A DNA stretch of 32,000 nt from Candidatus Pacearchaeota archaeon (GTDB lineage Archaea; Nanobdellota; Nanobdellia; Pacearchaeales; UBA284), in contig CP061211.1 in assembly GCA_026016245.1 (NCBI GenBank), forward strand, positions 630,001 to 662,000, in the 5' to 3' direction. The notes below the pieces were generated by a model, which was given only the letters and a program-made list of their open reading frames with translations, was not told the origin of the DNA and did not search any database. Positions within the stretch are counted from its first letter, which is position 1. Each line of letters starts with the position of its first letter. Of the stretch, positions 1 through 32,000 are shown in pieces. The position numbers were made by a program, and so were the translations under genes.

Positions 1-40
1 AAGGTTTTTTTATTACTCCTTATGAATAAAAAGAGGTAAG

Positions 41-3031
41 ATGAAAAGAGCTATCTTAGTATTTGTTATAATTTTTCTTGCTTTTATTAGTCTGAATCTT
101 GTTAGTGCAGCAACAAATGTTAGTCAATGCATGAATCTAACAAATGAGTCAGAAATTTATACTTTAAATCAACCTATTAATATAACTGGGGGTGATTGCC
201 TTGTAATTAAAAATAATTCAATAGTGTTAGACTGTCAGGGACATAATATAACTGTTAATGGGGCAGACGACAAGGATTGGCGTGCTGTTGATAATGAGCA
301 GGGTTATGATAATATAACTGTTAAGAACTGTACATTTTCACAAAACTTCACAGGACCAACAGAAGAAGGAGAAGGACAATATGCAATTGGTTTTATAAAT
401 TCTATAAACTCAACGATTTTTAATAATACATTTGAAGTTTCTGGGATTTTCTTTGGGAATTCAAGTAATGCTAATATAACTTCAAATACTCTAAATTATT
501 CAGGTGGTTCAGCTCCAATTTCTTTGTTCTCTGGTTCAAATTCAAGTGTTGTGGAGAATAATAATATTACAACTACTGGCTTAGGAATTTTGGTCGAAGC
601 TTCATCAAGTATTAACATTAGTTCGAATACTATTACTTCTTCTGGTGAAAATCAGAGTGTAATTGGTATTGGTTCTTCATCAAACATTAGTGTTGATTTA
701 AATACTATAATAATTTCTGGTACTAATGCAACAGGGATTGTATTAGTTATGGCTACGACTGATACAAATATAACTACAAATAATATTACATCTTCTGGTA
801 TTGGAGCAGCTGGAATTGGTGTAGTCGATAACTCAGATTCAAATCTTTTATATAATAATACAATTACAACTTCTAATGATACTGCATTTGGGATTATGTT
901 GGACGGAGTAAGTAGCACTAATATTATAAATAATACTATAACTACCAGTCATACTTCTTCAGATGGAATACATAGCGAGGATTCTAATTCAACTATCATA
1001 TTTAATAATACAGTAAAAACCGAAGGTAATGAGTCAGACGGAGTTTTTATTTTCAATGGTTTATCTAATAGTATAACTAATAATACATTTAATACAACAG
1101 GATATGCTTTCGGTGTAGGGGGTCCAACCTGTGATTATTATAACCATACTGTAACAGATAATACAGAGCAAGGAGAAAAGATTTTATATTATTTTGATAA
1201 TGATTCAATAACAATAGAAGATCAAACCTTTGGGGAATTAATCGTAACTTGTTCTAATAATATAACAATAGACAACGTATCAGTCAATCATGATGGTATT
1301 GTTCTTGTTATTACAGAAAACTCTACTATTAATAATAGTAATTTCACTACTGCTGAACTTGGGATACACGGAGTGTTTTTTATTAATAGTTCTCATAATA
1401 ATGTAACAAATTGCAGAGTAAGAACTTTGGCAGATGGAGAAACATGTGTTATTGCTTTTCAATCCTCTGATTATAATCTTCTTTACAATAATGTTCTTAA
1501 TGTTTCAGCAGCATCAGTAAGTTCCTCTGGATTTTGTTGGCATCCTTCTTCACCTATGAATAATAATTGGAATACAACAGAGACAGTAGGAAAAAATATT
1601 ATAGGGGGTCCAAATTTGGGTGGAAACTTTTGGACAAATTCATTAGGCACAGGATTTAGTGATACATGTACTGATTCTGACGGCGATTATTTTTGCGATA
1701 CCGCTTTAAATCTTAAAGGTGGTCCTGGCAATGATACTAATAATATAGACTATCTCCCTCTTGCTAATCATACTAATGCAGTCTGGGAATGCAAGACATT
1801 AGATATTGAAGATGAAATTTATTTTTTAAATCAAAGTATTGAGGTCAATGGAAATTGCTTTAATATTACTGCAAATAATATTACTCTTATTTTCCTTAAA
1901 GGGAAAAATATAACAGGGGATACTACTGGATATGGCATTAATATTAGTGGTAATGATACAACAATAGAGCATGGAGTAATTTCTAATTTCTCAAATGGAA
2001 TTTATATTTATAACAGTTCAAATAATGCATTTACTGATATTCGTATAGATTGGGCTAAACAAGATGCGATTGTTTTAGAAGGAACGGAGTCAGATAATAA
2101 TAACTTTACAAGAATAAATGTAACAAACACAAATGCTTCTTATTATGATATTAATTTTAGCACAGAAGGTATTGATGGAACATGGATTGAAAACATTCTT
2201 TTTGCAAACTATACATTTACAGGAACAGGAGGGAAAGTTAATTTCAAAGAGCCAGATTTTGGAGAAATTAGGTTTTTACAGGCAATTAATGGCAATGGAA
2301 CTAGTCTTAGGAAGGATGTTGATATTGAAAATAAATGGGCATTTGTTAATTCTTCTAGTAATTCAGGATTAAATAAAAGTGCAAATATATCCTTTTATGA
2401 GGTATCTTTTACAGATCCCAAACCTCAATATAGTCTTGATGACAGTATATGGGTAAATTGCACTACAACTACAGATCCTGCTTGTACTGAATTCCCTTTC
2501 ACTAAGGGAGGTACTTTTACATTTAATGTATCTCACTTTACTTACTTTAGAATTATTGAGGCATATTCTGCTGAAGAAGATGGAAATGGCGGGGGTGTTA
2601 CAGGTGGCAGTTCTGGAATGAAAAGAATGAATATAGCAATACAAGGAAATTGCAAAAATCAGCCAATTATAATAAAAGCCACATTCCAGAATAAAGCTGT
2701 TGAAGGTGTGCATATTAAAGTTTATAGAAATGATGAATTACTTAAAACATTAGAAACAGATAGCGAAGGAAAAGCAAATATTATTTTAAATGAAACTGGT
2801 AATTATGAATTAAAATTTACAAAAACTAGATATTATTATGAAACAAGAACTTTAGTTGTTGTAGATTGTGGAGAAGCTGAAGAAGAGGAAGAAGTACCTG
2901 ATGAAGAAAAACCAGAAGAAGAAATGCCCCCTAAACCAAGTTTCTGGCAGAGCTATTGGTGGCTTATCTTGGTAATTGTTGGGGTGATTATTGTAGCAGT
3001 TGTTTATTTGATAATACATAAAAAGAAATAA
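41..3031 (+). CDS. Secreted cell-surface protein with two parallel beta-helix (PbH1/NosD-like) repeat modules, a CarboxypepD_reg-like Ig domain, an acidic linker and a C-terminal TM anchor
   Basis: Sec-type signal MKRAILVFVIIFLAFISLNLVSA. Dozens of short N-N-x-I-T-x-S-G type repeats typical of right-handed beta-helices. NxS/T sequons are very dense. Near the C-terminus: IKVYRNDELLKTLETDSEGKANIILNETGNYELKF, then EEEEEVPDEEKPEEE, then WWLILVIVGVIIVAVVYLII-HKKK. Confidence 0.75.
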   Translation: MKRAILVFVIIFLAFISLNLVSAATNVSQCMNLTNESEIYTLNQPINITGGDCLVIKNNSIVLDCQGHNITVNGADDKDWRAVDNEQGYDNITVKNCTFSQNFTGPTEEGEGQYAIGFINSINSTIFNNTFEVSGIFFGNSSNANITSNTLNYSGGSAPISLFSGSNSSVVENNNITTTGLGILVEASSSINISSNTITSSGENQSVIGIGSSSNISVDLNTIIISGTNATGIVLVMATTDTNITTNNITSSGIGAAGIGVVDNSDSNLLYNNTITTSNDTAFGIMLDGVSSTNIINNTITTSHTSSDGIHSEDSNSTIIFNNTVKTEGNESDGVFIFNGLSNSITNNTFNTTGYAFGVGGPTCDYYNHTVTDNTEQGEKILYYFDNDSITIEDQTFGELIVTCSNNITIDNVSVNHDGIVLVITENSTINNSNFTTAELGIHGVFFINSSHNNVTNCRVRTLADGETCVIAFQSSDYNLLYNNVLNVSAASVSSSGFCWHPSSPMNNNWNTTETVGKNIIGGPNLGGNFWTNSLGTGFSDTCTDSDGDYFCDTALNLKGGPGNDTNNIDYLPLANHTNAVWECKTLDIEDEIYFLNQSIEVNGNCFNITANNITLIFLKGKNITGDTTGYGINISGNDTTIEHGVISNFSNGIYIYNSSNNAFTDIRIDWAKQDAIVLEGTESDNNNFTRINVTNTNASYYDINFSTEGIDGTWIENILFANYTFTGTGGKVNFKEPDFGEIRFLQAINGNGTSLRKDVDIENKWAFVNSSSNSGLNKSANISFYEVSFTDPKPQYSLDDSIWVNCTTTTDPACTEFPFTKGGTFTFNVSHFTYFRIIEAYSAEEDGNGGGVTGGSSGMKRMNIAIQGNCKNQPIIIKATFQNKAVEGVHIKVYRNDELLKTLETDSEGKANIILNETGNYELKFTKTRYYYETRTLVVVDCGEAEEEEEVPDEEKPEEEMPPKPSFWQSYWWLILVIVGVIIVAVVYLIIHKKK

Positions 3032-3051
3032 TTTTCCTTTTTTATTTTTTT
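3032..3051 (+). terminator. Oligo-T tract directly after the surface-protein stop codon (archaeal-type terminator candidate)
   Basis: TTTTCCTTTTTTATTTTTTT starts 1 nt after the TAA at 3029-3031. Confidence 0.35.
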
Positions 3052-3083
3052 AATTTTAATAGTTTTCTTTATAAATTAAGAAA

Positions 3084-3165
3084 CGCCCGGACCAGGATTC
3101 GAACCTGGATATCCTTGCGGAAACCAGCTCTCAAGGCTGGCGCCTTACCATTGGGCCATCCGGGC
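3084..3165 (-). tRNA. tRNA-Ser (anticodon UGA), class II with long variable arm, no encoded CCA, no intron
   Basis: The reverse complement folds by hand into a cloverleaf: acceptor GCCCGGA/TCCGGGC, 3-bp D stem GCC/GGC, anticodon stem CCAGC/GCTGG with loop CTTGAGA (anticodon TGA), variable arm TCC-GCAA-GGA, T arm CCAGG-TTCGAAT-CCTGG, discriminator G. Confidence 0.92.
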
Positions 3166-3189
3166 TTAAAAGAATAGAAGAAAAGAAAC

Positions 3190-3197
3190 TTATAAAA
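3190..3197 (-). promoter_or_regulatory. TATA box candidate for the tRNA-Ser gene
   Basis: On the minus strand, TTTTATAA ends 24 nt upstream of tRNA position 1. Confidence 0.4.
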
Positions 3198-3220
3198 TTA
3201 ACTTTTAATTATCTAGGAAA

Positions 3221-3958
3221 TTATTCAAGAGGCTTACTACTCATGGTTTCGATTAAAGCGAGAACAAATCTCTCACTAGTTTCTAGGGTTTCACAGTCAG
3301 CTATCTCTAAAATATAGCAATAATCTTCTTGATGAATATAACTTTCATCTGTATCTGATTCTTTAAACAGGATGACGGTTGTTCCTTGCTCTGCATGCGA
3401 ACAATTTTTTATTTCATGAGTCACATTTTCATAAGTTTCTGATATATTACCTGCTAGATTATTTGCGAAAACTCCTTGTTTTTTTAATCCTAGTGCATCA
3501 ATGAAGTCACCAACACGCCATGCAGCCAAGACAATAGAATCTGTGCATTGTAAAGGCTCTGCTTCAAATGATATATAGACCATTCTTTGAGGCTTGGTTT
3601 TTACATCTGCTTGTATTTTTTCTAGTTTTCTTGGGTCATTTCTCAGGTTTAAAATATAGAAAAAAGTTTTATTTTCTACTGGGCGATAGATAGCTATTTC
3701 TGTTGAATAAATCATTAATCCCTTATGATCTGTTTTATGCCAGGTCATTCCTTTCCACTCAAAAACATTTCCTACAAGTCTGCCCCACTCAGCTGAAATT
3801 TCTTCTCTAAAAATAACATAGAACAAAGCCAGGGCCATTAATAATATAATTATTACAAGAGTCCAGATAATTCTTTTTGTGTTAATTCTCCTGGCTGTCT
3901 TGACTTCTTTTCCCCTATCTTTATCTTCTTTTTTAGGTTTTTTTTGTTTTCTTGCCAT
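3221..3958 (-). CDS. Membrane-anchored extracytoplasmic protein, unknown family (tandem paralog of 3966..4598)
   Basis: The track ORF 3221..3964 starts at a TTG; the first ATG is at 3958 (MARKQKK...). Basic N-terminus, one TM helix (IIWTLVIIILLMALALFYVIF). The C-terminal part aligns by eye with the neighbouring protein (IKNCSHAEQGTTVILFKE...CYILE versus IKSCDDATLEITIVEIKE...CLIIE). Confidence 0.6.
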   Translation of the reverse strand: MARKQKKPKKEDKDRGKEVKTARRINTKRIIWTLVIIILLMALALFYVIFREEISAEWGRLVGNVFEWKGMTWHKTDHKGLMIYSTEIAIYRPVENKTFFYILNLRNDPRKLEKIQADVKTKPQRMVYISFEAEPLQCTDSIVLAAWRVGDFIDALGLKKQGVFANNLAGNISETYENVTHEIKNCSHAEQGTTVILFKESDTDESYIHQEDYCYILEIADCETLETSERFVLALIETMSSKPLE

Positions 3959-3965
3959 TTTCAAT

Positions 3966-4598
3966 TTATTTTTCCATTATTCCAAAGATAATGAAGACGG
4001 ATTTTTCAGTAGCTCTTACAAGATCTGTTCCTTTTCCTTCTATAATAAGACAATTGTTTTTATAATTAACTATAGGTTCGTTTTCAGTTTCTTTTATTTC
4101 CACTATTGTTATTTCAAGAGTAGCATCATCACAGCTTTTAATTGGCAGCTCGTTCTCTAGACAAAATTCTGTCTCAGACTCTTCTTCAGAACAAGCTAGC
4201 TGCATTCTAAACACAATTTTATTAAGATTTGAATAAAGGCTGATTGCTGCCTGCCTCTCACTTAGGTTATTTGCTATAATGTAGACTGTTTTTCCTTTGA
4301 AAGCATTAAGTAAGGGTGTTCCTTGTATTGTGATATTTTCTAGCTCTTGTGGAAGGAAAGCAGTTGTTATTGTATAAGATTTGCTTTCTATACTTATTTG
4401 TGTTTTCCATCCTTCTGGCGTATCTATGAAAACATAGCTATTGTATGTTTCTTGCCCTTGTTGTTCTGGTTTTGTGCCTGATAGAAAAGCATAACCCACT
4501 ACACTAAAGACCATTAAAAAAACAATAAATAAGCCTATGATAAGCTGGCTTCTCTTTTTCTTGGCTTCTTTTCCTGCCTTTGATTTAAGTGGCTGCAT
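3966..4598 (-). CDS. Membrane-anchored extracytoplasmic protein, unknown family (tandem paralog of 3221..3958)
   Basis: Basic N-terminus and one TM helix (LIIGLFIVFLMVFSVVGYAFL). TTTATAAA lies 21 nt upstream of the ATG, which suggests a leaderless mRNA. The stop is 7 nt from the next ATG. Confidence 0.6.
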   Translation of the reverse strand: MQPLKSKAGKEAKKKRSQLIIGLFIVFLMVFSVVGYAFLSGTKPEQQGQETYNSYVFIDTPEGWKTQISIESKSYTITTAFLPQELENITIQGTPLLNAFKGKTVYIIANNLSERQAAISLYSNLNKIVFRMQLACSEEESETEFCLENELPIKSCDDATLEITIVEIKETENEPIVNYKNNCLIIEGKGTDLVRATEKSVFIIFGIMEK

Positions 4599-4721
4599 TA
4601 ATAGAGAATAGAAAAGTTATTTATAAATTTTTTTAATCAAGATATTTGACAGCCTGACAGCAAGAATGAATGGGATATATTTCTTAATTATAATCAAAAA
4701 ATCAAGAATCAAGAAAGAATT

Positions 4722-5135
4722 TTATTTTAATCTTTTTCTTAAAATGAATTTCAATTTGTTAATTATTAAATCCAATTTTTCTTTTTTATTTTCTAGATAT
4801 GGGCTTTTAATTGGCCTGCCTTCATAGGAGCTTTTATTTCTTTTTGTTCTTAAATCTTGAATTGTCATTACTTCATCTTGAGAAAATTCTTTATAATTTG
4901 ATAAATAATCGATTGTTTCTTTATGCGCATACTCTCCAATAGCTTTAAAACCATCAGAGAGTAAAAGAGCAGTTATTAGCTCTCTTATTACTTCATAATA
5001 TTCTCTAACGATTATGCTTTGGTCTTCCATCTTACCTAATTTTTTAATAATTTCTTTAAGCATATTTTCTATATTTTCTGCCATTTTAAGTATAGATTTT
5101 GCTTTTTCTCTATCTAGAGTTATTTTAATTATCAT
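4722..5135 (-). CDS. HEPN-domain protein, partner of the upstream MNT; the Rx4-6H His is replaced by Glu
   Basis: 137-aa helical protein 1 nt downstream of an MNT gene. The motif region DLRTKRNKSSYEG aligns with SSRENADYHYV of the second HEPN (9720..10142) but has E where H is expected. Confidence 0.55.
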   Translation of the reverse strand: MIIKITLDREKAKSILKMAENIENMLKEIIKKLGKMEDQSIIVREYYEVIRELITALLLSDGFKAIGEYAHKETIDYLSNYKEFSQDEVMTIQDLRTKRNKSSYEGRPIKSPYLENKKEKLDLIINKLKFILRKRLK

Positions 5136-5136
5136 C

Positions 5137-5661
5137 TTAAAAAACCTTGAAATACCCCTTTAAAACAATTCCATTACAAAGATTGTTTTTTAAATTTTTA
5201 GGGATTTTTTTTACTTCTTTTTCAAACATTAAATGTATCCTTGCATTTAATTTTTCCTCAAATTTGTTACAATTAATTTCTTTTTCTTTCCCTATAATAA
5301 ATAAATCTATATCTGAGTATTCAATGAATTCACCCTTAGCATAGCTTCCATATAAAATTATTGCTTCAGGGGCAAGTTCTTCCCATAAATAATCAATTAA
5401 ACCAGAGCTATGCAATTCATACAAAACAGCAAGCTTTCTATAAAAGACAAAATTTTCATTATCCATGATTGCTTGATAGTAAGGGATATTTCTTTTCTTG
5501 AATCTCCTAATAAGCTCTTTTTTTTCAAATTCTCTAAGGTAATTCATAACAGAAGGCGGGGAAATTTTACTTAATCTGCTTAGTTCCCTGAGTCTAAAGC
5601 TATCGCTTGGACTAAATAAAAAAATTTTCAGTAATTTGTATTTGTTATATTTTTCTAACAT
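5137..5661 (-). CDS. wHTH-fused minimal nucleotidyltransferase (MNT), antitoxin-type partner of HEPN
   Basis: N-terminal wHTH-like segment LRELSRLSKISPPSVMNYLREFEKKELI. Nucleotidyltransferase signature GSYAKGEFIEYSDIDLFII (G-S ... D-x-D). Confidence 0.8.
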   Translation of the reverse strand: MLEKYNKYKLLKIFLFSPSDSFRLRELSRLSKISPPSVMNYLREFEKKELIRRFKKRNIPYYQAIMDNENFVFYRKLAVLYELHSSGLIDYLWEELAPEAIILYGSYAKGEFIEYSDIDLFIIGKEKEINCNKFEEKLNARIHLMFEKEVKKIPKNLKNNLCNGIVLKGYFKVF

Positions 5662-5700
5662 TTGTTATATTATTATTACATTTGTTATAATATAATAACA
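5641..5700. promoter_or_regulatory. Candidate operator: three direct TTTGTTATA repeats spaced exactly 20 bp, spanning the MNT start codon
   Basis: TTTGTTATA(T/A) starts at 5641, 5661 and 5681. Copies 2 and 3 share ACATTTGTTATA. The MNT ATG is the complement of 5659-5661. A partial inverted copy is at 5691-5700. Confidence 0.45.
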
Positions 5701-5746
5701 TTACTTTTTAAATCTTTTGTTTCAAGATTAAAAACAAAAAATAATC

Positions 5747-5763
5747 AAAAAAAAGAAAAAAAA
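5747..5763 (-). terminator. Oligo-T terminator candidate downstream of the S-layer gene
   Basis: The minus strand reads T8-C-T8 about 20 nt after the stop codon at 5785-5787. Confidence 0.45.
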
Positions 5764-5784
5764 TGAAACTAAGTTTTTTCTGAC

Positions 5785-8181
5785 TTAAGCTATTACAGTG
5801 ACTGTTGTTGTGGCAGTATCTAGCAAGATCTTGTCTCCGCTTATAACTGGAGTGCTTTCTCTTAGGACTTTAGCTGCTCTTGCAGTATCCAAGTCCTCGT
5901 AACCTGCAACTATCATAGCGTATTTGCCTTCTGCGTAAGGACTTGCCATGACATAAATCATAGCCTTACCCAAAGCATCAACGCCTGTAGCATCTATCCA
6001 AGCTTGTTCAGTACCATATGTAGGATAGTCCAAACCAAGTACATCAGCTGTTGCGCTGTTGATACCTGAACCACCTGCAAAGATTAAGTTCATGTCCTGG
6101 ACAGTTGCTAGCTCATCATCATAAGCTCCAATAGCTGCCCCACCAGCATATCCTGGTGTAAGCTCTGGGATTGTTGCAAGTAACTCTGAAACATAGACTT
6201 TGTGGATAGCTTCCTCTTCTGGATATGTCCAAGTAAGATCATCGTCATCATCTGTATTGAATCTGAAGAGTGCTCCAAAATCTATAGCATCAATAGCTAC
6301 GTCATAGTCAGAGTCTTTTTCTTCAGCATCCCATGCTAGAGCGCTTGTTGAGTCTGGAACAATTATCATGTCACCAGTACCATCATCTTCAAGTGTCCAT
6401 GCTTCTGCACCAATCAAATCAGTGCCATCGTCAGTAAATAGCTGGGCATTTGCATTTGTGGTATCAAACTGAAGGTCTATCTCGCCTGCTAATGATGTCA
6501 AAAAGTCTCCTGCCTCACAAGCTGTGCCACAAGTATTGATGATAGTTGCAGTAGTTGTGTTAGTTGCATTAACAACCTCAAGTGTTATTGTAGCGAAACC
6601 TAGAACAATAGGATTAGAATAATCTCTATCATTCCAAGATGTTGAGCCTGGAGATATTTCTTTCAAGTCCAGTGTCTCGTCGGCAATGTCAATATCATCT
6701 ATCTCCAAGATTCTTGCCTCACCACCTGTTCCAACAACAAGCAAGTAAATGCCTTCACATTCAGTAACTGAAGCACCGCCAGTACATCCATCGCCATCAG
6801 CGATAAGCAAATTACCGCCTGGTCCAGCTGCTGGTCCATTTCCATCTTGAGTTACATTGATAGCTGCTCCAATGTCTGTAGCAAGATCATCTCCCGGATA
6901 TGTTTCATTAGATGTATCATCCAAGATGAACGGAATTTCAAGAACATCACCTGCGACATTTGTGAACTCAAGTATACCATCATCTCCACTTGTTGTCAAG
7001 CTAAATGACTCTGTGTCAGACAACAATCCTTGGTAAGTGAATTTGAACCTACCTAAAATAGGATCTGTCCAAGATTCTCCTGTAGCCAAGAATATGTCAT
7101 CATCAGGTGTAAGTTCTAAGTTGATTTCAGCAAGCTCTTCATGTGCAGCGCCTGCCTGCAATTCAACGTCTGAGCCATCTATTGGTTCGCCATTGATTTC
7201 AATTTCATTTCCTTGTTCAAAGTCCATTTTTTCAGCTCCAAGATAAAATGTTACCAAGTCATTACCAACAGCTTGCTCGCCACTCATCTCAGCTCCTTCA
7301 TTAGGCACAACATCTAAGACACCTACTCTTGTATCATCTTCAAGAGTATAGGTATCACTTTCAACCATTTTATCAGTCTCTTCGCCATTTATTACTAAAA
7401 TAACAGATGCTCCTACGTCTGAGATAATCTTTACTTCTACTTCATAGGTTTTTCCACCCATGGTATAGGTTTCAGTGCTGTACTCCCATTGAGAAGCTTT
7501 CAATGCTCCACCCATTATTGTCAATGAATCTATTTCCATGACGCCACCACCGATATCTTCTGCAGTCGCATCTACGATGAAGTATTCTCTTCCAAGCATT
7601 TTTAACTTGGTTAGTTCGAAATCTTCATCTATAGTGCCTGTATCAGTTGAGTCAAATTCTACAGGGTTGTCAAATACTAATCTATAGTTATATGCTACTA
7701 CAGCATCATCAAAATATAGATAAGTATTGACTGGTCTATTAGATGTTTCTCTATTTCGCAAGAAATCCATTGTTCCTGTGCTATTAGTAAATTCAATGAA
7801 TTGTTCATAGCTAACATCATTATCTGTATTACCTCTTGATTCCCGATATCTTCCATCTGCTAACAGGACATCAAGGTCCCTAGCTTCAAGAGTATCTTCT
7901 ACATCAAACAAATCCTCGCCGTAGTTTAGGTCATTTCCTGGAGCAGCGATTAGATGAGCTTCTCCTGTTGGAGCTGCTCCGCCGTCTCCAGCAAAACCTA
8001 GAGCTGCTGTTAAGTCTACCACAGCCAAAGCATCAGCATTTCTGTGGAAAACTATAGCAGTATCAGTTCCTGGGAAATTGTTTCTCCAAGTTGCTAGATC
8101 TTGAGCCATTGCGAATCCAACGCTTGTTAGTCCTAGCATACATGCCACTGCTAAAGGTGCAATTTTCTTTAACAGTTTCAT
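5785..8181 (-). CDS. S-layer-like major surface protein (acidic, Lys-poor, Thr/Asp/Gly/Ala-rich)
   Basis: Sec signal MKLLKKIAPLAVACMLGLTSVGFAMA-Q. No TM anchor. The terminal segments resemble the archaeal S-layer protein family (for example MIVAGYEDLDTARAAKVL near the C-terminus); this is recognition from memory. The track start at 8208 is a GTG, so the ATG at 8181 is preferred. AAGGAGGT lies upstream, but 15 nt from that ATG. Confidence 0.65.
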   Translation of the reverse strand: MKLLKKIAPLAVACMLGLTSVGFAMAQDLATWRNNFPGTDTAIVFHRNADALAVVDLTAALGFAGDGGAAPTGEAHLIAAPGNDLNYGEDLFDVEDTLEARDLDVLLADGRYRESRGNTDNDVSYEQFIEFTNSTGTMDFLRNRETSNRPVNTYLYFDDAVVAYNYRLVFDNPVEFDSTDTGTIDEDFELTKLKMLGREYFIVDATAEDIGGGVMEIDSLTIMGGALKASQWEYSTETYTMGGKTYEVEVKIISDVGASVILVINGEETDKMVESDTYTLEDDTRVGVLDVVPNEGAEMSGEQAVGNDLVTFYLGAEKMDFEQGNEIEINGEPIDGSDVELQAGAAHEELAEINLELTPDDDIFLATGESWTDPILGRFKFTYQGLLSDTESFSLTTSGDDGILEFTNVAGDVLEIPFILDDTSNETYPGDDLATDIGAAINVTQDGNGPAAGPGGNLLIADGDGCTGGASVTECEGIYLLVVGTGGEARILEIDDIDIADETLDLKEISPGSTSWNDRDYSNPIVLGFATITLEVVNATNTTTATIINTCGTACEAGDFLTSLAGEIDLQFDTTNANAQLFTDDGTDLIGAEAWTLEDDGTGDMIIVPDSTSALAWDAEEKDSDYDVAIDAIDFGALFRFNTDDDDDLTWTYPEEEAIHKVYVSELLATIPELTPGYAGGAAIGAYDDELATVQDMNLIFAGGSGINSATADVLGLDYPTYGTEQAWIDATGVDALGKAMIYVMASPYAEGKYAMIVAGYEDLDTARAAKVLRESTPVISGDKILLDTATTTVTVIA

Positions 8182-8782
8182 CTTATTTATTTTTAAACCT
8201 CCTTTCACTCATTGTTTTTATTAGCCAGCTTTTCAGCTTTTTTCAATCAAGCAACTATATTAAGAACGTAAATAGTAGTTTTAGCAATATTATTCATTCC
8301 TAAGCCTAAAGCTAAGAACTGAACAAAATTCAACCAAAAAACATATTTTACATTCATTTTATTTTACCTGACTGATGCCTTCCACAGTTTAGACTTTGAC
8401 ACTATTGAATTTGTGTATATCTAAACTATGAGTCGCGACCCTTTTATTAGAAAGGATCACTGGCCAGTTTTATAACATATTGCTATGTTACAATAAAAAT
8501 CTCGGGTTTTTTCTTTTTAAAGGTTTCGACAGAACTGATTTTAACACCTTTTCTATGTATTTTTATTTATAAATCTTATGCCCCTATTTAATAATTACCA
8601 CAAATCAGGACATTCAAGGTTCTTTTAGATGTGGGGTATATTTTCAGACATATATGGTTTTTGAAAACATATATAATAGAACAATAATGTTTAAGTATAT
8701 ATTTTGTTTCTCTCTATTAGAATAATTGTCGTCGTGTTTTTTACTCAATAGAAAGAACAAAACAAATAAAAAGGAATGAAAA

Positions 8783-9166
8783 ATGCCTAGAAAGAAAAAA
8801 ATAACAAAAAACGTGGTTATTAAGCTTAGTCTTACTGAATCTAGTGAACCTGGCTTTTTGTTAGGAGTTTTGAGAGCTCCGTGGCCAATAAAATCTGATT
8901 CAGAATTTTCAGTAAGGCAGCTTAGACAGCTTTTGAGTGGGGGAAAAGCTAAGATTTTGCATGTTCTAAAGGTTAAAAAGCCAAAATCCATCTATTCTTT
9001 GGCCAAGGAACTTGAAAGAGATTTTAAGGCTGTAAGGCAGGATTTAAAGCTATTAGAACAGTTTGGATTTGTTCGTTTAATCCCTGAGCAAGATAAAAAG
9101 ACAGGAAAGAACAGGCTTAAGCCTGTTATAGGATTAGACAAACTTCAAGTGAATATAGAAGTTTAG
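8783..9166 (+). CDS. Winged-helix (ArsR/MarR-like) DNA-binding protein
   Basis: SIYSLAKELERDFKAVRQDLKLLEQFGFVRL matches a helix-turn-helix plus wing pattern. Confidence 0.55.
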   Translation: MPRKKKITKNVVIKLSLTESSEPGFLLGVLRAPWPIKSDSEFSVRQLRQLLSGGKAKILHVLKVKKPKSIYSLAKELERDFKAVRQDLKLLEQFGFVRLIPEQDKKTGKNRLKPVIGLDKLQVNIEV

Positions 9167-9184
9167 AAGTCTAGATTTATAGTT

Positions 9185-9685
9185 TTAATTGGACTTGTAA
9201 TAATAGAATCTTAGCTTGACTATTATATCTTCTCCTGTTAGTGTAGGAAGAGGAACACTTGAACCAAAATAATTACCTTCTAGCTGGCCATTTTCTCTAT
9301 AAAATATTTCTTTAGTATTACTTATATTCATAATATAGCCATGAATATAGGCATCAGCTATACTTTCCTCAAGAAATCCTTCTAACATAGTATCAAGTTC
9401 AGTTTCTAAAAAATCGCAAGTGTTTATATTATTATCACAAAATCTGTTATTATTGCACTCTCTAGGTAGTTCTCTGATATTCTGAGGAGAGCCAGCTATC
9501 TTACATTCAGTTGTATAGCTTAGCATTGCTTGAAGAAGATCATCTAATTCAGCTTGTTTTGGCTCTATGATTTCAGATTTTGGGCGTAAGGCAAGGGCAA
9601 AGAAAACAAGACCTATGACCATGACTATAAGAACTATAATTACAAAGCCAAAAACTTCTTCTTGTGCTTTTTTATTGTTTTCCAT
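9185..9685 (-). CDS. Type IV pilin-like protein (class III signal peptide), Cys-rich extracellular domain (pilin-like D)
   Basis: MENNKKA-QEEVFGFVIIVLIVMVIGLVFFALAL: short basic leader, KKAQ cleavage-type motif and a hydrophobic helix. Five Cys in the mature part. Confidence 0.65.
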   Translation of the reverse strand: MENNKKAQEEVFGFVIIVLIVMVIGLVFFALALRPKSEIIEPKQAELDDLLQAMLSYTTECKIAGSPQNIRELPRECNNNRFCDNNINTCDFLETELDTMLEGFLEESIADAYIHGYIMNISNTKEIFYRENGQLEGNYFGSSVPLPTLTGEDIIVKLRFYYYKSN

Positions 9686-9722
9686 TTTTTCTTTTATTTA
9701 TTTCAGCTCCTTCTCTTTTTTA
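9685..9722. repeat. 38-bp perfect direct repeat, copy 1 (flanks HEPN/MNT pair 2)
   Basis: TTTTTTCTTTTATTTATTTCAGCTCCTTCTCTTTTTTA, identical to 10730-10767. Its first nt is the A of the pilin-like D ATG. Its last 3 nt form the HEPN stop codon. Confidence 0.9.
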
Positions 9723-10142
9723 CAACTTATCTAACAATTTTTTCATTCTAGCTAAAAAATCCTTAGCTATTTCTAAGCTGTGTTTAGCTTCTTCTTTGCT
9801 ATAAACATAGTGATAATCAGCATTTTCCCTTGAAGACAGGACAGCTTCAAAATCATTCACATATTTAAATTCAAGCTTGCCTTTTTTATTTAAGTCTTCT
9901 AAAACAACAACTATAGCAAAATGTCTTTTCTCTCTAAAGCCCAAGTTGAAAAGAACTGCCCTTGCAGAATGAAACATACTATAATATGCTTGGATAATGG
10001 CCCATTTCCAATCTTCTTCTTTAAATACTTTTTTTGACCTATTAAGATCATAAGCAGCTTCAGTAAATTCTTTTTCTACTAAGTCAGCTGAGGGTTTAAT
10101 TTCTATTAAAAATCTTTGTTTTAAACAGTCTTTAATATCCAT
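9720..10142 (-). CDS. HEPN-domain protein (canonical R-x5-H motif), toxin-type partner of MNT
   Basis: SSRENADYHYVY contains R-E-N-A-D-Y-H. 140-aa helical protein located 1 nt downstream of the MNT gene. Confidence 0.8.
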   Translation of the reverse strand: MDIKDCLKQRFLIEIKPSADLVEKEFTEAAYDLNRSKKVFKEEDWKWAIIQAYYSMFHSARAVLFNLGFREKRHFAIVVVLEDLNKKGKLEFKYVNDFEAVLSSRENADYHYVYSKEEAKHSLEIAKDFLARMKKLLDKL

Positions 10143-10143
10143 T

Positions 10144-10692
10144 TTACAGCTTTATCTTATCTTTTTCAACTCTTTCATAAAAAGCACTATCTTTTCTTGC
10201 AATCTGCGACCATTCCTGTTGAGAAAATATTTGTATTTTTATAGGCCTGTTAATACTGCTAGCTATTTTATTTATATCTCGAATAATTTGTTCTCTCTTT
10301 ATTTTTCCTATTATCAAAATATCAAGATCACTATCTTCAACATCCTCACCTCTTGCAGCACTTCCATACAAATAAGCTTTAACATTAAATTTTGTAGAAA
10401 GATCTCTGATTTTTGCTAGACTCAACAAATTATTAATTATTTTTAGTTGTTTTATAATTGGATTTTCTTTATTTAAGCTATATAACTTGGTTACGCCAAC
10501 TTTCTCAACTCTGACAAAATCTTTTTTTTCTAGTTCTTTTAACCATTTTGTTGCACTAGCTTTAGCTAATTTTACTTTTTGTTTTAGTTTTTTTTGATTA
10601 AGTTGAATGCTTGGTCTTTCAAGAAAGAAAGATAAGAGTTTTAAAAGTGCCTTGCCTTTAAAAAGTTCATTTAAGTAGGCTATTTGGTTCAT
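10144..10692 (-). CDS. wHTH-fused minimal nucleotidyltransferase (MNT)
   Basis: N-terminal wHTH-like region (KLAKASATKWLKELEKKDFVRVEKVG). Signature GSAARGEDVEDSDLDILII. Confidence 0.8.
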   Translation of the reverse strand: MNQIAYLNELFKGKALLKLLSFFLERPSIQLNQKKLKQKVKLAKASATKWLKELEKKDFVRVEKVGVTKLYSLNKENPIIKQLKIINNLLSLAKIRDLSTKFNVKAYLYGSAARGEDVEDSDLDILIIGKIKREQIIRDINKIASSINRPIKIQIFSQQEWSQIARKDSAFYERVEKDKIKL

Positions 10693-10729
10693 TTTAATAT
10701 TCTAATAAGTTCACCTTTTTAAACCTTTC

Positions 10730-10767
10730 TTTTTTCTTTTATTTATTTCAGCTCCTTCTCTTTTTTA
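10730..10767. repeat. 38-bp perfect direct repeat, copy 2
   Basis: Identical to 9685-9722. Contiguous with the 34-bp block at 10768-10801. Confidence 0.9.
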
Positions 10768-10820
10768 TTAATCAGAAACCAAGGTTTCTGATACTTTCCT
10801 TCCTTAACTTGTTTATTCAT
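10743..10820 (-). pseudogene. 25-codon ORF duplicating the N-terminal leader of pilin-like C (a truncated leader, or a uORF)
   Basis: Not in the ORF track. Translates to MNKQVKEGKYQKPWFLINKKEKELK*, compared with MENKIKKGKYRKPWFLINKKGQ... for pilin-like C. It starts 2 nt after the GNAT stop. Confidence 0.4.
10768..10801. repeat. 34-bp conserved block with 10-bp inverted arms (hairpin), copy 1
   Basis: TTAATCAGAAACCAAGGTTTCTGATACTTTCCTT. It contains ATCAGAAACC-AA-GGTTTCTGAT at 10771-10792. It matches 11735-11768 at 33 of 34 positions. Confidence 0.85.
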
Positions 10821-10822
10821 TT

Positions 10823-11242
10823 TCATAAATTTTTTGTTAACCAATACCAATCAAAATGGAATAAATCATTTTTCAATTCACCTTCTTTTTTATATCCATT
10901 CTTCTTATAAAATTTCAAAGCTTCTTTGTGCTTCTCTGAAGTAAACAGTTTAATTTTAAAACAATCTTTATTTTTCGCAATCTGTTCACATTTTTTTAAT
11001 AATTCTTGCCCTACCCCCTTATCTCTATATTCTTTCACTACTAACAATTCCTTCAATTCTGCAACCCTACCAATAATTCTGAGTCTGAAAAAACCAATTG
11101 CTCTCTTTTTTTGATAAGCAAGATAAAAAAATTCTTTTTGATTCCATGAAAACCCTCTTTCGATATTAAACTTTTTCCATGTTTTTTTTCCAAAGCTGCG
11201 CACTTTCTTCTTTGATACTTTTTTTATTCTTATTTTTTCCAT
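10823..11242 (-). CDS. GNAT-family N-acetyltransferase
   Basis: Acetyl-CoA motif A: LLVVKEYRDKGVGQELLKKCEQIAK. The C-terminal FYKKNGYK is typical of GNATs. Confidence 0.8.
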   Translation of the reverse strand: MEKIRIKKVSKKKVRSFGKKTWKKFNIERGFSWNQKEFFYLAYQKKRAIGFFRLRIIGRVAELKELLVVKEYRDKGVGQELLKKCEQIAKNKDCFKIKLFTSEKHKEALKFYKKNGYKKEGELKNDLFHFDWYWLTKNL

Positions 11243-11247
11243 TTTAT

Positions 11248-11787
11248 TTATGGCATGATTGTTGTGATTTTTATTTTAGCTACAACACATTTTGACTCTC
11301 TTGCATCAGTTTCCTCGCACAAAGGAATATAAGTTGAGTAAGTTATTGTAGATTCTTGGGTTAACTTGCTATAAACTGTGTATTTTTGCCCTCCACCATA
11401 GATTTCTTCTACAATAACTTTAGATATTGAAGCTTCCTGCCATATATTCTTATAATTATCTCTCAGATATGAATTTTCATCAAATGCCTTAAGCTTGTCT
11501 TTGTCAATGCAAGCTGTTTCAGTTGCTGTTCCAAATGAACTTGAGCATCTTAATTCTGGAAGCGAGGCAACTACTCTTAACATAGTAACTGTTCTTAACT
11601 CACGGATTTCACTTGCCATTTTCTGTAATTGTGCGGTTTGGAAGCGAGCAAAAAATAGGAAAAGAAGAGCAAATAAGAAAACTACTGCAACAAGAACAAA
11701 TGCCATTTCCTGAATTTTTATTTGTCCTTTCTTGTTAATCAGAAACCAAGGTTTCCGATACTTTCCTTTTTTTATTTTGTTTTCCAT
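11248..11787 (-). CDS. Type IV pilin-like protein with an unusually long leader (pilin-like C)
   Basis: The ATG at 11787 gives MENKIKKGKYRKPWFLINKKG-QIKIQEMAFVLVAVVFLFALLFLFF. The track start at 11808 would overlap the upstream gene. Four Cys in the mature part. Confidence 0.65.
   Translation of the reverse strand: MENKIKKGKYRKPWFLINKKGQIKIQEMAFVLVAVVFLFALLFLFFARFQTAQLQKMASEIRELRTVTMLRVVASLPELRCSSSFGTATETACIDKDKLKAFDENSYLRDNYKNIWQEASISKVIVEEIYGGGQKYTVYSKLTQESTITYSTYIPLCEETDARESKCVVAKIKITTIMP
11735..11768. repeat. 34-bp conserved block with hairpin, copy 2 (inside the pilin-like C leader codons)
   Basis: Single difference from copy 1 (C at 11756 versus T at 10789). On the mRNA strand this changes an A-U pair to G-U, so the stem is retained. 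Confidence 0.85.
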
Positions 11788-11788
11788 T

Positions 11789-12703
11789 TTAAAATAATGT
11801 GCAGTCACCCATATTATTTACATTTTTCAGTATCTGGGCAGTATTTTCCAGGGCAATTACATTATCCTTTATTGTAGGGCTATTGTAAAGTTTTTCTGAA
11901 GCATCTTTTATTGGTCTGAGATTATAGGAAACATCACAGCCTCTTTGTGATAATGCCAGGGATTTTTTTTCATAAACCAAAGCTTCAGAGTATATTCTAG
12001 AAGCAAGTCTTTGAAGATTACATCTATAAAGTGCAGGGTCTGAAAAAATAGCAGCATACATTAAAGCGTCTCCACTATAATAGACCTTTCCTTTCCCCTT
12101 CTTTTCAACACTATCACCATAAACTCTTATATCACAACTGCCTGTAAAACAAACTTTAATGCTATCTTTACTGCAATTTTGTGTTTTTATACTACTAATT
12201 TCTAATCTTTCAATTTCATTCTCAATTCTTGATGGGGCATTTTGAAAACAGTATTCTTGATTAGAGGGCCATAAGATAATGAGGTCAGCAACTCTCCAAG
12301 GCATTTCAAAAGGCTTGCTTAATGCCTCAAAATTCTTGCCTTTTATTGGTTGAGGAGTGAAGATGTATTTGTCATAGGCTATTTTTGGAACTCCTGCCTC
12401 TCCTTTTGATAAAAGTGTTATAGTATTTTTTCCTATCTCCCCTATTCTATTTCCTTTATCACAATTCATCAAGATTTCAGATTCTTCTGGGAGTGAGAGA
12501 GGATTATAAGTTGTTGCTCCTAAAGATCCTAAATAAGCAAAGGGATTTAGCAGGATGTCAAGACTTTGCGTTTCTATTGTTGTTTGTTCATATTGCTGTC
12601 TCAATAATGTGGTTCCAACAAAATAAAAAGCTAGAAAAAGGATCATGGCACCAACAACAACAGCAAAAATCCATGCAAACTGAAACTGTGCTTTTTTTCT
12701 CAT
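11789..12703 (-). CDS. Type IV pilin-like protein, large Cys-rich extracellular domain (pilin-like B)
   Basis: MRKKA-QFQFAWIFAVVVGAMILFLAFYFV, a class III-type signal. About ten Cys in the mature part. Confidence 0.6.
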   Translation of the reverse strand: MRKKAQFQFAWIFAVVVGAMILFLAFYFVGTTLLRQQYEQTTIETQSLDILLNPFAYLGSLGATTYNPLSLPEESEILMNCDKGNRIGEIGKNTITLLSKGEAGVPKIAYDKYIFTPQPIKGKNFEALSKPFEMPWRVADLIILWPSNQEYCFQNAPSRIENEIERLEISSIKTQNCSKDSIKVCFTGSCDIRVYGDSVEKKGKGKVYYSGDALMYAAIFSDPALYRCNLQRLASRIYSEALVYEKKSLALSQRGCDVSYNLRPIKDASEKLYNSPTIKDNVIALENTAQILKNVNNMGDCTLF

Positions 12704-12717
12704 CTTTAACTTTAATT

Positions 12718-13272
12718 TTAAGCTTGAGATGCCTGAGATATTGTGACATAAGGACTACCACCCTCTTTTGTTATCCTAAAAATAACTTTCCCATCTTCAA
12801 CAGGAAAACATCTTGTCTTATCTATACTTAGACATTCTTGTGTCCCGCATTTAAGATGCCATGCACTATAAGTTCCAAGATTTTCAGCTTTTCCTCCTGG
12901 ATATAAGAATAAGTTATCTTTATCAGTTCTTGCCCATGTTGGAACAATGACAGAACAAAGATCTGCTGGAATAATACCCCCTCTTAGATTACAATTATCT
13001 TGATTAACAAAACATACAGTCTCAATTCTATTGCATATTTTTAAATTATCAGTTGTTTTTGATGCTTCTTCTGCGCTCCATACACTTATTATTTCATTTT
13101 CCAATTCAGCAACATAGGAATTTATTTCTGCTTGGCATGCTCTATCTAAAATCCCTTTAATAGCCCATATTCCAACAAACAAGGCCACTGCAATTAGTAT
13201 GAGAGAAAAAATAAAGATGAAAGGCATGCCCATTACTTGGCCTTTTTTGTGTTTTTTACCTCTTTTTTTCAT
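12718..13272 (-). CDS. Type IV pilin-like protein, Cys-rich (pilin-like A), first gene of the operon
   Basis: MKKRGKKHKKG-QVMGMPFIFIFSLILIAVALFVGIWAI. Nine Cys in the mature part. Confidence 0.65.
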   Translation of the reverse strand: MKKRGKKHKKGQVMGMPFIFIFSLILIAVALFVGIWAIKGILDRACQAEINSYVAELENEIISVWSAEEASKTTDNLKICNRIETVCFVNQDNCNLRGGIIPADLCSVIVPTWARTDKDNLFLYPGGKAENLGTYSAWHLKCGTQECLSIDKTRCFPVEDGKVIFRITKEGGSPYVTISQASQA

Positions 13273-13294
13273 GAATTTTGATTGTTTTTAGTTC

Positions 13295-13333
13295 TTATAA
13301 AACTTTTTAAACTTTTCTTAGAAAGTTTTATAA
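13295..13333. promoter_or_regulatory. Divergent promoter pair: two BRE/TATA elements arranged as a 12-bp inverted repeat
   Basis: TTATAAAACTTT (13295-13306) and AAAGTTTTATAA (13322-13333) are exact reverse complements. The left one lies about 23 nt from the pilin-like A ATG (leaderless). The right one lies about 70 nt from the psmA ATG. Confidence 0.5.
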
Positions 13334-13406
13334 ATCCCTTATTTTTAAATTAGATAACGAGAAAGAAAAAACCTTGAACATTATTGGTTTTTAAAAAGGG
13401 TTTAAA

Positions 13407-14129
13407 ATGGAAATGGAAATGCAGCATAGGGTTATGGGATATGACAGAGCAGCAACTATGTTCAGCCCTGATGGCAGGATTTTACAAGTAGAATATGCTG
13501 AGAAAACTGTCAGGCTTGGTTCAGCTAGTGTTGGTCTGGTTTGTAGTGATGGTATTATGATAATTTCTGACAAACGTTTAGGAGATCCACTAGTACTGCC
13601 AGAAGCAATCCTGAAAATTTGGGAAATAGATGAGCATATTATTGCAACTGCTGCTGGTGTCTTGAGTGATGCTAGAGTTTTGCTTGAACATTCACAAGTC
13701 ATAGCTCAACAGCATAGAGTGACTTATGATCAACCTATTGATACTGAATCTGTTATCAAGGATGTGGCTAACATTCAACAGTCAGCAACACAATATGCAG
13801 GAGCTCGCCCATTTGGAATAGCAGTAATGATAGCTGGAATTAACAGGGATAATGCTAAGAAACTTTATGTGAGTGATGTTACAGGAAATTATCTTGGATT
13901 CAAGGCCAGTGTCATTGGCGAGAATGATGATAGAATTAAAGAATTATTGCAGAAAGGCTATAAAGAAAGTCTTAGTGTTGATCAAGGCATCAAATTTACA
14001 TTAAATATTTTTAAAAAAGTATTAGGAAAGGGATTTAATATAGAAAGATTTGAGACTGTTTTTGTTAAAACTGATGATAAGAAAGCAAAAAGGCTTCATG
14101 GAGCAGCCCTATCCAAGTATGTAAGATAA
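13407..14129 (+). CDS. psmA: Proteasome subunit alpha
   Basis: GYDRAATMFSPDGRILQVEYA N-terminal signature. 240 aa. Confidence 0.95.
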   Translation: MEMEMQHRVMGYDRAATMFSPDGRILQVEYAEKTVRLGSASVGLVCSDGIMIISDKRLGDPLVLPEAILKIWEIDEHIIATAAGVLSDARVLLEHSQVIAQQHRVTYDQPIDTESVIKDVANIQQSATQYAGARPFGIAVMIAGINRDNAKKLYVSDVTGNYLGFKASVIGENDDRIKELLQKGYKESLSVDQGIKFTLNIFKKVLGKGFNIERFETVFVKTDDKKAKRLHGAALSKYVR

Positions 14130-14189
14130 TTATATTAATAAAATAAGGAGATTAAATTACTAAAATATAGATGATTATTATTTTCTAAG

Positions 14190-14882
14190 ATGGTTGATGT
14201 TGTAGCAAGATTGAAAGTTAAGGGAAAACTTTTTGAGATTATGGTAGATTGTGATAAAGCTATTGAATCGAAAAAGAGCAAGAATGTTACTGTAGCTAAC
14301 ATGAGAGATATTCTTGCCATAGATTTAGTTTTTTCTGATTATAAGAAAGGCCTTAAAGTTTCTTCATCTGATTTGAAAGAGGCTTTTGGTGATGATAATG
14401 TTAATGAAGTTGCAGCGAAAATAGTCAGGGAAGGTGAGATTGTTCTGCCGCAAGAATATAGGGAAAAAGAGAGAGAACAGAAATTTAAACAGATTGTAGA
14501 TTTTCTTGTAAAAAATTCTATTGATCCAAGGACTAATGCTCCATATACAAGCGAGAGGATAAGTTCTGTGCTTAAGGAAGCTGGTGCTAGAGTTGATGAA
14601 ACAAGAAGCGCGGATGAGCAAGCTTTGAATATTATAAAACAGATTGAGAAAAAAATACCAATAAGAATAGCAACAATAAAACTGAAAATAGTGATTCCTG
14701 CTGCTCATACTGGAAAAGCTTATGGCATGTTACAGAAATTCAATAAGACAAAAGAAGAATGGTTAAGCGATGGCAGTCTTTCTTGTATTATTGACTTGCC
14801 AGCAGGAATGCAGATGGAATTTTATGATAAATTAAATGCCATAACTCATGGTTCAGCAACAACAGAGGAGATTAAGGAGTAG
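14190..14882 (+). CDS. SBDS-family ribosome maturation protein
   Basis: ARLKVKGKLFEIMVDCDKAIE N-terminal FYSH-domain pattern. Conserved position between psmA and rrp4. Confidence 0.88.
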   Translation: MVDVVARLKVKGKLFEIMVDCDKAIESKKSKNVTVANMRDILAIDLVFSDYKKGLKVSSSDLKEAFGDDNVNEVAAKIVREGEIVLPQEYREKEREQKFKQIVDFLVKNSIDPRTNAPYTSERISSVLKEAGARVDETRSADEQALNIIKQIEKKIPIRIATIKLKIVIPAAHTGKAYGMLQKFNKTKEEWLSDGSLSCIIDLPAGMQMEFYDKLNAITHGSATTEEIKE

Positions 14883-14887
14883 GAAAA

Positions 14888-15697
14888 ATGGAAAAAGAAG
14901 AAAAGAAAACTAAAACAAAAAAAATAGAAAAAAAAGAAATAAAGGAAGAAAAAGAAGTAGAGAAGAAGGAAGTGAAGAAAGTAGAGATAGAAAGAAAAAA
15001 GAGAGAGATGGTTGTTCCTGGGGAGGTAGTTGCAAAAGGAGCAGAATTTTTACCTAGTGACGGAACAAGAAGAGAGGGAGAAGAAGTTATTGCTACAAGA
15101 TTTGGATTACTGGAAAAAACAGATAGACTTGTTAAAATCATTCCTCTAAGCGGGGTTTATATTCCTAGAGTTGGAAATACTGTCATAGGCCAGGTTATTG
15201 ATATTACTTTTAATGGATGGATTATTGATGTAGTGGCCCCAAATATTGCTTTTCTTAGTGTGGCTGAATGTGCTGGCTATATTAATAAGAAAGATCTGGC
15301 TGAACATTTTGGTTTTAGGGATAATATTGTGACAAAAATAAAATCAATTAAGTTGAAAGGAATTGATTTGACAATGAAAGAGAGAGGTTTAAGAAAATTA
15401 GAAGGAGGAATTATAGTAAGAATCAATCCTACGAGAGTTCCTAGAGTCATAGGTAGGGCAGGCAGCATGGTTAATACAATCAAATCTGAAACAGGATGCA
15501 GTATTACAGTTGGTCAGAATGGTGTTATATGGGTTAAAGGCAAGAATCCTGAAGATGAGTTGCTTGCAAAAAAAGCAATTGATTTGATAGTGCAAAAACC
15601 TTTTATAGAAGGATTAACAGAAAAAGTAAAAGAATTTTTAATTGAACAAAAGAAAAAACCAAAAATAAAAGAAAAGGAAAAGGAAAAGGAAAAATAA
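14888..15697 (+). CDS. rrp4: Exosome complex RNA-binding subunit Rrp4 (S1 + KH) with Lys/Glu-rich terminal extensions
   Basis: VVPGEVVA...RFGL...IPLSGVYIPRVGNTVIGQVIDITFNGWIIDV (N-terminal and S1 domains). VPRVIGRAGSMVNTIKSETGCSITV (KH domain). Confidence 0.9.
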   Translation: MEKEEKKTKTKKIEKKEIKEEKEVEKKEVKKVEIERKKREMVVPGEVVAKGAEFLPSDGTRREGEEVIATRFGLLEKTDRLVKIIPLSGVYIPRVGNTVIGQVIDITFNGWIIDVVAPNIAFLSVAECAGYINKKDLAEHFGFRDNIVTKIKSIKLKGIDLTMKERGLRKLEGGIIVRINPTRVPRVIGRAGSMVNTIKSETGCSITVGQNGVIWVKGKNPEDELLAKKAIDLIVQKPFIEGLTEKVKEFLIEQKKKPKIKEKEKEKEK

Positions 15698-15698
15698 A

Positions 15699-16421
15699 AT
15701 GGCATACAAAAGACCTGACGGAAGAAATTATGATGAAACAAGAAAAATAGAAGCAAAAGTTGGTATAATAAAGAGAGCAGATGGGAGCGCTATGTTTTCT
15801 TTTGGCAATTCTAAGGCAATAGTAGCTGTGTATGGGCCAAGACAGTTACATCCTCAACATTTACAGAATCCAGAAAAATGTTTACTGAGATGTTATTATG
15901 ACATGATGTCTTTCAGTGTTGCAGAAAGAAAAAGGCCAGGGCCAACTAGAAGAAGTACAGAAGTTTCTTATGTTACGTCCAATGCTTTAAAGAAAGTACT
16001 CAAGCTAGAAGATTTTCCTAACAGTGTAATTGATGTTTACATTTTAATTGTAGAGGCTGATGCGTCAACAAGATGTGCTGGTATTAATGCAGCATCAATG
16101 GCTTTAGCTCACGCTGGAATACCTATGAAAGAACTTGTTTCTTCAATATCAATAGGAAAGATAGGTGATGCTATAGTTGCTGACTTGACAAAAGAGGAGG
16201 AAGACTATAGCATAAAGAAAGATGGGAAAGAGATTAAAGCAGCAACAGATATTCCTTTTGCATTCCAATCTCGCTCTGGAAAAATAAGTTTAATGCAGCT
16301 TGATGGCAAGGTAAGCATTGATGATTTAAAGAGAGCCATAAGTCTTGGCAAAAAAATGTCTAAGAAAATAATTGAGATACAAACCCAGGCTTTGAAAAAA
16401 GTTAAGGAGGATAAAAAATAA
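15699..16421 (+). CDS. rrp41: Exosome complex exonuclease Rrp41 (RNase PH-like)
   Basis: RPDGRNYDETRKIEAKVGIIKRADGSAMFSFGNSKAIVAVYGPR. Confidence 0.93.
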   Translation: MAYKRPDGRNYDETRKIEAKVGIIKRADGSAMFSFGNSKAIVAVYGPRQLHPQHLQNPEKCLLRCYYDMMSFSVAERKRPGPTRRSTEVSYVTSNALKKVLKLEDFPNSVIDVYILIVEADASTRCAGINAASMALAHAGIPMKELVSSISIGKIGDAIVADLTKEEEDYSIKKDGKEIKAATDIPFAFQSRSGKISLMQLDGKVSIDDLKRAISLGKKMSKKIIEIQTQALKKVKEDKK

Positions 16422-16422
16422 A

Positions 16423-17220
16423 ATGGATGTTTCAGAATTAACCAGAAAAAGAATAGAAGAATTGCTTAAAGATGGAAAAAGAATGGATGAAAGAAAACCT
16501 CTTGAATTAAGGCCTTTAAGCATTGAGTTAGGAGTTTCAAAAAAGGCTGAAGGAAGCGCAAGAGTCAAGTTTGGGGATACTGAAGTTATTGCTGGAGCTA
16601 AATTAAATGTAATAGAGCCTTTTACAGATACGCCAGATAATGGAGCTTTGATGGTTGTGGCTGAATTCTGGCCTTTGGCATCAGAAAAATTTGAAATGGG
16701 CCCTCCAGATATTCAGGCTATTGAGCTGGCTAGAATTATTGACAGATCTATTAGAGAGAGCGAGTTTATTGACTTGAAAAAATTATGTATTAAGAAAGGA
16801 GAGCTCGTGTGGGCAGTTTTCCTTGATATTTATCCTATTAATGATGCTGGCAACTTGATAGATGCTAGTGCGATAGCAGTAATGGCAGCTTTGCAAAGTG
16901 CGGTTTTTCCCTCAATTAAAGGAGACAAGGTTCAGTATGGGGAATTCACAACAAAAAAAGTACCTTTAAAAGATATGCCCGTGGTTCTTACTTTCTACAG
17001 AATTGGAAAGGAGTTTATACTTGATCCAACAACATCTGAAGAGGAAGCAAGCAATTCCAGGCTTACTATTGCAATGACTTTTGGAAAAGAACCATACATA
17101 CATGCACTTCAGAAAGCAGGAGATGAACCATTGAGCGAGGAAGAAATCTTAAAAGTCCTAAGCACAGCTCTTAAAGAAGGGAAAAAGATTTTTGAAAAAA
17201 TAAAATCACAACTGAAATAA
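16423..17220 (+). CDS. rrp42: Exosome complex subunit Rrp42 (RNase PH-like)
   Basis: GKRMDERKPLELRPLSIELGVSKKAEGSARVKFGDTEVIAG. Follows rrp41 after a 1-nt gap. Confidence 0.9.
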   Translation: MDVSELTRKRIEELLKDGKRMDERKPLELRPLSIELGVSKKAEGSARVKFGDTEVIAGAKLNVIEPFTDTPDNGALMVVAEFWPLASEKFEMGPPDIQAIELARIIDRSIRESEFIDLKKLCIKKGELVWAVFLDIYPINDAGNLIDASAIAVMAALQSAVFPSIKGDKVQYGEFTTKKVPLKDMPVVLTFYRIGKEFILDPTTSEEEASNSRLTIAMTFGKEPYIHALQKAGDEPLSEEEILKVLSTALKEGKKIFEKIKSQLK

Positions 17221-17237
17221 AGAGTTAGGTAGAGAAG

Positions 17238-17690
17238 ATGAAAAAAGAAAAATTTGGTCCATCAGAATACACAAAATACGAGAGAGCAAGAATTCTAGGG
17301 GCAAGAGCTTTACAAATCAGTGCAAATGCTCCCATACTTTTTAAAATGAGCAAAGAAGAGCTGGAAAATATTAATTATGATCCCATCAAGATTGCAGAAC
17401 TTGAATTTGAGGAGGGGATTTTGCCTATCACTGTTAAAAGGCCTCTACCTAAAAAAATAGAAAAGAGGGAAAGAGAAGAGGAAAAAGAAGAAAAGAAGGA
17501 AGAGGAAGAGATAATCAAGAAAGAAGAAAAGCCAAGAGAGGTTCCTAAAGGGGAAGAGGTTGCAGAAGAAAAAGCTATAGTTGAGGATGCTGAGGAAAAG
17601 CAAAGAGAGGAAGAGGAAATAACTGAGGAGGCTATTGCTAAAGAAATTAAGGAAACAGCAACAGAAAAAAGTGAAGAAGAATTAGGGTAA
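17238..17690 (+). CDS. rpoK: DNA-directed RNA polymerase subunit K (Rpo6) with an ~80-aa Glu/Lys-rich C-terminal extension
   Basis: [25 protein letters not shown] ... [24 protein letters not shown] forms the conserved core. The remaining residues are E/K low complexity. Confidence 0.85.
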
Positions 17691-17702
17691 AGATAGGTAA
17701 AG

Positions 17703-17712
17703 TTTTTATATT
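17703..17712 (+). promoter_or_regulatory. TATA box candidate for eno (leaderless or very short leader)
   Basis: TTTTTATATT ends 19 nt before the ATG at 17732. Confidence 0.35.
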
Positions 17713-17731
17713 TCTTTTTTATGTTTTAATC

Positions 17732-18973
17732 ATGCAACTAACTAATCTTAGTGCCAGAAAAATACTTAATTCAAGAAAAGAGGAGACAATCGCTGTAGTT
17801 GCTGAAGTTAAAGGCAAAAAAATTGAGGCTAGCACACCTAATGGAAAGTCAAGAGGAAAGCATGAAGTAAGGGATTTCTCATCAAGAGGAATAGATTTTA
17901 GTGTTTCATTCATAAATGCTCTTGGAAGAAAACTAGTGGCTGAAAAAACAGAATTCGAAAAATTTGGAGATTTAGAGCAAGTAGAAAAATTTGTTAGAAG
18001 ATATGATCAAACCAGAGACCTCAGCTTTGTTGGAGGCAACACTTTATTTGCCCTTGAATCTGCTCTTCTAAAAGCCATGGCTCTTTCCCAAGAACAAGAG
18101 CTGTGGGAATTTTTGCTAGGAAATGGAAAACCAAAACCATCATTGCCAAGACCTTTAGGAAATTGTATTGGTGGTGGGATGCATGTTAATCAAACAAGGA
18201 AGATAGATTTTCAGGAATTTCTTCTTTTACCAAAAACAAAACACTTTTTTGATTCTTATTTCATCAATCTGCAGGCTTATAAAATTGCTAAAGACCTGCT
18301 TAAACAAAAGGATAAGGAGTGGCAAGGAACTCTGACAGATGAAAATGCTCTTGCTTCAACTCTTGATAATGAATCTGCTCTAGCTTTACTCCAGGAAGTT
18401 AGGCAGAAAATAAAAGATAAATTTGATATTGAACTTGAATTAGGGATAGATATGGCTGCTTCTAACTTATTGAGAGGAAAGATCTACAAATATAAAAATT
18501 ACAGCTCAACAAAAAGAGAAAAGAATCTGACAAAAGAAGAACAAATCAATTATGTTACAGATCTTGCAGAAAAATATTCTCTTTCCTATATAGAGGATCC
18601 TTTGCATGAGGAAGATTTTGACGGATTCCACAGATTAAGAAAAAAAATTCCTGATGTTCTTGTTTGTGGTGATGATTTAACAACAACAAATCTTGAAAGA
18701 GTGCAGAAAGCAATAAAAAGCAATGCAATTAATGCCTTGATTATCAAGCCAAATCAGATAGGTTCGCTTATAGAGACAAAAAAAGTTGTGGATCTTGCAA
18801 AAAAACATAATATTACCCTTATCATAAGCCATAGGTCAGGAGAAACAATGGATAATACCATAGCGCATCTTGCAGTTGGCTGGCAAATTCCAATTATTAA
18901 GACAGGAATATTAGGCAAGGAAAGACTAGCAAAGTTAAATGAGCTTTTGAGAATAGAGAGGAGGATAAAATGA
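17732..18973 (+). CDS. eno: Enolase (divergent N-terminus, catalytic motifs retained)
   Basis: IDMAAS, YIEDPLHEEDFDGF, VCGDDLTTTN, IKPNQIGSLIET, SHRSGET and IKTG...LAKLNELLRIE. Confidence 0.9.
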   Translation: MQLTNLSARKILNSRKEETIAVVAEVKGKKIEASTPNGKSRGKHEVRDFSSRGIDFSVSFINALGRKLVAEKTEFEKFGDLEQVEKFVRRYDQTRDLSFVGGNTLFALESALLKAMALSQEQELWEFLLGNGKPKPSLPRPLGNCIGGGMHVNQTRKIDFQEFLLLPKTKHFFDSYFINLQAYKIAKDLLKQKDKEWQGTLTDENALASTLDNESALALLQEVRQKIKDKFDIELELGIDMAASNLLRGKIYKYKNYSSTKREKNLTKEEQINYVTDLAEKYSLSYIEDPLHEEDFDGFHRLRKKIPDVLVCGDDLTTTNLERVQKAIKSNAINALIIKPNQIGSLIETKKVVDLAKKHNITLIISHRSGETMDNTIAHLAVGWQIPIIKTGILGKERLAKLNELLRIERRIK

Positions 18974-19689
18974 ACAAAGATATAGATTTGATGATAAAAT
19001 CCATTAAAATTAATAATCCTGGAATCAGCGAGGAAATTCTTAAGGCTTTTAGAGTAGTAGATAGAAAATTTTTTGTTAGGGATGAACCTTACAGAGATGA
19101 ACCAAAACATGTTGCTCATGGACAGACAATAAGCCAGCCTTCAACTGTGGCAAGGATGTTAGTAATGTCGAGACTTGAAAGAGGGATGGATGTTCTTGAA
19201 ATAGGAACTAATACTGGCTACCACGCTGCTCTCGTTGCTTTTTTAGTTTTTCCAAGTTCTGTGATGACTATTGAAATTTTTCCTGATCTTGCTAAAAAAG
19301 CCAAGAAAAATATGGAAAAGTTTCTTATAGGATTGAAAAAAGAAAAGAAAAAAGTTGCAGCCAGATTCTCAAAATTAAATATTTTTGCTGGAGATGCTCT
19401 TGACAAAAAAACTGAGATATGGAATTATAAGTATGATAGAATTTATTTTACAGCAAGTGTTGATTCTAGACAGATTAATGAAGTAAAGAAGATGGCGTTG
19501 AAATTATTAAAAGAAAAAGGCTTGCTTTTATATCCTACAAGAGAGGCTTGGGATTATGGTGCTTTGGAGATATGGCAAAAGAAAGGAAAAAAATTAGAAG
19601 TGGTTAGAAGGGAGGAAGGTTATGCTTTTGTGCCTTTACTTAAAAAAGAAGAACTTGAAGAAATGTATGAGAAGAGAAAATTAAAGTAA
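18970..19689 (+). CDS. pcm: Protein-L-isoaspartate O-methyltransferase
   Basis: HGQTISQPSTVARMLVMSRLERGMDVLEIGTNTGYHAALVA. ATGA overlap with eno. Confidence 0.9.
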   Translation: MNKDIDLMIKSIKINNPGISEEILKAFRVVDRKFFVRDEPYRDEPKHVAHGQTISQPSTVARMLVMSRLERGMDVLEIGTNTGYHAALVAFLVFPSSVMTIEIFPDLAKKAKKNMEKFLIGLKKEKKKVAARFSKLNIFAGDALDKKTEIWNYKYDRIYFTASVDSRQINEVKKMALKLLKEKGLLLYPTREAWDYGALEIWQKKGKKLEVVRREEGYAFVPLLKKEELEEMYEKRKLK

Positions 19690-19690
19690 A

Positions 19691-21493
19691 ATGAAAAAAG
19701 AATTGTTTGGAAAAAGAGGTTTTTTGTTTGGTAATGAAGCTATTGTTAGGGGAGCTCTTGAATCAGGAGTTGGTTATGCTTCTAGTTATCCTGGAACACC
19801 AGCAACTGAGATTGGAGATACTTTTGCTGCAATAGCAAAAGACACTGGGATTTATTTTGAGTGGTCAGTGAATGAGAAAGTTGCTTTAGAAGCTGCAGCA
19901 GGAGCTGTTTTTTCTGGTATTAAGGCTTTAGTGTCGATGAAACATTATGGATTAAATGTAGCTTCTGATAGTTTATTACCTTTAGTTTATCTTGGATGTC
20001 CTTTTGTTGTTGTAGTAGCAGATGATCCTGGAAGCTGGTCGAGTGTACAGGCAGAACAAGATACAAGATGGTTTTCAAGATTAATACATGTGCCAACACT
20101 TGAACCAAGTAACAGTCAGGAAGCAAAAGACATGACAAAATTTGCTTTTCAATTTTCACAAAAACACAAAATTCCTGTTTTAGTAAGGCTAACAACCAGA
20201 ATTTGTTATTCAAAATCTTTAGTTAATTTTGGTAAGATCAAGAAAGGCAAAAAGAAAGGCAAATTTGTGAAAAAAGAATTTAAATTAGGGTCAGCACAGA
20301 CTGTTGCCCTACATAAAAAATTACTTGAAAAACTAAAAAAAATAAGAAAGGACTGTGAAAAATCAAAATTGAATTTTATTGAGGAAGGAAGAGGTAAAAT
20401 TGGAATTATTACTTCTGGTGTTGCCTATATTTATATCAAGGAAGCATTTCAAGAATTAAAAATAAAATTACCTTTACTAAAGTTAGGATTTAGTTATCCT
20501 TTCCCTTCTGATAAAGTCAAAAATTTTCTAAAAAATTTAAAAAAAGTAATTGTTATTGAAGAACTTGATCCAATAATCGAAGAAGAAGTTAAAAAATTCT
20601 CTAAAAAAATAAAAATATATGGCAAGGATTTTTTTTCCGAAGCTGGTGAATTGAAACCTGAAGATATTTTAGTTAATCTAAGTAAAATTCTAGGCAAAAA
20701 AATTGACAGGAACTTAAGTTATAATATTAAAAATTATAAGGAGCCAGAAAAAAGAATTCCTTTCTTTTGTCCAGGATGTCCTCATAGAAGCACATTTTAT
20801 GCTGTCAAAAAAGCTTTAGGAAAGAAAATTTTTGCAGGAGACATAGGCTGTTACATGTTAGGAGTTTATGAACCTTTTAGAATGCAAGATTTTGTTGTAA
20901 GCATGGGGGCTTCTGTTGGTATAAGTCACGGAATTTCTAAGGCAAGTGGACAGAAGCCAGTTATTTTTATTGGGGATAGTACTTTTTTTCATGCAGGCTT
21001 GCCATCCTTATTGAATCTTGTTTATAATAAAGCTAATGCTTTAGTTATTGTTTTAGATAATAGATGGACTGCCATGACAGGACACCAGCCTAATCCAGGT
21101 AGTGGTTTGACTGGAATGAAAAAAGAAACTAAAATAGCAAATATTGAAGAAATTGCCAAAGCTCTTGGAGTAGATTTTGTAAAAACTTCGAATGTCTGGA
21201 ATTTCAGTCAGTTTGTTAAAGATTTAAAGCAAGCTTATAGTATTAAAGGAGTTTCTGTTATTGTAGCTAAAGGCGAATGCAGGCTTGCTTTTATAAGGCA
21301 AGCTGTAAGAAAAGGAATCAAACTTCCTAAATTTAAAATTAAAAAACAAGATAAAAAGTTAGAGCAGTTAAAAGATTTTGGATGTCCTGCAATAAAAAAA
21401 GAAAAAGGTAAATGGTTGATTGATAAAGATTTGTGTTGGAGTTGTTCTATTTGCAAGCAGCTTTTTCCAGATTTAATAGAGGTGGAAAAATGA
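19691..21493 (+). CDS. iorA: Indolepyruvate:ferredoxin oxidoreductase alpha subunit, with a reduced C-terminal ferredoxin domain
   Basis: GNEAIVRGALESGVGYASSYPGTPATEI N-terminus. TPP region GDIGCY...GDSTFFHAG. C-terminus GCPAI...CWSCSICKQLFP. Confidence 0.9.
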   Translation: MKKELFGKRGFLFGNEAIVRGALESGVGYASSYPGTPATEIGDTFAAIAKDTGIYFEWSVNEKVALEAAAGAVFSGIKALVSMKHYGLNVASDSLLPLVYLGCPFVVVVADDPGSWSSVQAEQDTRWFSRLIHVPTLEPSNSQEAKDMTKFAFQFSQKHKIPVLVRLTTRICYSKSLVNFGKIKKGKKKGKFVKKEFKLGSAQTVALHKKLLEKLKKIRKDCEKSKLNFIEEGRGKIGIITSGVAYIYIKEAFQELKIKLPLLKLGFSYPFPSDKVKNFLKNLKKVIVIEELDPIIEEEVKKFSKKIKIYGKDFFSEAGELKPEDILVNLSKILGKKIDRNLSYNIKNYKEPEKRIPFFCPGCPHRSTFYAVKKALGKKIFAGDIGCYMLGVYEPFRMQDFVVSMGASVGISHGISKASGQKPVIFIGDSTFFHAGLPSLLNLVYNKANALVIVLDNRWTAMTGHQPNPGSGLTGMKKETKIANIEEIAKALGVDFVKTSNVWNFSQFVKDLKQAYSIKGVSVIVAKGECRLAFIRQAVRKGIKLPKFKIKKQDKKLEQLKDFGCPAIKKEKGKWLIDKDLCWSCSICKQLFPDLIEVEK

Positions 21494-21912
21494 AATCAAA
21501 ATTAGTCTCTGCTTGTTTGTTAGGAATCAAATGTGCTTGGGATGGTAAAGATAACCTCAATAAAAAAGTTATTAAATTGTCTAAAAAAGAAATTTTGATT
21601 CCTGTTTGCCCAGAACAACTTGGGGGTCTGTCAACTCCAAGAGAACCTTCAAACCAAAGAGGGAAAAAAGTTGTTTCAAAGTCAGGAAAGGATGTTACCA
21701 AAAATTTTGTGAAAGGAGCTAAAGAAACTTTAAAATTAGCTAAACTATTAAATATTAAAGAAGCGATTTTGAAACAAAAAAGCCCTTCTTGTGGTTGCGG
21801 CCGAATTCATGACGGAACTTTTTCTGGCAAGACTATCGAAGGTGATGGTGTTACTACAACTTTACTTAAAAGGAATGGAATTAAAGTAATTAGTGAGGAG
21901 GAACTGAAATGA
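21490..21912 (+). CDS. DUF523 (TudS-like) Cys-rich protein inserted between iorA and iorB
   Basis: The ATG at 21490 gives MKSKLVSACLLGIKCAWDGKDN, the family N-terminal pattern. It also has PVCPEQLGG and SPSCGCG. ATGA overlaps on both sides. The track start at 21433 lies inside iorA and was rejected. Confidence 0.75.
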   Translation: MKSKLVSACLLGIKCAWDGKDNLNKKVIKLSKKEILIPVCPEQLGGLSTPREPSNQRGKKVVSKSGKDVTKNFVKGAKETLKLAKLLNIKEAILKQKSPSCGCGRIHDGTFSGKTIEGDGVTTTLLKRNGIKVISEEELK

Positions 21913-22469
21913 AACCTTTCAACTTGATTGTTGTAGGTTATGGTGGACAAGGAATACTTACCCTTACAGATATAATCAGTAAAGCTGCTCTGAAACAAGG
22001 TTATGATGTAAAAGAAGCTGAACTTCATGGTTTAGCTCAGAGAGGTGGTAGTCTTGATTGTCATGTTCGTTTTGGTGGAGGTATTCATTCGTCTTTAATT
22101 CCAAGAGCTAAAGCAGATTTGATAATTGCTTTAGAAGCACTCGAGGCTTTGAGAGCTTGTTATTGGGTAAATAAAAATACAGTTGTCTTGATAAACTCCA
22201 AAATTTTTAGGTCTTCTTTGAACATGAAAAAAATTTTGAGAGAAATAAAAAAATTTACAAGAAAAATTTATGTTGTGGATGCAGATGAGATAGTCAAGAA
22301 AGAAACTGGAAATATATTAGGAGTTAATATCTTTATGTTAGGTTATGCACTTAAGAAAAAACTCTTACCTTTAAAAAAAGAGAATGTTTGGAAAGCTGTT
22401 GAGGAAAGAATAAGGAAAAGATTTTTGCAGGAGAATAGAAAAATTTTTGAAAAATCTTTTAAATATTGA
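21909..22469 (+). CDS. iorB: Indolepyruvate:ferredoxin oxidoreductase beta subunit
   Basis: NLIVVGYGGQGILTLTDIISKAALKQGYDVKEAELHGLAQRGGSLDCHVRFG. Confidence 0.9.
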   Translation: MKPFNLIVVGYGGQGILTLTDIISKAALKQGYDVKEAELHGLAQRGGSLDCHVRFGGGIHSSLIPRAKADLIIALEALEALRACYWVNKNTVVLINSKIFRSSLNMKKILREIKKFTRKIYVVDADEIVKKETGNILGVNIFMLGYALKKKLLPLKKENVWKAVEERIRKRFLQENRKIFEKSFKY

Positions 22470-22515
22470 AAATTTTAAAATTTTCTGATTTTTATTTAAA
22501 AAACTTTCTATTTTT

Positions 22516-22539
22516 GGTTTTGTGAAGTCTTCGGTTGAT
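22516..22539. repeat. Terminal inverted repeat, left
   Basis: Exact reverse complement of 26710-26733. Starts with GG, as IS6-family ends do. Confidence 0.85.
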
Positions 22540-22559
22540 AAATTTAATAAAAAAAATAA

Positions 22560-22703
22560 TTAACCCTTCTTTTTTCTCGGTCTATTCCAATAAGGGCTTT
22601 TACATTTAGGGCATACTTTTGGCTCTTCCTTGCTATTTCTTCTTGGCATCCAAATATGACCACACCTCTCGCATTTATATCCCTCTATTTTTATCTTTGC
22701 CAT
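22560..22703 (-). CDS. 47-aa zinc-ribbon protein (CxxC ... CxxC)
   Basis: Not in the ORF track. Translates to MAKIKIEGYKCERCGHIWMPRRNSKEEPKVCPKCKSPYWNRPRKKKG. Confidence 0.55.
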   Translation of the reverse strand: MAKIKIEGYKCERCGHIWMPRRNSKEEPKVCPKCKSPYWNRPRKKKG

Positions 22704-22829
22704 ACCCATAAGTATATTATTTTTAGTATATAAACATTATTGCGATACAAAACATACCTTAAATTTCAATAGTCTTTATATATACCTAATACTATTATAT
22801 TATTAAGAATAGAGGTGATTAAATTCAAA

Positions 22830-23720
22830 ATGAAAAAAATTCAAGGACAAGAATACAAGGAAATTTCTGTCCATAAGGCAGATAAATGTCCTTACTGCAA
22901 GAACAAAAAGATAGTAAAGAATGGCTATCGCTTTAATCATACAAAGAAAAAACAAAGATATATCTGCAAGGAATGTGATAGAACTTTTGTAGTAGATGAT
23001 GGCTTCAAAAAGATGAAGTCAGAAAGAGAACTCATAACCTGCTGTCTTGATTTGTATATGAATGGAATGTCTTTAAGAAAAATTGAAGCTCATATTAATC
23101 AATTCTCACAAGAAAAAATAACTTACAGAAGCATACATAATTGGATTATTAGATATGCTAAACTGCTAAATTCATTCTCGCAAAGCTTTGATTTAAATTT
23201 ATCAAGACAATATCATACAGATGAGATTTTTGTTAAATGCAAGGGAGAACAGCATTATTTCTGGGATATAATTGACAAAGGCACAAGAATGCTCATAGCA
23301 ACACATTACAGCGAGAAGCGAGATAGCAAGAGTGCAAGAATGCTTTTCTTGAAGGTTAAGAACAGACCCTTAACACTATTTACAGATGGCTTACAAGGTT
23401 ATCAGAAAGCAGTAAGAAAGGTATTTGGAACTTTACATAAAGATAGAAAAGTTCAATACATTAGATTAAGAGCTAACAAAGACAAAAGAAATAATATTGT
23501 TGAGAGAATACAAGGAACAATTAGAGAGCGAATTAAAGTTATGAGGGCTTTCAAAAATAAAAAAGATGCTGAATTGTTTTTAGATTTGTTTGTTGTCTAT
23601 TATAATTTTATTCGTGTTCATCAAGGCATAGGAATGACACCAATAGAAAAAGCTGGTGTTGAGCTTGGGCTTGGCGAGAATAAATGGCTTGATTTGATTT
23701 ATAGAGCAAGAGGATTATGA
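22830..23720 (+). CDS. IS6-family DDE transposase with N-terminal zinc finger
   Basis: CPYCKNKK...CKECDRTF. DDE triad contexts HTDEIFVKCKG, LFTDGLQGYQKAV and NNIVERIQGTIRERIKVMRAF, then YNFIRVHQGI. The ATG at 22830 is preceded by AGAGGTGAT. The track start at 22815 is a GTG. Confidence 0.85.
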   Translation: MKKIQGQEYKEISVHKADKCPYCKNKKIVKNGYRFNHTKKKQRYICKECDRTFVVDDGFKKMKSERELITCCLDLYMNGMSLRKIEAHINQFSQEKITYRSIHNWIIRYAKLLNSFSQSFDLNLSRQYHTDEIFVKCKGEQHYFWDIIDKGTRMLIATHYSEKRDSKSARMLFLKVKNRPLTLFTDGLQGYQKAVRKVFGTLHKDRKVQYIRLRANKDKRNNIVERIQGTIRERIKVMRAFKNKKDAELFLDLFVVYYNFIRVHQGIGMTPIEKAGVELGLGENKWLDLIYRARGL

Positions 23721-26087
23721 ATTTATTTCTAAATATTTGGAATAATTTAAACCTTTTATATAATTCTCAATCCAATCCCAATCTACTTTTCTATTTTTAA
23801 AAGGCAGTTTAATAATTGTTTCTTTAATCCTATCCTGATTGAATTTTCTACCATAAGAATACCTATATTGTTCCATATTTATTATCGTAGCTAAGAATAA
23901 AGCCCTGAATACATTTAAATTGAATTTAGGTATTAATTTCTCTACATGGTCACTTGCAGAGAATTTAAGGGGTTGATAAGAACAAAATCCAATTGTAGCA
24001 CTATCAATTGTTAATACATTCCCCTCATCTGTATAAAAATTATAAAATCCTCTTACTCCGTTATTTGTTGCTTGTGTAGTTACATAAGGATACTTTCCCT
24101 CTTTATACCTTTCTTCAAGAATTTTTTTATCTGTTGTTTTTGAACCCTTAACATCAAATAATTTTTTTAATTGTATAAATTTCCATTTCTTGAAATCTAA
24201 TTTCAATTTTTTATTACTATAACTTTCCCTTGAAACTTTGTCTTGTAATTCATTATGATAAAGAAAAGTAGAGTATTCTCTTAATGTTTTCTCAAAATTT
24301 TTATCTGTTAAATTTTTAAATTTTGTTTTAATATATGGCTCAACTAACAACTCATCATCAAAATCTACGTGTCTTAATATAGAAAACCCTTCAATTTCTT
24401 TTTTATTGAAAAAACTATTTAACCACAATTTTTTTATTTTATCCCGATAAATACCATAATAATCTATTCTGCCATAAGGTCTTACTTTAATAAAGCCATC
24501 ATTTTTCCAGTAACCAAACCATGTTTTAGTATTTTTACTATGTTGTTTATGGGCTTCAAAAATTAAAATACAAGCAACTGCATTTGTATTGCTATCTTCA
24601 AATAAGGTATTAGACATACTCATCACTGCCTTTAAAGTATGTTTCTGTAATAATCTTTTTTTAACTGCTAAATTTCCTTTCTTTGTATTCATAGCACAAG
24701 ATTGAGGCACAATTGCTATACAAATTCCATTAGGTTCTAAAAAAGACAAGGCATTTTCAATAAAGGTTAATTCTTTATGTCCATTCCCTTTTGAATAAGG
24801 GGGATTAAGAAAAGCAATTGTTGGTTTAAATTTTTTAATTTCTTCCTCATTAATCTCAAAACAATCTTGCTGATGTATATTTGATTTTCCATCTCCCCTC
24901 AGCATCATATTTGAACAAGCAAGAACGAACATTTTAGGATTATTTTCAATACCTATTAACTGCTTTTTGTGAATGTGCTTTATTTTTGTTTTATCACCTT
25001 TTGCTTCTTCTTCCATTCTCCTCATAGCACTTATTAAAAAGCCACCAGTTCCACAGCAATTATCAATAATGATACTGTCTTTATTTACTTCTGCGAGGTC
25101 TGAAAATAACTCTGTTATATGTTTTGGTGTTAAAACTATTCCCAAACCACCATCACTATTAGCATACCTTAAAAACTCGTTATAGAATAAACCTAAAATA
25201 TCATGGAATCTATAATTTTGGGAAAATGGTTTGATATTATATTCTACTTCTTTAATTAAATCTTTTAAAAGAGTGTTTGGAGTTCCATCTTTATTTTTTG
25301 CATTTATAATTTTTGTATTTGTTCTCATAAAACCATAAGTCTGGACTATTGTATTTTGTTTAACTCCTTTAATATTATCTCGCTCTAATCTTTCTTTTAT
25401 TGTTGTTATTATCAAATCTGCTATTTCAAGGGGCTTTTCTTTTTTTAAATATGATAAACAAAAGCCCTCATCTTCAAGAGCCAATAAAATTCCACTAACA
25501 ATTAAAGGTCTAAGATTTTCTTCAAATTCAAAATCATCTCTTAATTTTTGATTTAATAATTGTGAATATTCTATTAGTCTTTTAAAATCAACTTTTTCTT
25601 TTATATCATCTTTTTTTAGAATACCAAAATAATCAACAAACTCATAAATTTTTTGTATTTTTAAATCTCTTGCATTTTTTTCTCTTCTTATTTGTAGGTA
25701 AGTATCAATCACAAGTTCTTTTTTAGTTTGTCCAGAAGCCCCAATAGAAATAACATCAAATTCTTTTGATAAATAAGAAGAATAAAGCAAAACACCATCA
25801 ACAGCGTATGTATCATATTTATCTAAATTTTTACTTTTATGGTATTTTATATCTCCTTTGCATTCTACCACAATTATTAAATCCTTATTTGGAAAGCTTA
25901 TAATAAATTCTGGATACCCCATTCCACTTCCTTTTTTAGAAGCGGTCTTAAGAAGTTTATCTATTCGTGGATTGTCTGATTTTTGTTCTTCTATAATAAC
26001 TGATTGTTCTGTTTCCTTTTCATATTCATTTTTATTTTTATATAAAATATCTCTTATAATCTTTTCAGTTTTTCTTTCATTAACCAT
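23715..26087 (-). CDS. Single-chain restriction-modification-specificity enzyme (Type IIG/IIC-like): PD-ExK nuclease, gamma-class N6-adenine methyltransferase and one HsdS-like TRD
   Basis: GYPEFIISFPNKDLIIVVECK (nuclease). IIDNCCGTGGFL (motif I) precedes FLNPPYSKG (motif IV). C-terminal TRD: WKFIQLKKLFDVKGSKT...YPYVTTQATNNGVRGFY. Confidence 0.8.
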   Translation of the reverse strand: MVNERKTEKIIRDILYKNKNEYEKETEQSVIIEEQKSDNPRIDKLLKTASKKGSGMGYPEFIISFPNKDLIIVVECKGDIKYHKSKNLDKYDTYAVDGVLLYSSYLSKEFDVISIGASGQTKKELVIDTYLQIRREKNARDLKIQKIYEFVDYFGILKKDDIKEKVDFKRLIEYSQLLNQKLRDDFEFEENLRPLIVSGILLALEDEGFCLSYLKKEKPLEIADLIITTIKERLERDNIKGVKQNTIVQTYGFMRTNTKIINAKNKDGTPNTLLKDLIKEVEYNIKPFSQNYRFHDILGLFYNEFLRYANSDGGLGIVLTPKHITELFSDLAEVNKDSIIIDNCCGTGGFLISAMRRMEEEAKGDKTKIKHIHKKQLIGIENNPKMFVLACSNMMLRGDGKSNIHQQDCFEINEEEIKKFKPTIAFLNPPYSKGNGHKELTFIENALSFLEPNGICIAIVPQSCAMNTKKGNLAVKKRLLQKHTLKAVMSMSNTLFEDSNTNAVACILIFEAHKQHSKNTKTWFGYWKNDGFIKVRPYGRIDYYGIYRDKIKKLWLNSFFNKKEIEGFSILRHVDFDDELLVEPYIKTKFKNLTDKNFEKTLREYSTFLYHNELQDKVSRESYSNKKLKLDFKKWKFIQLKKLFDVKGSKTTDKKILEERYKEGKYPYVTTQATNNGVRGFYNFYTDEGNVLTIDSATIGFCSYQPLKFSASDHVEKLIPKFNLNVFRALFLATIINMEQYRYSYGRKFNQDRIKETIIKLPFKNRKVDWDWIENYIKGLNYSKYLEINS

Positions 26088-26196
26088 TCTAAACCTTTTT
26101 TTATAAAGGGATGGGCTTTCTTAAATGTTCCGTATGGAATGTTATTCCTTTTTAGTCAATAAAAAATTATAAAAGGTTTGATTTTTAAATATAAAT

Positions 26197-26343
26197 ATGG
26201 CAGACATTTGTGAAAACTGTAAAAAGGCTATCAAAGATGATATGAAGAAATTAGTCAGTCAGAATGATAGCGAAGAAAATATTTATTTTTGTAGCTGGAA
26301 GTGTCATGAAGAGTTTGAAGAAAAAATTAACGGGAAAAAATAA
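26197..26343 (+). CDS. 48-aa TRASH/zf-FCS-like zinc-finger protein
   Basis: Not in the ORF track. Translates to MADICENCKKAIKDDMKKLVSQNDSEENIYFCSWKCHEEFEEKINGKK (CxxC ... FCSxxC). Its TAA is followed directly by the next ATG. Confidence 0.55.
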   Translation: MADICENCKKAIKDDMKKLVSQNDSEENIYFCSWKCHEEFEEKINGKK

Positions 26344-26676
26344 ATGAATAAAACCAAAATTAAAATTTTCTTGAAAATTACCAAAATAATAAATAAGAAG
26401 TTTTGTAAAGATAAGCTTGAGATTAATAAGATAGTATTTTTTAATGGAAAACACAAAGGTAAGAAAAATGATGGCTATTATGCAGTAAATAGTAAAATAA
26501 TAGGTATAAGCAAAAAAGAGCCATTATTTTGCCAGATTAGGACATTACTACATGAACTTACTCATGCTTACCAAAATCAGATTATGAATTGCAAAGGAAA
26601 GCATAATAAACAAGGAGAAAGAGTATTTTATAAATTTATGAAAGAGATAGATAAAACATTAAAGATTTCTGTGTAA
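26344..26676 (+). CDS. Small SprT-like HExxH zinc-metallopeptidase-domain protein
   Basis: LLHELTHAYQNQIMNCKGKHNKQGERVFYKFM: HExxH plus a downstream His, in an SprT-like arrangement. 110 aa. Confidence 0.5.
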   Translation: MNKTKIKIFLKITKIINKKFCKDKLEINKIVFFNGKHKGKKNDGYYAVNSKIIGISKKEPLFCQIRTLLHELTHAYQNQIMNCKGKHNKQGERVFYKFMKEIDKTLKISV

Positions 26677-26709
26677 ATATGATATTCACTTAATTTTTTT
26701 ATCCATTCC

Positions 26710-26733
26710 ATCAACCGAAGACTTCACAAAACC
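26710..26733. repeat. Terminal inverted repeat, right
   Basis: ATCAACCGAAGACTTCACAAAACC, the exact reverse complement of 22516-22539. Confidence 0.85.
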
Positions 26734-26811
26734 CTATGACGAAAGATTTATAAAAGAAAGGTTATAATCAAACATATTGGTTATGAAATAATCATTATAG
26801 GCTAAGGGAAA

Positions 26812-27081
26812 ATGATTAAGAATGCTTTTAATACATTTTTTAGAAAGAAACCTGCCCTAATTCTTATTGCTCTACGCAAAGGTTCTCGAGCAAGATACGG
26901 AAGTTTGTTAGCAAAGGAAGTTGATTGTACATATAGTCATGCAGTAAAGATCTTACAAAGCTTAGAGAAATTTGGATTAGTTGCTTTTGAAAAGAAAGGA
27001 CGTATTAAGTTGATAAAATTGACAGACAAGGGACAGGAAGTAGCAAATAATATCCAGAAAATTAAGGATCAGTTTAGCTAA
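26812..27081 (+). CDS. Small winged-helix (ArsR/MarR-like) DNA-binding protein
   Basis: YGSLLAKEVDCTYSHAVKILQSLEKFGLVAFEKKGRIKLIKLTDKG. Confidence 0.6.
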   Translation: MIKNAFNTFFRKKPALILIALRKGSRARYGSLLAKEVDCTYSHAVKILQSLEKFGLVAFEKKGRIKLIKLTDKGQEVANNIQKIKDQFS

Positions 27082-27677
27082 GATCTACCGCGACTTTCAC
27101 CCAAGACTACCCCAGAAGCAATAAGGTGCGCAATTCTTATTGGCTCTGGCATTATTGCATGCGTTGCACTTATTCTTATAATTTCTCTTACTTGTTTTTC
27201 TGATATTCCTGCTGTTTGAAAATATAAATTTTTGTTCTTTAATCTTAATTTATAGATCTTGCCAGCTTTTTCCATCAATTTTAATTTTTTCCTCCATGTT
27301 TTTTTATTAGCTTTTCTCAATGCCCTTTCTATTTTTTTGAAATTTGGTTTTCTTCTGATAATTACAATGACTGGAAGTTTAGTTTTTTTGTTTAGTTTTT
27401 GAATATCTATAACATTAAAACCAGCAAGAGCAATGCCATCTATCATTATGCATTGCAACTGTCCGATGTGTTTTGTTTTTCTTATTATTTTTGTGAGTTT
27501 TGTTGTAGAATCTATTCCATCCACTTTTACTTTTGTTGAAAGCAGGCCATCCATATAATGACCTCCACGAAAAACTGTGGCTATAACTAAACATTCTTTA
27601 TCCCTAAATTTATTAAATGGACCATCATCTATTCCAAGAATGCGAAGCTCTTTTTTAATGTATTCTCTCTCTTTCAT
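27078..27677 (-). CDS. DUF99 (UPF0215, endonuclease V-like fold) protein
   Basis: LRILGIDDGPF N-terminal signature with IMIDGIALAGFNVID. Its 3' end overlaps the convergent wHTH gene by 4 bp. Confidence 0.65.
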   Translation of the reverse strand: MKEREYIKKELRILGIDDGPFNKFRDKECLVIATVFRGGHYMDGLLSTKVKVDGIDSTTKLTKIIRKTKHIGQLQCIMIDGIALAGFNVIDIQKLNKKTKLPVIVIIRRKPNFKKIERALRKANKKTWRKKLKLMEKAGKIYKLRLKNKNLYFQTAGISEKQVREIIRISATHAIMPEPIRIAHLIASGVVLGESRGRS

Positions 27678-27780
27678 GATAGATGTTTAAACAAGTATAA
27701 ATATTTAAAATCTGCTATTAAGAATCAAAAAAATTTAAAAGGTTGAAAGAATTAAAAGAAAAGTAAAAAGGTAAGGGAAA

Positions 27781-29280
27781 ATGCTCAACAAAACAATAAA
27801 GCCCATAGCTAGCTTAATTCAGAATAAAACAATTGGTAAGCCTGTTACTAATTTACTTTTTTCTTTACTCGCAATATATCTTTCTAAAGAGCATTATAAA
27901 GAGAAACTTAAAAGAAACTTAAGAAGTAAATTTGGAAAAAAAGATTTTCCTGAAAAAGTATGGAATGATATCTCCATAGCTCTTCTTTCCATGATCAAGA
28001 GTGTGAAAAGAACATATGATAGAAATATTTCTCCTAAAATTATTTCAAAGATAAGCTCTATTTTACCAGTCTTGATTGCAAAAGGCACACAGGTAAGATT
28101 GGAAATTGCTAAAAAGTATGGTTATTCTTCAACTCCAGCATTTGTTATGGTAAGCCCAACAAACATATGCAATCTTAAATGCTTAGGATGTTATGCAGGA
28201 GAAAATTATAATAAACATATTCTTGATTTTGATATTTTTGATTGGATTATAAATGAAATGAAAGAAAAACTTGCTACTAGATTCTTTGTAATATCAGGAG
28301 GAGAACCTTTTGCATATAGAAGTAAAGGTAAAACTATTTTGGATATTTTTGCAAAACACAATGATTGCTTCTTTCTTGTTTTTACAAATGGAACTCTGAT
28401 TACAAAAAAAATCGTAGCAAAGCTCGGGAAGTTGGGAAATGTCACGCCAGCTATAAGTATTGAGGGTTTTAAAGAAGAAACAGATGCAAGGAGAGGGGAA
28501 GGGGTTTATGATAAGATTATTGATACAATGAAAAATCTTCGTGAAAAAGGCATTATTTTTGGAATTTCTACTACCCCTATGAAACATAATGCAAATCTTT
28601 TGCTTAGTGATGATTTCATTAAGTTTTGGTTTGATGAACAAGGCATAACTTATGGATGGTATTTTCAGTACATGCCTATAGGCCGTAATCCAAGAACAGA
28701 CTTGCTTGTTACCCCAGAACAACGGGCGAGAATGTGGAAAAAAGCCTGGCAACATGTTAGAAATGGTTATTTTATTGCAGATTTCTGGAATTGTGGTACG
28801 ATGAGTCGTGGTTGTATTTCAGCTGCTAAGGATGGTGGTTATTTTCATATTTTGTGGAATGGAGATATAACCCCTTGTGGTTTTATTCCTTTTAAAGACA
28901 AGAATAAAAAATTGAATAATGTTTATTCTCTAAGGAAAAATAAAAAAAGTATTGTTGATGCAATAAATTCTCCTTTATTCAAAGAAATAAGGGAATGGCA
29001 AAGAAGACAACAAGAACATGCAAAAGGTAAGAAATGTAGGAAATGTAAAGGTTATGGTTGTGGTAATTTATTAATGCCTTGTCCTATTCGTGATAATTCT
29101 TTAGAGTTTGACCAGATATTGAAAAAAACCAAAGCACTTCCTTTTGATGAAGGTGCTGTCAATTATAAGAAATTAATCAGAAAGGGAATCATGCCTTCTT
29201 ATAATGATTCATGTAGAGAAAAAATGGATTTCTTATGGAGAGAATACTATATAAACAACCACTCAAAACGAAAACTTTAA
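27781..29280 (+). CDS. Radical SAM protein with a ~115-aa N-terminal extension and a Cys-rich auxiliary-cluster C-terminal domain
   Basis: CNLKCLGCYAG (Cx3Cx2C). ISGGEPF. C-terminal FWNCGTMSRGC...ITPCGF and KKCRKCKGYGCGNLLMPCP. Confidence 0.8.
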   Translation: MLNKTIKPIASLIQNKTIGKPVTNLLFSLLAIYLSKEHYKEKLKRNLRSKFGKKDFPEKVWNDISIALLSMIKSVKRTYDRNISPKIISKISSILPVLIAKGTQVRLEIAKKYGYSSTPAFVMVSPTNICNLKCLGCYAGENYNKHILDFDIFDWIINEMKEKLATRFFVISGGEPFAYRSKGKTILDIFAKHNDCFFLVFTNGTLITKKIVAKLGKLGNVTPAISIEGFKEETDARRGEGVYDKIIDTMKNLREKGIIFGISTTPMKHNANLLLSDDFIKFWFDEQGITYGWYFQYMPIGRNPRTDLLVTPEQRARMWKKAWQHVRNGYFIADFWNCGTMSRGCISAAKDGGYFHILWNGDITPCGFIPFKDKNKKLNNVYSLRKNKKSIVDAINSPLFKEIREWQRRQQEHAKGKKCRKCKGYGCGNLLMPCPIRDNSLEFDQILKKTKALPFDEGAVNYKKLIRKGIMPSYNDSCREKMDFLWREYYINNHSKRKL

Positions 29281-29330
29281 AAAGTAGTATTAACTCTTAA
29301 ATAATAACAAATACAAAGGCTAAAGGGAAA

Positions 29331-31226
29331 ATGAAACTGTCTACAAAACTTATTTTTTTGGGAGTATTAGTAGCAGTTATACTGTCAATATCTTTGATTG
29401 GAGCAGCAATAACTAGTATTACTCTTGTTTCTCCTGAAGAAGATGCTTGGGTTAATAATGTTGGCCCACAGTTTACTTTTAGGGCTATAAGTAATGTAGA
29501 CCCAACATTTTCTTGTAGTTTGTTTGTTGATGGTATAAATCATGCAACAAATGGTTCTGTCATGAATAATACTGATACTATAATAATACTTATGTTTCCT
29601 TTGAGCCAAGGCAGTCATGATTGGTATATTACTTGCGTTGATAGTGACCTACCAATATTCATTAGCGAAACAAGAACAATTAATATTGACACTGAAGATC
29701 CTATTGTTACTTTACTAGAGCCTGATAATGGTGATATATTCAAGACAAGAGAGATTGATTTTCAGTTTAAAGTAACAGATAATTTTGATAACCAACTTTT
29801 TTGTGAACTTTATATTGATGGTGATCTAGAAGATGATGGCAATGTTAACAATGGTAGTACTGCCACTTGGACAATAAGTGGCTTGTCAAGAGATACTCAT
29901 GACTGGTATGTAACTTGCGAGGATGAGGCTGGAAATACTGGTACAAGTTCAACATGGAATTTTGAAATTGAAGAAATAGGTTATTGTAAATATGGTGAAC
30001 AAGGAACATATCTTGACATAACTCTTGAAGAGCCAGATGATGGTGATGATTTTAATATTGGTGATGAGATTGAAGTTAAGGTAGAAATAGAAAATGATGG
30101 TAATGAAGACTTAGATATTGTTGTTGAGGCAGAACTTTATGATTTAGATGATGAAGATACTATAGTTGATGAGGAATATGAGACTGAAATAGAAGAAGAT
30201 GAGTCAATAACAGTTACATTAAAATTAAAGATTCCTTCTTCAGTTGATGAGGATAATGATTTTGTTGTTAATATTAAGGTTTATGAGGATGGAGAAGAAG
30301 ACGAGCAATGTAAAGAAGATTCTATTGAGGTTGATATAGAAAGAAAGAAACATGATATAACAATAAGAGATATTTCTTTGAGTACAGATACAGCTGCTTG
30401 TGGTGATTCTTTCAATCTTTATTTGAGTATTGAGAATAATGGTGCTGAGGATGAGGATGTGAAAATAACTGTTTATAATTCTGTCTTGGACATAGATTTT
30501 GAGAGAACTCTTTCCTTGGATGAAGGTGAGGATTATACTACAAACATTTTATTTGATGTACCTTTAGATATACAAGAAGGAAACTATTTGATAGATATTA
30601 GAGTTTATTATGATTATTATGATAACAGCTATCATGAATCAGCATCAGAGGACTTACAATTAAAAGTTGAGGGTAATTGTCTACCTCCGTCTATGTCTGA
30701 TGTTTCTCTGATTCTATCACAAACAGGAGATGTTTTTGCAAATTATGGGTTTAGAACAAAAGTTACTATAACAAATACAGGAAATCTCAGAACTACTTAC
30801 AATATAGATGTTTCTGGATATGAAAATTGGGCAACTGTATCAAGTCTAAGTCCTGATACATTAACACTTGATGCTGGCGATGTTGGTTATGTTTATGTTA
30901 CATTAAAGCCTTCTGAAGAGGCTTATGGAATGTATGATTTCAAAGTGAAGGTTAGTTTTGATGGTAAGACAGAAGAGCAGAGCATGAGTGTTAATGTTAA
31001 GCGTAGATCAGAGGCTGCAGCTACATGGGATCAACTATGGTTTGAAATCAACAGATACTGGCACTGGGCATTAATCAATCTAGCTCTTATTGCGGCAATC
31101 ATTATTTTAATAATCTGTTTAGTAAAATCAAAAAGATCAAAAACAAAACCAAAAGCAACAGAGATCAGATTAAGATCATTTCAACCTGAGTGGAAACCAA
31201 AAAAAGCAGGAAGAAAAAGGAGATAA
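29331..31226 (+). CDS. Secreted, very acidic surface protein: two Ig-like tandem repeats, CARDB-like domains, a C-terminal TM anchor and a basic tail
   Basis: Signal/anchor MKLSTKLIFLGVLVAVILSISLIGA. Repeats end in HDWYITC and HDWYVTC. CARDB-like segments include FNLYLSIENNGAEDEDVKITVYN. C-terminus: ALINLALIAAIIILIICLV then KSKRSKTKPK. Confidence 0.65.
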   Translation: MKLSTKLIFLGVLVAVILSISLIGAAITSITLVSPEEDAWVNNVGPQFTFRAISNVDPTFSCSLFVDGINHATNGSVMNNTDTIIILMFPLSQGSHDWYITCVDSDLPIFISETRTINIDTEDPIVTLLEPDNGDIFKTREIDFQFKVTDNFDNQLFCELYIDGDLEDDGNVNNGSTATWTISGLSRDTHDWYVTCEDEAGNTGTSSTWNFEIEEIGYCKYGEQGTYLDITLEEPDDGDDFNIGDEIEVKVEIENDGNEDLDIVVEAELYDLDDEDTIVDEEYETEIEEDESITVTLKLKIPSSVDEDNDFVVNIKVYEDGEEDEQCKEDSIEVDIERKKHDITIRDISLSTDTAACGDSFNLYLSIENNGAEDEDVKITVYNSVLDIDFERTLSLDEGEDYTTNILFDVPLDIQEGNYLIDIRVYYDYYDNSYHESASEDLQLKVEGNCLPPSMSDVSLILSQTGDVFANYGFRTKVTITNTGNLRTTYNIDVSGYENWATVSSLSPDTLTLDAGDVGYVYVTLKPSEEAYGMYDFKVKVSFDGKTEEQSMSVNVKRRSEAAATWDQLWFEINRYWHWALINLALIAAIIILIICLVKSKRSKTKPKATEIRLRSFQPEWKPKKAGRKRR

Positions 31227-31282
31227 GGAGAAGATAAAAGAGATAAAGTAAGTTTTATAAAACTTAGGCTTCTTGTTCTGTT

Positions 31283-32000
31283 ATGAATAAAAAAGAAGTA
31301 GATTTAGAGGATTTGTTGTTAAGTTTAAGCCCGCTTGAGAGAACTATACTGCCTTTATTACACTTAAGCAGCGTAGATAAAATATCTGAGCAAGGAAAAC
31401 TTGATATGATAAGCCTAAATAGAGCTTTTCAGTTTCTTGGCAATAAAAATCTAATTAAGTTAAGCAAAGAAAAGAGGAAATTTGTTAAGATTGATACTAA
31501 TGGAATTCTTTATCTAAAAAAAGGATTGCCAGAAAGGAGACTTTTAAGTCTGCTTTTTGATATAAAGAAAATTGGTCTTGGAGATGCTAAAAAAAGATCT
31601 GGTTTGAGTGATAATGAATTTGCTATTGCTTTAGGAGTTTTGAAAGAAAAAAAGTTTGTTGAGGTAATTACTGGGAGCATCAATTTAAAAGTGTCTAAAG
31701 AGGAAGCAACAAAAAAATTCCCAGAAGAAAAATTTCTTGAAAGCCTGCCTCTTGAATTAGAAAAGTTGAATGAAAAAGAGAAAAATATCTTCCAAAAACT
31801 AAAAACTAGAAAGGATCTTGTAAGAATCGATGAAATTTCTAAAATTAGTTTTGAGATAACAGAGCTTGGCAAAAAAGTTATTGATGAGTTGCCTAAATTT
31901 AAGAAAGAGTTGATAGAGCAGCTTAGTTCTGATATGATAAAGAAAGGGACATGGAGGGGAAAGGTATTTAGAAAGTATGATATTAAAAGTAGGGCACCAG
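31283..32000 (+). CDS. pheS: Phenylalanine--tRNA ligase alpha subunit, N-terminal part (runs off the window end)
   Basis: Not in the track because no stop lies within the window. The frame is open from the ATG at 31283. LSPLERTILPLL and repeated wHTH-like modules are typical of the archaeal PheS N-terminus. The catalytic domain lies beyond the window. Confidence 0.6.
   Translation, partial: MNKKEVDLEDLLLSLSPLERTILPLLHLSSVDKISEQGKLDMISLNRAFQFLGNKNLIKLSKEKRKFVKIDTNGILYLKKGLPERRLLSLLFDIKKIGLGDAKKRSGLSDNEFAIALGVLKEKKFVEVITGSINLKVSKEEATKKFPEEKFLESLPLELEKLNEKEKNIFQKLKTRKDLVRIDEISKISFEITELGKKVIDELPKFKKELIEQLSSDMIKKGTWRGKVFRKYDIKSRAP

Follow-up and report, generated by a model that had tools for sequence, protein, structure and literature searches.

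How does a pair of genes without a recombinase of its own come to lie between two perfect copies of a 38-bp sequence, in the middle of an operon of pilin-like genes? The question is posed by a locus of Candidatus Pacearchaeota archaeon (UBA284; assembly GCA_026016245.1), which we analysed within a window of 32,000 nt, the whole stretch of DNA under study (contig CP061211.1, positions 630,001-662,000 of the forward strand; positions below count within this window). The reading that we favour, with a probability of about 0.8, is that a horizontally acquired, self-sufficient cassette of a minimal nucleotidyltransferase (MNT) gene and a HEPN gene sits in the 5' region of the gene for pilin-like D, and that the two 38-bp copies are the joints of its insertion.

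The cassette, its repeats and the host operon

The 38-mer, TTTTTTCTTTTATTTATTTCAGCTCCTTCTCTTTTTTA, is present in two perfect copies spaced 1045 bp apart (Table 1). No further match with up to three mismatches exists in the window, and shuffled sequences gave a match in 0 of 100 cases (0 expected by chance). The initial annotation had proposed that the copies bracket the MNT and HEPN genes and nothing else, that copy 1 forms the HEPN stop codon and supplies the first base of the pilin D start codon, and that removal of the cassette with one copy would place the short upstream leader reading frame in frame with pilin D. Direct reading and the window scan bear this out: the intervening 1007 bp contain the two genes and their promoter only, positions 9720-9722 read as the HEPN TAA on the opposite strand, position 9685 likewise provides the A of the pilin D ATG, and a TAA and the codons ATA AAA GAA AAA are all that would separate leader and pilin D after excision. 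Nor does the 38-mer look like a generic intergenic motif, the possibility that the annotation had named against itself, as the window contains these two copies only and exact scans of the GTDB genome and JGI metagenome collections with its 27-nt core returned 0 matches. An Rfam search of positions 8000-13500 matched no RNA family. That the two copies are still perfectly identical points to a recent event or to repeated resetting. The 38-mer has purines only on one strand and is therefore devoid of dyad symmetry and of inverted recombinase-binding arms; it is atypical as a recombinase site, which we count against the favoured reading.

Table 1. Features of the locus, listed in the direction of transcription (positions within the 32,000-nt window).
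Feature	Position	Strand	Remarks
Pilin-like genes A, B and C	11248-13272	minus	host operon; A 12718-13272, B 11789-12703, C 11248-11787
GNAT acetyltransferase	10823-11242	minus	between pilin C stop and old pilin D start
Leader remnant	10743-10826	minus	MKMNKQVKEGKYQKPWFLINKKEKELK, then stop; detached ancestral 5' end of pilin D
Repeat copy 2 (proposed upstream joint)	10730-10767	minus	minus-strand reading TAAAAAAGAGAAGGAGCTGAAATAAATAAAAGAAAAAA; carries final 7 codons and stop of leader remnant
Cassette promoter	10693-10729	minus	GAAAGG-TTTAAAAA-GGTGAAC; 37 nt
wHTH-MNT, 182 aa	10144-10692	minus	Pfam NTP_transf_2, Polbeta, MarR; motif GSAARGEDVEDSDLD
HEPN, 140 aa, UPF0332-type	9720-10142	minus	Pfam HEPN 1.6e-15; PDB 2hsb, a UPF0332 protein
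Repeat copy 1 (proposed downstream joint)	9685-9722	minus	gives HEPN stop codon, 34 nt 5' of pilin D and A of pilin D ATG
Pilin-like D	9185-9685	minus	new start; short class-III-type signal peptide MENNKKA/QEEVFGF

The first cassette gene encodes a MarR-like winged helix fused to a minimal nucleotidyltransferase (wHTH-MNT). Its translation contains the MNT motif hG[GS]x9-13Dh[DE] as YGSAARGEDVEDSDLDIL, and residues G110, S111, R114, G115, D122, and D124 are invariant across 28 homologues. Judged from its sequence, the protein is a putative antitoxin and autoregulator; against the NCBIfam model NF047752 (MntA equivalog) it scores 26.7 bits, below the cut-off of 60. The HEPN gene follows in the same orientation after 1 nt, an adjacency that is conserved (99 MNT-HEPN pairs in the fetched loci), and the translation of this putative RNase toxin holds an Rx4-6H-type motif (RENADYH within SRENADYHY). 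Given that the TATA-like box of the promoter (10716-10723) begins 31 nt 5' of the wHTH-MNT ATG, the mRNA is probably leaderless, and the TGAAC motifs in the promoter are probable operator half-sites for the wHTH. The same BRE/TATA element, AAAGGTTTAAATA, lies at equal distance in 60 of 76 homologous cassettes, compared with one match in the control region. The GC content of the cassette is 28.4% versus 32-34% for the operon; both the cassette and the GNAT gene are AT-richer than the operon. Neither terminal inverted repeats at the cassette ends nor a transposase domain in the cassette (Pfam) were found, and an IMG/VR scan with the MNT profile gave no viral carriers. A second toxin-antitoxin (TA) cassette of the window, at 4722-5661, has a flanking match of 12 nt only, which is within background.

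The host operon is divergent from the proteasome alpha gene. In three syntenic relatives (sharing 83% identity with the window protein for proteasome alpha and 77% for pilin C), pilin C is directly followed by pilin D, with neither the GNAT gene nor the TA pair in between. In relative P0127, the leader motif is fused straight onto the mature pilin D (...YQKPWFLINKKAQEE), showing that the leader reading frame and pilin D belong together, as had been supposed from the window. The initial annotation had also pointed to relatives with an empty site as a check and to relatives with the TA pair but without the repeats as the counter-case; the former exist, and none of the latter turned up among the syntenic relatives. 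Together with the lower GC content and the recurrence of the repeat geometry described below, the empty relatives and P0127 uphold its central claim of a repeat-marked insertion of a two-gene cassette lacking its own recombinase. The leader remnant is paralogous to the pilin C leader and contains a 22-nt palindrome at 10771-10792. Relative to pilin D of the P0127 type, the window has 48 extra nt, made up of 30 nt of the repeat plus TGGAAAACAATAAAAAAG, and we count this against the favoured reading. Compared with these relatives, the GNAT gene is a second, separate insertion: it is not flanked by the 38-mer, its flanks share a low-complexity match of 17-19 nt only, and its homologues are found in unrelated contexts.

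Homologous cassettes in other archaea

Of 83 evaluable MNT-HEPN cassettes from other archaea, 14 (13 non-redundant) reached a flanking-repeat score of at least 30 and 12 a score of at least 36, as opposed to 1, 0, and 0 in three controls at the lower threshold and 0 in each at the higher. The repeats are direct and locus-specific, measure 25-100 bp (up to ~290 bp in arrays), and share the geometry seen in the window, with one copy running on from the HEPN stop and the other reaching up to the promoter of the cassette. Repeat-bearing loci come from Nanoarchaeota/Woesearchaeota, Micrarchaeota, Aenigmatarchaeota, Nanohalarchaeota, and Methanocellales. Two observations count against the favoured reading: recognisable repeats accompany only about 15-20% of the homologous cassettes, and a neighbouring insertion at L086, an extra 1.3 kb relative to L087 and L094, has no flanking repeats. 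Those homologous cassettes that lack repeats may date from old insertions or have come in by another route. At L147, a 14-nt repeat, possibly a chance match, lies beside probable cas4-cas1-cas2 genes. A search of the full-text literature returned no description of HEPN/MNT or TA cassettes with flanking direct repeats.

Five loci (L061, L044, L125, L017, and L057) contain arrays, in which the same repeat recurs between two to three different cassettes; beside TA pairs, the array cassettes include a PIN gene and an ATPase. The window holds a single repeat-delimited cassette. L061 has four repeat copies with identical boundaries on both sides, and L040 and L061 have the same repeat and right flank around different cassettes, indicating turnover of the slot. 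Several repeats can be traced to the end of a host gene: the stop region (3' end) of rps7 in L017 and L018, the 3' end of a GT2-like gene in L125 (identified by eye from the translation only), and the 3' ends of upstream open reading frames in L116 and L135.

The cassettes of L017, L018, and L019 are 94-95% identical, compared with 75-81% for the accompanying rps7, rps12, and nusA genes, and the block of high identity is limited to the segment from the promoter to the HEPN stop. Judging by this excess of cassette identity over that of the neighbouring genes, the cassette moves horizontally.

Formation of the proposed joints

We propose that the mobile unit would comprise a minimal BRE/TATA promoter with its operator, wHTH-MNT, and HEPN, ending at the HEPN stop. 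It would have come to lie between the former long leader peptide and the mature part of pilin D, and this pilin-like surface-structure gene would have survived the insertion by switching to a new start codon. The 38-bp copies would be the left and right joints, comparable to attL and attR, with ~38 bp of the insertion point now present on both sides, so that the upstream reading frame would retain its stop and pilin D its upstream sequence. Recombination between the copies might free a circle of 1045 bp, consisting of the cassette and a single copy, and regenerate the empty site, and the circle might re-enter via the same sequence; repeated insertion at one site would generate an array of different cassettes separated by one repeat. 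Because the cassette encodes no joining enzyme, this activity would be host-encoded or provided in trans, by homologous recombination or by some recombinase. Two routes are conceivable for the joining step itself: a circle might recombine via the repeat, or insertion might duplicate the target.

The second of these routes deserves consideration as an explanation in its own right, competing on the joining step only and not on the mobility of the cassette. Here, the cassette would enter as linear or copied DNA without a repeat, and 38 bp of the host (25-290 bp elsewhere) would be doubled in place, by the filling-in of widely staggered nicks or by a template switch during replication that resumes upstream of its point of exit. 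The repeat copies of L017 and L018 group by genome and not by cassette, resembling the other copies of their own genome and the host gene instead of the copies that flank the same cassette elsewhere; from the sequences, this clustering is more readily reconciled with in-place duplication than with a circle-borne repeat. Likewise, the cassettes of L044 and L061 share 74.5% DNA identity and have unrelated repeats that lie outside the conserved block, the duplicated 46 nt of L116 stem from within the host reading frame, whose native last four codons remain with the distal copy, and the HEPN stop is common to the repeat in both the window and L013, resembling a microhomology joint. However, random stagger would not be expected to produce the identical boundaries of the four L061 copies, nor random template switching the precise promoter-to-stop edges found in independent contexts. 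The variable length of the repeats also tells against this route; given that the length is not fixed, no ruler-type integrase is indicated. A further hint to the contrary comes from the nearest cassette relatives, L169/L170 (74% amino acid identity), which lie in another context and whose repeat has AG.AGCTGAAAT in common with that of the window at both ends; it suggests that the cassette takes some of the repeat along when it moves. The shared core, GCTGAAAT, is suggestive, but the 7-mer GCTGAAA by itself is met with about every 6.4 kb. On balance, we regard in-place duplication as a possible, if tentative, account of how the joints arose.

Somewhat less probable, in our estimation, is an integrase-dependent satellite, similar to a cis-mobilisable element or a tycheposon remnant, whose att sites would serve a recombinase of the tyrosine or serine type, encoded at another place in the genome or on a helper. 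Such an element would explain why the flanking direct repeats are copies of a conserved gene's 3' end, as attL and attR would be, and the stacking of units at a single site in L017 and L125, where older copies have been displaced from the gene, is the classical signature of integrase islands. Yet the cassette and the scanned reading frames of the 32-kb window contain no recombinase domain, no strong recombinase match was obtained among 34 reading frames of 190-520 aa flanking 11 repeat-bearing loci, and the 38-mer lacks dyad symmetry. Moreover, the repeats are unrelated between hosts even though the cassettes are homologous, leaving no conserved attP that is carried along.

Could the arrangement be an artefact of assembly, the cassette being a free 1045-bp circle, or located elsewhere, and threaded into the pilin operon through the shared 38-mer? 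In the Logan assembly of run DRR463595, which is independent and uses k=31, the contigs end precisely within the 38-bp repeat: the cassette forms its own contig of 1067 bp (1007+30+30), and the contigs of pilin D and GNAT both stop 30 nt into the repeat. Since the three contigs meet in the repeat, all four repeat junctions are present in the reads, and this graph is equally compatible with an integrated cassette and with an empty site plus a free circle. The repeat is resolved in the deposited contig of 710 kb (P0001), however, and the identical geometry recurs in many independent assemblies; besides, a free circle that has 38 identical bp in common with the chromosome would be just the molecule that the proposed excision should yield. 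We therefore consider an artefact very improbable.

The initial annotation had likened the locus to integron cassette arrays. As an analogy, this likeness stands, given the repeat-delimited arrays of TA and defence genes in related loci. The literal reading, in which the 38-mer would be the attC site of a true integron or CALIN cassette, would agree with the TA cargo and can otherwise be almost wholly discounted: single-stranded DNA folding gave an MFE of 0 kcal/mol for both 38-mer copies with their flanks and z-scores of -1.4 to +1.1 for the repeats of other loci, R''/R' pairing is impossible because one strand is purine-only, the ends of host genes are the source of the repeats, the cassette is driven by a promoter of its own, where integron cassettes mostly have none and are expressed from Pc, and the window has no IntI gene. 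Equally negligible is a target duplication by an ordinary transposon, or a generic motif within operons. In its favour, an IS6/IS240-family DDE transposase is encoded in the window (22815-23720), but it lies 12 kb from the cassette and is unrelated to it; terminal inverted repeats and a transposase of the cassette's own are missing, 38 bp (25-290 bp elsewhere) far exceeds the duplications made by IS elements, and 32 kb hold just two copies.

Implications and relation to known systems

DPANN archaea have tiny genomes, and their acquisition of accessory genes is poorly understood. The present locus would represent a very recent insertion with both joints still identical, and its signature recurs across archaeal lineages, at times as multi-cassette arrays beside housekeeping genes such as rps7. 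It is conceivable, and we offer this as a speculation with the odds against it, that these loci reflect an undescribed form of cassette capture in archaea, especially DPANN, in which recombinase-less, promoter-to-stop units encoding TA and defence functions would enter at the borders of genes, double a stretch of the host gene end that measures tens to hundreds of bp, and build integron-like arrays delimited by genome-specific, hairpin-less repeats, by a mechanism distinct from those of integrons, integrase islands, and transposons. If the joints are sites used by a host function, they would offer a simple route for the spread and turnover of archaeal TA and defence genes, and the repeat-joint signature is easy to search for.

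HEPN-MNT modules (type II or type VII HepT-MntA systems) pair a minimal nucleotidyltransferase with a HEPN protein bearing the Rx4-6H motif. The cassette of the window resembles them in the juxtaposition of MNT and HEPN, with genes 1 nt apart and probable autoregulation; it differs in the N-terminal wHTH of its MNT and in a HEPN protein of the UPF0332 type (PF05168) and not of the HepT/DUF86 type. The pdif (Xer) modules of Acinetobacter plasmids are recombinase-less, often contain TA pairs, and are bounded by sites for a host recombinase, namely conserved, dyad-symmetric XerC/D sites of 28 bp in inverted orientation. Small modules without a recombinase, frequent TA content, and short bounding sites are common to both, whereas the repeats described here are direct, host-specific, and asymmetric.

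Tandem accretion at the 3' end of a gene is a property of the cis-mobilisable elements (CIMEs) of the ICESt1/3 family. Tycheposons, too, are integrative elements that accrete in tandem at gene 3' ends (bioRxiv 10.1101/2020.12.28.424599). In contrast to these elements, the units found here are ~1 kb long, extend from promoter to stop with no remnants of an integrase or of a replication module, target the ends of protein-coding genes or a pilin leader and not tRNA genes, and could not be linked to a helper element. The parallels lie in repeats that duplicate a conserved gene end, in older insertions pushed outward, and in the existence of units without an integrase.

Compared with integron and CALIN arrays, the repeats of the present loci are copies of host gene ends and not folded attC sites, the cassettes have their own promoters, and no IntI was found. 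What unites them with these arrays, including archaeal ones (Ghaly et al. 2022, PMC9668308), is the organisation of small, often TA-encoding cassettes into arrays, the similarity of repeats within a genome and their dissimilarity between genomes, and cassettes that do without a recombinase of their own.

The cassette locus and its relatives

The 38-mer that flanks the wHTH-MNT/HEPN toxin-antitoxin (TA) cassette occurs exactly twice in the window, and no third copy was found there with up to three mismatches allowed (chance expectation 0). The layout described in the initial annotation was borne out by a search of the window and by reading the sequence: the two copies are identical, the HEPN stop codon lies within copy 1 (the downstream repeat), the A of the pilin-like D ATG is the final base of the same copy, and the short leader ORF upstream of copy 2 would join pilin-like D in frame if one copy and the cassette were removed. 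All relevant genes of the locus are on the minus strand. Its MNT, pilin-D and GNAT proteins match, at 100% identity, NCBI proteins encoded on a 710-kb contig of a Pacearchaeota MAG. When run DRR463595 was assembled independently at k=31, the assembly broke within the repeat and left the cassette as a 1067-bp contig; because the break falls there, all four repeat junctions are present in the reads, and the graph fits an integrated cassette and an empty site plus circle equally.

Features of the window locus in minus-strand order, followed by multi-cassette arrays of relative loci (coordinates of the respective locus)
Feature	Coordinates	Strand	Position or content
Pilin-like A	13272-12718	minus	first in transcription order
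Pilin-like B	12703-11789	minus	after A
Pilin-like C	11787-11248	minus	after B
GNAT acetyltransferase	11242-10823	minus	after pilin C
Short leader ORF	10826-10743	minus	after GNAT, before repeat copy 2
Repeat copy 2	10730-10767		after leader ORF, before spacer
Spacer, 37 nt			between copy 2 and wHTH-MNT
wHTH-MNT	10692-10144	minus	after spacer
HEPN	10142-9720	minus	after wHTH-MNT, before copy 1
Repeat copy 1	9685-9722		between HEPN and pilin-like D
Pilin-like D	9685-9185	minus	last in order
L061 array	4999-8114		38-40-nt repeat in four copies (4999, 5867, 6979, 8074) with identical boundaries; three different NTase/HEPN-type cassettes between
L044 array	5867-9278		four repeat copies; MNT-HEPN pair, AAA_14/DUF4143 ATPase, PIN gene and partner between
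L017 array	946-3402		repeat is rps7 3' end including stop codon; two degenerate copies upstream
L125 array	1209-5456		repeat is 3' end of minus-strand GT2-like gene (named by eye from translation only)
L057 array	656-3557		four copies with common 17-nt core; three share at least 57 nt

Other Pacearchaeota encode homologues of pilin D, three of which could be assigned to contigs (L164, L167 and L168). In each, 1-7 nt separate pilin C from pilin D, with neither GNAT nor the TA pair present. L164 keeps the whole neighbourhood: A-B-C-D lies between enolase, the exosome genes, SBDS and proteasome alpha at one end and the HVO_A0114-type HTH gene at the other. The L164 proteasome alpha and pilin C are 83% and 77% identical to the window proteins. 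Judging by its absence from these three relatives, the cassette in the window is an insertion. GC content is 28.4% in the cassette and 27.4% in GNAT, compared to 32-34% in the pilin genes.

The N-terminus of L168 pilin D (P0127) reads MKKNNKKSKRRYQKPWFLINKKAQEE, in which the motif of the window leader ORF (…KYQKPWFLINKK) is fused straight onto the mature N-terminus AQEE. Given this fusion, the leader ORF would most simply be the original 5' end of pilin D, now detached. The present start of window pilin D provides a new short class-III-type signal peptide, MENNKKA|QEEVFGF, and the leader motif is also found in pilin C of the window, L164 and L168. Compared with a P0127-type pilin D, the window carries the cassette and 48 further nt, namely 30 non-ancestral nt of the repeat and TGGAAAACAATAAAAAAG. 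Since the new pilin-D start (ATGGAAAACAATAAAAAAG) is similar to the pilin-C start (ATGGAAAACAAAATAAAAAAAG), and the final 16 nt of the repeat are similar to the L168 C/D stop-spacer-start junction, the 38 bp may either have pre-existed at the site or have come partly with the cassette.

GNAT is an insertion distinct from the cassette, placed between the stop of pilin C and the former start of pilin D; it lacks a promoter of its own, starts 5 nt past the pilin-C stop and has only two homologues (55% and 47%), both in unrelated contexts. The leader peptides of pilin C and old pilin D contain YQKPWFLI, encoded by a near-perfect 22-nt palindrome, ATCAGAAACCTTGGTTTCTGAT, at 10771-10792 and 11738-11759; this peptide motif is also present in L164 pilin C and in L168 pilins C and D, and is absent from L167. 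Beyond the operon, the window encodes an 807-aa acidic secreted protein rich in Thr, Asp and Glu (5785-8208) with no Pfam or NCBIfam match, which is probably the major surface (S-layer-like) protein. Its region has 37-42% GC versus 32% for the window, and large homologous genes follow the HTH gene in L001 and L164.

Gene content and expression of the cassette

The MNT protein combines the nucleotidyltransferase motif GS…D.D with a MarR-like wHTH at its N-terminus, and HEPN carries an Rx4-6H-type motif. Because the MNT match to the type VII MntA model falls under the cut-off, we assign the pair to the HEPN-MNT TA modules by its domains only. From copy 2 to the MNT ATG, the 37 nt read GAAAGG-TTTAAAAA-GGTGAAC… and include a TATA-like box starting 31 nt before the ATG, a distance that implies a putatively leaderless cassette mRNA. 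The AAAGGTTTAAATA box, with TGAAC(C) motifs on either side, recurs at this distance from the ATG in 60/76 distinct homologous cassettes, with 1 match in the control region. With its own promoter and TA genes, and with neither inverted terminal repeats nor a recombinase found inside it, the cassette is a complete expression unit and nothing more; its putative function is that of an ordinary HEPN-MNT addiction or defence module.

The window holds a second wHTH-MNT gene (5137-5661, minus strand; Pfam NTP_transf_2, MarR), adjoining a 137-aa partner (4722-5135) with no Pfam or NCBIfam match. Three tandem 20-nt repeats (ATTTGTTATA...ACATT, 5640-5702), operator-like in appearance, overlap its start. 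This region (4722-5702) has 26.1% GC, and its flanking match of only 12 nt is within background.

Repeats, arrays and mobility across the family

A profile from 28 MNT homologues yielded 160 loci from JGI metagenome and GTDB genome collections, with HEPN adjoining MNT in 99 cases. Flanks were long enough in 83 pairs, and for these the 400 nt upstream of MNT were aligned to the 150 nt past the HEPN stop. Repeat scores of at least 30 were obtained for 14 pairs (13 non-redundant) and of at least 36 for 12, while the controls (reverse complement, displaced downstream window, displaced upstream window) gave 1, 0, 0 and 0, 0, 0, respectively. Repeat length is 25-100 bp and identity between copies 80-97%; the sequences differ from lineage to lineage, and the window alone has a perfect pair. 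All are arranged as in the window: the downstream copy begins between -8 and +32 nt relative to the HEPN stop, and the upstream copy ends at the cassette promoter or a few tens of nt before it. L018 (38/40) follows the same pattern, and the hosts include Nanohalarchaeota (L125), Methanocellales (L116), Micrarchaeota (L135), Aenigmatarchaeota (L142) and Nanoarchaeota (L093). On these alignments, flanking repeats are a trait of the cassette family.

Two further loci differ in their surroundings. At L173 (1667-4733), a 66%-identical MNT-HEPN cassette is clustered with a PhageMetallopep gene, a DAC (diadenylate cyclase) gene and a second NTase/HepT-like pair; the cluster resembles a small defence or TA island, and flanking repeats are not detectable there. 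At L147 (1155-4078, a Thermoplasmata contig), an MNT-HEPN pair lies immediately upstream of cas4-, cas1- and cas2-like genes, judged by size and order, and the 14-nt GATGGGCAAAATTT occurs at 1155, 2386 and, degenerate, 3156, which may be chance.

In the arrays of L061, L044, L125, L017 and L057, one genome-specific repeat lies between 2-3 different small cassettes, which comprise MNT/HepT, wHTH-MNT/HEPN, a PIN gene with partner, an AAA_14/DUF4143 ATPase and unknowns. The arrays adjoin housekeeping genes, e.g. rps7 and a class I aminoacyl-tRNA synthetase. A TA cassette and a second two-gene cassette separate the repeat copies of L017, and the same place in L018 holds the TA cassette only. The L125 copies (59, about 150 and about 290 nt) become longer toward the gene. 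In L116 and L135, the repeat spans the 3'-terminal codons of a co-directional upstream ORF, ending 12 nt before the native stop codon in L116.

The TA cassettes of L017, L018 and L019 share 94-95% DNA identity in a block that runs from operator/promoter to HEPN stop and no further, whereas L017 and L018 reach only 75-81% identity in the adjacent rps7, rps12 and nusA. Similarly, L010 and L090 are 92% identical in the cassette and 76-86% in the flanks. L040 and L061 have the repeat and right flank in common at 95% and carry different cassettes. The repeat is also polymorphic in the population, since 30 nt of the downstream copy, present beside the cassette in L040 (1291-1331), are missing beside the same cassette in L039 (1649-1659), a strain 98-99% identical to it. 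Together, these data show an insertion whose joints consist of duplicated host-type sequence, the recurrence of this signature elsewhere, arrays of several cassettes at a single site, and horizontal transfer of the promoter-to-stop unit. We assign a probability of about 0.8 to the general statement that this is a mobile, self-promoted TA cassette whose repeats are its insertion joints.

Formation of the joints and comparison with known systems

For the joining step, we weakly prefer recombination between a circle with one repeat copy and the chromosomal copy, which could be carried out by homologous recombination or a trans-acting recombinase. The identical repeat boundaries in L061 and the accretion pattern speak for this route, as does the AG.AGCTGAAAT core that the window repeat has in common, in a different context, with the repeat at L169/L170, the loci with the nearest relative of the window cassette (74% aa). 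Duplication of host sequence in place during insertion, by a wide stagger or template switch, remains a candidate: repeat copies group by genome and not by cassette, the L116 repeat is in an internal position, and related cassettes carry unrelated repeats. A distinct capture mechanism may lie behind the cassette, though we consider this less likely than not. No recombinase was found in the 32-kb window except an IS6-type transposase 12 kb from the cassette. Around 11 repeat-bearing loci, 34 mid-size ORFs gave no strong recombinase match; the neighbours of these loci are housekeeping genes, with SRP54, primase, FEN1 and PCNA among them.

Inverted repeats of 70 nt (22490-22559 and 26690-26759, 77% complementary) flank this transposase (IS6/IS240-family DDE, 22815-23720) together with a convergently oriented 790-aa N6-methylase (23715-26087) that carries a type I S-domain; the interval 22490-26759 may be a composite mobile unit with a restriction-modification gene.

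An integron origin was rejected because no folding was obtained for the repeats (the window copies have MFE 0, and six others have z-scores close to zero), folded attCs being the defining feature of archaeal integrons (PMC9668308); the 38-mer is moreover all purine on one strand. A transposon was dismissed on ends, enzyme and duplication length.

Full-text literature searches found no account of joints like these around HEPN-MNT or TA cassettes. In organisation the unit resembles integron/CALIN arrays, the analogy drawn in the initial annotation, and it differs from them in having no attC and, in the window, no IntI. Unlike tycheposons (bioRxiv 10.1101/2020.12.28.424599) and CIMEs, the unit is without integrase or integrase remnants, tRNA target and conserved attP, yet it resembles them in that integrative elements accrete in tandem at the 3' ends of genes.

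Follow-up and report, generated by a model that had tools for sequence, protein, structure and literature searches.

A probable low-copy family of short self-folding elements in RNA genes and pilin-like gene leaders of a DPANN order

A 34-nt block repeated in two pilin-type leaders of the window (the whole 32,000-nt stretch of DNA analyzed) belongs, with a probability that we put at roughly two in three, to a dispersed family of elements that fold on themselves, measure about 30 nt, and occur in low copy number. In each element, a 9-bp hairpin of the form AUCGGAAAC-loop-GUUUCUGAU comes after the purine tail AAGGAA(A/G)GU, and in the genomes sampled the family is mainly confined to this DPANN order, the public records of which are labelled Woesearchaeota or Pacearchaeota. 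One 30-nt module spans tRNA introns and 5′ flanks, RNase P RNA, 23S rRNA, a ribosomal protein leader, and the pilin leaders of these ultra-small archaea, linking two phenomena that have been described separately: the movement of archaeal tRNA intron sequences and the colonization of coding genes by in-frame palindromic repeats. In the following, G000 is the genome of the window (710,724 bp), and all other G-, L-, and P-numbers designate relatives or scan matches; the features of the locus are given in table 1.

The first-pass annotation had reported that positions 10768-10801 and 11735-11768 are identical except for a T at 10789 and a C at 11756, and this was confirmed (33 of 34 positions). 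On the minus strand, the RNA of both blocks reads AUC(A/G)GAAAC-CUUG-GUUUCUGAU, and the proposed 9-bp hairpin with a 4-nt CUUG loop is the minimum-free-energy fold of both copies (−8.8 to −11 kcal/mol), with modest z-scores of −0.9 and −2.0 in the 76-nt contexts of the two copies. As the variable position carries A or G and so pairs as A-U or G-U, the lone substitution keeps the stem, again as first noted. A search for the 22-nt palindrome through the window and the whole genome, allowing up to three mismatches, found it in these two places only, the expectation in shuffled sequence being 0. Counted from the gene C ATG (11787), the hairpin of copy 2 occupies +29 to +50, and that of copy 1 has the same offset relative to the ATG at 10820, the second one in the small ORF around it. 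The leader codons around the blocks have diverged (8 of the 21 nt between ATG and block differ), and the block of copy 1 directly adjoins one of the 38-bp repeats of the toxin-antitoxin segment on its downstream side.

Table 1. Features of the pilin-like locus in the window. Slashes mark predicted cleavage.
Feature	Position	Strand	Details
Pilin-like gene C, 179 aa	11248-11787	−	class III-type leader MENKIKK, element, NKKG/Q, then IKIQEMAFVLVAVVF
Element copy 2, 30-nt insertion GGAAAGTATCGGAAACCTTGGTTTCTGATT	11737-11766	−	gene C leader codons 8-17, GKYRKPWFLI; hairpin proper 11738-11759
GNAT acetyltransferase gene	10823-11242	−	Pfam PF00583, E = 6e-17; between gene C stop and old gene D start
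Orphan 27-codon ORF MKMNKQVKEGKYQKPWFLINKKEKELK*	10743-10826	−	former 5′ end (long leader) of gene D, now detached
Element copy 1, GGAAAGTATCAGAAACCTTGGTTTCTGATT	10770-10799	−	GKYQKPWFLI; hairpin proper 10771-10792
10-nt direct repeat AATAAAAAAG, left copy	10760-10769	−	encodes N-K-K of old D leader
MNT/HEPN inserted segment, 1083 nt	9677-10759	−	splits old D leader between LINKK and AQ
38-bp direct repeats of toxin-antitoxin segment	9685-9722 and 10730-10767
MNT gene	10144-10692		within the 1083-nt toxin-antitoxin segment
HEPN gene	9720-10142		within the 1083-nt toxin-antitoxin segment
10-nt direct repeat AATAAAAAAG, right copy	9667-9676	−	encodes N-K-K of present D leader
Pilin-like gene D, 166 aa	9185-9685	−	present short leader MENNKKA/QEEVFGF

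The limits of the insertion were set against orthologous leaders that are free of it (G003, G001, G006, and others), which leaves an insertion of 30 nt, the purine tail GGAAAGU plus the hairpin. Gene C is conserved across the order, with a match in 59 of 61 genomes, and M..NKK[AG]Q is the sequence of the empty leaders in G003, G001, G006, and 16 further relatives. The 30 nt (10 codons) are present in frame in gene C of G000, G002, and L137, these last two being the only relatives found to carry the element in this leader; in G009 it is found in the leader of the pilin-like gene B. A dedicated pilin-leader signal, as the first reading of the locus would have it, has to be rejected given that most orthologs are without the element (19 of 20 gene C loci examined in relatives). 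MITEs are marked by terminal inverted repeats and a target-site duplication; here the element as a whole forms a single palindrome, and its gene C copy lies between the halves of a 9-nt direct repeat, AAAAAAGGA / AAGAAAGGA, which is imperfect, rich in A, and at the same time coding sequence for the ancestral KKG motif.

Class III motifs, namely a basic leader, a [KR][GA]/Q-type cleavage site, and a hydrophobic helix, are found in genes A to D and their homologs, and G000 encodes an A24 prepilin peptidase (PF01478, 65.6 bits, G000:C1:610022-610396). By its sequence the leader of gene C qualifies as a class III signal peptide with predicted cleavage, sharing with the known class the positive charge, the KK[GA]/Q motif, the hydrophobic helix, and the peptidase encoded in the same genome. 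It differs in its length of 21 residues including a hydrophobic WFLI stretch, 10 of which are the translated element, whereas the leaders of homologs without the element have 3-15 residues. The element would be translated through and then removed with the leader. Unusually long class III leaders may be evolutionary insertion artefacts and not a new class of signal. As a separate observation, three different pilin-like genes (B, C, and D) have the element in their leaders, near the start codons, which could mean selection and not tolerance.

Outside the pilin-like genes, the family was followed with a covariance model (R1), which gives 62.4 bits for copy 2 and 59.9 bits for copy 1. Matches were found in 15 of 151 genomes of the order and in only 3 of 151 genomes of the class. 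With three copies in G000, one of them diverged and located in the RNase P RNA, and no more than six in any genome searched, this is not a high-copy dispersed repeat, and Rfam gave no match for the element even at E values up to 5. The model and the pattern scans also reach distant archaea of the same order, with only ~40-57% protein identity to G000; the L083 copy is nevertheless identical to the gene C copy over 29 of 29 nt. Pattern scans of public genomes and metagenomes located the element in introns of archaeal tRNA-Gln(UUG), tRNA-Leu(CAA), and tRNA-Leu(UAG), in the further tRNA contexts of tRNA-Gly(UCC) and a tRNA with anticodon CCU, and at the base directly 5′ of tRNA-Gly and tRNA-Phe, where position +1 follows. 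An ARAGORN deletion scan did not confirm L125, L131, and L135 as tRNA introns. The RNase P RNA copies of G002 and G000 share one site and that of G048 occupies a different one; a 23S rRNA copy lies in the helix-68 region of G035, and the 5′UTR of ribosomal protein L1 carries the element in G045 and G027. Contexts other than leaders (tRNA introns, RNase P RNA, 23S rRNA, 5′UTRs) therefore dominate, the very outcome that the first-pass annotation had named as counting against a leader-specific role. It should be noted that both window copies occupy protein-coding leaders and not tRNA genes, and that none of the introns of G000's own tRNAs (~14 of 44 predicted tRNA genes have one) contains this hairpin.

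The mRNA-associated copies all lie within ~60 nt of a start codon, and in some relatives the element falls between a GGAGG-like tail and the AUG. The G009 copy, MYKKRESIGNRRFLINKKA, belongs to another subtype with a loop 1 nt longer, so that the 5′ half of the element is read in another frame. Three copies (L113, L119, L104) are antisense to their host tRNA, which fits insertion at the DNA level. As judged solely from its distribution, the element seems to be mobile, and it may have spread by DNA-level copying or transposition, as has been proposed for archaeal tRNA introns; no transposase or other mobilizing gene was identified for it, and its copy number is low.

The stem covaries across 35 related copies, with 98.4% of cells paired, six of the nine pairs changed on both sides, and none of 500 shuffles reaching the observed values, counts that are biased toward the stem because R1 was built from the copies themselves and the alignment (A3) was fitted to its structure. 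This bears out the earlier view of the hairpin as a real nucleic-acid element and not a chance fold. Within gene C, no other stretch is as well conserved between G000 and G002 as the block, which has 1 difference in 30 positions versus 128 in 510 elsewhere. None of its 9 silent third positions is changed, compared with 53 of 124 in the rest of the gene, and the one change in the block is non-synonymous and located in the loop. Conservation of this degree, silent sites included (p about 0.002-0.01), fits a function in mRNA or DNA better than a neutral passenger, and it counts against regarding the element as such.

One function that would explain this is a working cis-element of the pilin-like operon mRNA, kept by selection, which might tune elongation, mRNA stability, or processing of C and D from 29-50 nt into the coding region, possibly bound by the same protein that recognizes the hairpin in stable RNAs. 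The low divergence of the block and its silent sites, the recurrence in leaders of B (G009) and of C and D (this genus), the position of every mRNA copy next to a start codon, and the covariation of the stem all speak for it. We nonetheless consider it rather improbable: most gene C leaders of relatives lack the element, the hairpin overlaps neither ribosome-binding site nor start codon, copy 1 no longer has a pilin body joined to it, and the junction from the end of gene B to the start of gene C is unusually conserved as a whole, beyond the block alone. Furthermore, neither of the two L137 leader copies retains a stable hairpin fold, the C copy keeping seven of nine pairs and the D copy having lost one pair by a synonymous CTG to TTA change. 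As for the translational control suggested in the first place, a form acting at initiation does not fit, as a hairpin at +29 to +50 in both copies leaves the ribosome-binding site and the start codon uncovered. Of the initial statement that the block is under selection or gene conversion, the second part is supported, with gene conversion or recent copying between adjacent leaders being the best account of the 33 of 34 identical positions; in the sister lineage L137, the corresponding C and D copies have diverged from each other. As to selection acting on the leader hairpins, the data point both ways.

The block could instead be kept for the peptide it encodes, KY(Q/R)KPWFLINKK, which would then lengthen the class III signal peptide with a working segment, such as one that the prepilin peptidase recognizes or that times its action. 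FLIN is retained in six of six leader copies, and gene D of L137 encodes the same YQKPWFLINKK as the G000 copy, although its CTG to TTA change in a Leu codon breaks a base pair. A conserved leader peptide is very unlikely all the same, since the same nucleotides occur in untranslated tRNA introns, RNase P RNA, and 23S rRNA. In G009, the 5′ half is read in the other frame as RESIGNRR (RESIGNRRFLIN), in G002 the W is changed to R, gene C of L137 reads GNHQKHWFLIN, and most homologous leaders do without the block.

Copy 1 is explained by the history of gene D. As a correction to the first-pass annotation, the small ORF around copy 1 starts at 10826, at an ATG overlapping the GNAT stop codon. Its intact counterpart is gene D of L137, MKKNNKKSKRRYQKPWFLINKKAQEEIMGFVIIV, and deletion of 9677-10769 (1093 nt, the toxin-antitoxin cassette with one copy of the 10-nt repeat), chosen with L137 as the guide, restores one open reading frame that yields MKMNKQVKEGKYQKPWFLINKKAQEEVFGF..., of the same build as the intact L137 leader. 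On this reconstruction, gene D originally began with the leader that holds copy 1 and is now an orphan, and other small ORFs of this kind may likewise be orphaned gene heads left after cassette insertion. Homologs of gene D were found in G002, L137, and P0014, of which L137 has the element in its D leader and G002 and P0014 do not; the 14 nt around the start of gene D in G000, AAAATGGAAAACAA, recur unchanged around the gene C start (repeat family D4). In both G002 and L137, C and D are adjacent with neither the cassette nor the GNAT gene between them. No close homolog of the GNAT gene was found in 60 relatives (identity at most 37%), and its insertion is specific to this lineage. The GNAT gene was also considered as the vehicle of copy 1, and this was rejected, the gene having no close relatives and none next to a pilin leader in any relative.

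The presence of two foreign segments, GNAT and MNT/HEPN, beside copy 1 would be explained if the palindrome had its role in the DNA itself, promoting recombination as a hot spot, serving as an attachment-like site, or binding a dimeric protein. Upstream of the copy 1 hairpin, the end of the GNAT gene coincides with the orphan ORF's start codon at a distance of 33 nt, the toxin-antitoxin segment starts 11 nt downstream of it, both insertions are missing from G002 and L137, and the antisense orientation of some family copies (L113, L119, L104) would agree with such a role. We find this doubtful, however, as the adjacency to two insertions, from which the recombination role is argued, concerns a single locus and may be coincidence. 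What marks the toxin-antitoxin junction is an A-rich repeat of 10 nt and not the palindrome, and no integrase or transposase lies beside the copy, the nearest mobile element noted in the window being at 22516-26733. Across the family the loop measures anywhere between 3 and 13 nt, and changes in one arm are compensated in the other, as base pairing predicts and recognition of two half-sites by a dimer does not.

Returning to the dispersed family, its usual homes are sites in structured RNAs that would tolerate an additional compact hairpin: tRNA introns, RNase P RNA and 23S rRNA at their expansion sites, the L1 mRNA leader in its variable part, and the base 5′ of tRNA position +1. In this genus, the element seems to have inserted in frame into the gene C leader, with the N-K-K-[AG]-Q cleavage motif following directly, and the same arrangement in gene D was probably copied between the two similar leaders. 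As the 10 extra residues lie in the part removed by the class III signal peptidase, the insertion could be tolerated and translated, and could drift in some lineages. In G000, the GNAT gene would then have landed between C and D, and the 1083-nt MNT/HEPN cassette subsequently in the D leader, flanked by the 10-nt duplication; this would have left copy 1 in the orphan ORF, with gene D now using a new start codon.

The element shares features with several known systems. The Rickettsia palindromic elements (RPEs), reportedly described by Ogata and colleagues in 2000, are short palindromic repeats of 100-150 bp that occur in frame in translated protein genes and inside RNA genes, in tens to hundreds of copies per genome. 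In-frame translation, the additional presence in RNA genes, and the toleration of an extra surface or loop segment where it is harmless are common to both; the present element differs in its ~30 nt and at most six copies per genome, and in its host segment, which is a leader predicted to be cleaved off and not mature protein. REP elements are 20-40-nt imperfect palindromes, typically extragenic, mobilized by RAYT (Y1, IS200/IS605-like) transposases. The element resembles them in size, imperfect symmetry, and a short conserved single-stranded tail on one side, but it is low in copy number and has no cognate Y1 transposase in five genomes: PF01797 gave no match in G000, G002, G035, G045, and G048, whereas control genomes matched, and mobilization of the REP/RAYT type was rejected.

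A bolder version, which we offer as tentative, sees the tail and hairpin as an insertion module that folds on itself and is active to this day, equivalent in archaea to the RPEs and related to the transposing tRNA introns. Within the order, such a module would move among genes for stable RNAs, leaders of mRNAs, and regions coding for signal peptides, persisting wherever a compact hairpin is harmless and perhaps becoming necessary in some hosts, for example, by holding a GGAGG-like tail close to the AUG or by supplying the intron-side helix of relaxed splice sites. In its strongest form, the proposal has the pilin transcripts lose the module as RNA, through a pathway independent of the canonical bulge-helix-bulge (BHB) motif.

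Other roles of the hairpin in its RNA contexts were considered and rejected. It is not an autoregulatory site of ribosomal protein L1 that mimics the L1 stalk of 23S rRNA, as an order-wide L1 leader motif exists without it: the conserved leader CCGUUAUUACUAC ... GUAGGAGG-AUG is present in most of 29 genomes, the hairpin is found only in its variable middle (G045, G027, G040), and the L1 leader of G000 itself lacks the hairpin. By inspection, the G-A/A-G arrangement next to a 3-nt bulge that a K-turn or L7Ae site would need is absent, and a box C/D or hammerhead core is not supported, CUGAUGA not being conserved across the copies. A promoter spacer of leaderless tRNAs was suggested by TTTAAA 29 nt before tRNA +1 in L083, a spacing that is inconsistent in the other 5′-flank copies, and the compensatory changes between L083 and L126 do not fit it.

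The closest parallel in archaea is movement of tRNA introns. In the Thermoproteales, families of transposed tRNA introns (Fujishima et al. 2010, as summarised in PMC4090602) have been taken as DNA-level intron movement. As far as that summary describes them, the likeness lies in near-identical sequence in the introns of different tRNA species, here in relatives of G000. The differences are that the present element comes from a different phylum (DPANN), that the common unit is the tail and hairpin module in introns of varied length and not the whole intron, and that it is also found in RNase P RNA, 23S rRNA, an mRNA 5′UTR, and in-frame coding leaders. The family bears on the gain of tRNA introns and RNA expansion segments in reduced genomes, and its filled and empty sites offer natural material for a study of mechanism.

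Introns with a BHB motif are also known in protein-coding mRNA of archaea, the cbf5 pre-mRNA intron of Crenarchaeota being an example, and the motif consists of two 3-nt bulges separated by a 4-bp helix, or in its relaxed form at least one bulge next to an exon-paired helix. Gene C offers an intron-type sequence inside an ORF of an archaeon with a tRNA splicing endonuclease (PF01974, 97.6 bits, G000:C1:603416-603676); excision of the 30 nt would preserve the frame and leave the short leader MENKIKKNKKGQ. A BHB intron was rejected for this gene, as its flanks AAAAAAAGGAAAGU and UAACAAGAAAGG are purine-rich and form neither a central 4-bp helix nor an outer helix, so that only the hairpin forms in the fold and the defining motif is missing. 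Copy 1 could pair GUUA/UAAU but without an outer helix. In tRNA introns, the 3′ strand of the element may stack on the central helix of a relaxed BHB splice motif; in tRNA-Gln of G035, as drawn by hand, the 3′ strand of the hairpin continues into a 4-bp helix (CUUU/GAAG), followed by a 3-nt bulge and the anticodon stem.

The pilin-like operon lies on the minus strand, and every pilin-like gene in it carries a KK[GA]Q class III-type leader; genes for an A24 prepilin peptidase and for a tRNA splicing endonuclease are present in the genome under study (G000). The first-pass annotation had noticed a duplicated hairpin-forming block here, and that observation is confirmed: minus-strand 11768-11735 and 10801-10768 match at 33 of 34 positions, both contain the 22-nt near-palindrome AUC(G/A)GAAAC-CUUG-GUUUCUGAU, and RNAfold gives a 9-bp hairpin as the minimum-free-energy structure (-8.8 to -11 kcal/mol). 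The sole mismatch between copies keeps pairing, with G-U in one and A-U in the other. The genome-wide palindrome search proposed at that stage, which tolerated up to three mismatches, returned only these two sites, both for the window and for the single 710,724-bp contig that makes up the genome; shuffled sequence gave zero matches.

Features of the pilin-like operon and of the segments within it
Feature	Position	Strand	Remarks
gene A	13272-12718	minus	pilin-like
gene B	12703-11789	minus	pilin-like
gene C	11787-11248	minus	pilin-like; bears copy 2
GNAT gene	11242-10823	minus	acetyltransferase
small ORF	10826-10743	minus	27 codons; bears copy 1
MNT	10692-10144	minus	38-bp perfect repeats at 10730-10767 and 9685-9722
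HEPN	10142-9720	minus	
gene D	9685-9185	minus	pilin-like

Gene C is conserved across the order, being matched in 59 of 61 genomes, with matches that start near residue 16-19. The block had been considered a possible feature of homologous pilin leaders, which the relatives contradict: short, element-free leaders of the form M-x(0-15)-NKK[AG]Q|[ILF]KIQEMAFVL were found in 19 of the 20 gene C loci examined, the only long leader among them being that of the same-genus G002 (MKNKIKKGKYRKPRFLINKKAQ), and a protein-database search added one more, on L137, a Logan contig of a sister lineage. Aligning the leader DNA places a 30-nt insertion, GGAAAGTATCGGAAACCTTGGTTTCTGATT, between MENKIKK and the ancestral NKKGQ. 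Judged from this alignment, the block is an insertion and not a conserved leader. One gene C homologue (P0007; JGI, 214 aa, source name TFIIS/RpoM) has a 40-residue N-terminal zinc-ribbon-like extension (CPKC...CKEC) ahead of its KKGQ motif, either a gene-call fusion or a real one.

When the pattern ATCNGAAACCNNGGTTTCNGAT was scanned over public genomes and metagenomes, most matches were scattered chance bacterial ones. The archaeal matches share a purine tail, AAGGAA(A/G)GU, and lie inside introns of tRNA-Gln(UUG), tRNA-Leu(CAA) and tRNA-Leu(UAG), or directly before position +1 of tRNA-Gly and tRNA-Phe; the copy before tRNA-Gly on metagenome contig L083 is identical to that of gene C at 29 of 29 positions, and proteins on the matched archaeal contigs are only ~40-57% identical to those of G000. 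A covariance model made from ten copies gave hits in 15 of the 151 genomes searched from the order, mainly in one other family (f8, 4/5 genomes) and at no more than six copies per genome; of 151 genomes from the class, only 3 had the element. Further hosts are the RNase P RNA in both G002 and G000 (the G000 copy has a longer, covarying stem and lies at C1:629819-629861, 140 nt ahead of the window) and, at a different site near the 3' end, that of G048; the 23S rRNA of G035, in an expansion of the helix-68 region that shows compensatory changes (GGGAAC/GUUCC); the ribosomal protein L1 gene 5'UTR of G045 and G027; and 5'UTRs that end at the AUG of two other genes. The pilin-like gene B leader of G009, MYKKRESIGNRRFLINKKA|VIEFGW, bears another subtype, GGGAAAGC...CCGUAGG, identical at 30 of 31 positions to intron copies in G005. 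The loop of this subtype has one extra base, which shifts the reading frame of its 5' half; what is conserved is thus the nucleotide element and not the leader peptide proposed earlier.

Covariation, which the first-pass annotation had proposed to analyse across homologous leaders, was assessed on 35 copies of the element. In an alignment fitted to the covariance model, which favours the stem, 98.4% of cells hold standard pairs and six of the nine pairs show both-side changes (14 cells); none of 500 shuffles came near the observed covariation, nor did slid registers. Compensatory variants (AUUGG/CUAAU, AUAAG/CUUAU, AUGAG/CUCAU, GGGAAC/GUUCC) are plain in the rows, and we take the stem to be real on this comparative ground. 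Loop length ranges from 3 to 13 nt, more in keeping with a folded single strand than with a duplex operator, and a few copies antisense to their host tRNA (L113, L119, L104) suggest insertion at the DNA level. In tRNA-Gln, examined by hand, the 3' strand of the hairpin leads without a break into a helix of 4 bp formed with bases of the anticodon loop (CUUU/GAAG), followed by a 3-nt bulge and the anticodon stem, and the 5' splice site lies in a large 5' bulge made by the purine tail; the arrangement reads as a relaxed bulge-helix-bulge. Both flanks of the gene C element are purine-rich and do not pair outside the hairpin, and the mRNA copies are probably not spliced.

The proposal that the block is under selection or gene conversion stood in part. 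The near-identity of the two G000 copies (33/34), compared with about ten differing positions between those of L137, points to recent copying or gene conversion in G000. The evidence on selection is mixed. Roughly the same distance separates G000, G002 and L137 from each other. No part of gene C is better conserved between G000 and G002 than the block (1/30 differences vs. 128/510 in the remainder, Fisher p = 0.004; for silent third positions 0/9 vs. 53/124, p = 0.011), its only change being W to R, in the loop. Against this, neither L137 leader copy still forms the hairpin: that of gene C has two broken pairs and four amino-acid changes, and that of gene D has lost one pair by a synonymous CTG to TTA. 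We read the element in leaders as a tolerated insertion, drifting in some lineages, with a functional hairpin in G000 and G002 as a serious minority possibility.

Copy 1 is the orphaned head of gene D. In L137, C and D are adjacent and D starts MKKNNKKSKRRYQKPWFLINKKAQ|EEIMGFVIIV, with the element within its leader; the short form, MKQTNKKAQ|EEVMGF, is seen in another D homologue. The 10-nt string AATAAAAAAG (N-K-K) occurs in G000 at 10769-10760 and 9676-9667, and in-silico removal of 9677-10769 joins the small ORF and D in one frame, MKMNKQVKEGKYQKPWFLINKKAQEEVFGFVIIV..., from which we infer that a 1083-nt MNT/HEPN segment split the D leader. The segment would have inserted into the old leader with a 10-nt duplication on its flanks, and would have supplied the present D start ATG. 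On this reading of 9667-10769, the 38-bp repeats lie inside the segment, close to its ends. Over 14 nt the present D start, AAAATGGAAAACAA (9688-9675), matches the gene C start region (11790-11777) exactly. Between the C stop and the old D start lies a GNAT gene restricted to this lineage, for which 60 relatives gave no close homologue; G002 and L137 have neither this gene nor the MNT/HEPN insertion. The motif GAAA(G/A)GTTTAAAAAG, apparently this organism's BRE/TATA promoter consensus, stands at 10715-10729 and 13303-13317 (minus), ~35-45 nt upstream of the MNT and gene A starts, and the inserted toxin-antitoxin cassette would thus carry its own promoter.

Rickettsia palindromic elements occur in frame in ORFs and also in RNA genes, as does the present element. 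Families of tRNA-intron sequences have been taken as DNA-level intron transposition (review PMC4090602). Compared with both, the present element is a low-copy, ~30-nt sub-intron module and, unlike either, spans introns of tRNAs, other stable RNAs, leaders of mRNAs and sequence that encodes signal peptides. The explanation that we favour, with a confidence of 0.65, is a dispersed hairpin module that folds by itself and sits in frame in the cleaved leaders of pilin-type genes, one copy having been orphaned when the cassette inserted; within leader-coding sequence the module would be carried in frame and then cleaved off with the leader. Rfam has no family matching the element, and a description was found neither there nor in a limited literature search, although an earlier one is possible. 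Mobilisation of the REP/RAYT type was rejected, as no Y1 transposase was found in the five genomes searched; K-turn, box C/D and hammerhead were ruled out by inspection only.

The G000 RNase P RNA gene (C1:629600-629950, locus L129) ends ~50-140 nt before window position 1 and scores only 47 bits against Rfam RF00373, where the gathering score is 84; additional hairpins account for the shortfall. Among them is a diverged element member, AAGGAAAGGUAUUGGAAAACCUUGGUUUUCUAAUG, located between the P4/P5-P7 strand and P8, and G002 has the element at the same site.

At L112, L134 and L123/L114 (G028:C5:8853, G045:C1:566450, G045:C1:303142, G027:C12:527), before an MCM-like gene, an unknown gene and L1, the element lies exactly between a GGAGG-like tail and AUG. 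Once folded, the hairpin would leave the ribosome-binding site at a normal distance from the start codon, which would explain the kept pairing there. That the element is an L1 binding site was rejected, the hairpin occurring only in the variable middle of the L1 leader, in three genomes. Comparison of G000:C1:550430-550540 (L139) with L140-L168 gave an order-wide L1 leader of TATA box, (U)CCGUUAUUACUAC, variable hairpin region, GUAGGAGG and AUG, the conserved part being CCGUUAUUACUAC...GUAGGAGG-AUG; that of G000, TTCAGGAAGG|TGGTAGGAGG, is without the hairpin. The conserved leader is similar to UAGGAGAGAUGAA in the L1 stalk of 23S rRNA (L138, ~3620-3700) and probably acts as an autoregulatory mimic for L1.

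A different hairpin module, AAUAAGGGCA(A/U)(G/A)CCCUUAUCAACCC, occupies G000's own introns of tRNA-Arg(UCU), tRNA-Gly(CCC) and tRNA-Gly(UCC) (C1:23773-23881, 143411-143521 and 469449-469565), a second case in this genome of one intron sequence common to different tRNAs.

Follow-up and report, generated by a model that had tools for sequence, protein, structure and literature searches.

Classical members of the IS6 family are 0.7-0.9 kb long (up to 1.76 kb), carry one gene between 14-bp repeats, and duplicate 8 bp of their target (PMC7986276). Their ends start with GG and have a G at position 7 (PMC6807381). The family is seen as one of uniformly small elements without cargo, which move other genes only when two copies form a pseudo-compound transposon. 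Just one IS6-family 'transporter IS' (tIS) is listed in the family review of 2021: ISDsp3 from Dehalococcoides, which has a passenger gene inside its ends (PMC7986276). The place of archaeal and long IS6-like elements in IS6 sensu stricto is disputed: Harmer & Hall argued that the archaeal elements and the long ones with a Zn finger lie outside the IS6/IS26 family, and stated that there were no experimental data for either (PMC6807381).

Here we describe a 4218-bp, five-gene unit within the window, the 32-kb stretch of a Candidatus Pacearchaeota archaeon genome that was analysed (Table 1). We conclude that this is very probably a single, intact unit transposon of the 'transporter IS' type and that it belongs to an IS6-like clade in DPANN archaea. 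The property that defines a tIS, i.e., non-transposition genes that lie between the ends and move with the element, is seen in the existence of an empty site for the window copy and in target duplications that enclose the cargo of its relatives.

Table 1. Features of the window element and its flanks, and target duplications of related elements
Feature	Coordinates	Strand	Remarks
Probable complete transposon, tip to tip	22516..26733	.	4218 bp; block missing from syntenic L034/L035
Left terminal inverted repeat	22516..22539	+	GGTTTTGTGAAGTCTTCGGTTGAT, exact match
Right terminal inverted repeat	26710..26733	-	perfect reverse complement of left repeat, 24/24
Cys4 Zn-ribbon gene, 49 aa	22560..22709	-	divergent from transposase; Pfam Zn_ribbon_8 1e-6, below cutoff
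Transposase, 296 aa	22830..23720	+	alternative GTG start 22815; N-terminal Zn finger, HTH, DDE domain
Type IIG-like restriction-methylase-specificity enzyme (predicted), single-chain, 790 aa	23715..26087	-	Pfam, PADLOC, Foldseek
zf-FCS/MYM-type Zn-finger protein, 48 aa	26197..26343	+	Pfam zf-FCS 8.6e-6, 25.9 bits (cutoff 22.4)
HExxH (HELTH) metallopeptidase-like protein, 110 aa	26344..26676	+	Pfam DUF6782 28.7 bits (cutoff 27)
Left flank	22508..22515	.	CTATTTTT; presumed left copy of 8-bp target duplication
Right flank	26734..26741	.	CTATGACG; decayed right duplication copy, CTAT kept
Target duplication, L002			TAAGAAAG
Target duplication, L003			CTTTTTAT
Target duplication, L004			CTGTCCCGT
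Target duplication, L005			CTAATTCT
Target duplication, L008			TAATATTT
Target duplication, L009			GGTGTGAA
Target duplication, L011			AAAATAAG
Target duplication, L012			GGTTTTTT
Target duplication, L017			GTTTTTTG
Target duplication, L029			CTTTTTTT

The initial annotation had reported perfect 24-bp inverted repeats around an IS6-type transposase, an R-M-S enzyme, and three small Zn-protein genes, and had proposed that this whole unit, not an IS of ~1 kb, is the mobile entity. A search for the 24-mer with up to three mismatches returned only these two copies, in inverted orientation, in the 32 kb, and none in 100 shuffles. The spacings held as well: the iorB stop (22469) and the left repeat are 46 bp apart, 78 bp separate the right repeat from the gene that follows (26812), and the transposase stop (23720) overlaps that of the R-M gene (23715). 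A tighter repeat pair around the transposase gene, which had been named as evidence that would speak against the proposal, was looked for, and none rose above shuffles (best 13/16 vs 12-14/16). Likewise, no internal repeat-like copy was found inside the element, where the best candidate had 9 mismatches in 24. The element is visible as just one copy in the window, and Rfam and tRNA scans of the window gave nothing relevant to it. Its G+C content is 27.6%, and that of the rest of the window is ~33%. The contrast first given between the R-M gene and psmA, ~22% vs ~43%, was exaggerated; the measured values are 26.4% and 36.8%.

The tips of the repeats read GGTTTTG in the window element and GGTTCTG in the 12 relatives described below, thus starting with GG and having a G at position 7. 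The consensus of the repeat family is GGTTCTGT-AA-N5-6-GGTTG(A/G)T. The end of IS257, GGTTCTGTTGCAAAGT, can be compared with the GGTTCTGT of this consensus.

The transposase matched DDE_Tnp_IS240 in Pfam (2.3e-20, 73.6 bits, cutoff 27), and its best match in NCBIfam was transpos_IS6 (NF033587), which was covered from end to end (profile 1-202/202) with 122.5 bits, 2.5 below the curated cutoff of 125. The assignment to an IS6-type enzyme was therefore upheld, with the NCBIfam score just under the cutoff. The same NCBIfam search also matched the IS1/IS1595 Zn-binding domain in this protein, which is identical to an NCBI entry named 'IS1/IS6 family transposase' [Ca. Pacearchaeota archaeon]. Other look-ups of the transposase and of the Zn-ribbon gene product by exact protein sequence returned no entry. 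Residues D131, D186, E225, and R232 are invariant among 31 transposase homologues. The nearest annotated relatives are clostridial ISCpe7-type IS6-like transposases, with 28-29% identity over 92-95% of the length; plasmid-borne relatives annotated as IS6 family have 27-29% identity over 82-95% of the protein. After the catalytic E, the sequence is ERIQGTIRER (E-x6-R-x-R) and not the E-DH---K signature.

Upstream of the transposase at loci L002, L007, L010, L025, and L031, there are homologues of the 49-aa Zn-ribbon gene that are placed and oriented as in the window, and this neighbour is kept even where the transposase is just 38-40% identical. We consider the gene a candidate, and probably a genuine, accessory gene of the transposition module. 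At two of these loci, L025 (transposase 38% identical) and L031 (40%), we found no convincing ends or duplications; in L025, a 22-bp inverted pair with a separation of 4.8 kb is a candidate, and the transposase has an R-M pair of the MvaI/BcnI type next to it.

Related genomes with an uninterrupted iorB/wHTH junction had been suggested as a check on mobility, and this junction was found in a syntenic relative, L034/L035. It has in common with the window the gene order psmA ... enolase, PCMT, iorA, iorB, 89-aa wHTH, Endo_dU, with a gap from iorB to wHTH of 109 bp, and all of the genes between the repeats are missing. Thus, it is not a syntenic relative that carries the genes without the repeats, the finding that had been named as contrary evidence. 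When aligned with L034/L035, the 4218 bp fit exactly between the flanks, and each breakpoint matches a repeat tip at single-base resolution. The alignment places the insertion between iorB and wHTH, at the centre of a host palindrome and just upstream of the promoter-like TATA element of wHTH. Complementarity that extends ~25 nt beyond the repeats is this native palindrome (CTTTC-N11-GAAAG), which is present in the empty site too. Contigs of the same strain in Logan stop 29 nt into the left end and are interrupted a second time within the transposase gene, and they gave no alternative junction.

The initial annotation had seen no target-site duplication. At the level of 8 bp this is correct, since the window copy lacks a clean duplication (CTATTTTT vs CTATGACG); however, CTAT, 4 of the 8 bp, is present on both sides, whereas the empty site, CTTTCTATTTAATTGCGAAAG, has a single CTAT and no 24-mer. 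The duplication is decayed rather than simply absent, and one loss of 4 nt in a run of T (CTAT[TTTT]GACG) would account for its imperfect right copy.

Twelve further independent loci in other DPANN genomes encode transposases that are 52-70% identical to that of the window and have the same repeat family at both ends, with 2371-5116 bp from repeat to repeat. The 24-mer is not a common intergenic repeat, since it and its variants lie precisely at the ends of transposase units at these 12 loci. Perfect 8-bp (in one case 9-bp) direct repeats lie directly outside the tips, around the whole unit, in 10 of the 12 relatives; from base composition, we estimate the chance of one such match at ~4e-5. 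A clean duplication is missing in three of the 13 elements: the window element, L006, in which the transposase gene is split, and L010. Because 10 relatives have duplications around the whole unit, we conclude that single-transposase units insert as they are. Together with the empty site, these duplications support the proposal that all 4218 bp of the window element are mobile.

All-against-all blastn indicated that only the transposase and the ends are common to the elements, whereas the cargo differs. A bare member of ~1 kb was not found among the 13 elements, whose cargo amounts to 1.4-4 kb and one to five genes. In the relatives, this cargo flanks the transposase on one side or on both. 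R-M genes are present in 9/13; the other elements carry PIN/RHH, RelA-SpoT-like, nuclease, or protease genes. The elements form a previously undescribed IS6-like group, all hauling defence or addiction genes. G+C content is usually lower in the elements than in their hosts (e.g., 0.39 vs 0.56 for L010). A search of viral contigs for relatives of the transposase returned none. The 24-mer had no match in species-representative genomes and one match in metagenome contigs, L001 (an unrelated, truncated contig of 2.9 kb, ~50% G+C, no transposase). The right flanks of the window element and L006 are alike, and we asked whether the two represent one ancestral insertion; this was rejected, as the flanking genes are unrelated and the likeness is a BRE/TATA-like promoter motif.

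The R-M-S assignment of the initial annotation agrees with the PADLOC matches of the 790-aa enzyme (REase_MTase_IIG, 1.4e-129, residues 2-613; Specificity_II, residues 637-779) and with its Pfam matches (N6_Mtase, 9e-28; Methylase_S, 2e-18). The NPPY and SAM motifs are invariant, and E60, E75, and K77 are conserved in an alpha/beta N-terminal domain. Using an AF2 model (pLDDT 85.5), Foldseek returned matches that include BpuSI, BsaXI, DrdV, and HsdM; BpuSI and DrdV align over their full length, although the multi-domain arrangement keeps global TM-scores low (0.3). The protein is thus predicted to be type IIG-like, with nuclease, methylase, and specificity parts in one polypeptide, and its nuclease activity is predicted from the profile and fold matches. 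Its closest homologue (84% identity) lies beside a tyrosine integrase and not beside an IS6-like gene, and in L006 the R-M block is the same but lies the other way round with respect to the transposase. Because of these two observations, we conclude that the R-M cassette also moves by other routes. As to the three small Zn-protein genes, two are indeed of the Cys4 type (Zn-ribbon and zf-FCS), but the third encodes an HExxH metallopeptidase-like protein whose Pfam support is weak and which also has weak matches to Peptidase_M78 and SprT-like. Neither this 110-aa protein nor the 48-aa zf-FCS protein has a homologue in the other elements examined.

Could the unit be a collapsed composite, in which two ISs once flanked the R-M genes and one of them was deleted down to its outer repeat, leaving a fossil that is immobile as a unit? 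Pseudo-compound transposons are the classical means by which IS6 elements mobilise genes (PMC7986276), a clean target duplication is missing from the window copy, and cargo to one side of the transposase or to both, as seen in the relatives, is what deletion of one of two copies would yield. However, neither a transposase fragment nor an internal repeat-like sequence is present elsewhere in the element or the window. Moreover, the 10 relatives with perfect 8-9-bp duplications around the whole unit have the same one-transposase architecture. We consider a collapsed composite unlikely as an account of the present unit, and that route may have been the origin of cargo capture.

Still less likely is a host or regulatory origin of the 24-mer, e.g., as an operator, in which case it would bracket an accessory island without being recognised by the transposase. 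The repeat core, GAAGTCTTC, is palindromic, and the exact copy in L001 adjoins an Lrp/AsnC-type regulator gene that has a degenerate direct copy upstream; yet the G+C content of L001 drops at the motif (0.51 before, 0.43 after), which is what the left edge of an element would look like on a truncated contig. Given that the motif, at 13 loci from different hosts, is always an inverted pair around a homologous transposase, with duplications at the GG tip, and that the 24-mer is missing from the empty site and from the 27.8 kb of the window outside the element, this explanation is already largely refuted. An island delivered by an integrase, homologous recombination, or a plasmid, with the IS6-like gene as a passenger and the repeats incidental, would be in line with the integrase beside the closest R-M homologue and the inverted block in L006, but is highly improbable given that the element has no integrase or other recombinase, that its boundaries are the repeat tips to the base, and that the 8-bp duplications of the relatives are a signature of DDE transposition and not of tyrosine-recombinase integration.

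Taking the locus as a unit transposon, the transposition module would comprise the DDE transposase, the two 24-bp ends that it presumably binds, and probably the small divergent Zn-ribbon gene; the rest between the ends, the type IIG-like enzyme and two small genes, would be cargo. By analogy with the IS6 family, the transposase would cut at the GG tips, and copy-in (replicative) strand transfer with an 8-bp stagger would form a cointegrate. Host homologous recombination between the element copies would then resolve this cointegrate, leaving one copy with an 8-bp duplication, of which the right-hand copy in the window would later have lost ~4 nt. As for the R-M cargo, defence of the host against foreign DNA is one possible role, and stabilisation of the element by post-segregational killing may be another.

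A wider reading, which we offer tentatively and, taken as a whole, hold at somewhat under even, is that this DPANN-wide clade never exists as a bare IS. Instead, a two-gene core, the transposase plus a small Zn-ribbon or RHH partner between 24-bp ends, would shuttle swappable, flippable defence and addiction cassettes and would provide a principal route of R-M exchange in genomes of ~0.7 Mb. The cassettes would include type II and IIG R-M, PIN/RHH, and RelA-SpoT-like toxins; ultra-small archaea would pass them among themselves, and unrelated hosts with a higher G+C content would receive them too.

There are 13 single-transposase units with internal cargo, and 10 of the relatives are flanked by duplications; therefore, IS6-like transposases can mobilise multi-gene payloads directly. 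DPANN archaea have tiny genomes and depend on hosts, and a clade whose payload is mostly R-M and toxin-type genes is a testable vehicle for the acquisition and exchange of defence genes. The defined 24-bp ends and the 296-aa transposase also make a compact system for the biochemistry of archaeal IS6-like transposition.

Compared with the IS6/IS26 family (IS26, IS257/IS431), the window element is alike in its DDE_Tnp_IS240 domain, its match to the whole length of the IS6 model (with a score just below the cutoff), its GG...G7 ends, and the 8-bp duplications of its relatives. It differs in its 24-bp repeats and in the extra N-terminal Zn finger of its transposase, and with 4218 bp and five genes it is not a compact, transposase-only IS6 element. 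Nor does its transposase have the closeness to IS6/IS26 sensu stricto or the E-DH---K signature of that group as delimited by Harmer & Hall in 2019. The ISCpe7 group (clade VII of the same authors), to which the nearest annotated relatives belong, has the N-terminal Zn-finger extension (PMC6807381), but its members are bacterial, 1.2-1.3 kb long, and without cargo, and identity to them is low. A repeat search on a plasmid copy for the ends of ISCpe7 was not clear-cut. Archaeal IS6-like ISs listed in ISfinder (haloarchaeal, Sulfolobales, Thermococcales/Methanococcales clades), which were compared by description and not by sequence, are alike in having archaeal hosts and repeats that exceed the bacterial consensus in length (at least 18 bp), and unlike in being ~0.7-1 kb long with a single gene. 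In the region of the catalytic E, archaeal members have E--F---K-R (PMC6807381), and the window transposase has the spacing E-x3-x-x3-(K/R)-x-R, i.e., E225...R232-x-R234.

The cargo enzyme resembles type IIG enzymes (BpuSI; R-M-S fusions) in its N-terminal nuclease-like domain, its gamma-class N6-adenine methylase with NPPY, and its C-terminal specificity domain, and BpuSI, BsaXI, and DrdV are among its top structural matches. However, its methylase and specificity parts are HsdM/HsdS-like (N6_Mtase, Methylase_S) and not of the Eco57I/MmeI type. Tn7-like transposons also carry variable cargo dominated by defence systems (PMC8649781), but they are much larger and site-specific and use unrelated multi-protein machinery, whereas in the window element there is a single DDE gene, and site specificity is not evident. 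Finally, ISDsp3 is 1456 bp long and is known as a single copy with one hypothetical passenger gene, whereas the window element belongs to a whole clade of cargo carriers, mostly with R-M or toxin-type modules.

The 4218-bp element between iorB and a wHTH gene (window 22516-26733) is bounded by perfect 24-bp inverted repeats, as the initial annotation had proposed. With up to 3 mismatches allowed, the 24-mer occurs only twice in the 32-kb window (0 expected, 100 shuffles), and recomputing gave the same spacing, 46 bp from the iorB stop to the left repeat and 78 bp from the right repeat to the next gene. Around the transposase gene, whose stop codon does overlap that of the restriction-modification (R-M) gene, no tighter inverted pair exceeded chance (best 13/16 versus 12-14/16 in shuffles). 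A scan of the element found no internal end-like sequence, the nearest having 9 mismatches in 24; the two analyses bear out the claim that no second repeat adjoins this gene. The G+C contrast was real but smaller than hand counts had suggested (R-M gene 26.4% rather than ~22%, psmA 36.8% rather than ~43%); the whole element has 27.6% and the rest of the window about 33%. The G+C peak at 6-8 kb of the window is due to an 807-aa minus-strand ORF (5785-8208) with a signal-peptide-like N-terminus and 41% G+C, versus a window average of 32%.

Ends and genes of the element, and Zn-ribbon genes at other loci (L-numbers, loci or contigs from other genomes or metagenomes)
Feature	Locus	Coordinates	Strand	Evidence
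Left end, 24-mer GGTTTTGTGAAGTCTTCGGTTGAT	window	22516-22539	+	sequence match
Right end, exact reverse complement of left 24-mer	window	26710-26733	-	sequence match
49-aa Cys4 Zn-ribbon protein	window	22560-22709	minus	
Transposase, 296 aa	window	22830-23720	+	Pfam DDE_Tnp_IS240 2e-20
790-aa R-M protein	window	23715-26087	minus	Pfam N6_Mtase, Methylase_S; PADLOC REase_MTase_IIG 1.4e-129 over residues 2-613
48-aa zf-FCS protein	window	inside element		
110-aa HExxH protein	window	inside element		weak metallopeptidase-like matches
Zn-ribbon gene	L002	5760-5906		
Zn-ribbon gene	L007	4379-4516		
Zn-ribbon gene	L010	4825-4962		
Zn-ribbon gene	L025	1903-2058		
Zn-ribbon gene	L031	142-294		

The best NCBIfam model for the transposase was transpos_IS6, matched over its whole length, which agrees with the proposed IS6 type, although the score of 122.5 bits lies under the cutoff of 125. 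At its N-terminus the protein bears an IS1/IS1595-type Zn-binding domain; its DDE residues are conserved among homologues, and it is identical to an NCBI protein of a Candidatus Pacearchaeota MAG (710,724-bp contig). The R-M-S assignment of the 790-aa protein was confirmed by its domains; its AlphaFold model (pLDDT 85.5) matched HsdM-type methylases, and the single-chain enzymes BpuSI, BsaXI and DrdV over their full length. Across 38 homologues NPPY and the SAM motif are conserved, as is an N-terminal triad, E60/E75/K77. Two of the three small Zn-protein genes were as described, the third encoding the HExxH protein. At six loci a 45-51-aa Zn-ribbon gene (GYKCERCGHxWxPR...CPKCKSPYW) lies always just upstream of the transposase gene and divergent from it, and is possibly its accessory or regulatory partner; the window and L025 proteins are 67% identical, and the transposases of the same pair 38%. 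A small RHH gene takes its place in L003 and L005.

Among IorB homologues on long contigs, the closest (P0242, 78% identical; L034, with a second contig, L035) lies in the window's gene order: psmA, SBDS, exosome genes, enolase, PCMT, iorA, iorB, an 89-aa wHTH gene and Endo_dU. In that relative an uninterrupted 109 bp separates iorB from the wHTH gene, and all five element genes are lacking. Alignment of this empty junction (...AAAAAACTTTCTATTTAATTGCGAAAGATTTATAAAAC...) with the filled one (...AAAAAACTTTCTATTTTT[4218 bp]CTATGACGAAAGATTTATAAAAG...) indicates that the inserted block ends exactly at the tips of both repeats. The window copy was thought to have no target-site duplication; a clean 8-bp repeat is indeed missing, but CTAT, present once in the empty site, flanks the element on both sides. 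We read this pair as a decayed 8-bp target duplication, in which, for example, CTATTTTT would have been duplicated at insertion and TTTT then lost from the right copy. The CTTTC...GAAAG symmetry outside the repeats, the source of a "70 nt, 77%" extended inverted repeat, is native host sequence and not part of the element.

The element sits at the centre of this host palindrome, CTTTC-N11-GAAAG (22504-22508, 26741-26753), with BRE/TATA-like GAAAGATTTATAAAA directly downstream, ahead of the wHTH gene. The right flank of a related element, L006 (9360-9379), unrelated to that of the window, likewise reads GAAAGATTTATAA, a likeness that may be coincidence or may mean that AT-rich sites near promoters are preferred as targets. 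Between iorA and iorB, the window has a 140-aa PF04463 (2-thiouracil desulfurase family) gene (21490-21912) that is missing from L034, where iorA overlaps iorB directly.

A transposase alignment searched against one genome per species gave 12 loci in DPANN MAGs (Nanoarchaeota, Woesearchaeota, Pacearchaeota, Aenigmatarchaeota, AR18 and AR20), and exact-protein look-ups added 2. At 12 independent loci, a transposase homologous to that of the window (52-70% identity) is enclosed by two inverted copies of the window's end, which has the family form GGTTCTGT-AA-N5-6-GGTTG(A/G)T; the copies are 2371 to 5116 bp apart. Perfect 8-bp direct repeats (9 bp in L004) abut the GG tips in 10 of these 12; the chance of one such match, estimated from base composition, is ~4e-5. 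All-against-all blastn of the 13 elements, none shorter than 2.4 kb, found only the transposase gene and ends in common; one pair, the window and L006, also shares an R-M block. From the bounded units, duplications and variable interiors, we infer that in this sampled clade of 13 elements the units transpose in their entirety and normally carry cargo. The empty site and the duplications around entire related units likewise uphold the proposal that the whole 4218-bp unit is the mobile entity.

A collapsed two-copy composite transposon may account for the first capture of cargo, but does not agree with duplications that surround single-transposase units or with the absence of any remnant of a second transposase. 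The strict association of the ends with the transposase and the syntenic empty site contradict the idea that the 24-mer is a host regulatory repeat, and the only unpaired exact copy, in L001, coincides with a drop in G+C (0.51 to 0.43) on a truncated contig. This unrelated archaeal metagenome contig (Ga0187771_10061192; 2.9 kb, about 50% G+C) has motif sites at 1872-1895 and 2545-2568, the degenerate second copy (GATTCTGTGAAGTCTTCGTCTGCT) lying 673 bp from the exact one as a direct repeat; an Lrp/AsnC-type gene separates the two. No transposase was found on the contig, which may represent the left end of a close relative of the element, in a host outside DPANN. An island brought by integrase or recombination is contradicted by base-exact repeat boundaries and DDE-type duplications.

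Across the family, element G+C is usually below that of the host, most markedly in L010 (0.39 versus 0.56). The two ends differ systematically in L002, L003, L004, L006 and L029 (...AAATCTTCGG... versus ...AAGTT(A/G)TCGG... type). The AATCTTC-type end is upstream of the transposase in all but L003, where it is downstream; since the ends of L003 and L004 hardly differ in other respects, the interior of L003 appears flipped relative to its ends. Removing the L002 element and one duplication copy in silico (5719-9277) reopened a 171-aa frame, joined at about residue 87, whose HEIGH motif suggests that a metallopeptidase-like gene was interrupted. Independent Logan contigs of the same strain (run DRR463595) break in this region: L015 ends at window 22544, 29 nt in from the left end, and L014 begins at 23495, within the transposase gene. 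In that sample the cargo was assembled but not the stretch with the Zn-ribbon and transposase genes, a hint that additional copies or variants of the transposition module may be present there.

DNA methylase or R-M genes are cargo in 9 of 13 elements: type IIG (window, L006), N6_N4_Mtase with a type II REase (L003), Eco57I-type (L004), a type II MTase (L010), MTase with HNH (L012), MTase with a MwoI-like protein (L029), and DNA methylase or R-M genes in L008 and L009. Other cargo comprises PIN domain and RHH proteins (L005), a RelA/SpoT-like protein (L011), a Holliday-junction-resolvase-like nuclease (L002), ClpP-like and trypsin-like proteases (L003, L008), and an HTH_3 (XRE-type) regulator with an uncharacterised 226-aa protein (L017). 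A distant relative, L025 (transposase 38% identity), adjoins an MvaI/BcnI-type R-M pair. The window's R-M gene family gave 7678 matches, Patescibacteria among them, and the gene for the closest homologue (84% identity; L032 2683-6355; L033 1368-5040) directly follows one for a tyrosine (phage-type) integrase, indicating that the cassette travels on several kinds of element. The R-M blocks of the window (23714-26125) and L006 (6888-9321; element coordinates 1215-3648) are 80% identical in DNA and 78% in protein. Relative to the transposase gene they are inverted: the block runs towards that gene in the window and in the same direction as that gene in L006. One cassette was thus either acquired on two occasions or turned round between the ends. 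Such cargo would defend the host and stabilise the element.

Element boundaries, absence from the syntenic relative, 8-bp duplications in relatives and conserved DDE residues are direct observations. By analogy with the IS6 family (PMC7986276), the transposase would cleave at the GG tips, followed by copy-in strand transfer with an 8-bp stagger and a cointegrate resolved by host recombination. Our confidence in this route is moderate because archaeal and long IS6-like elements have no experiment on record (PMC6807381).

The IS6 family was described in a 2021 review as very homogeneous, with most members 700-890 bp, the longest about 1.76 kb, and exactly one carrying a passenger, ISDsp3, with one hypothetical gene (PMC7986276). 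Harmer and Hall doubt that archaeal and long Zn-finger members belong to it (PMC6807381). Keyword searches of a 2026 survey of archaeal ISs (PMC13343696) did not reveal the clade, nor did full-text searches on IS6 elements, DPANN, passenger genes and R-M cargo. The nearest annotated plasmid relatives are clostridial ISCpe7-type IS6-like transposases, with 28-29% identity over 92-95% of the protein. On this comparison, made with published descriptions and annotated plasmid transposases and not ISfinder entries, we class the element as an IS6-like transporter IS that belongs to a DPANN clade whose cargo is of the defence type.
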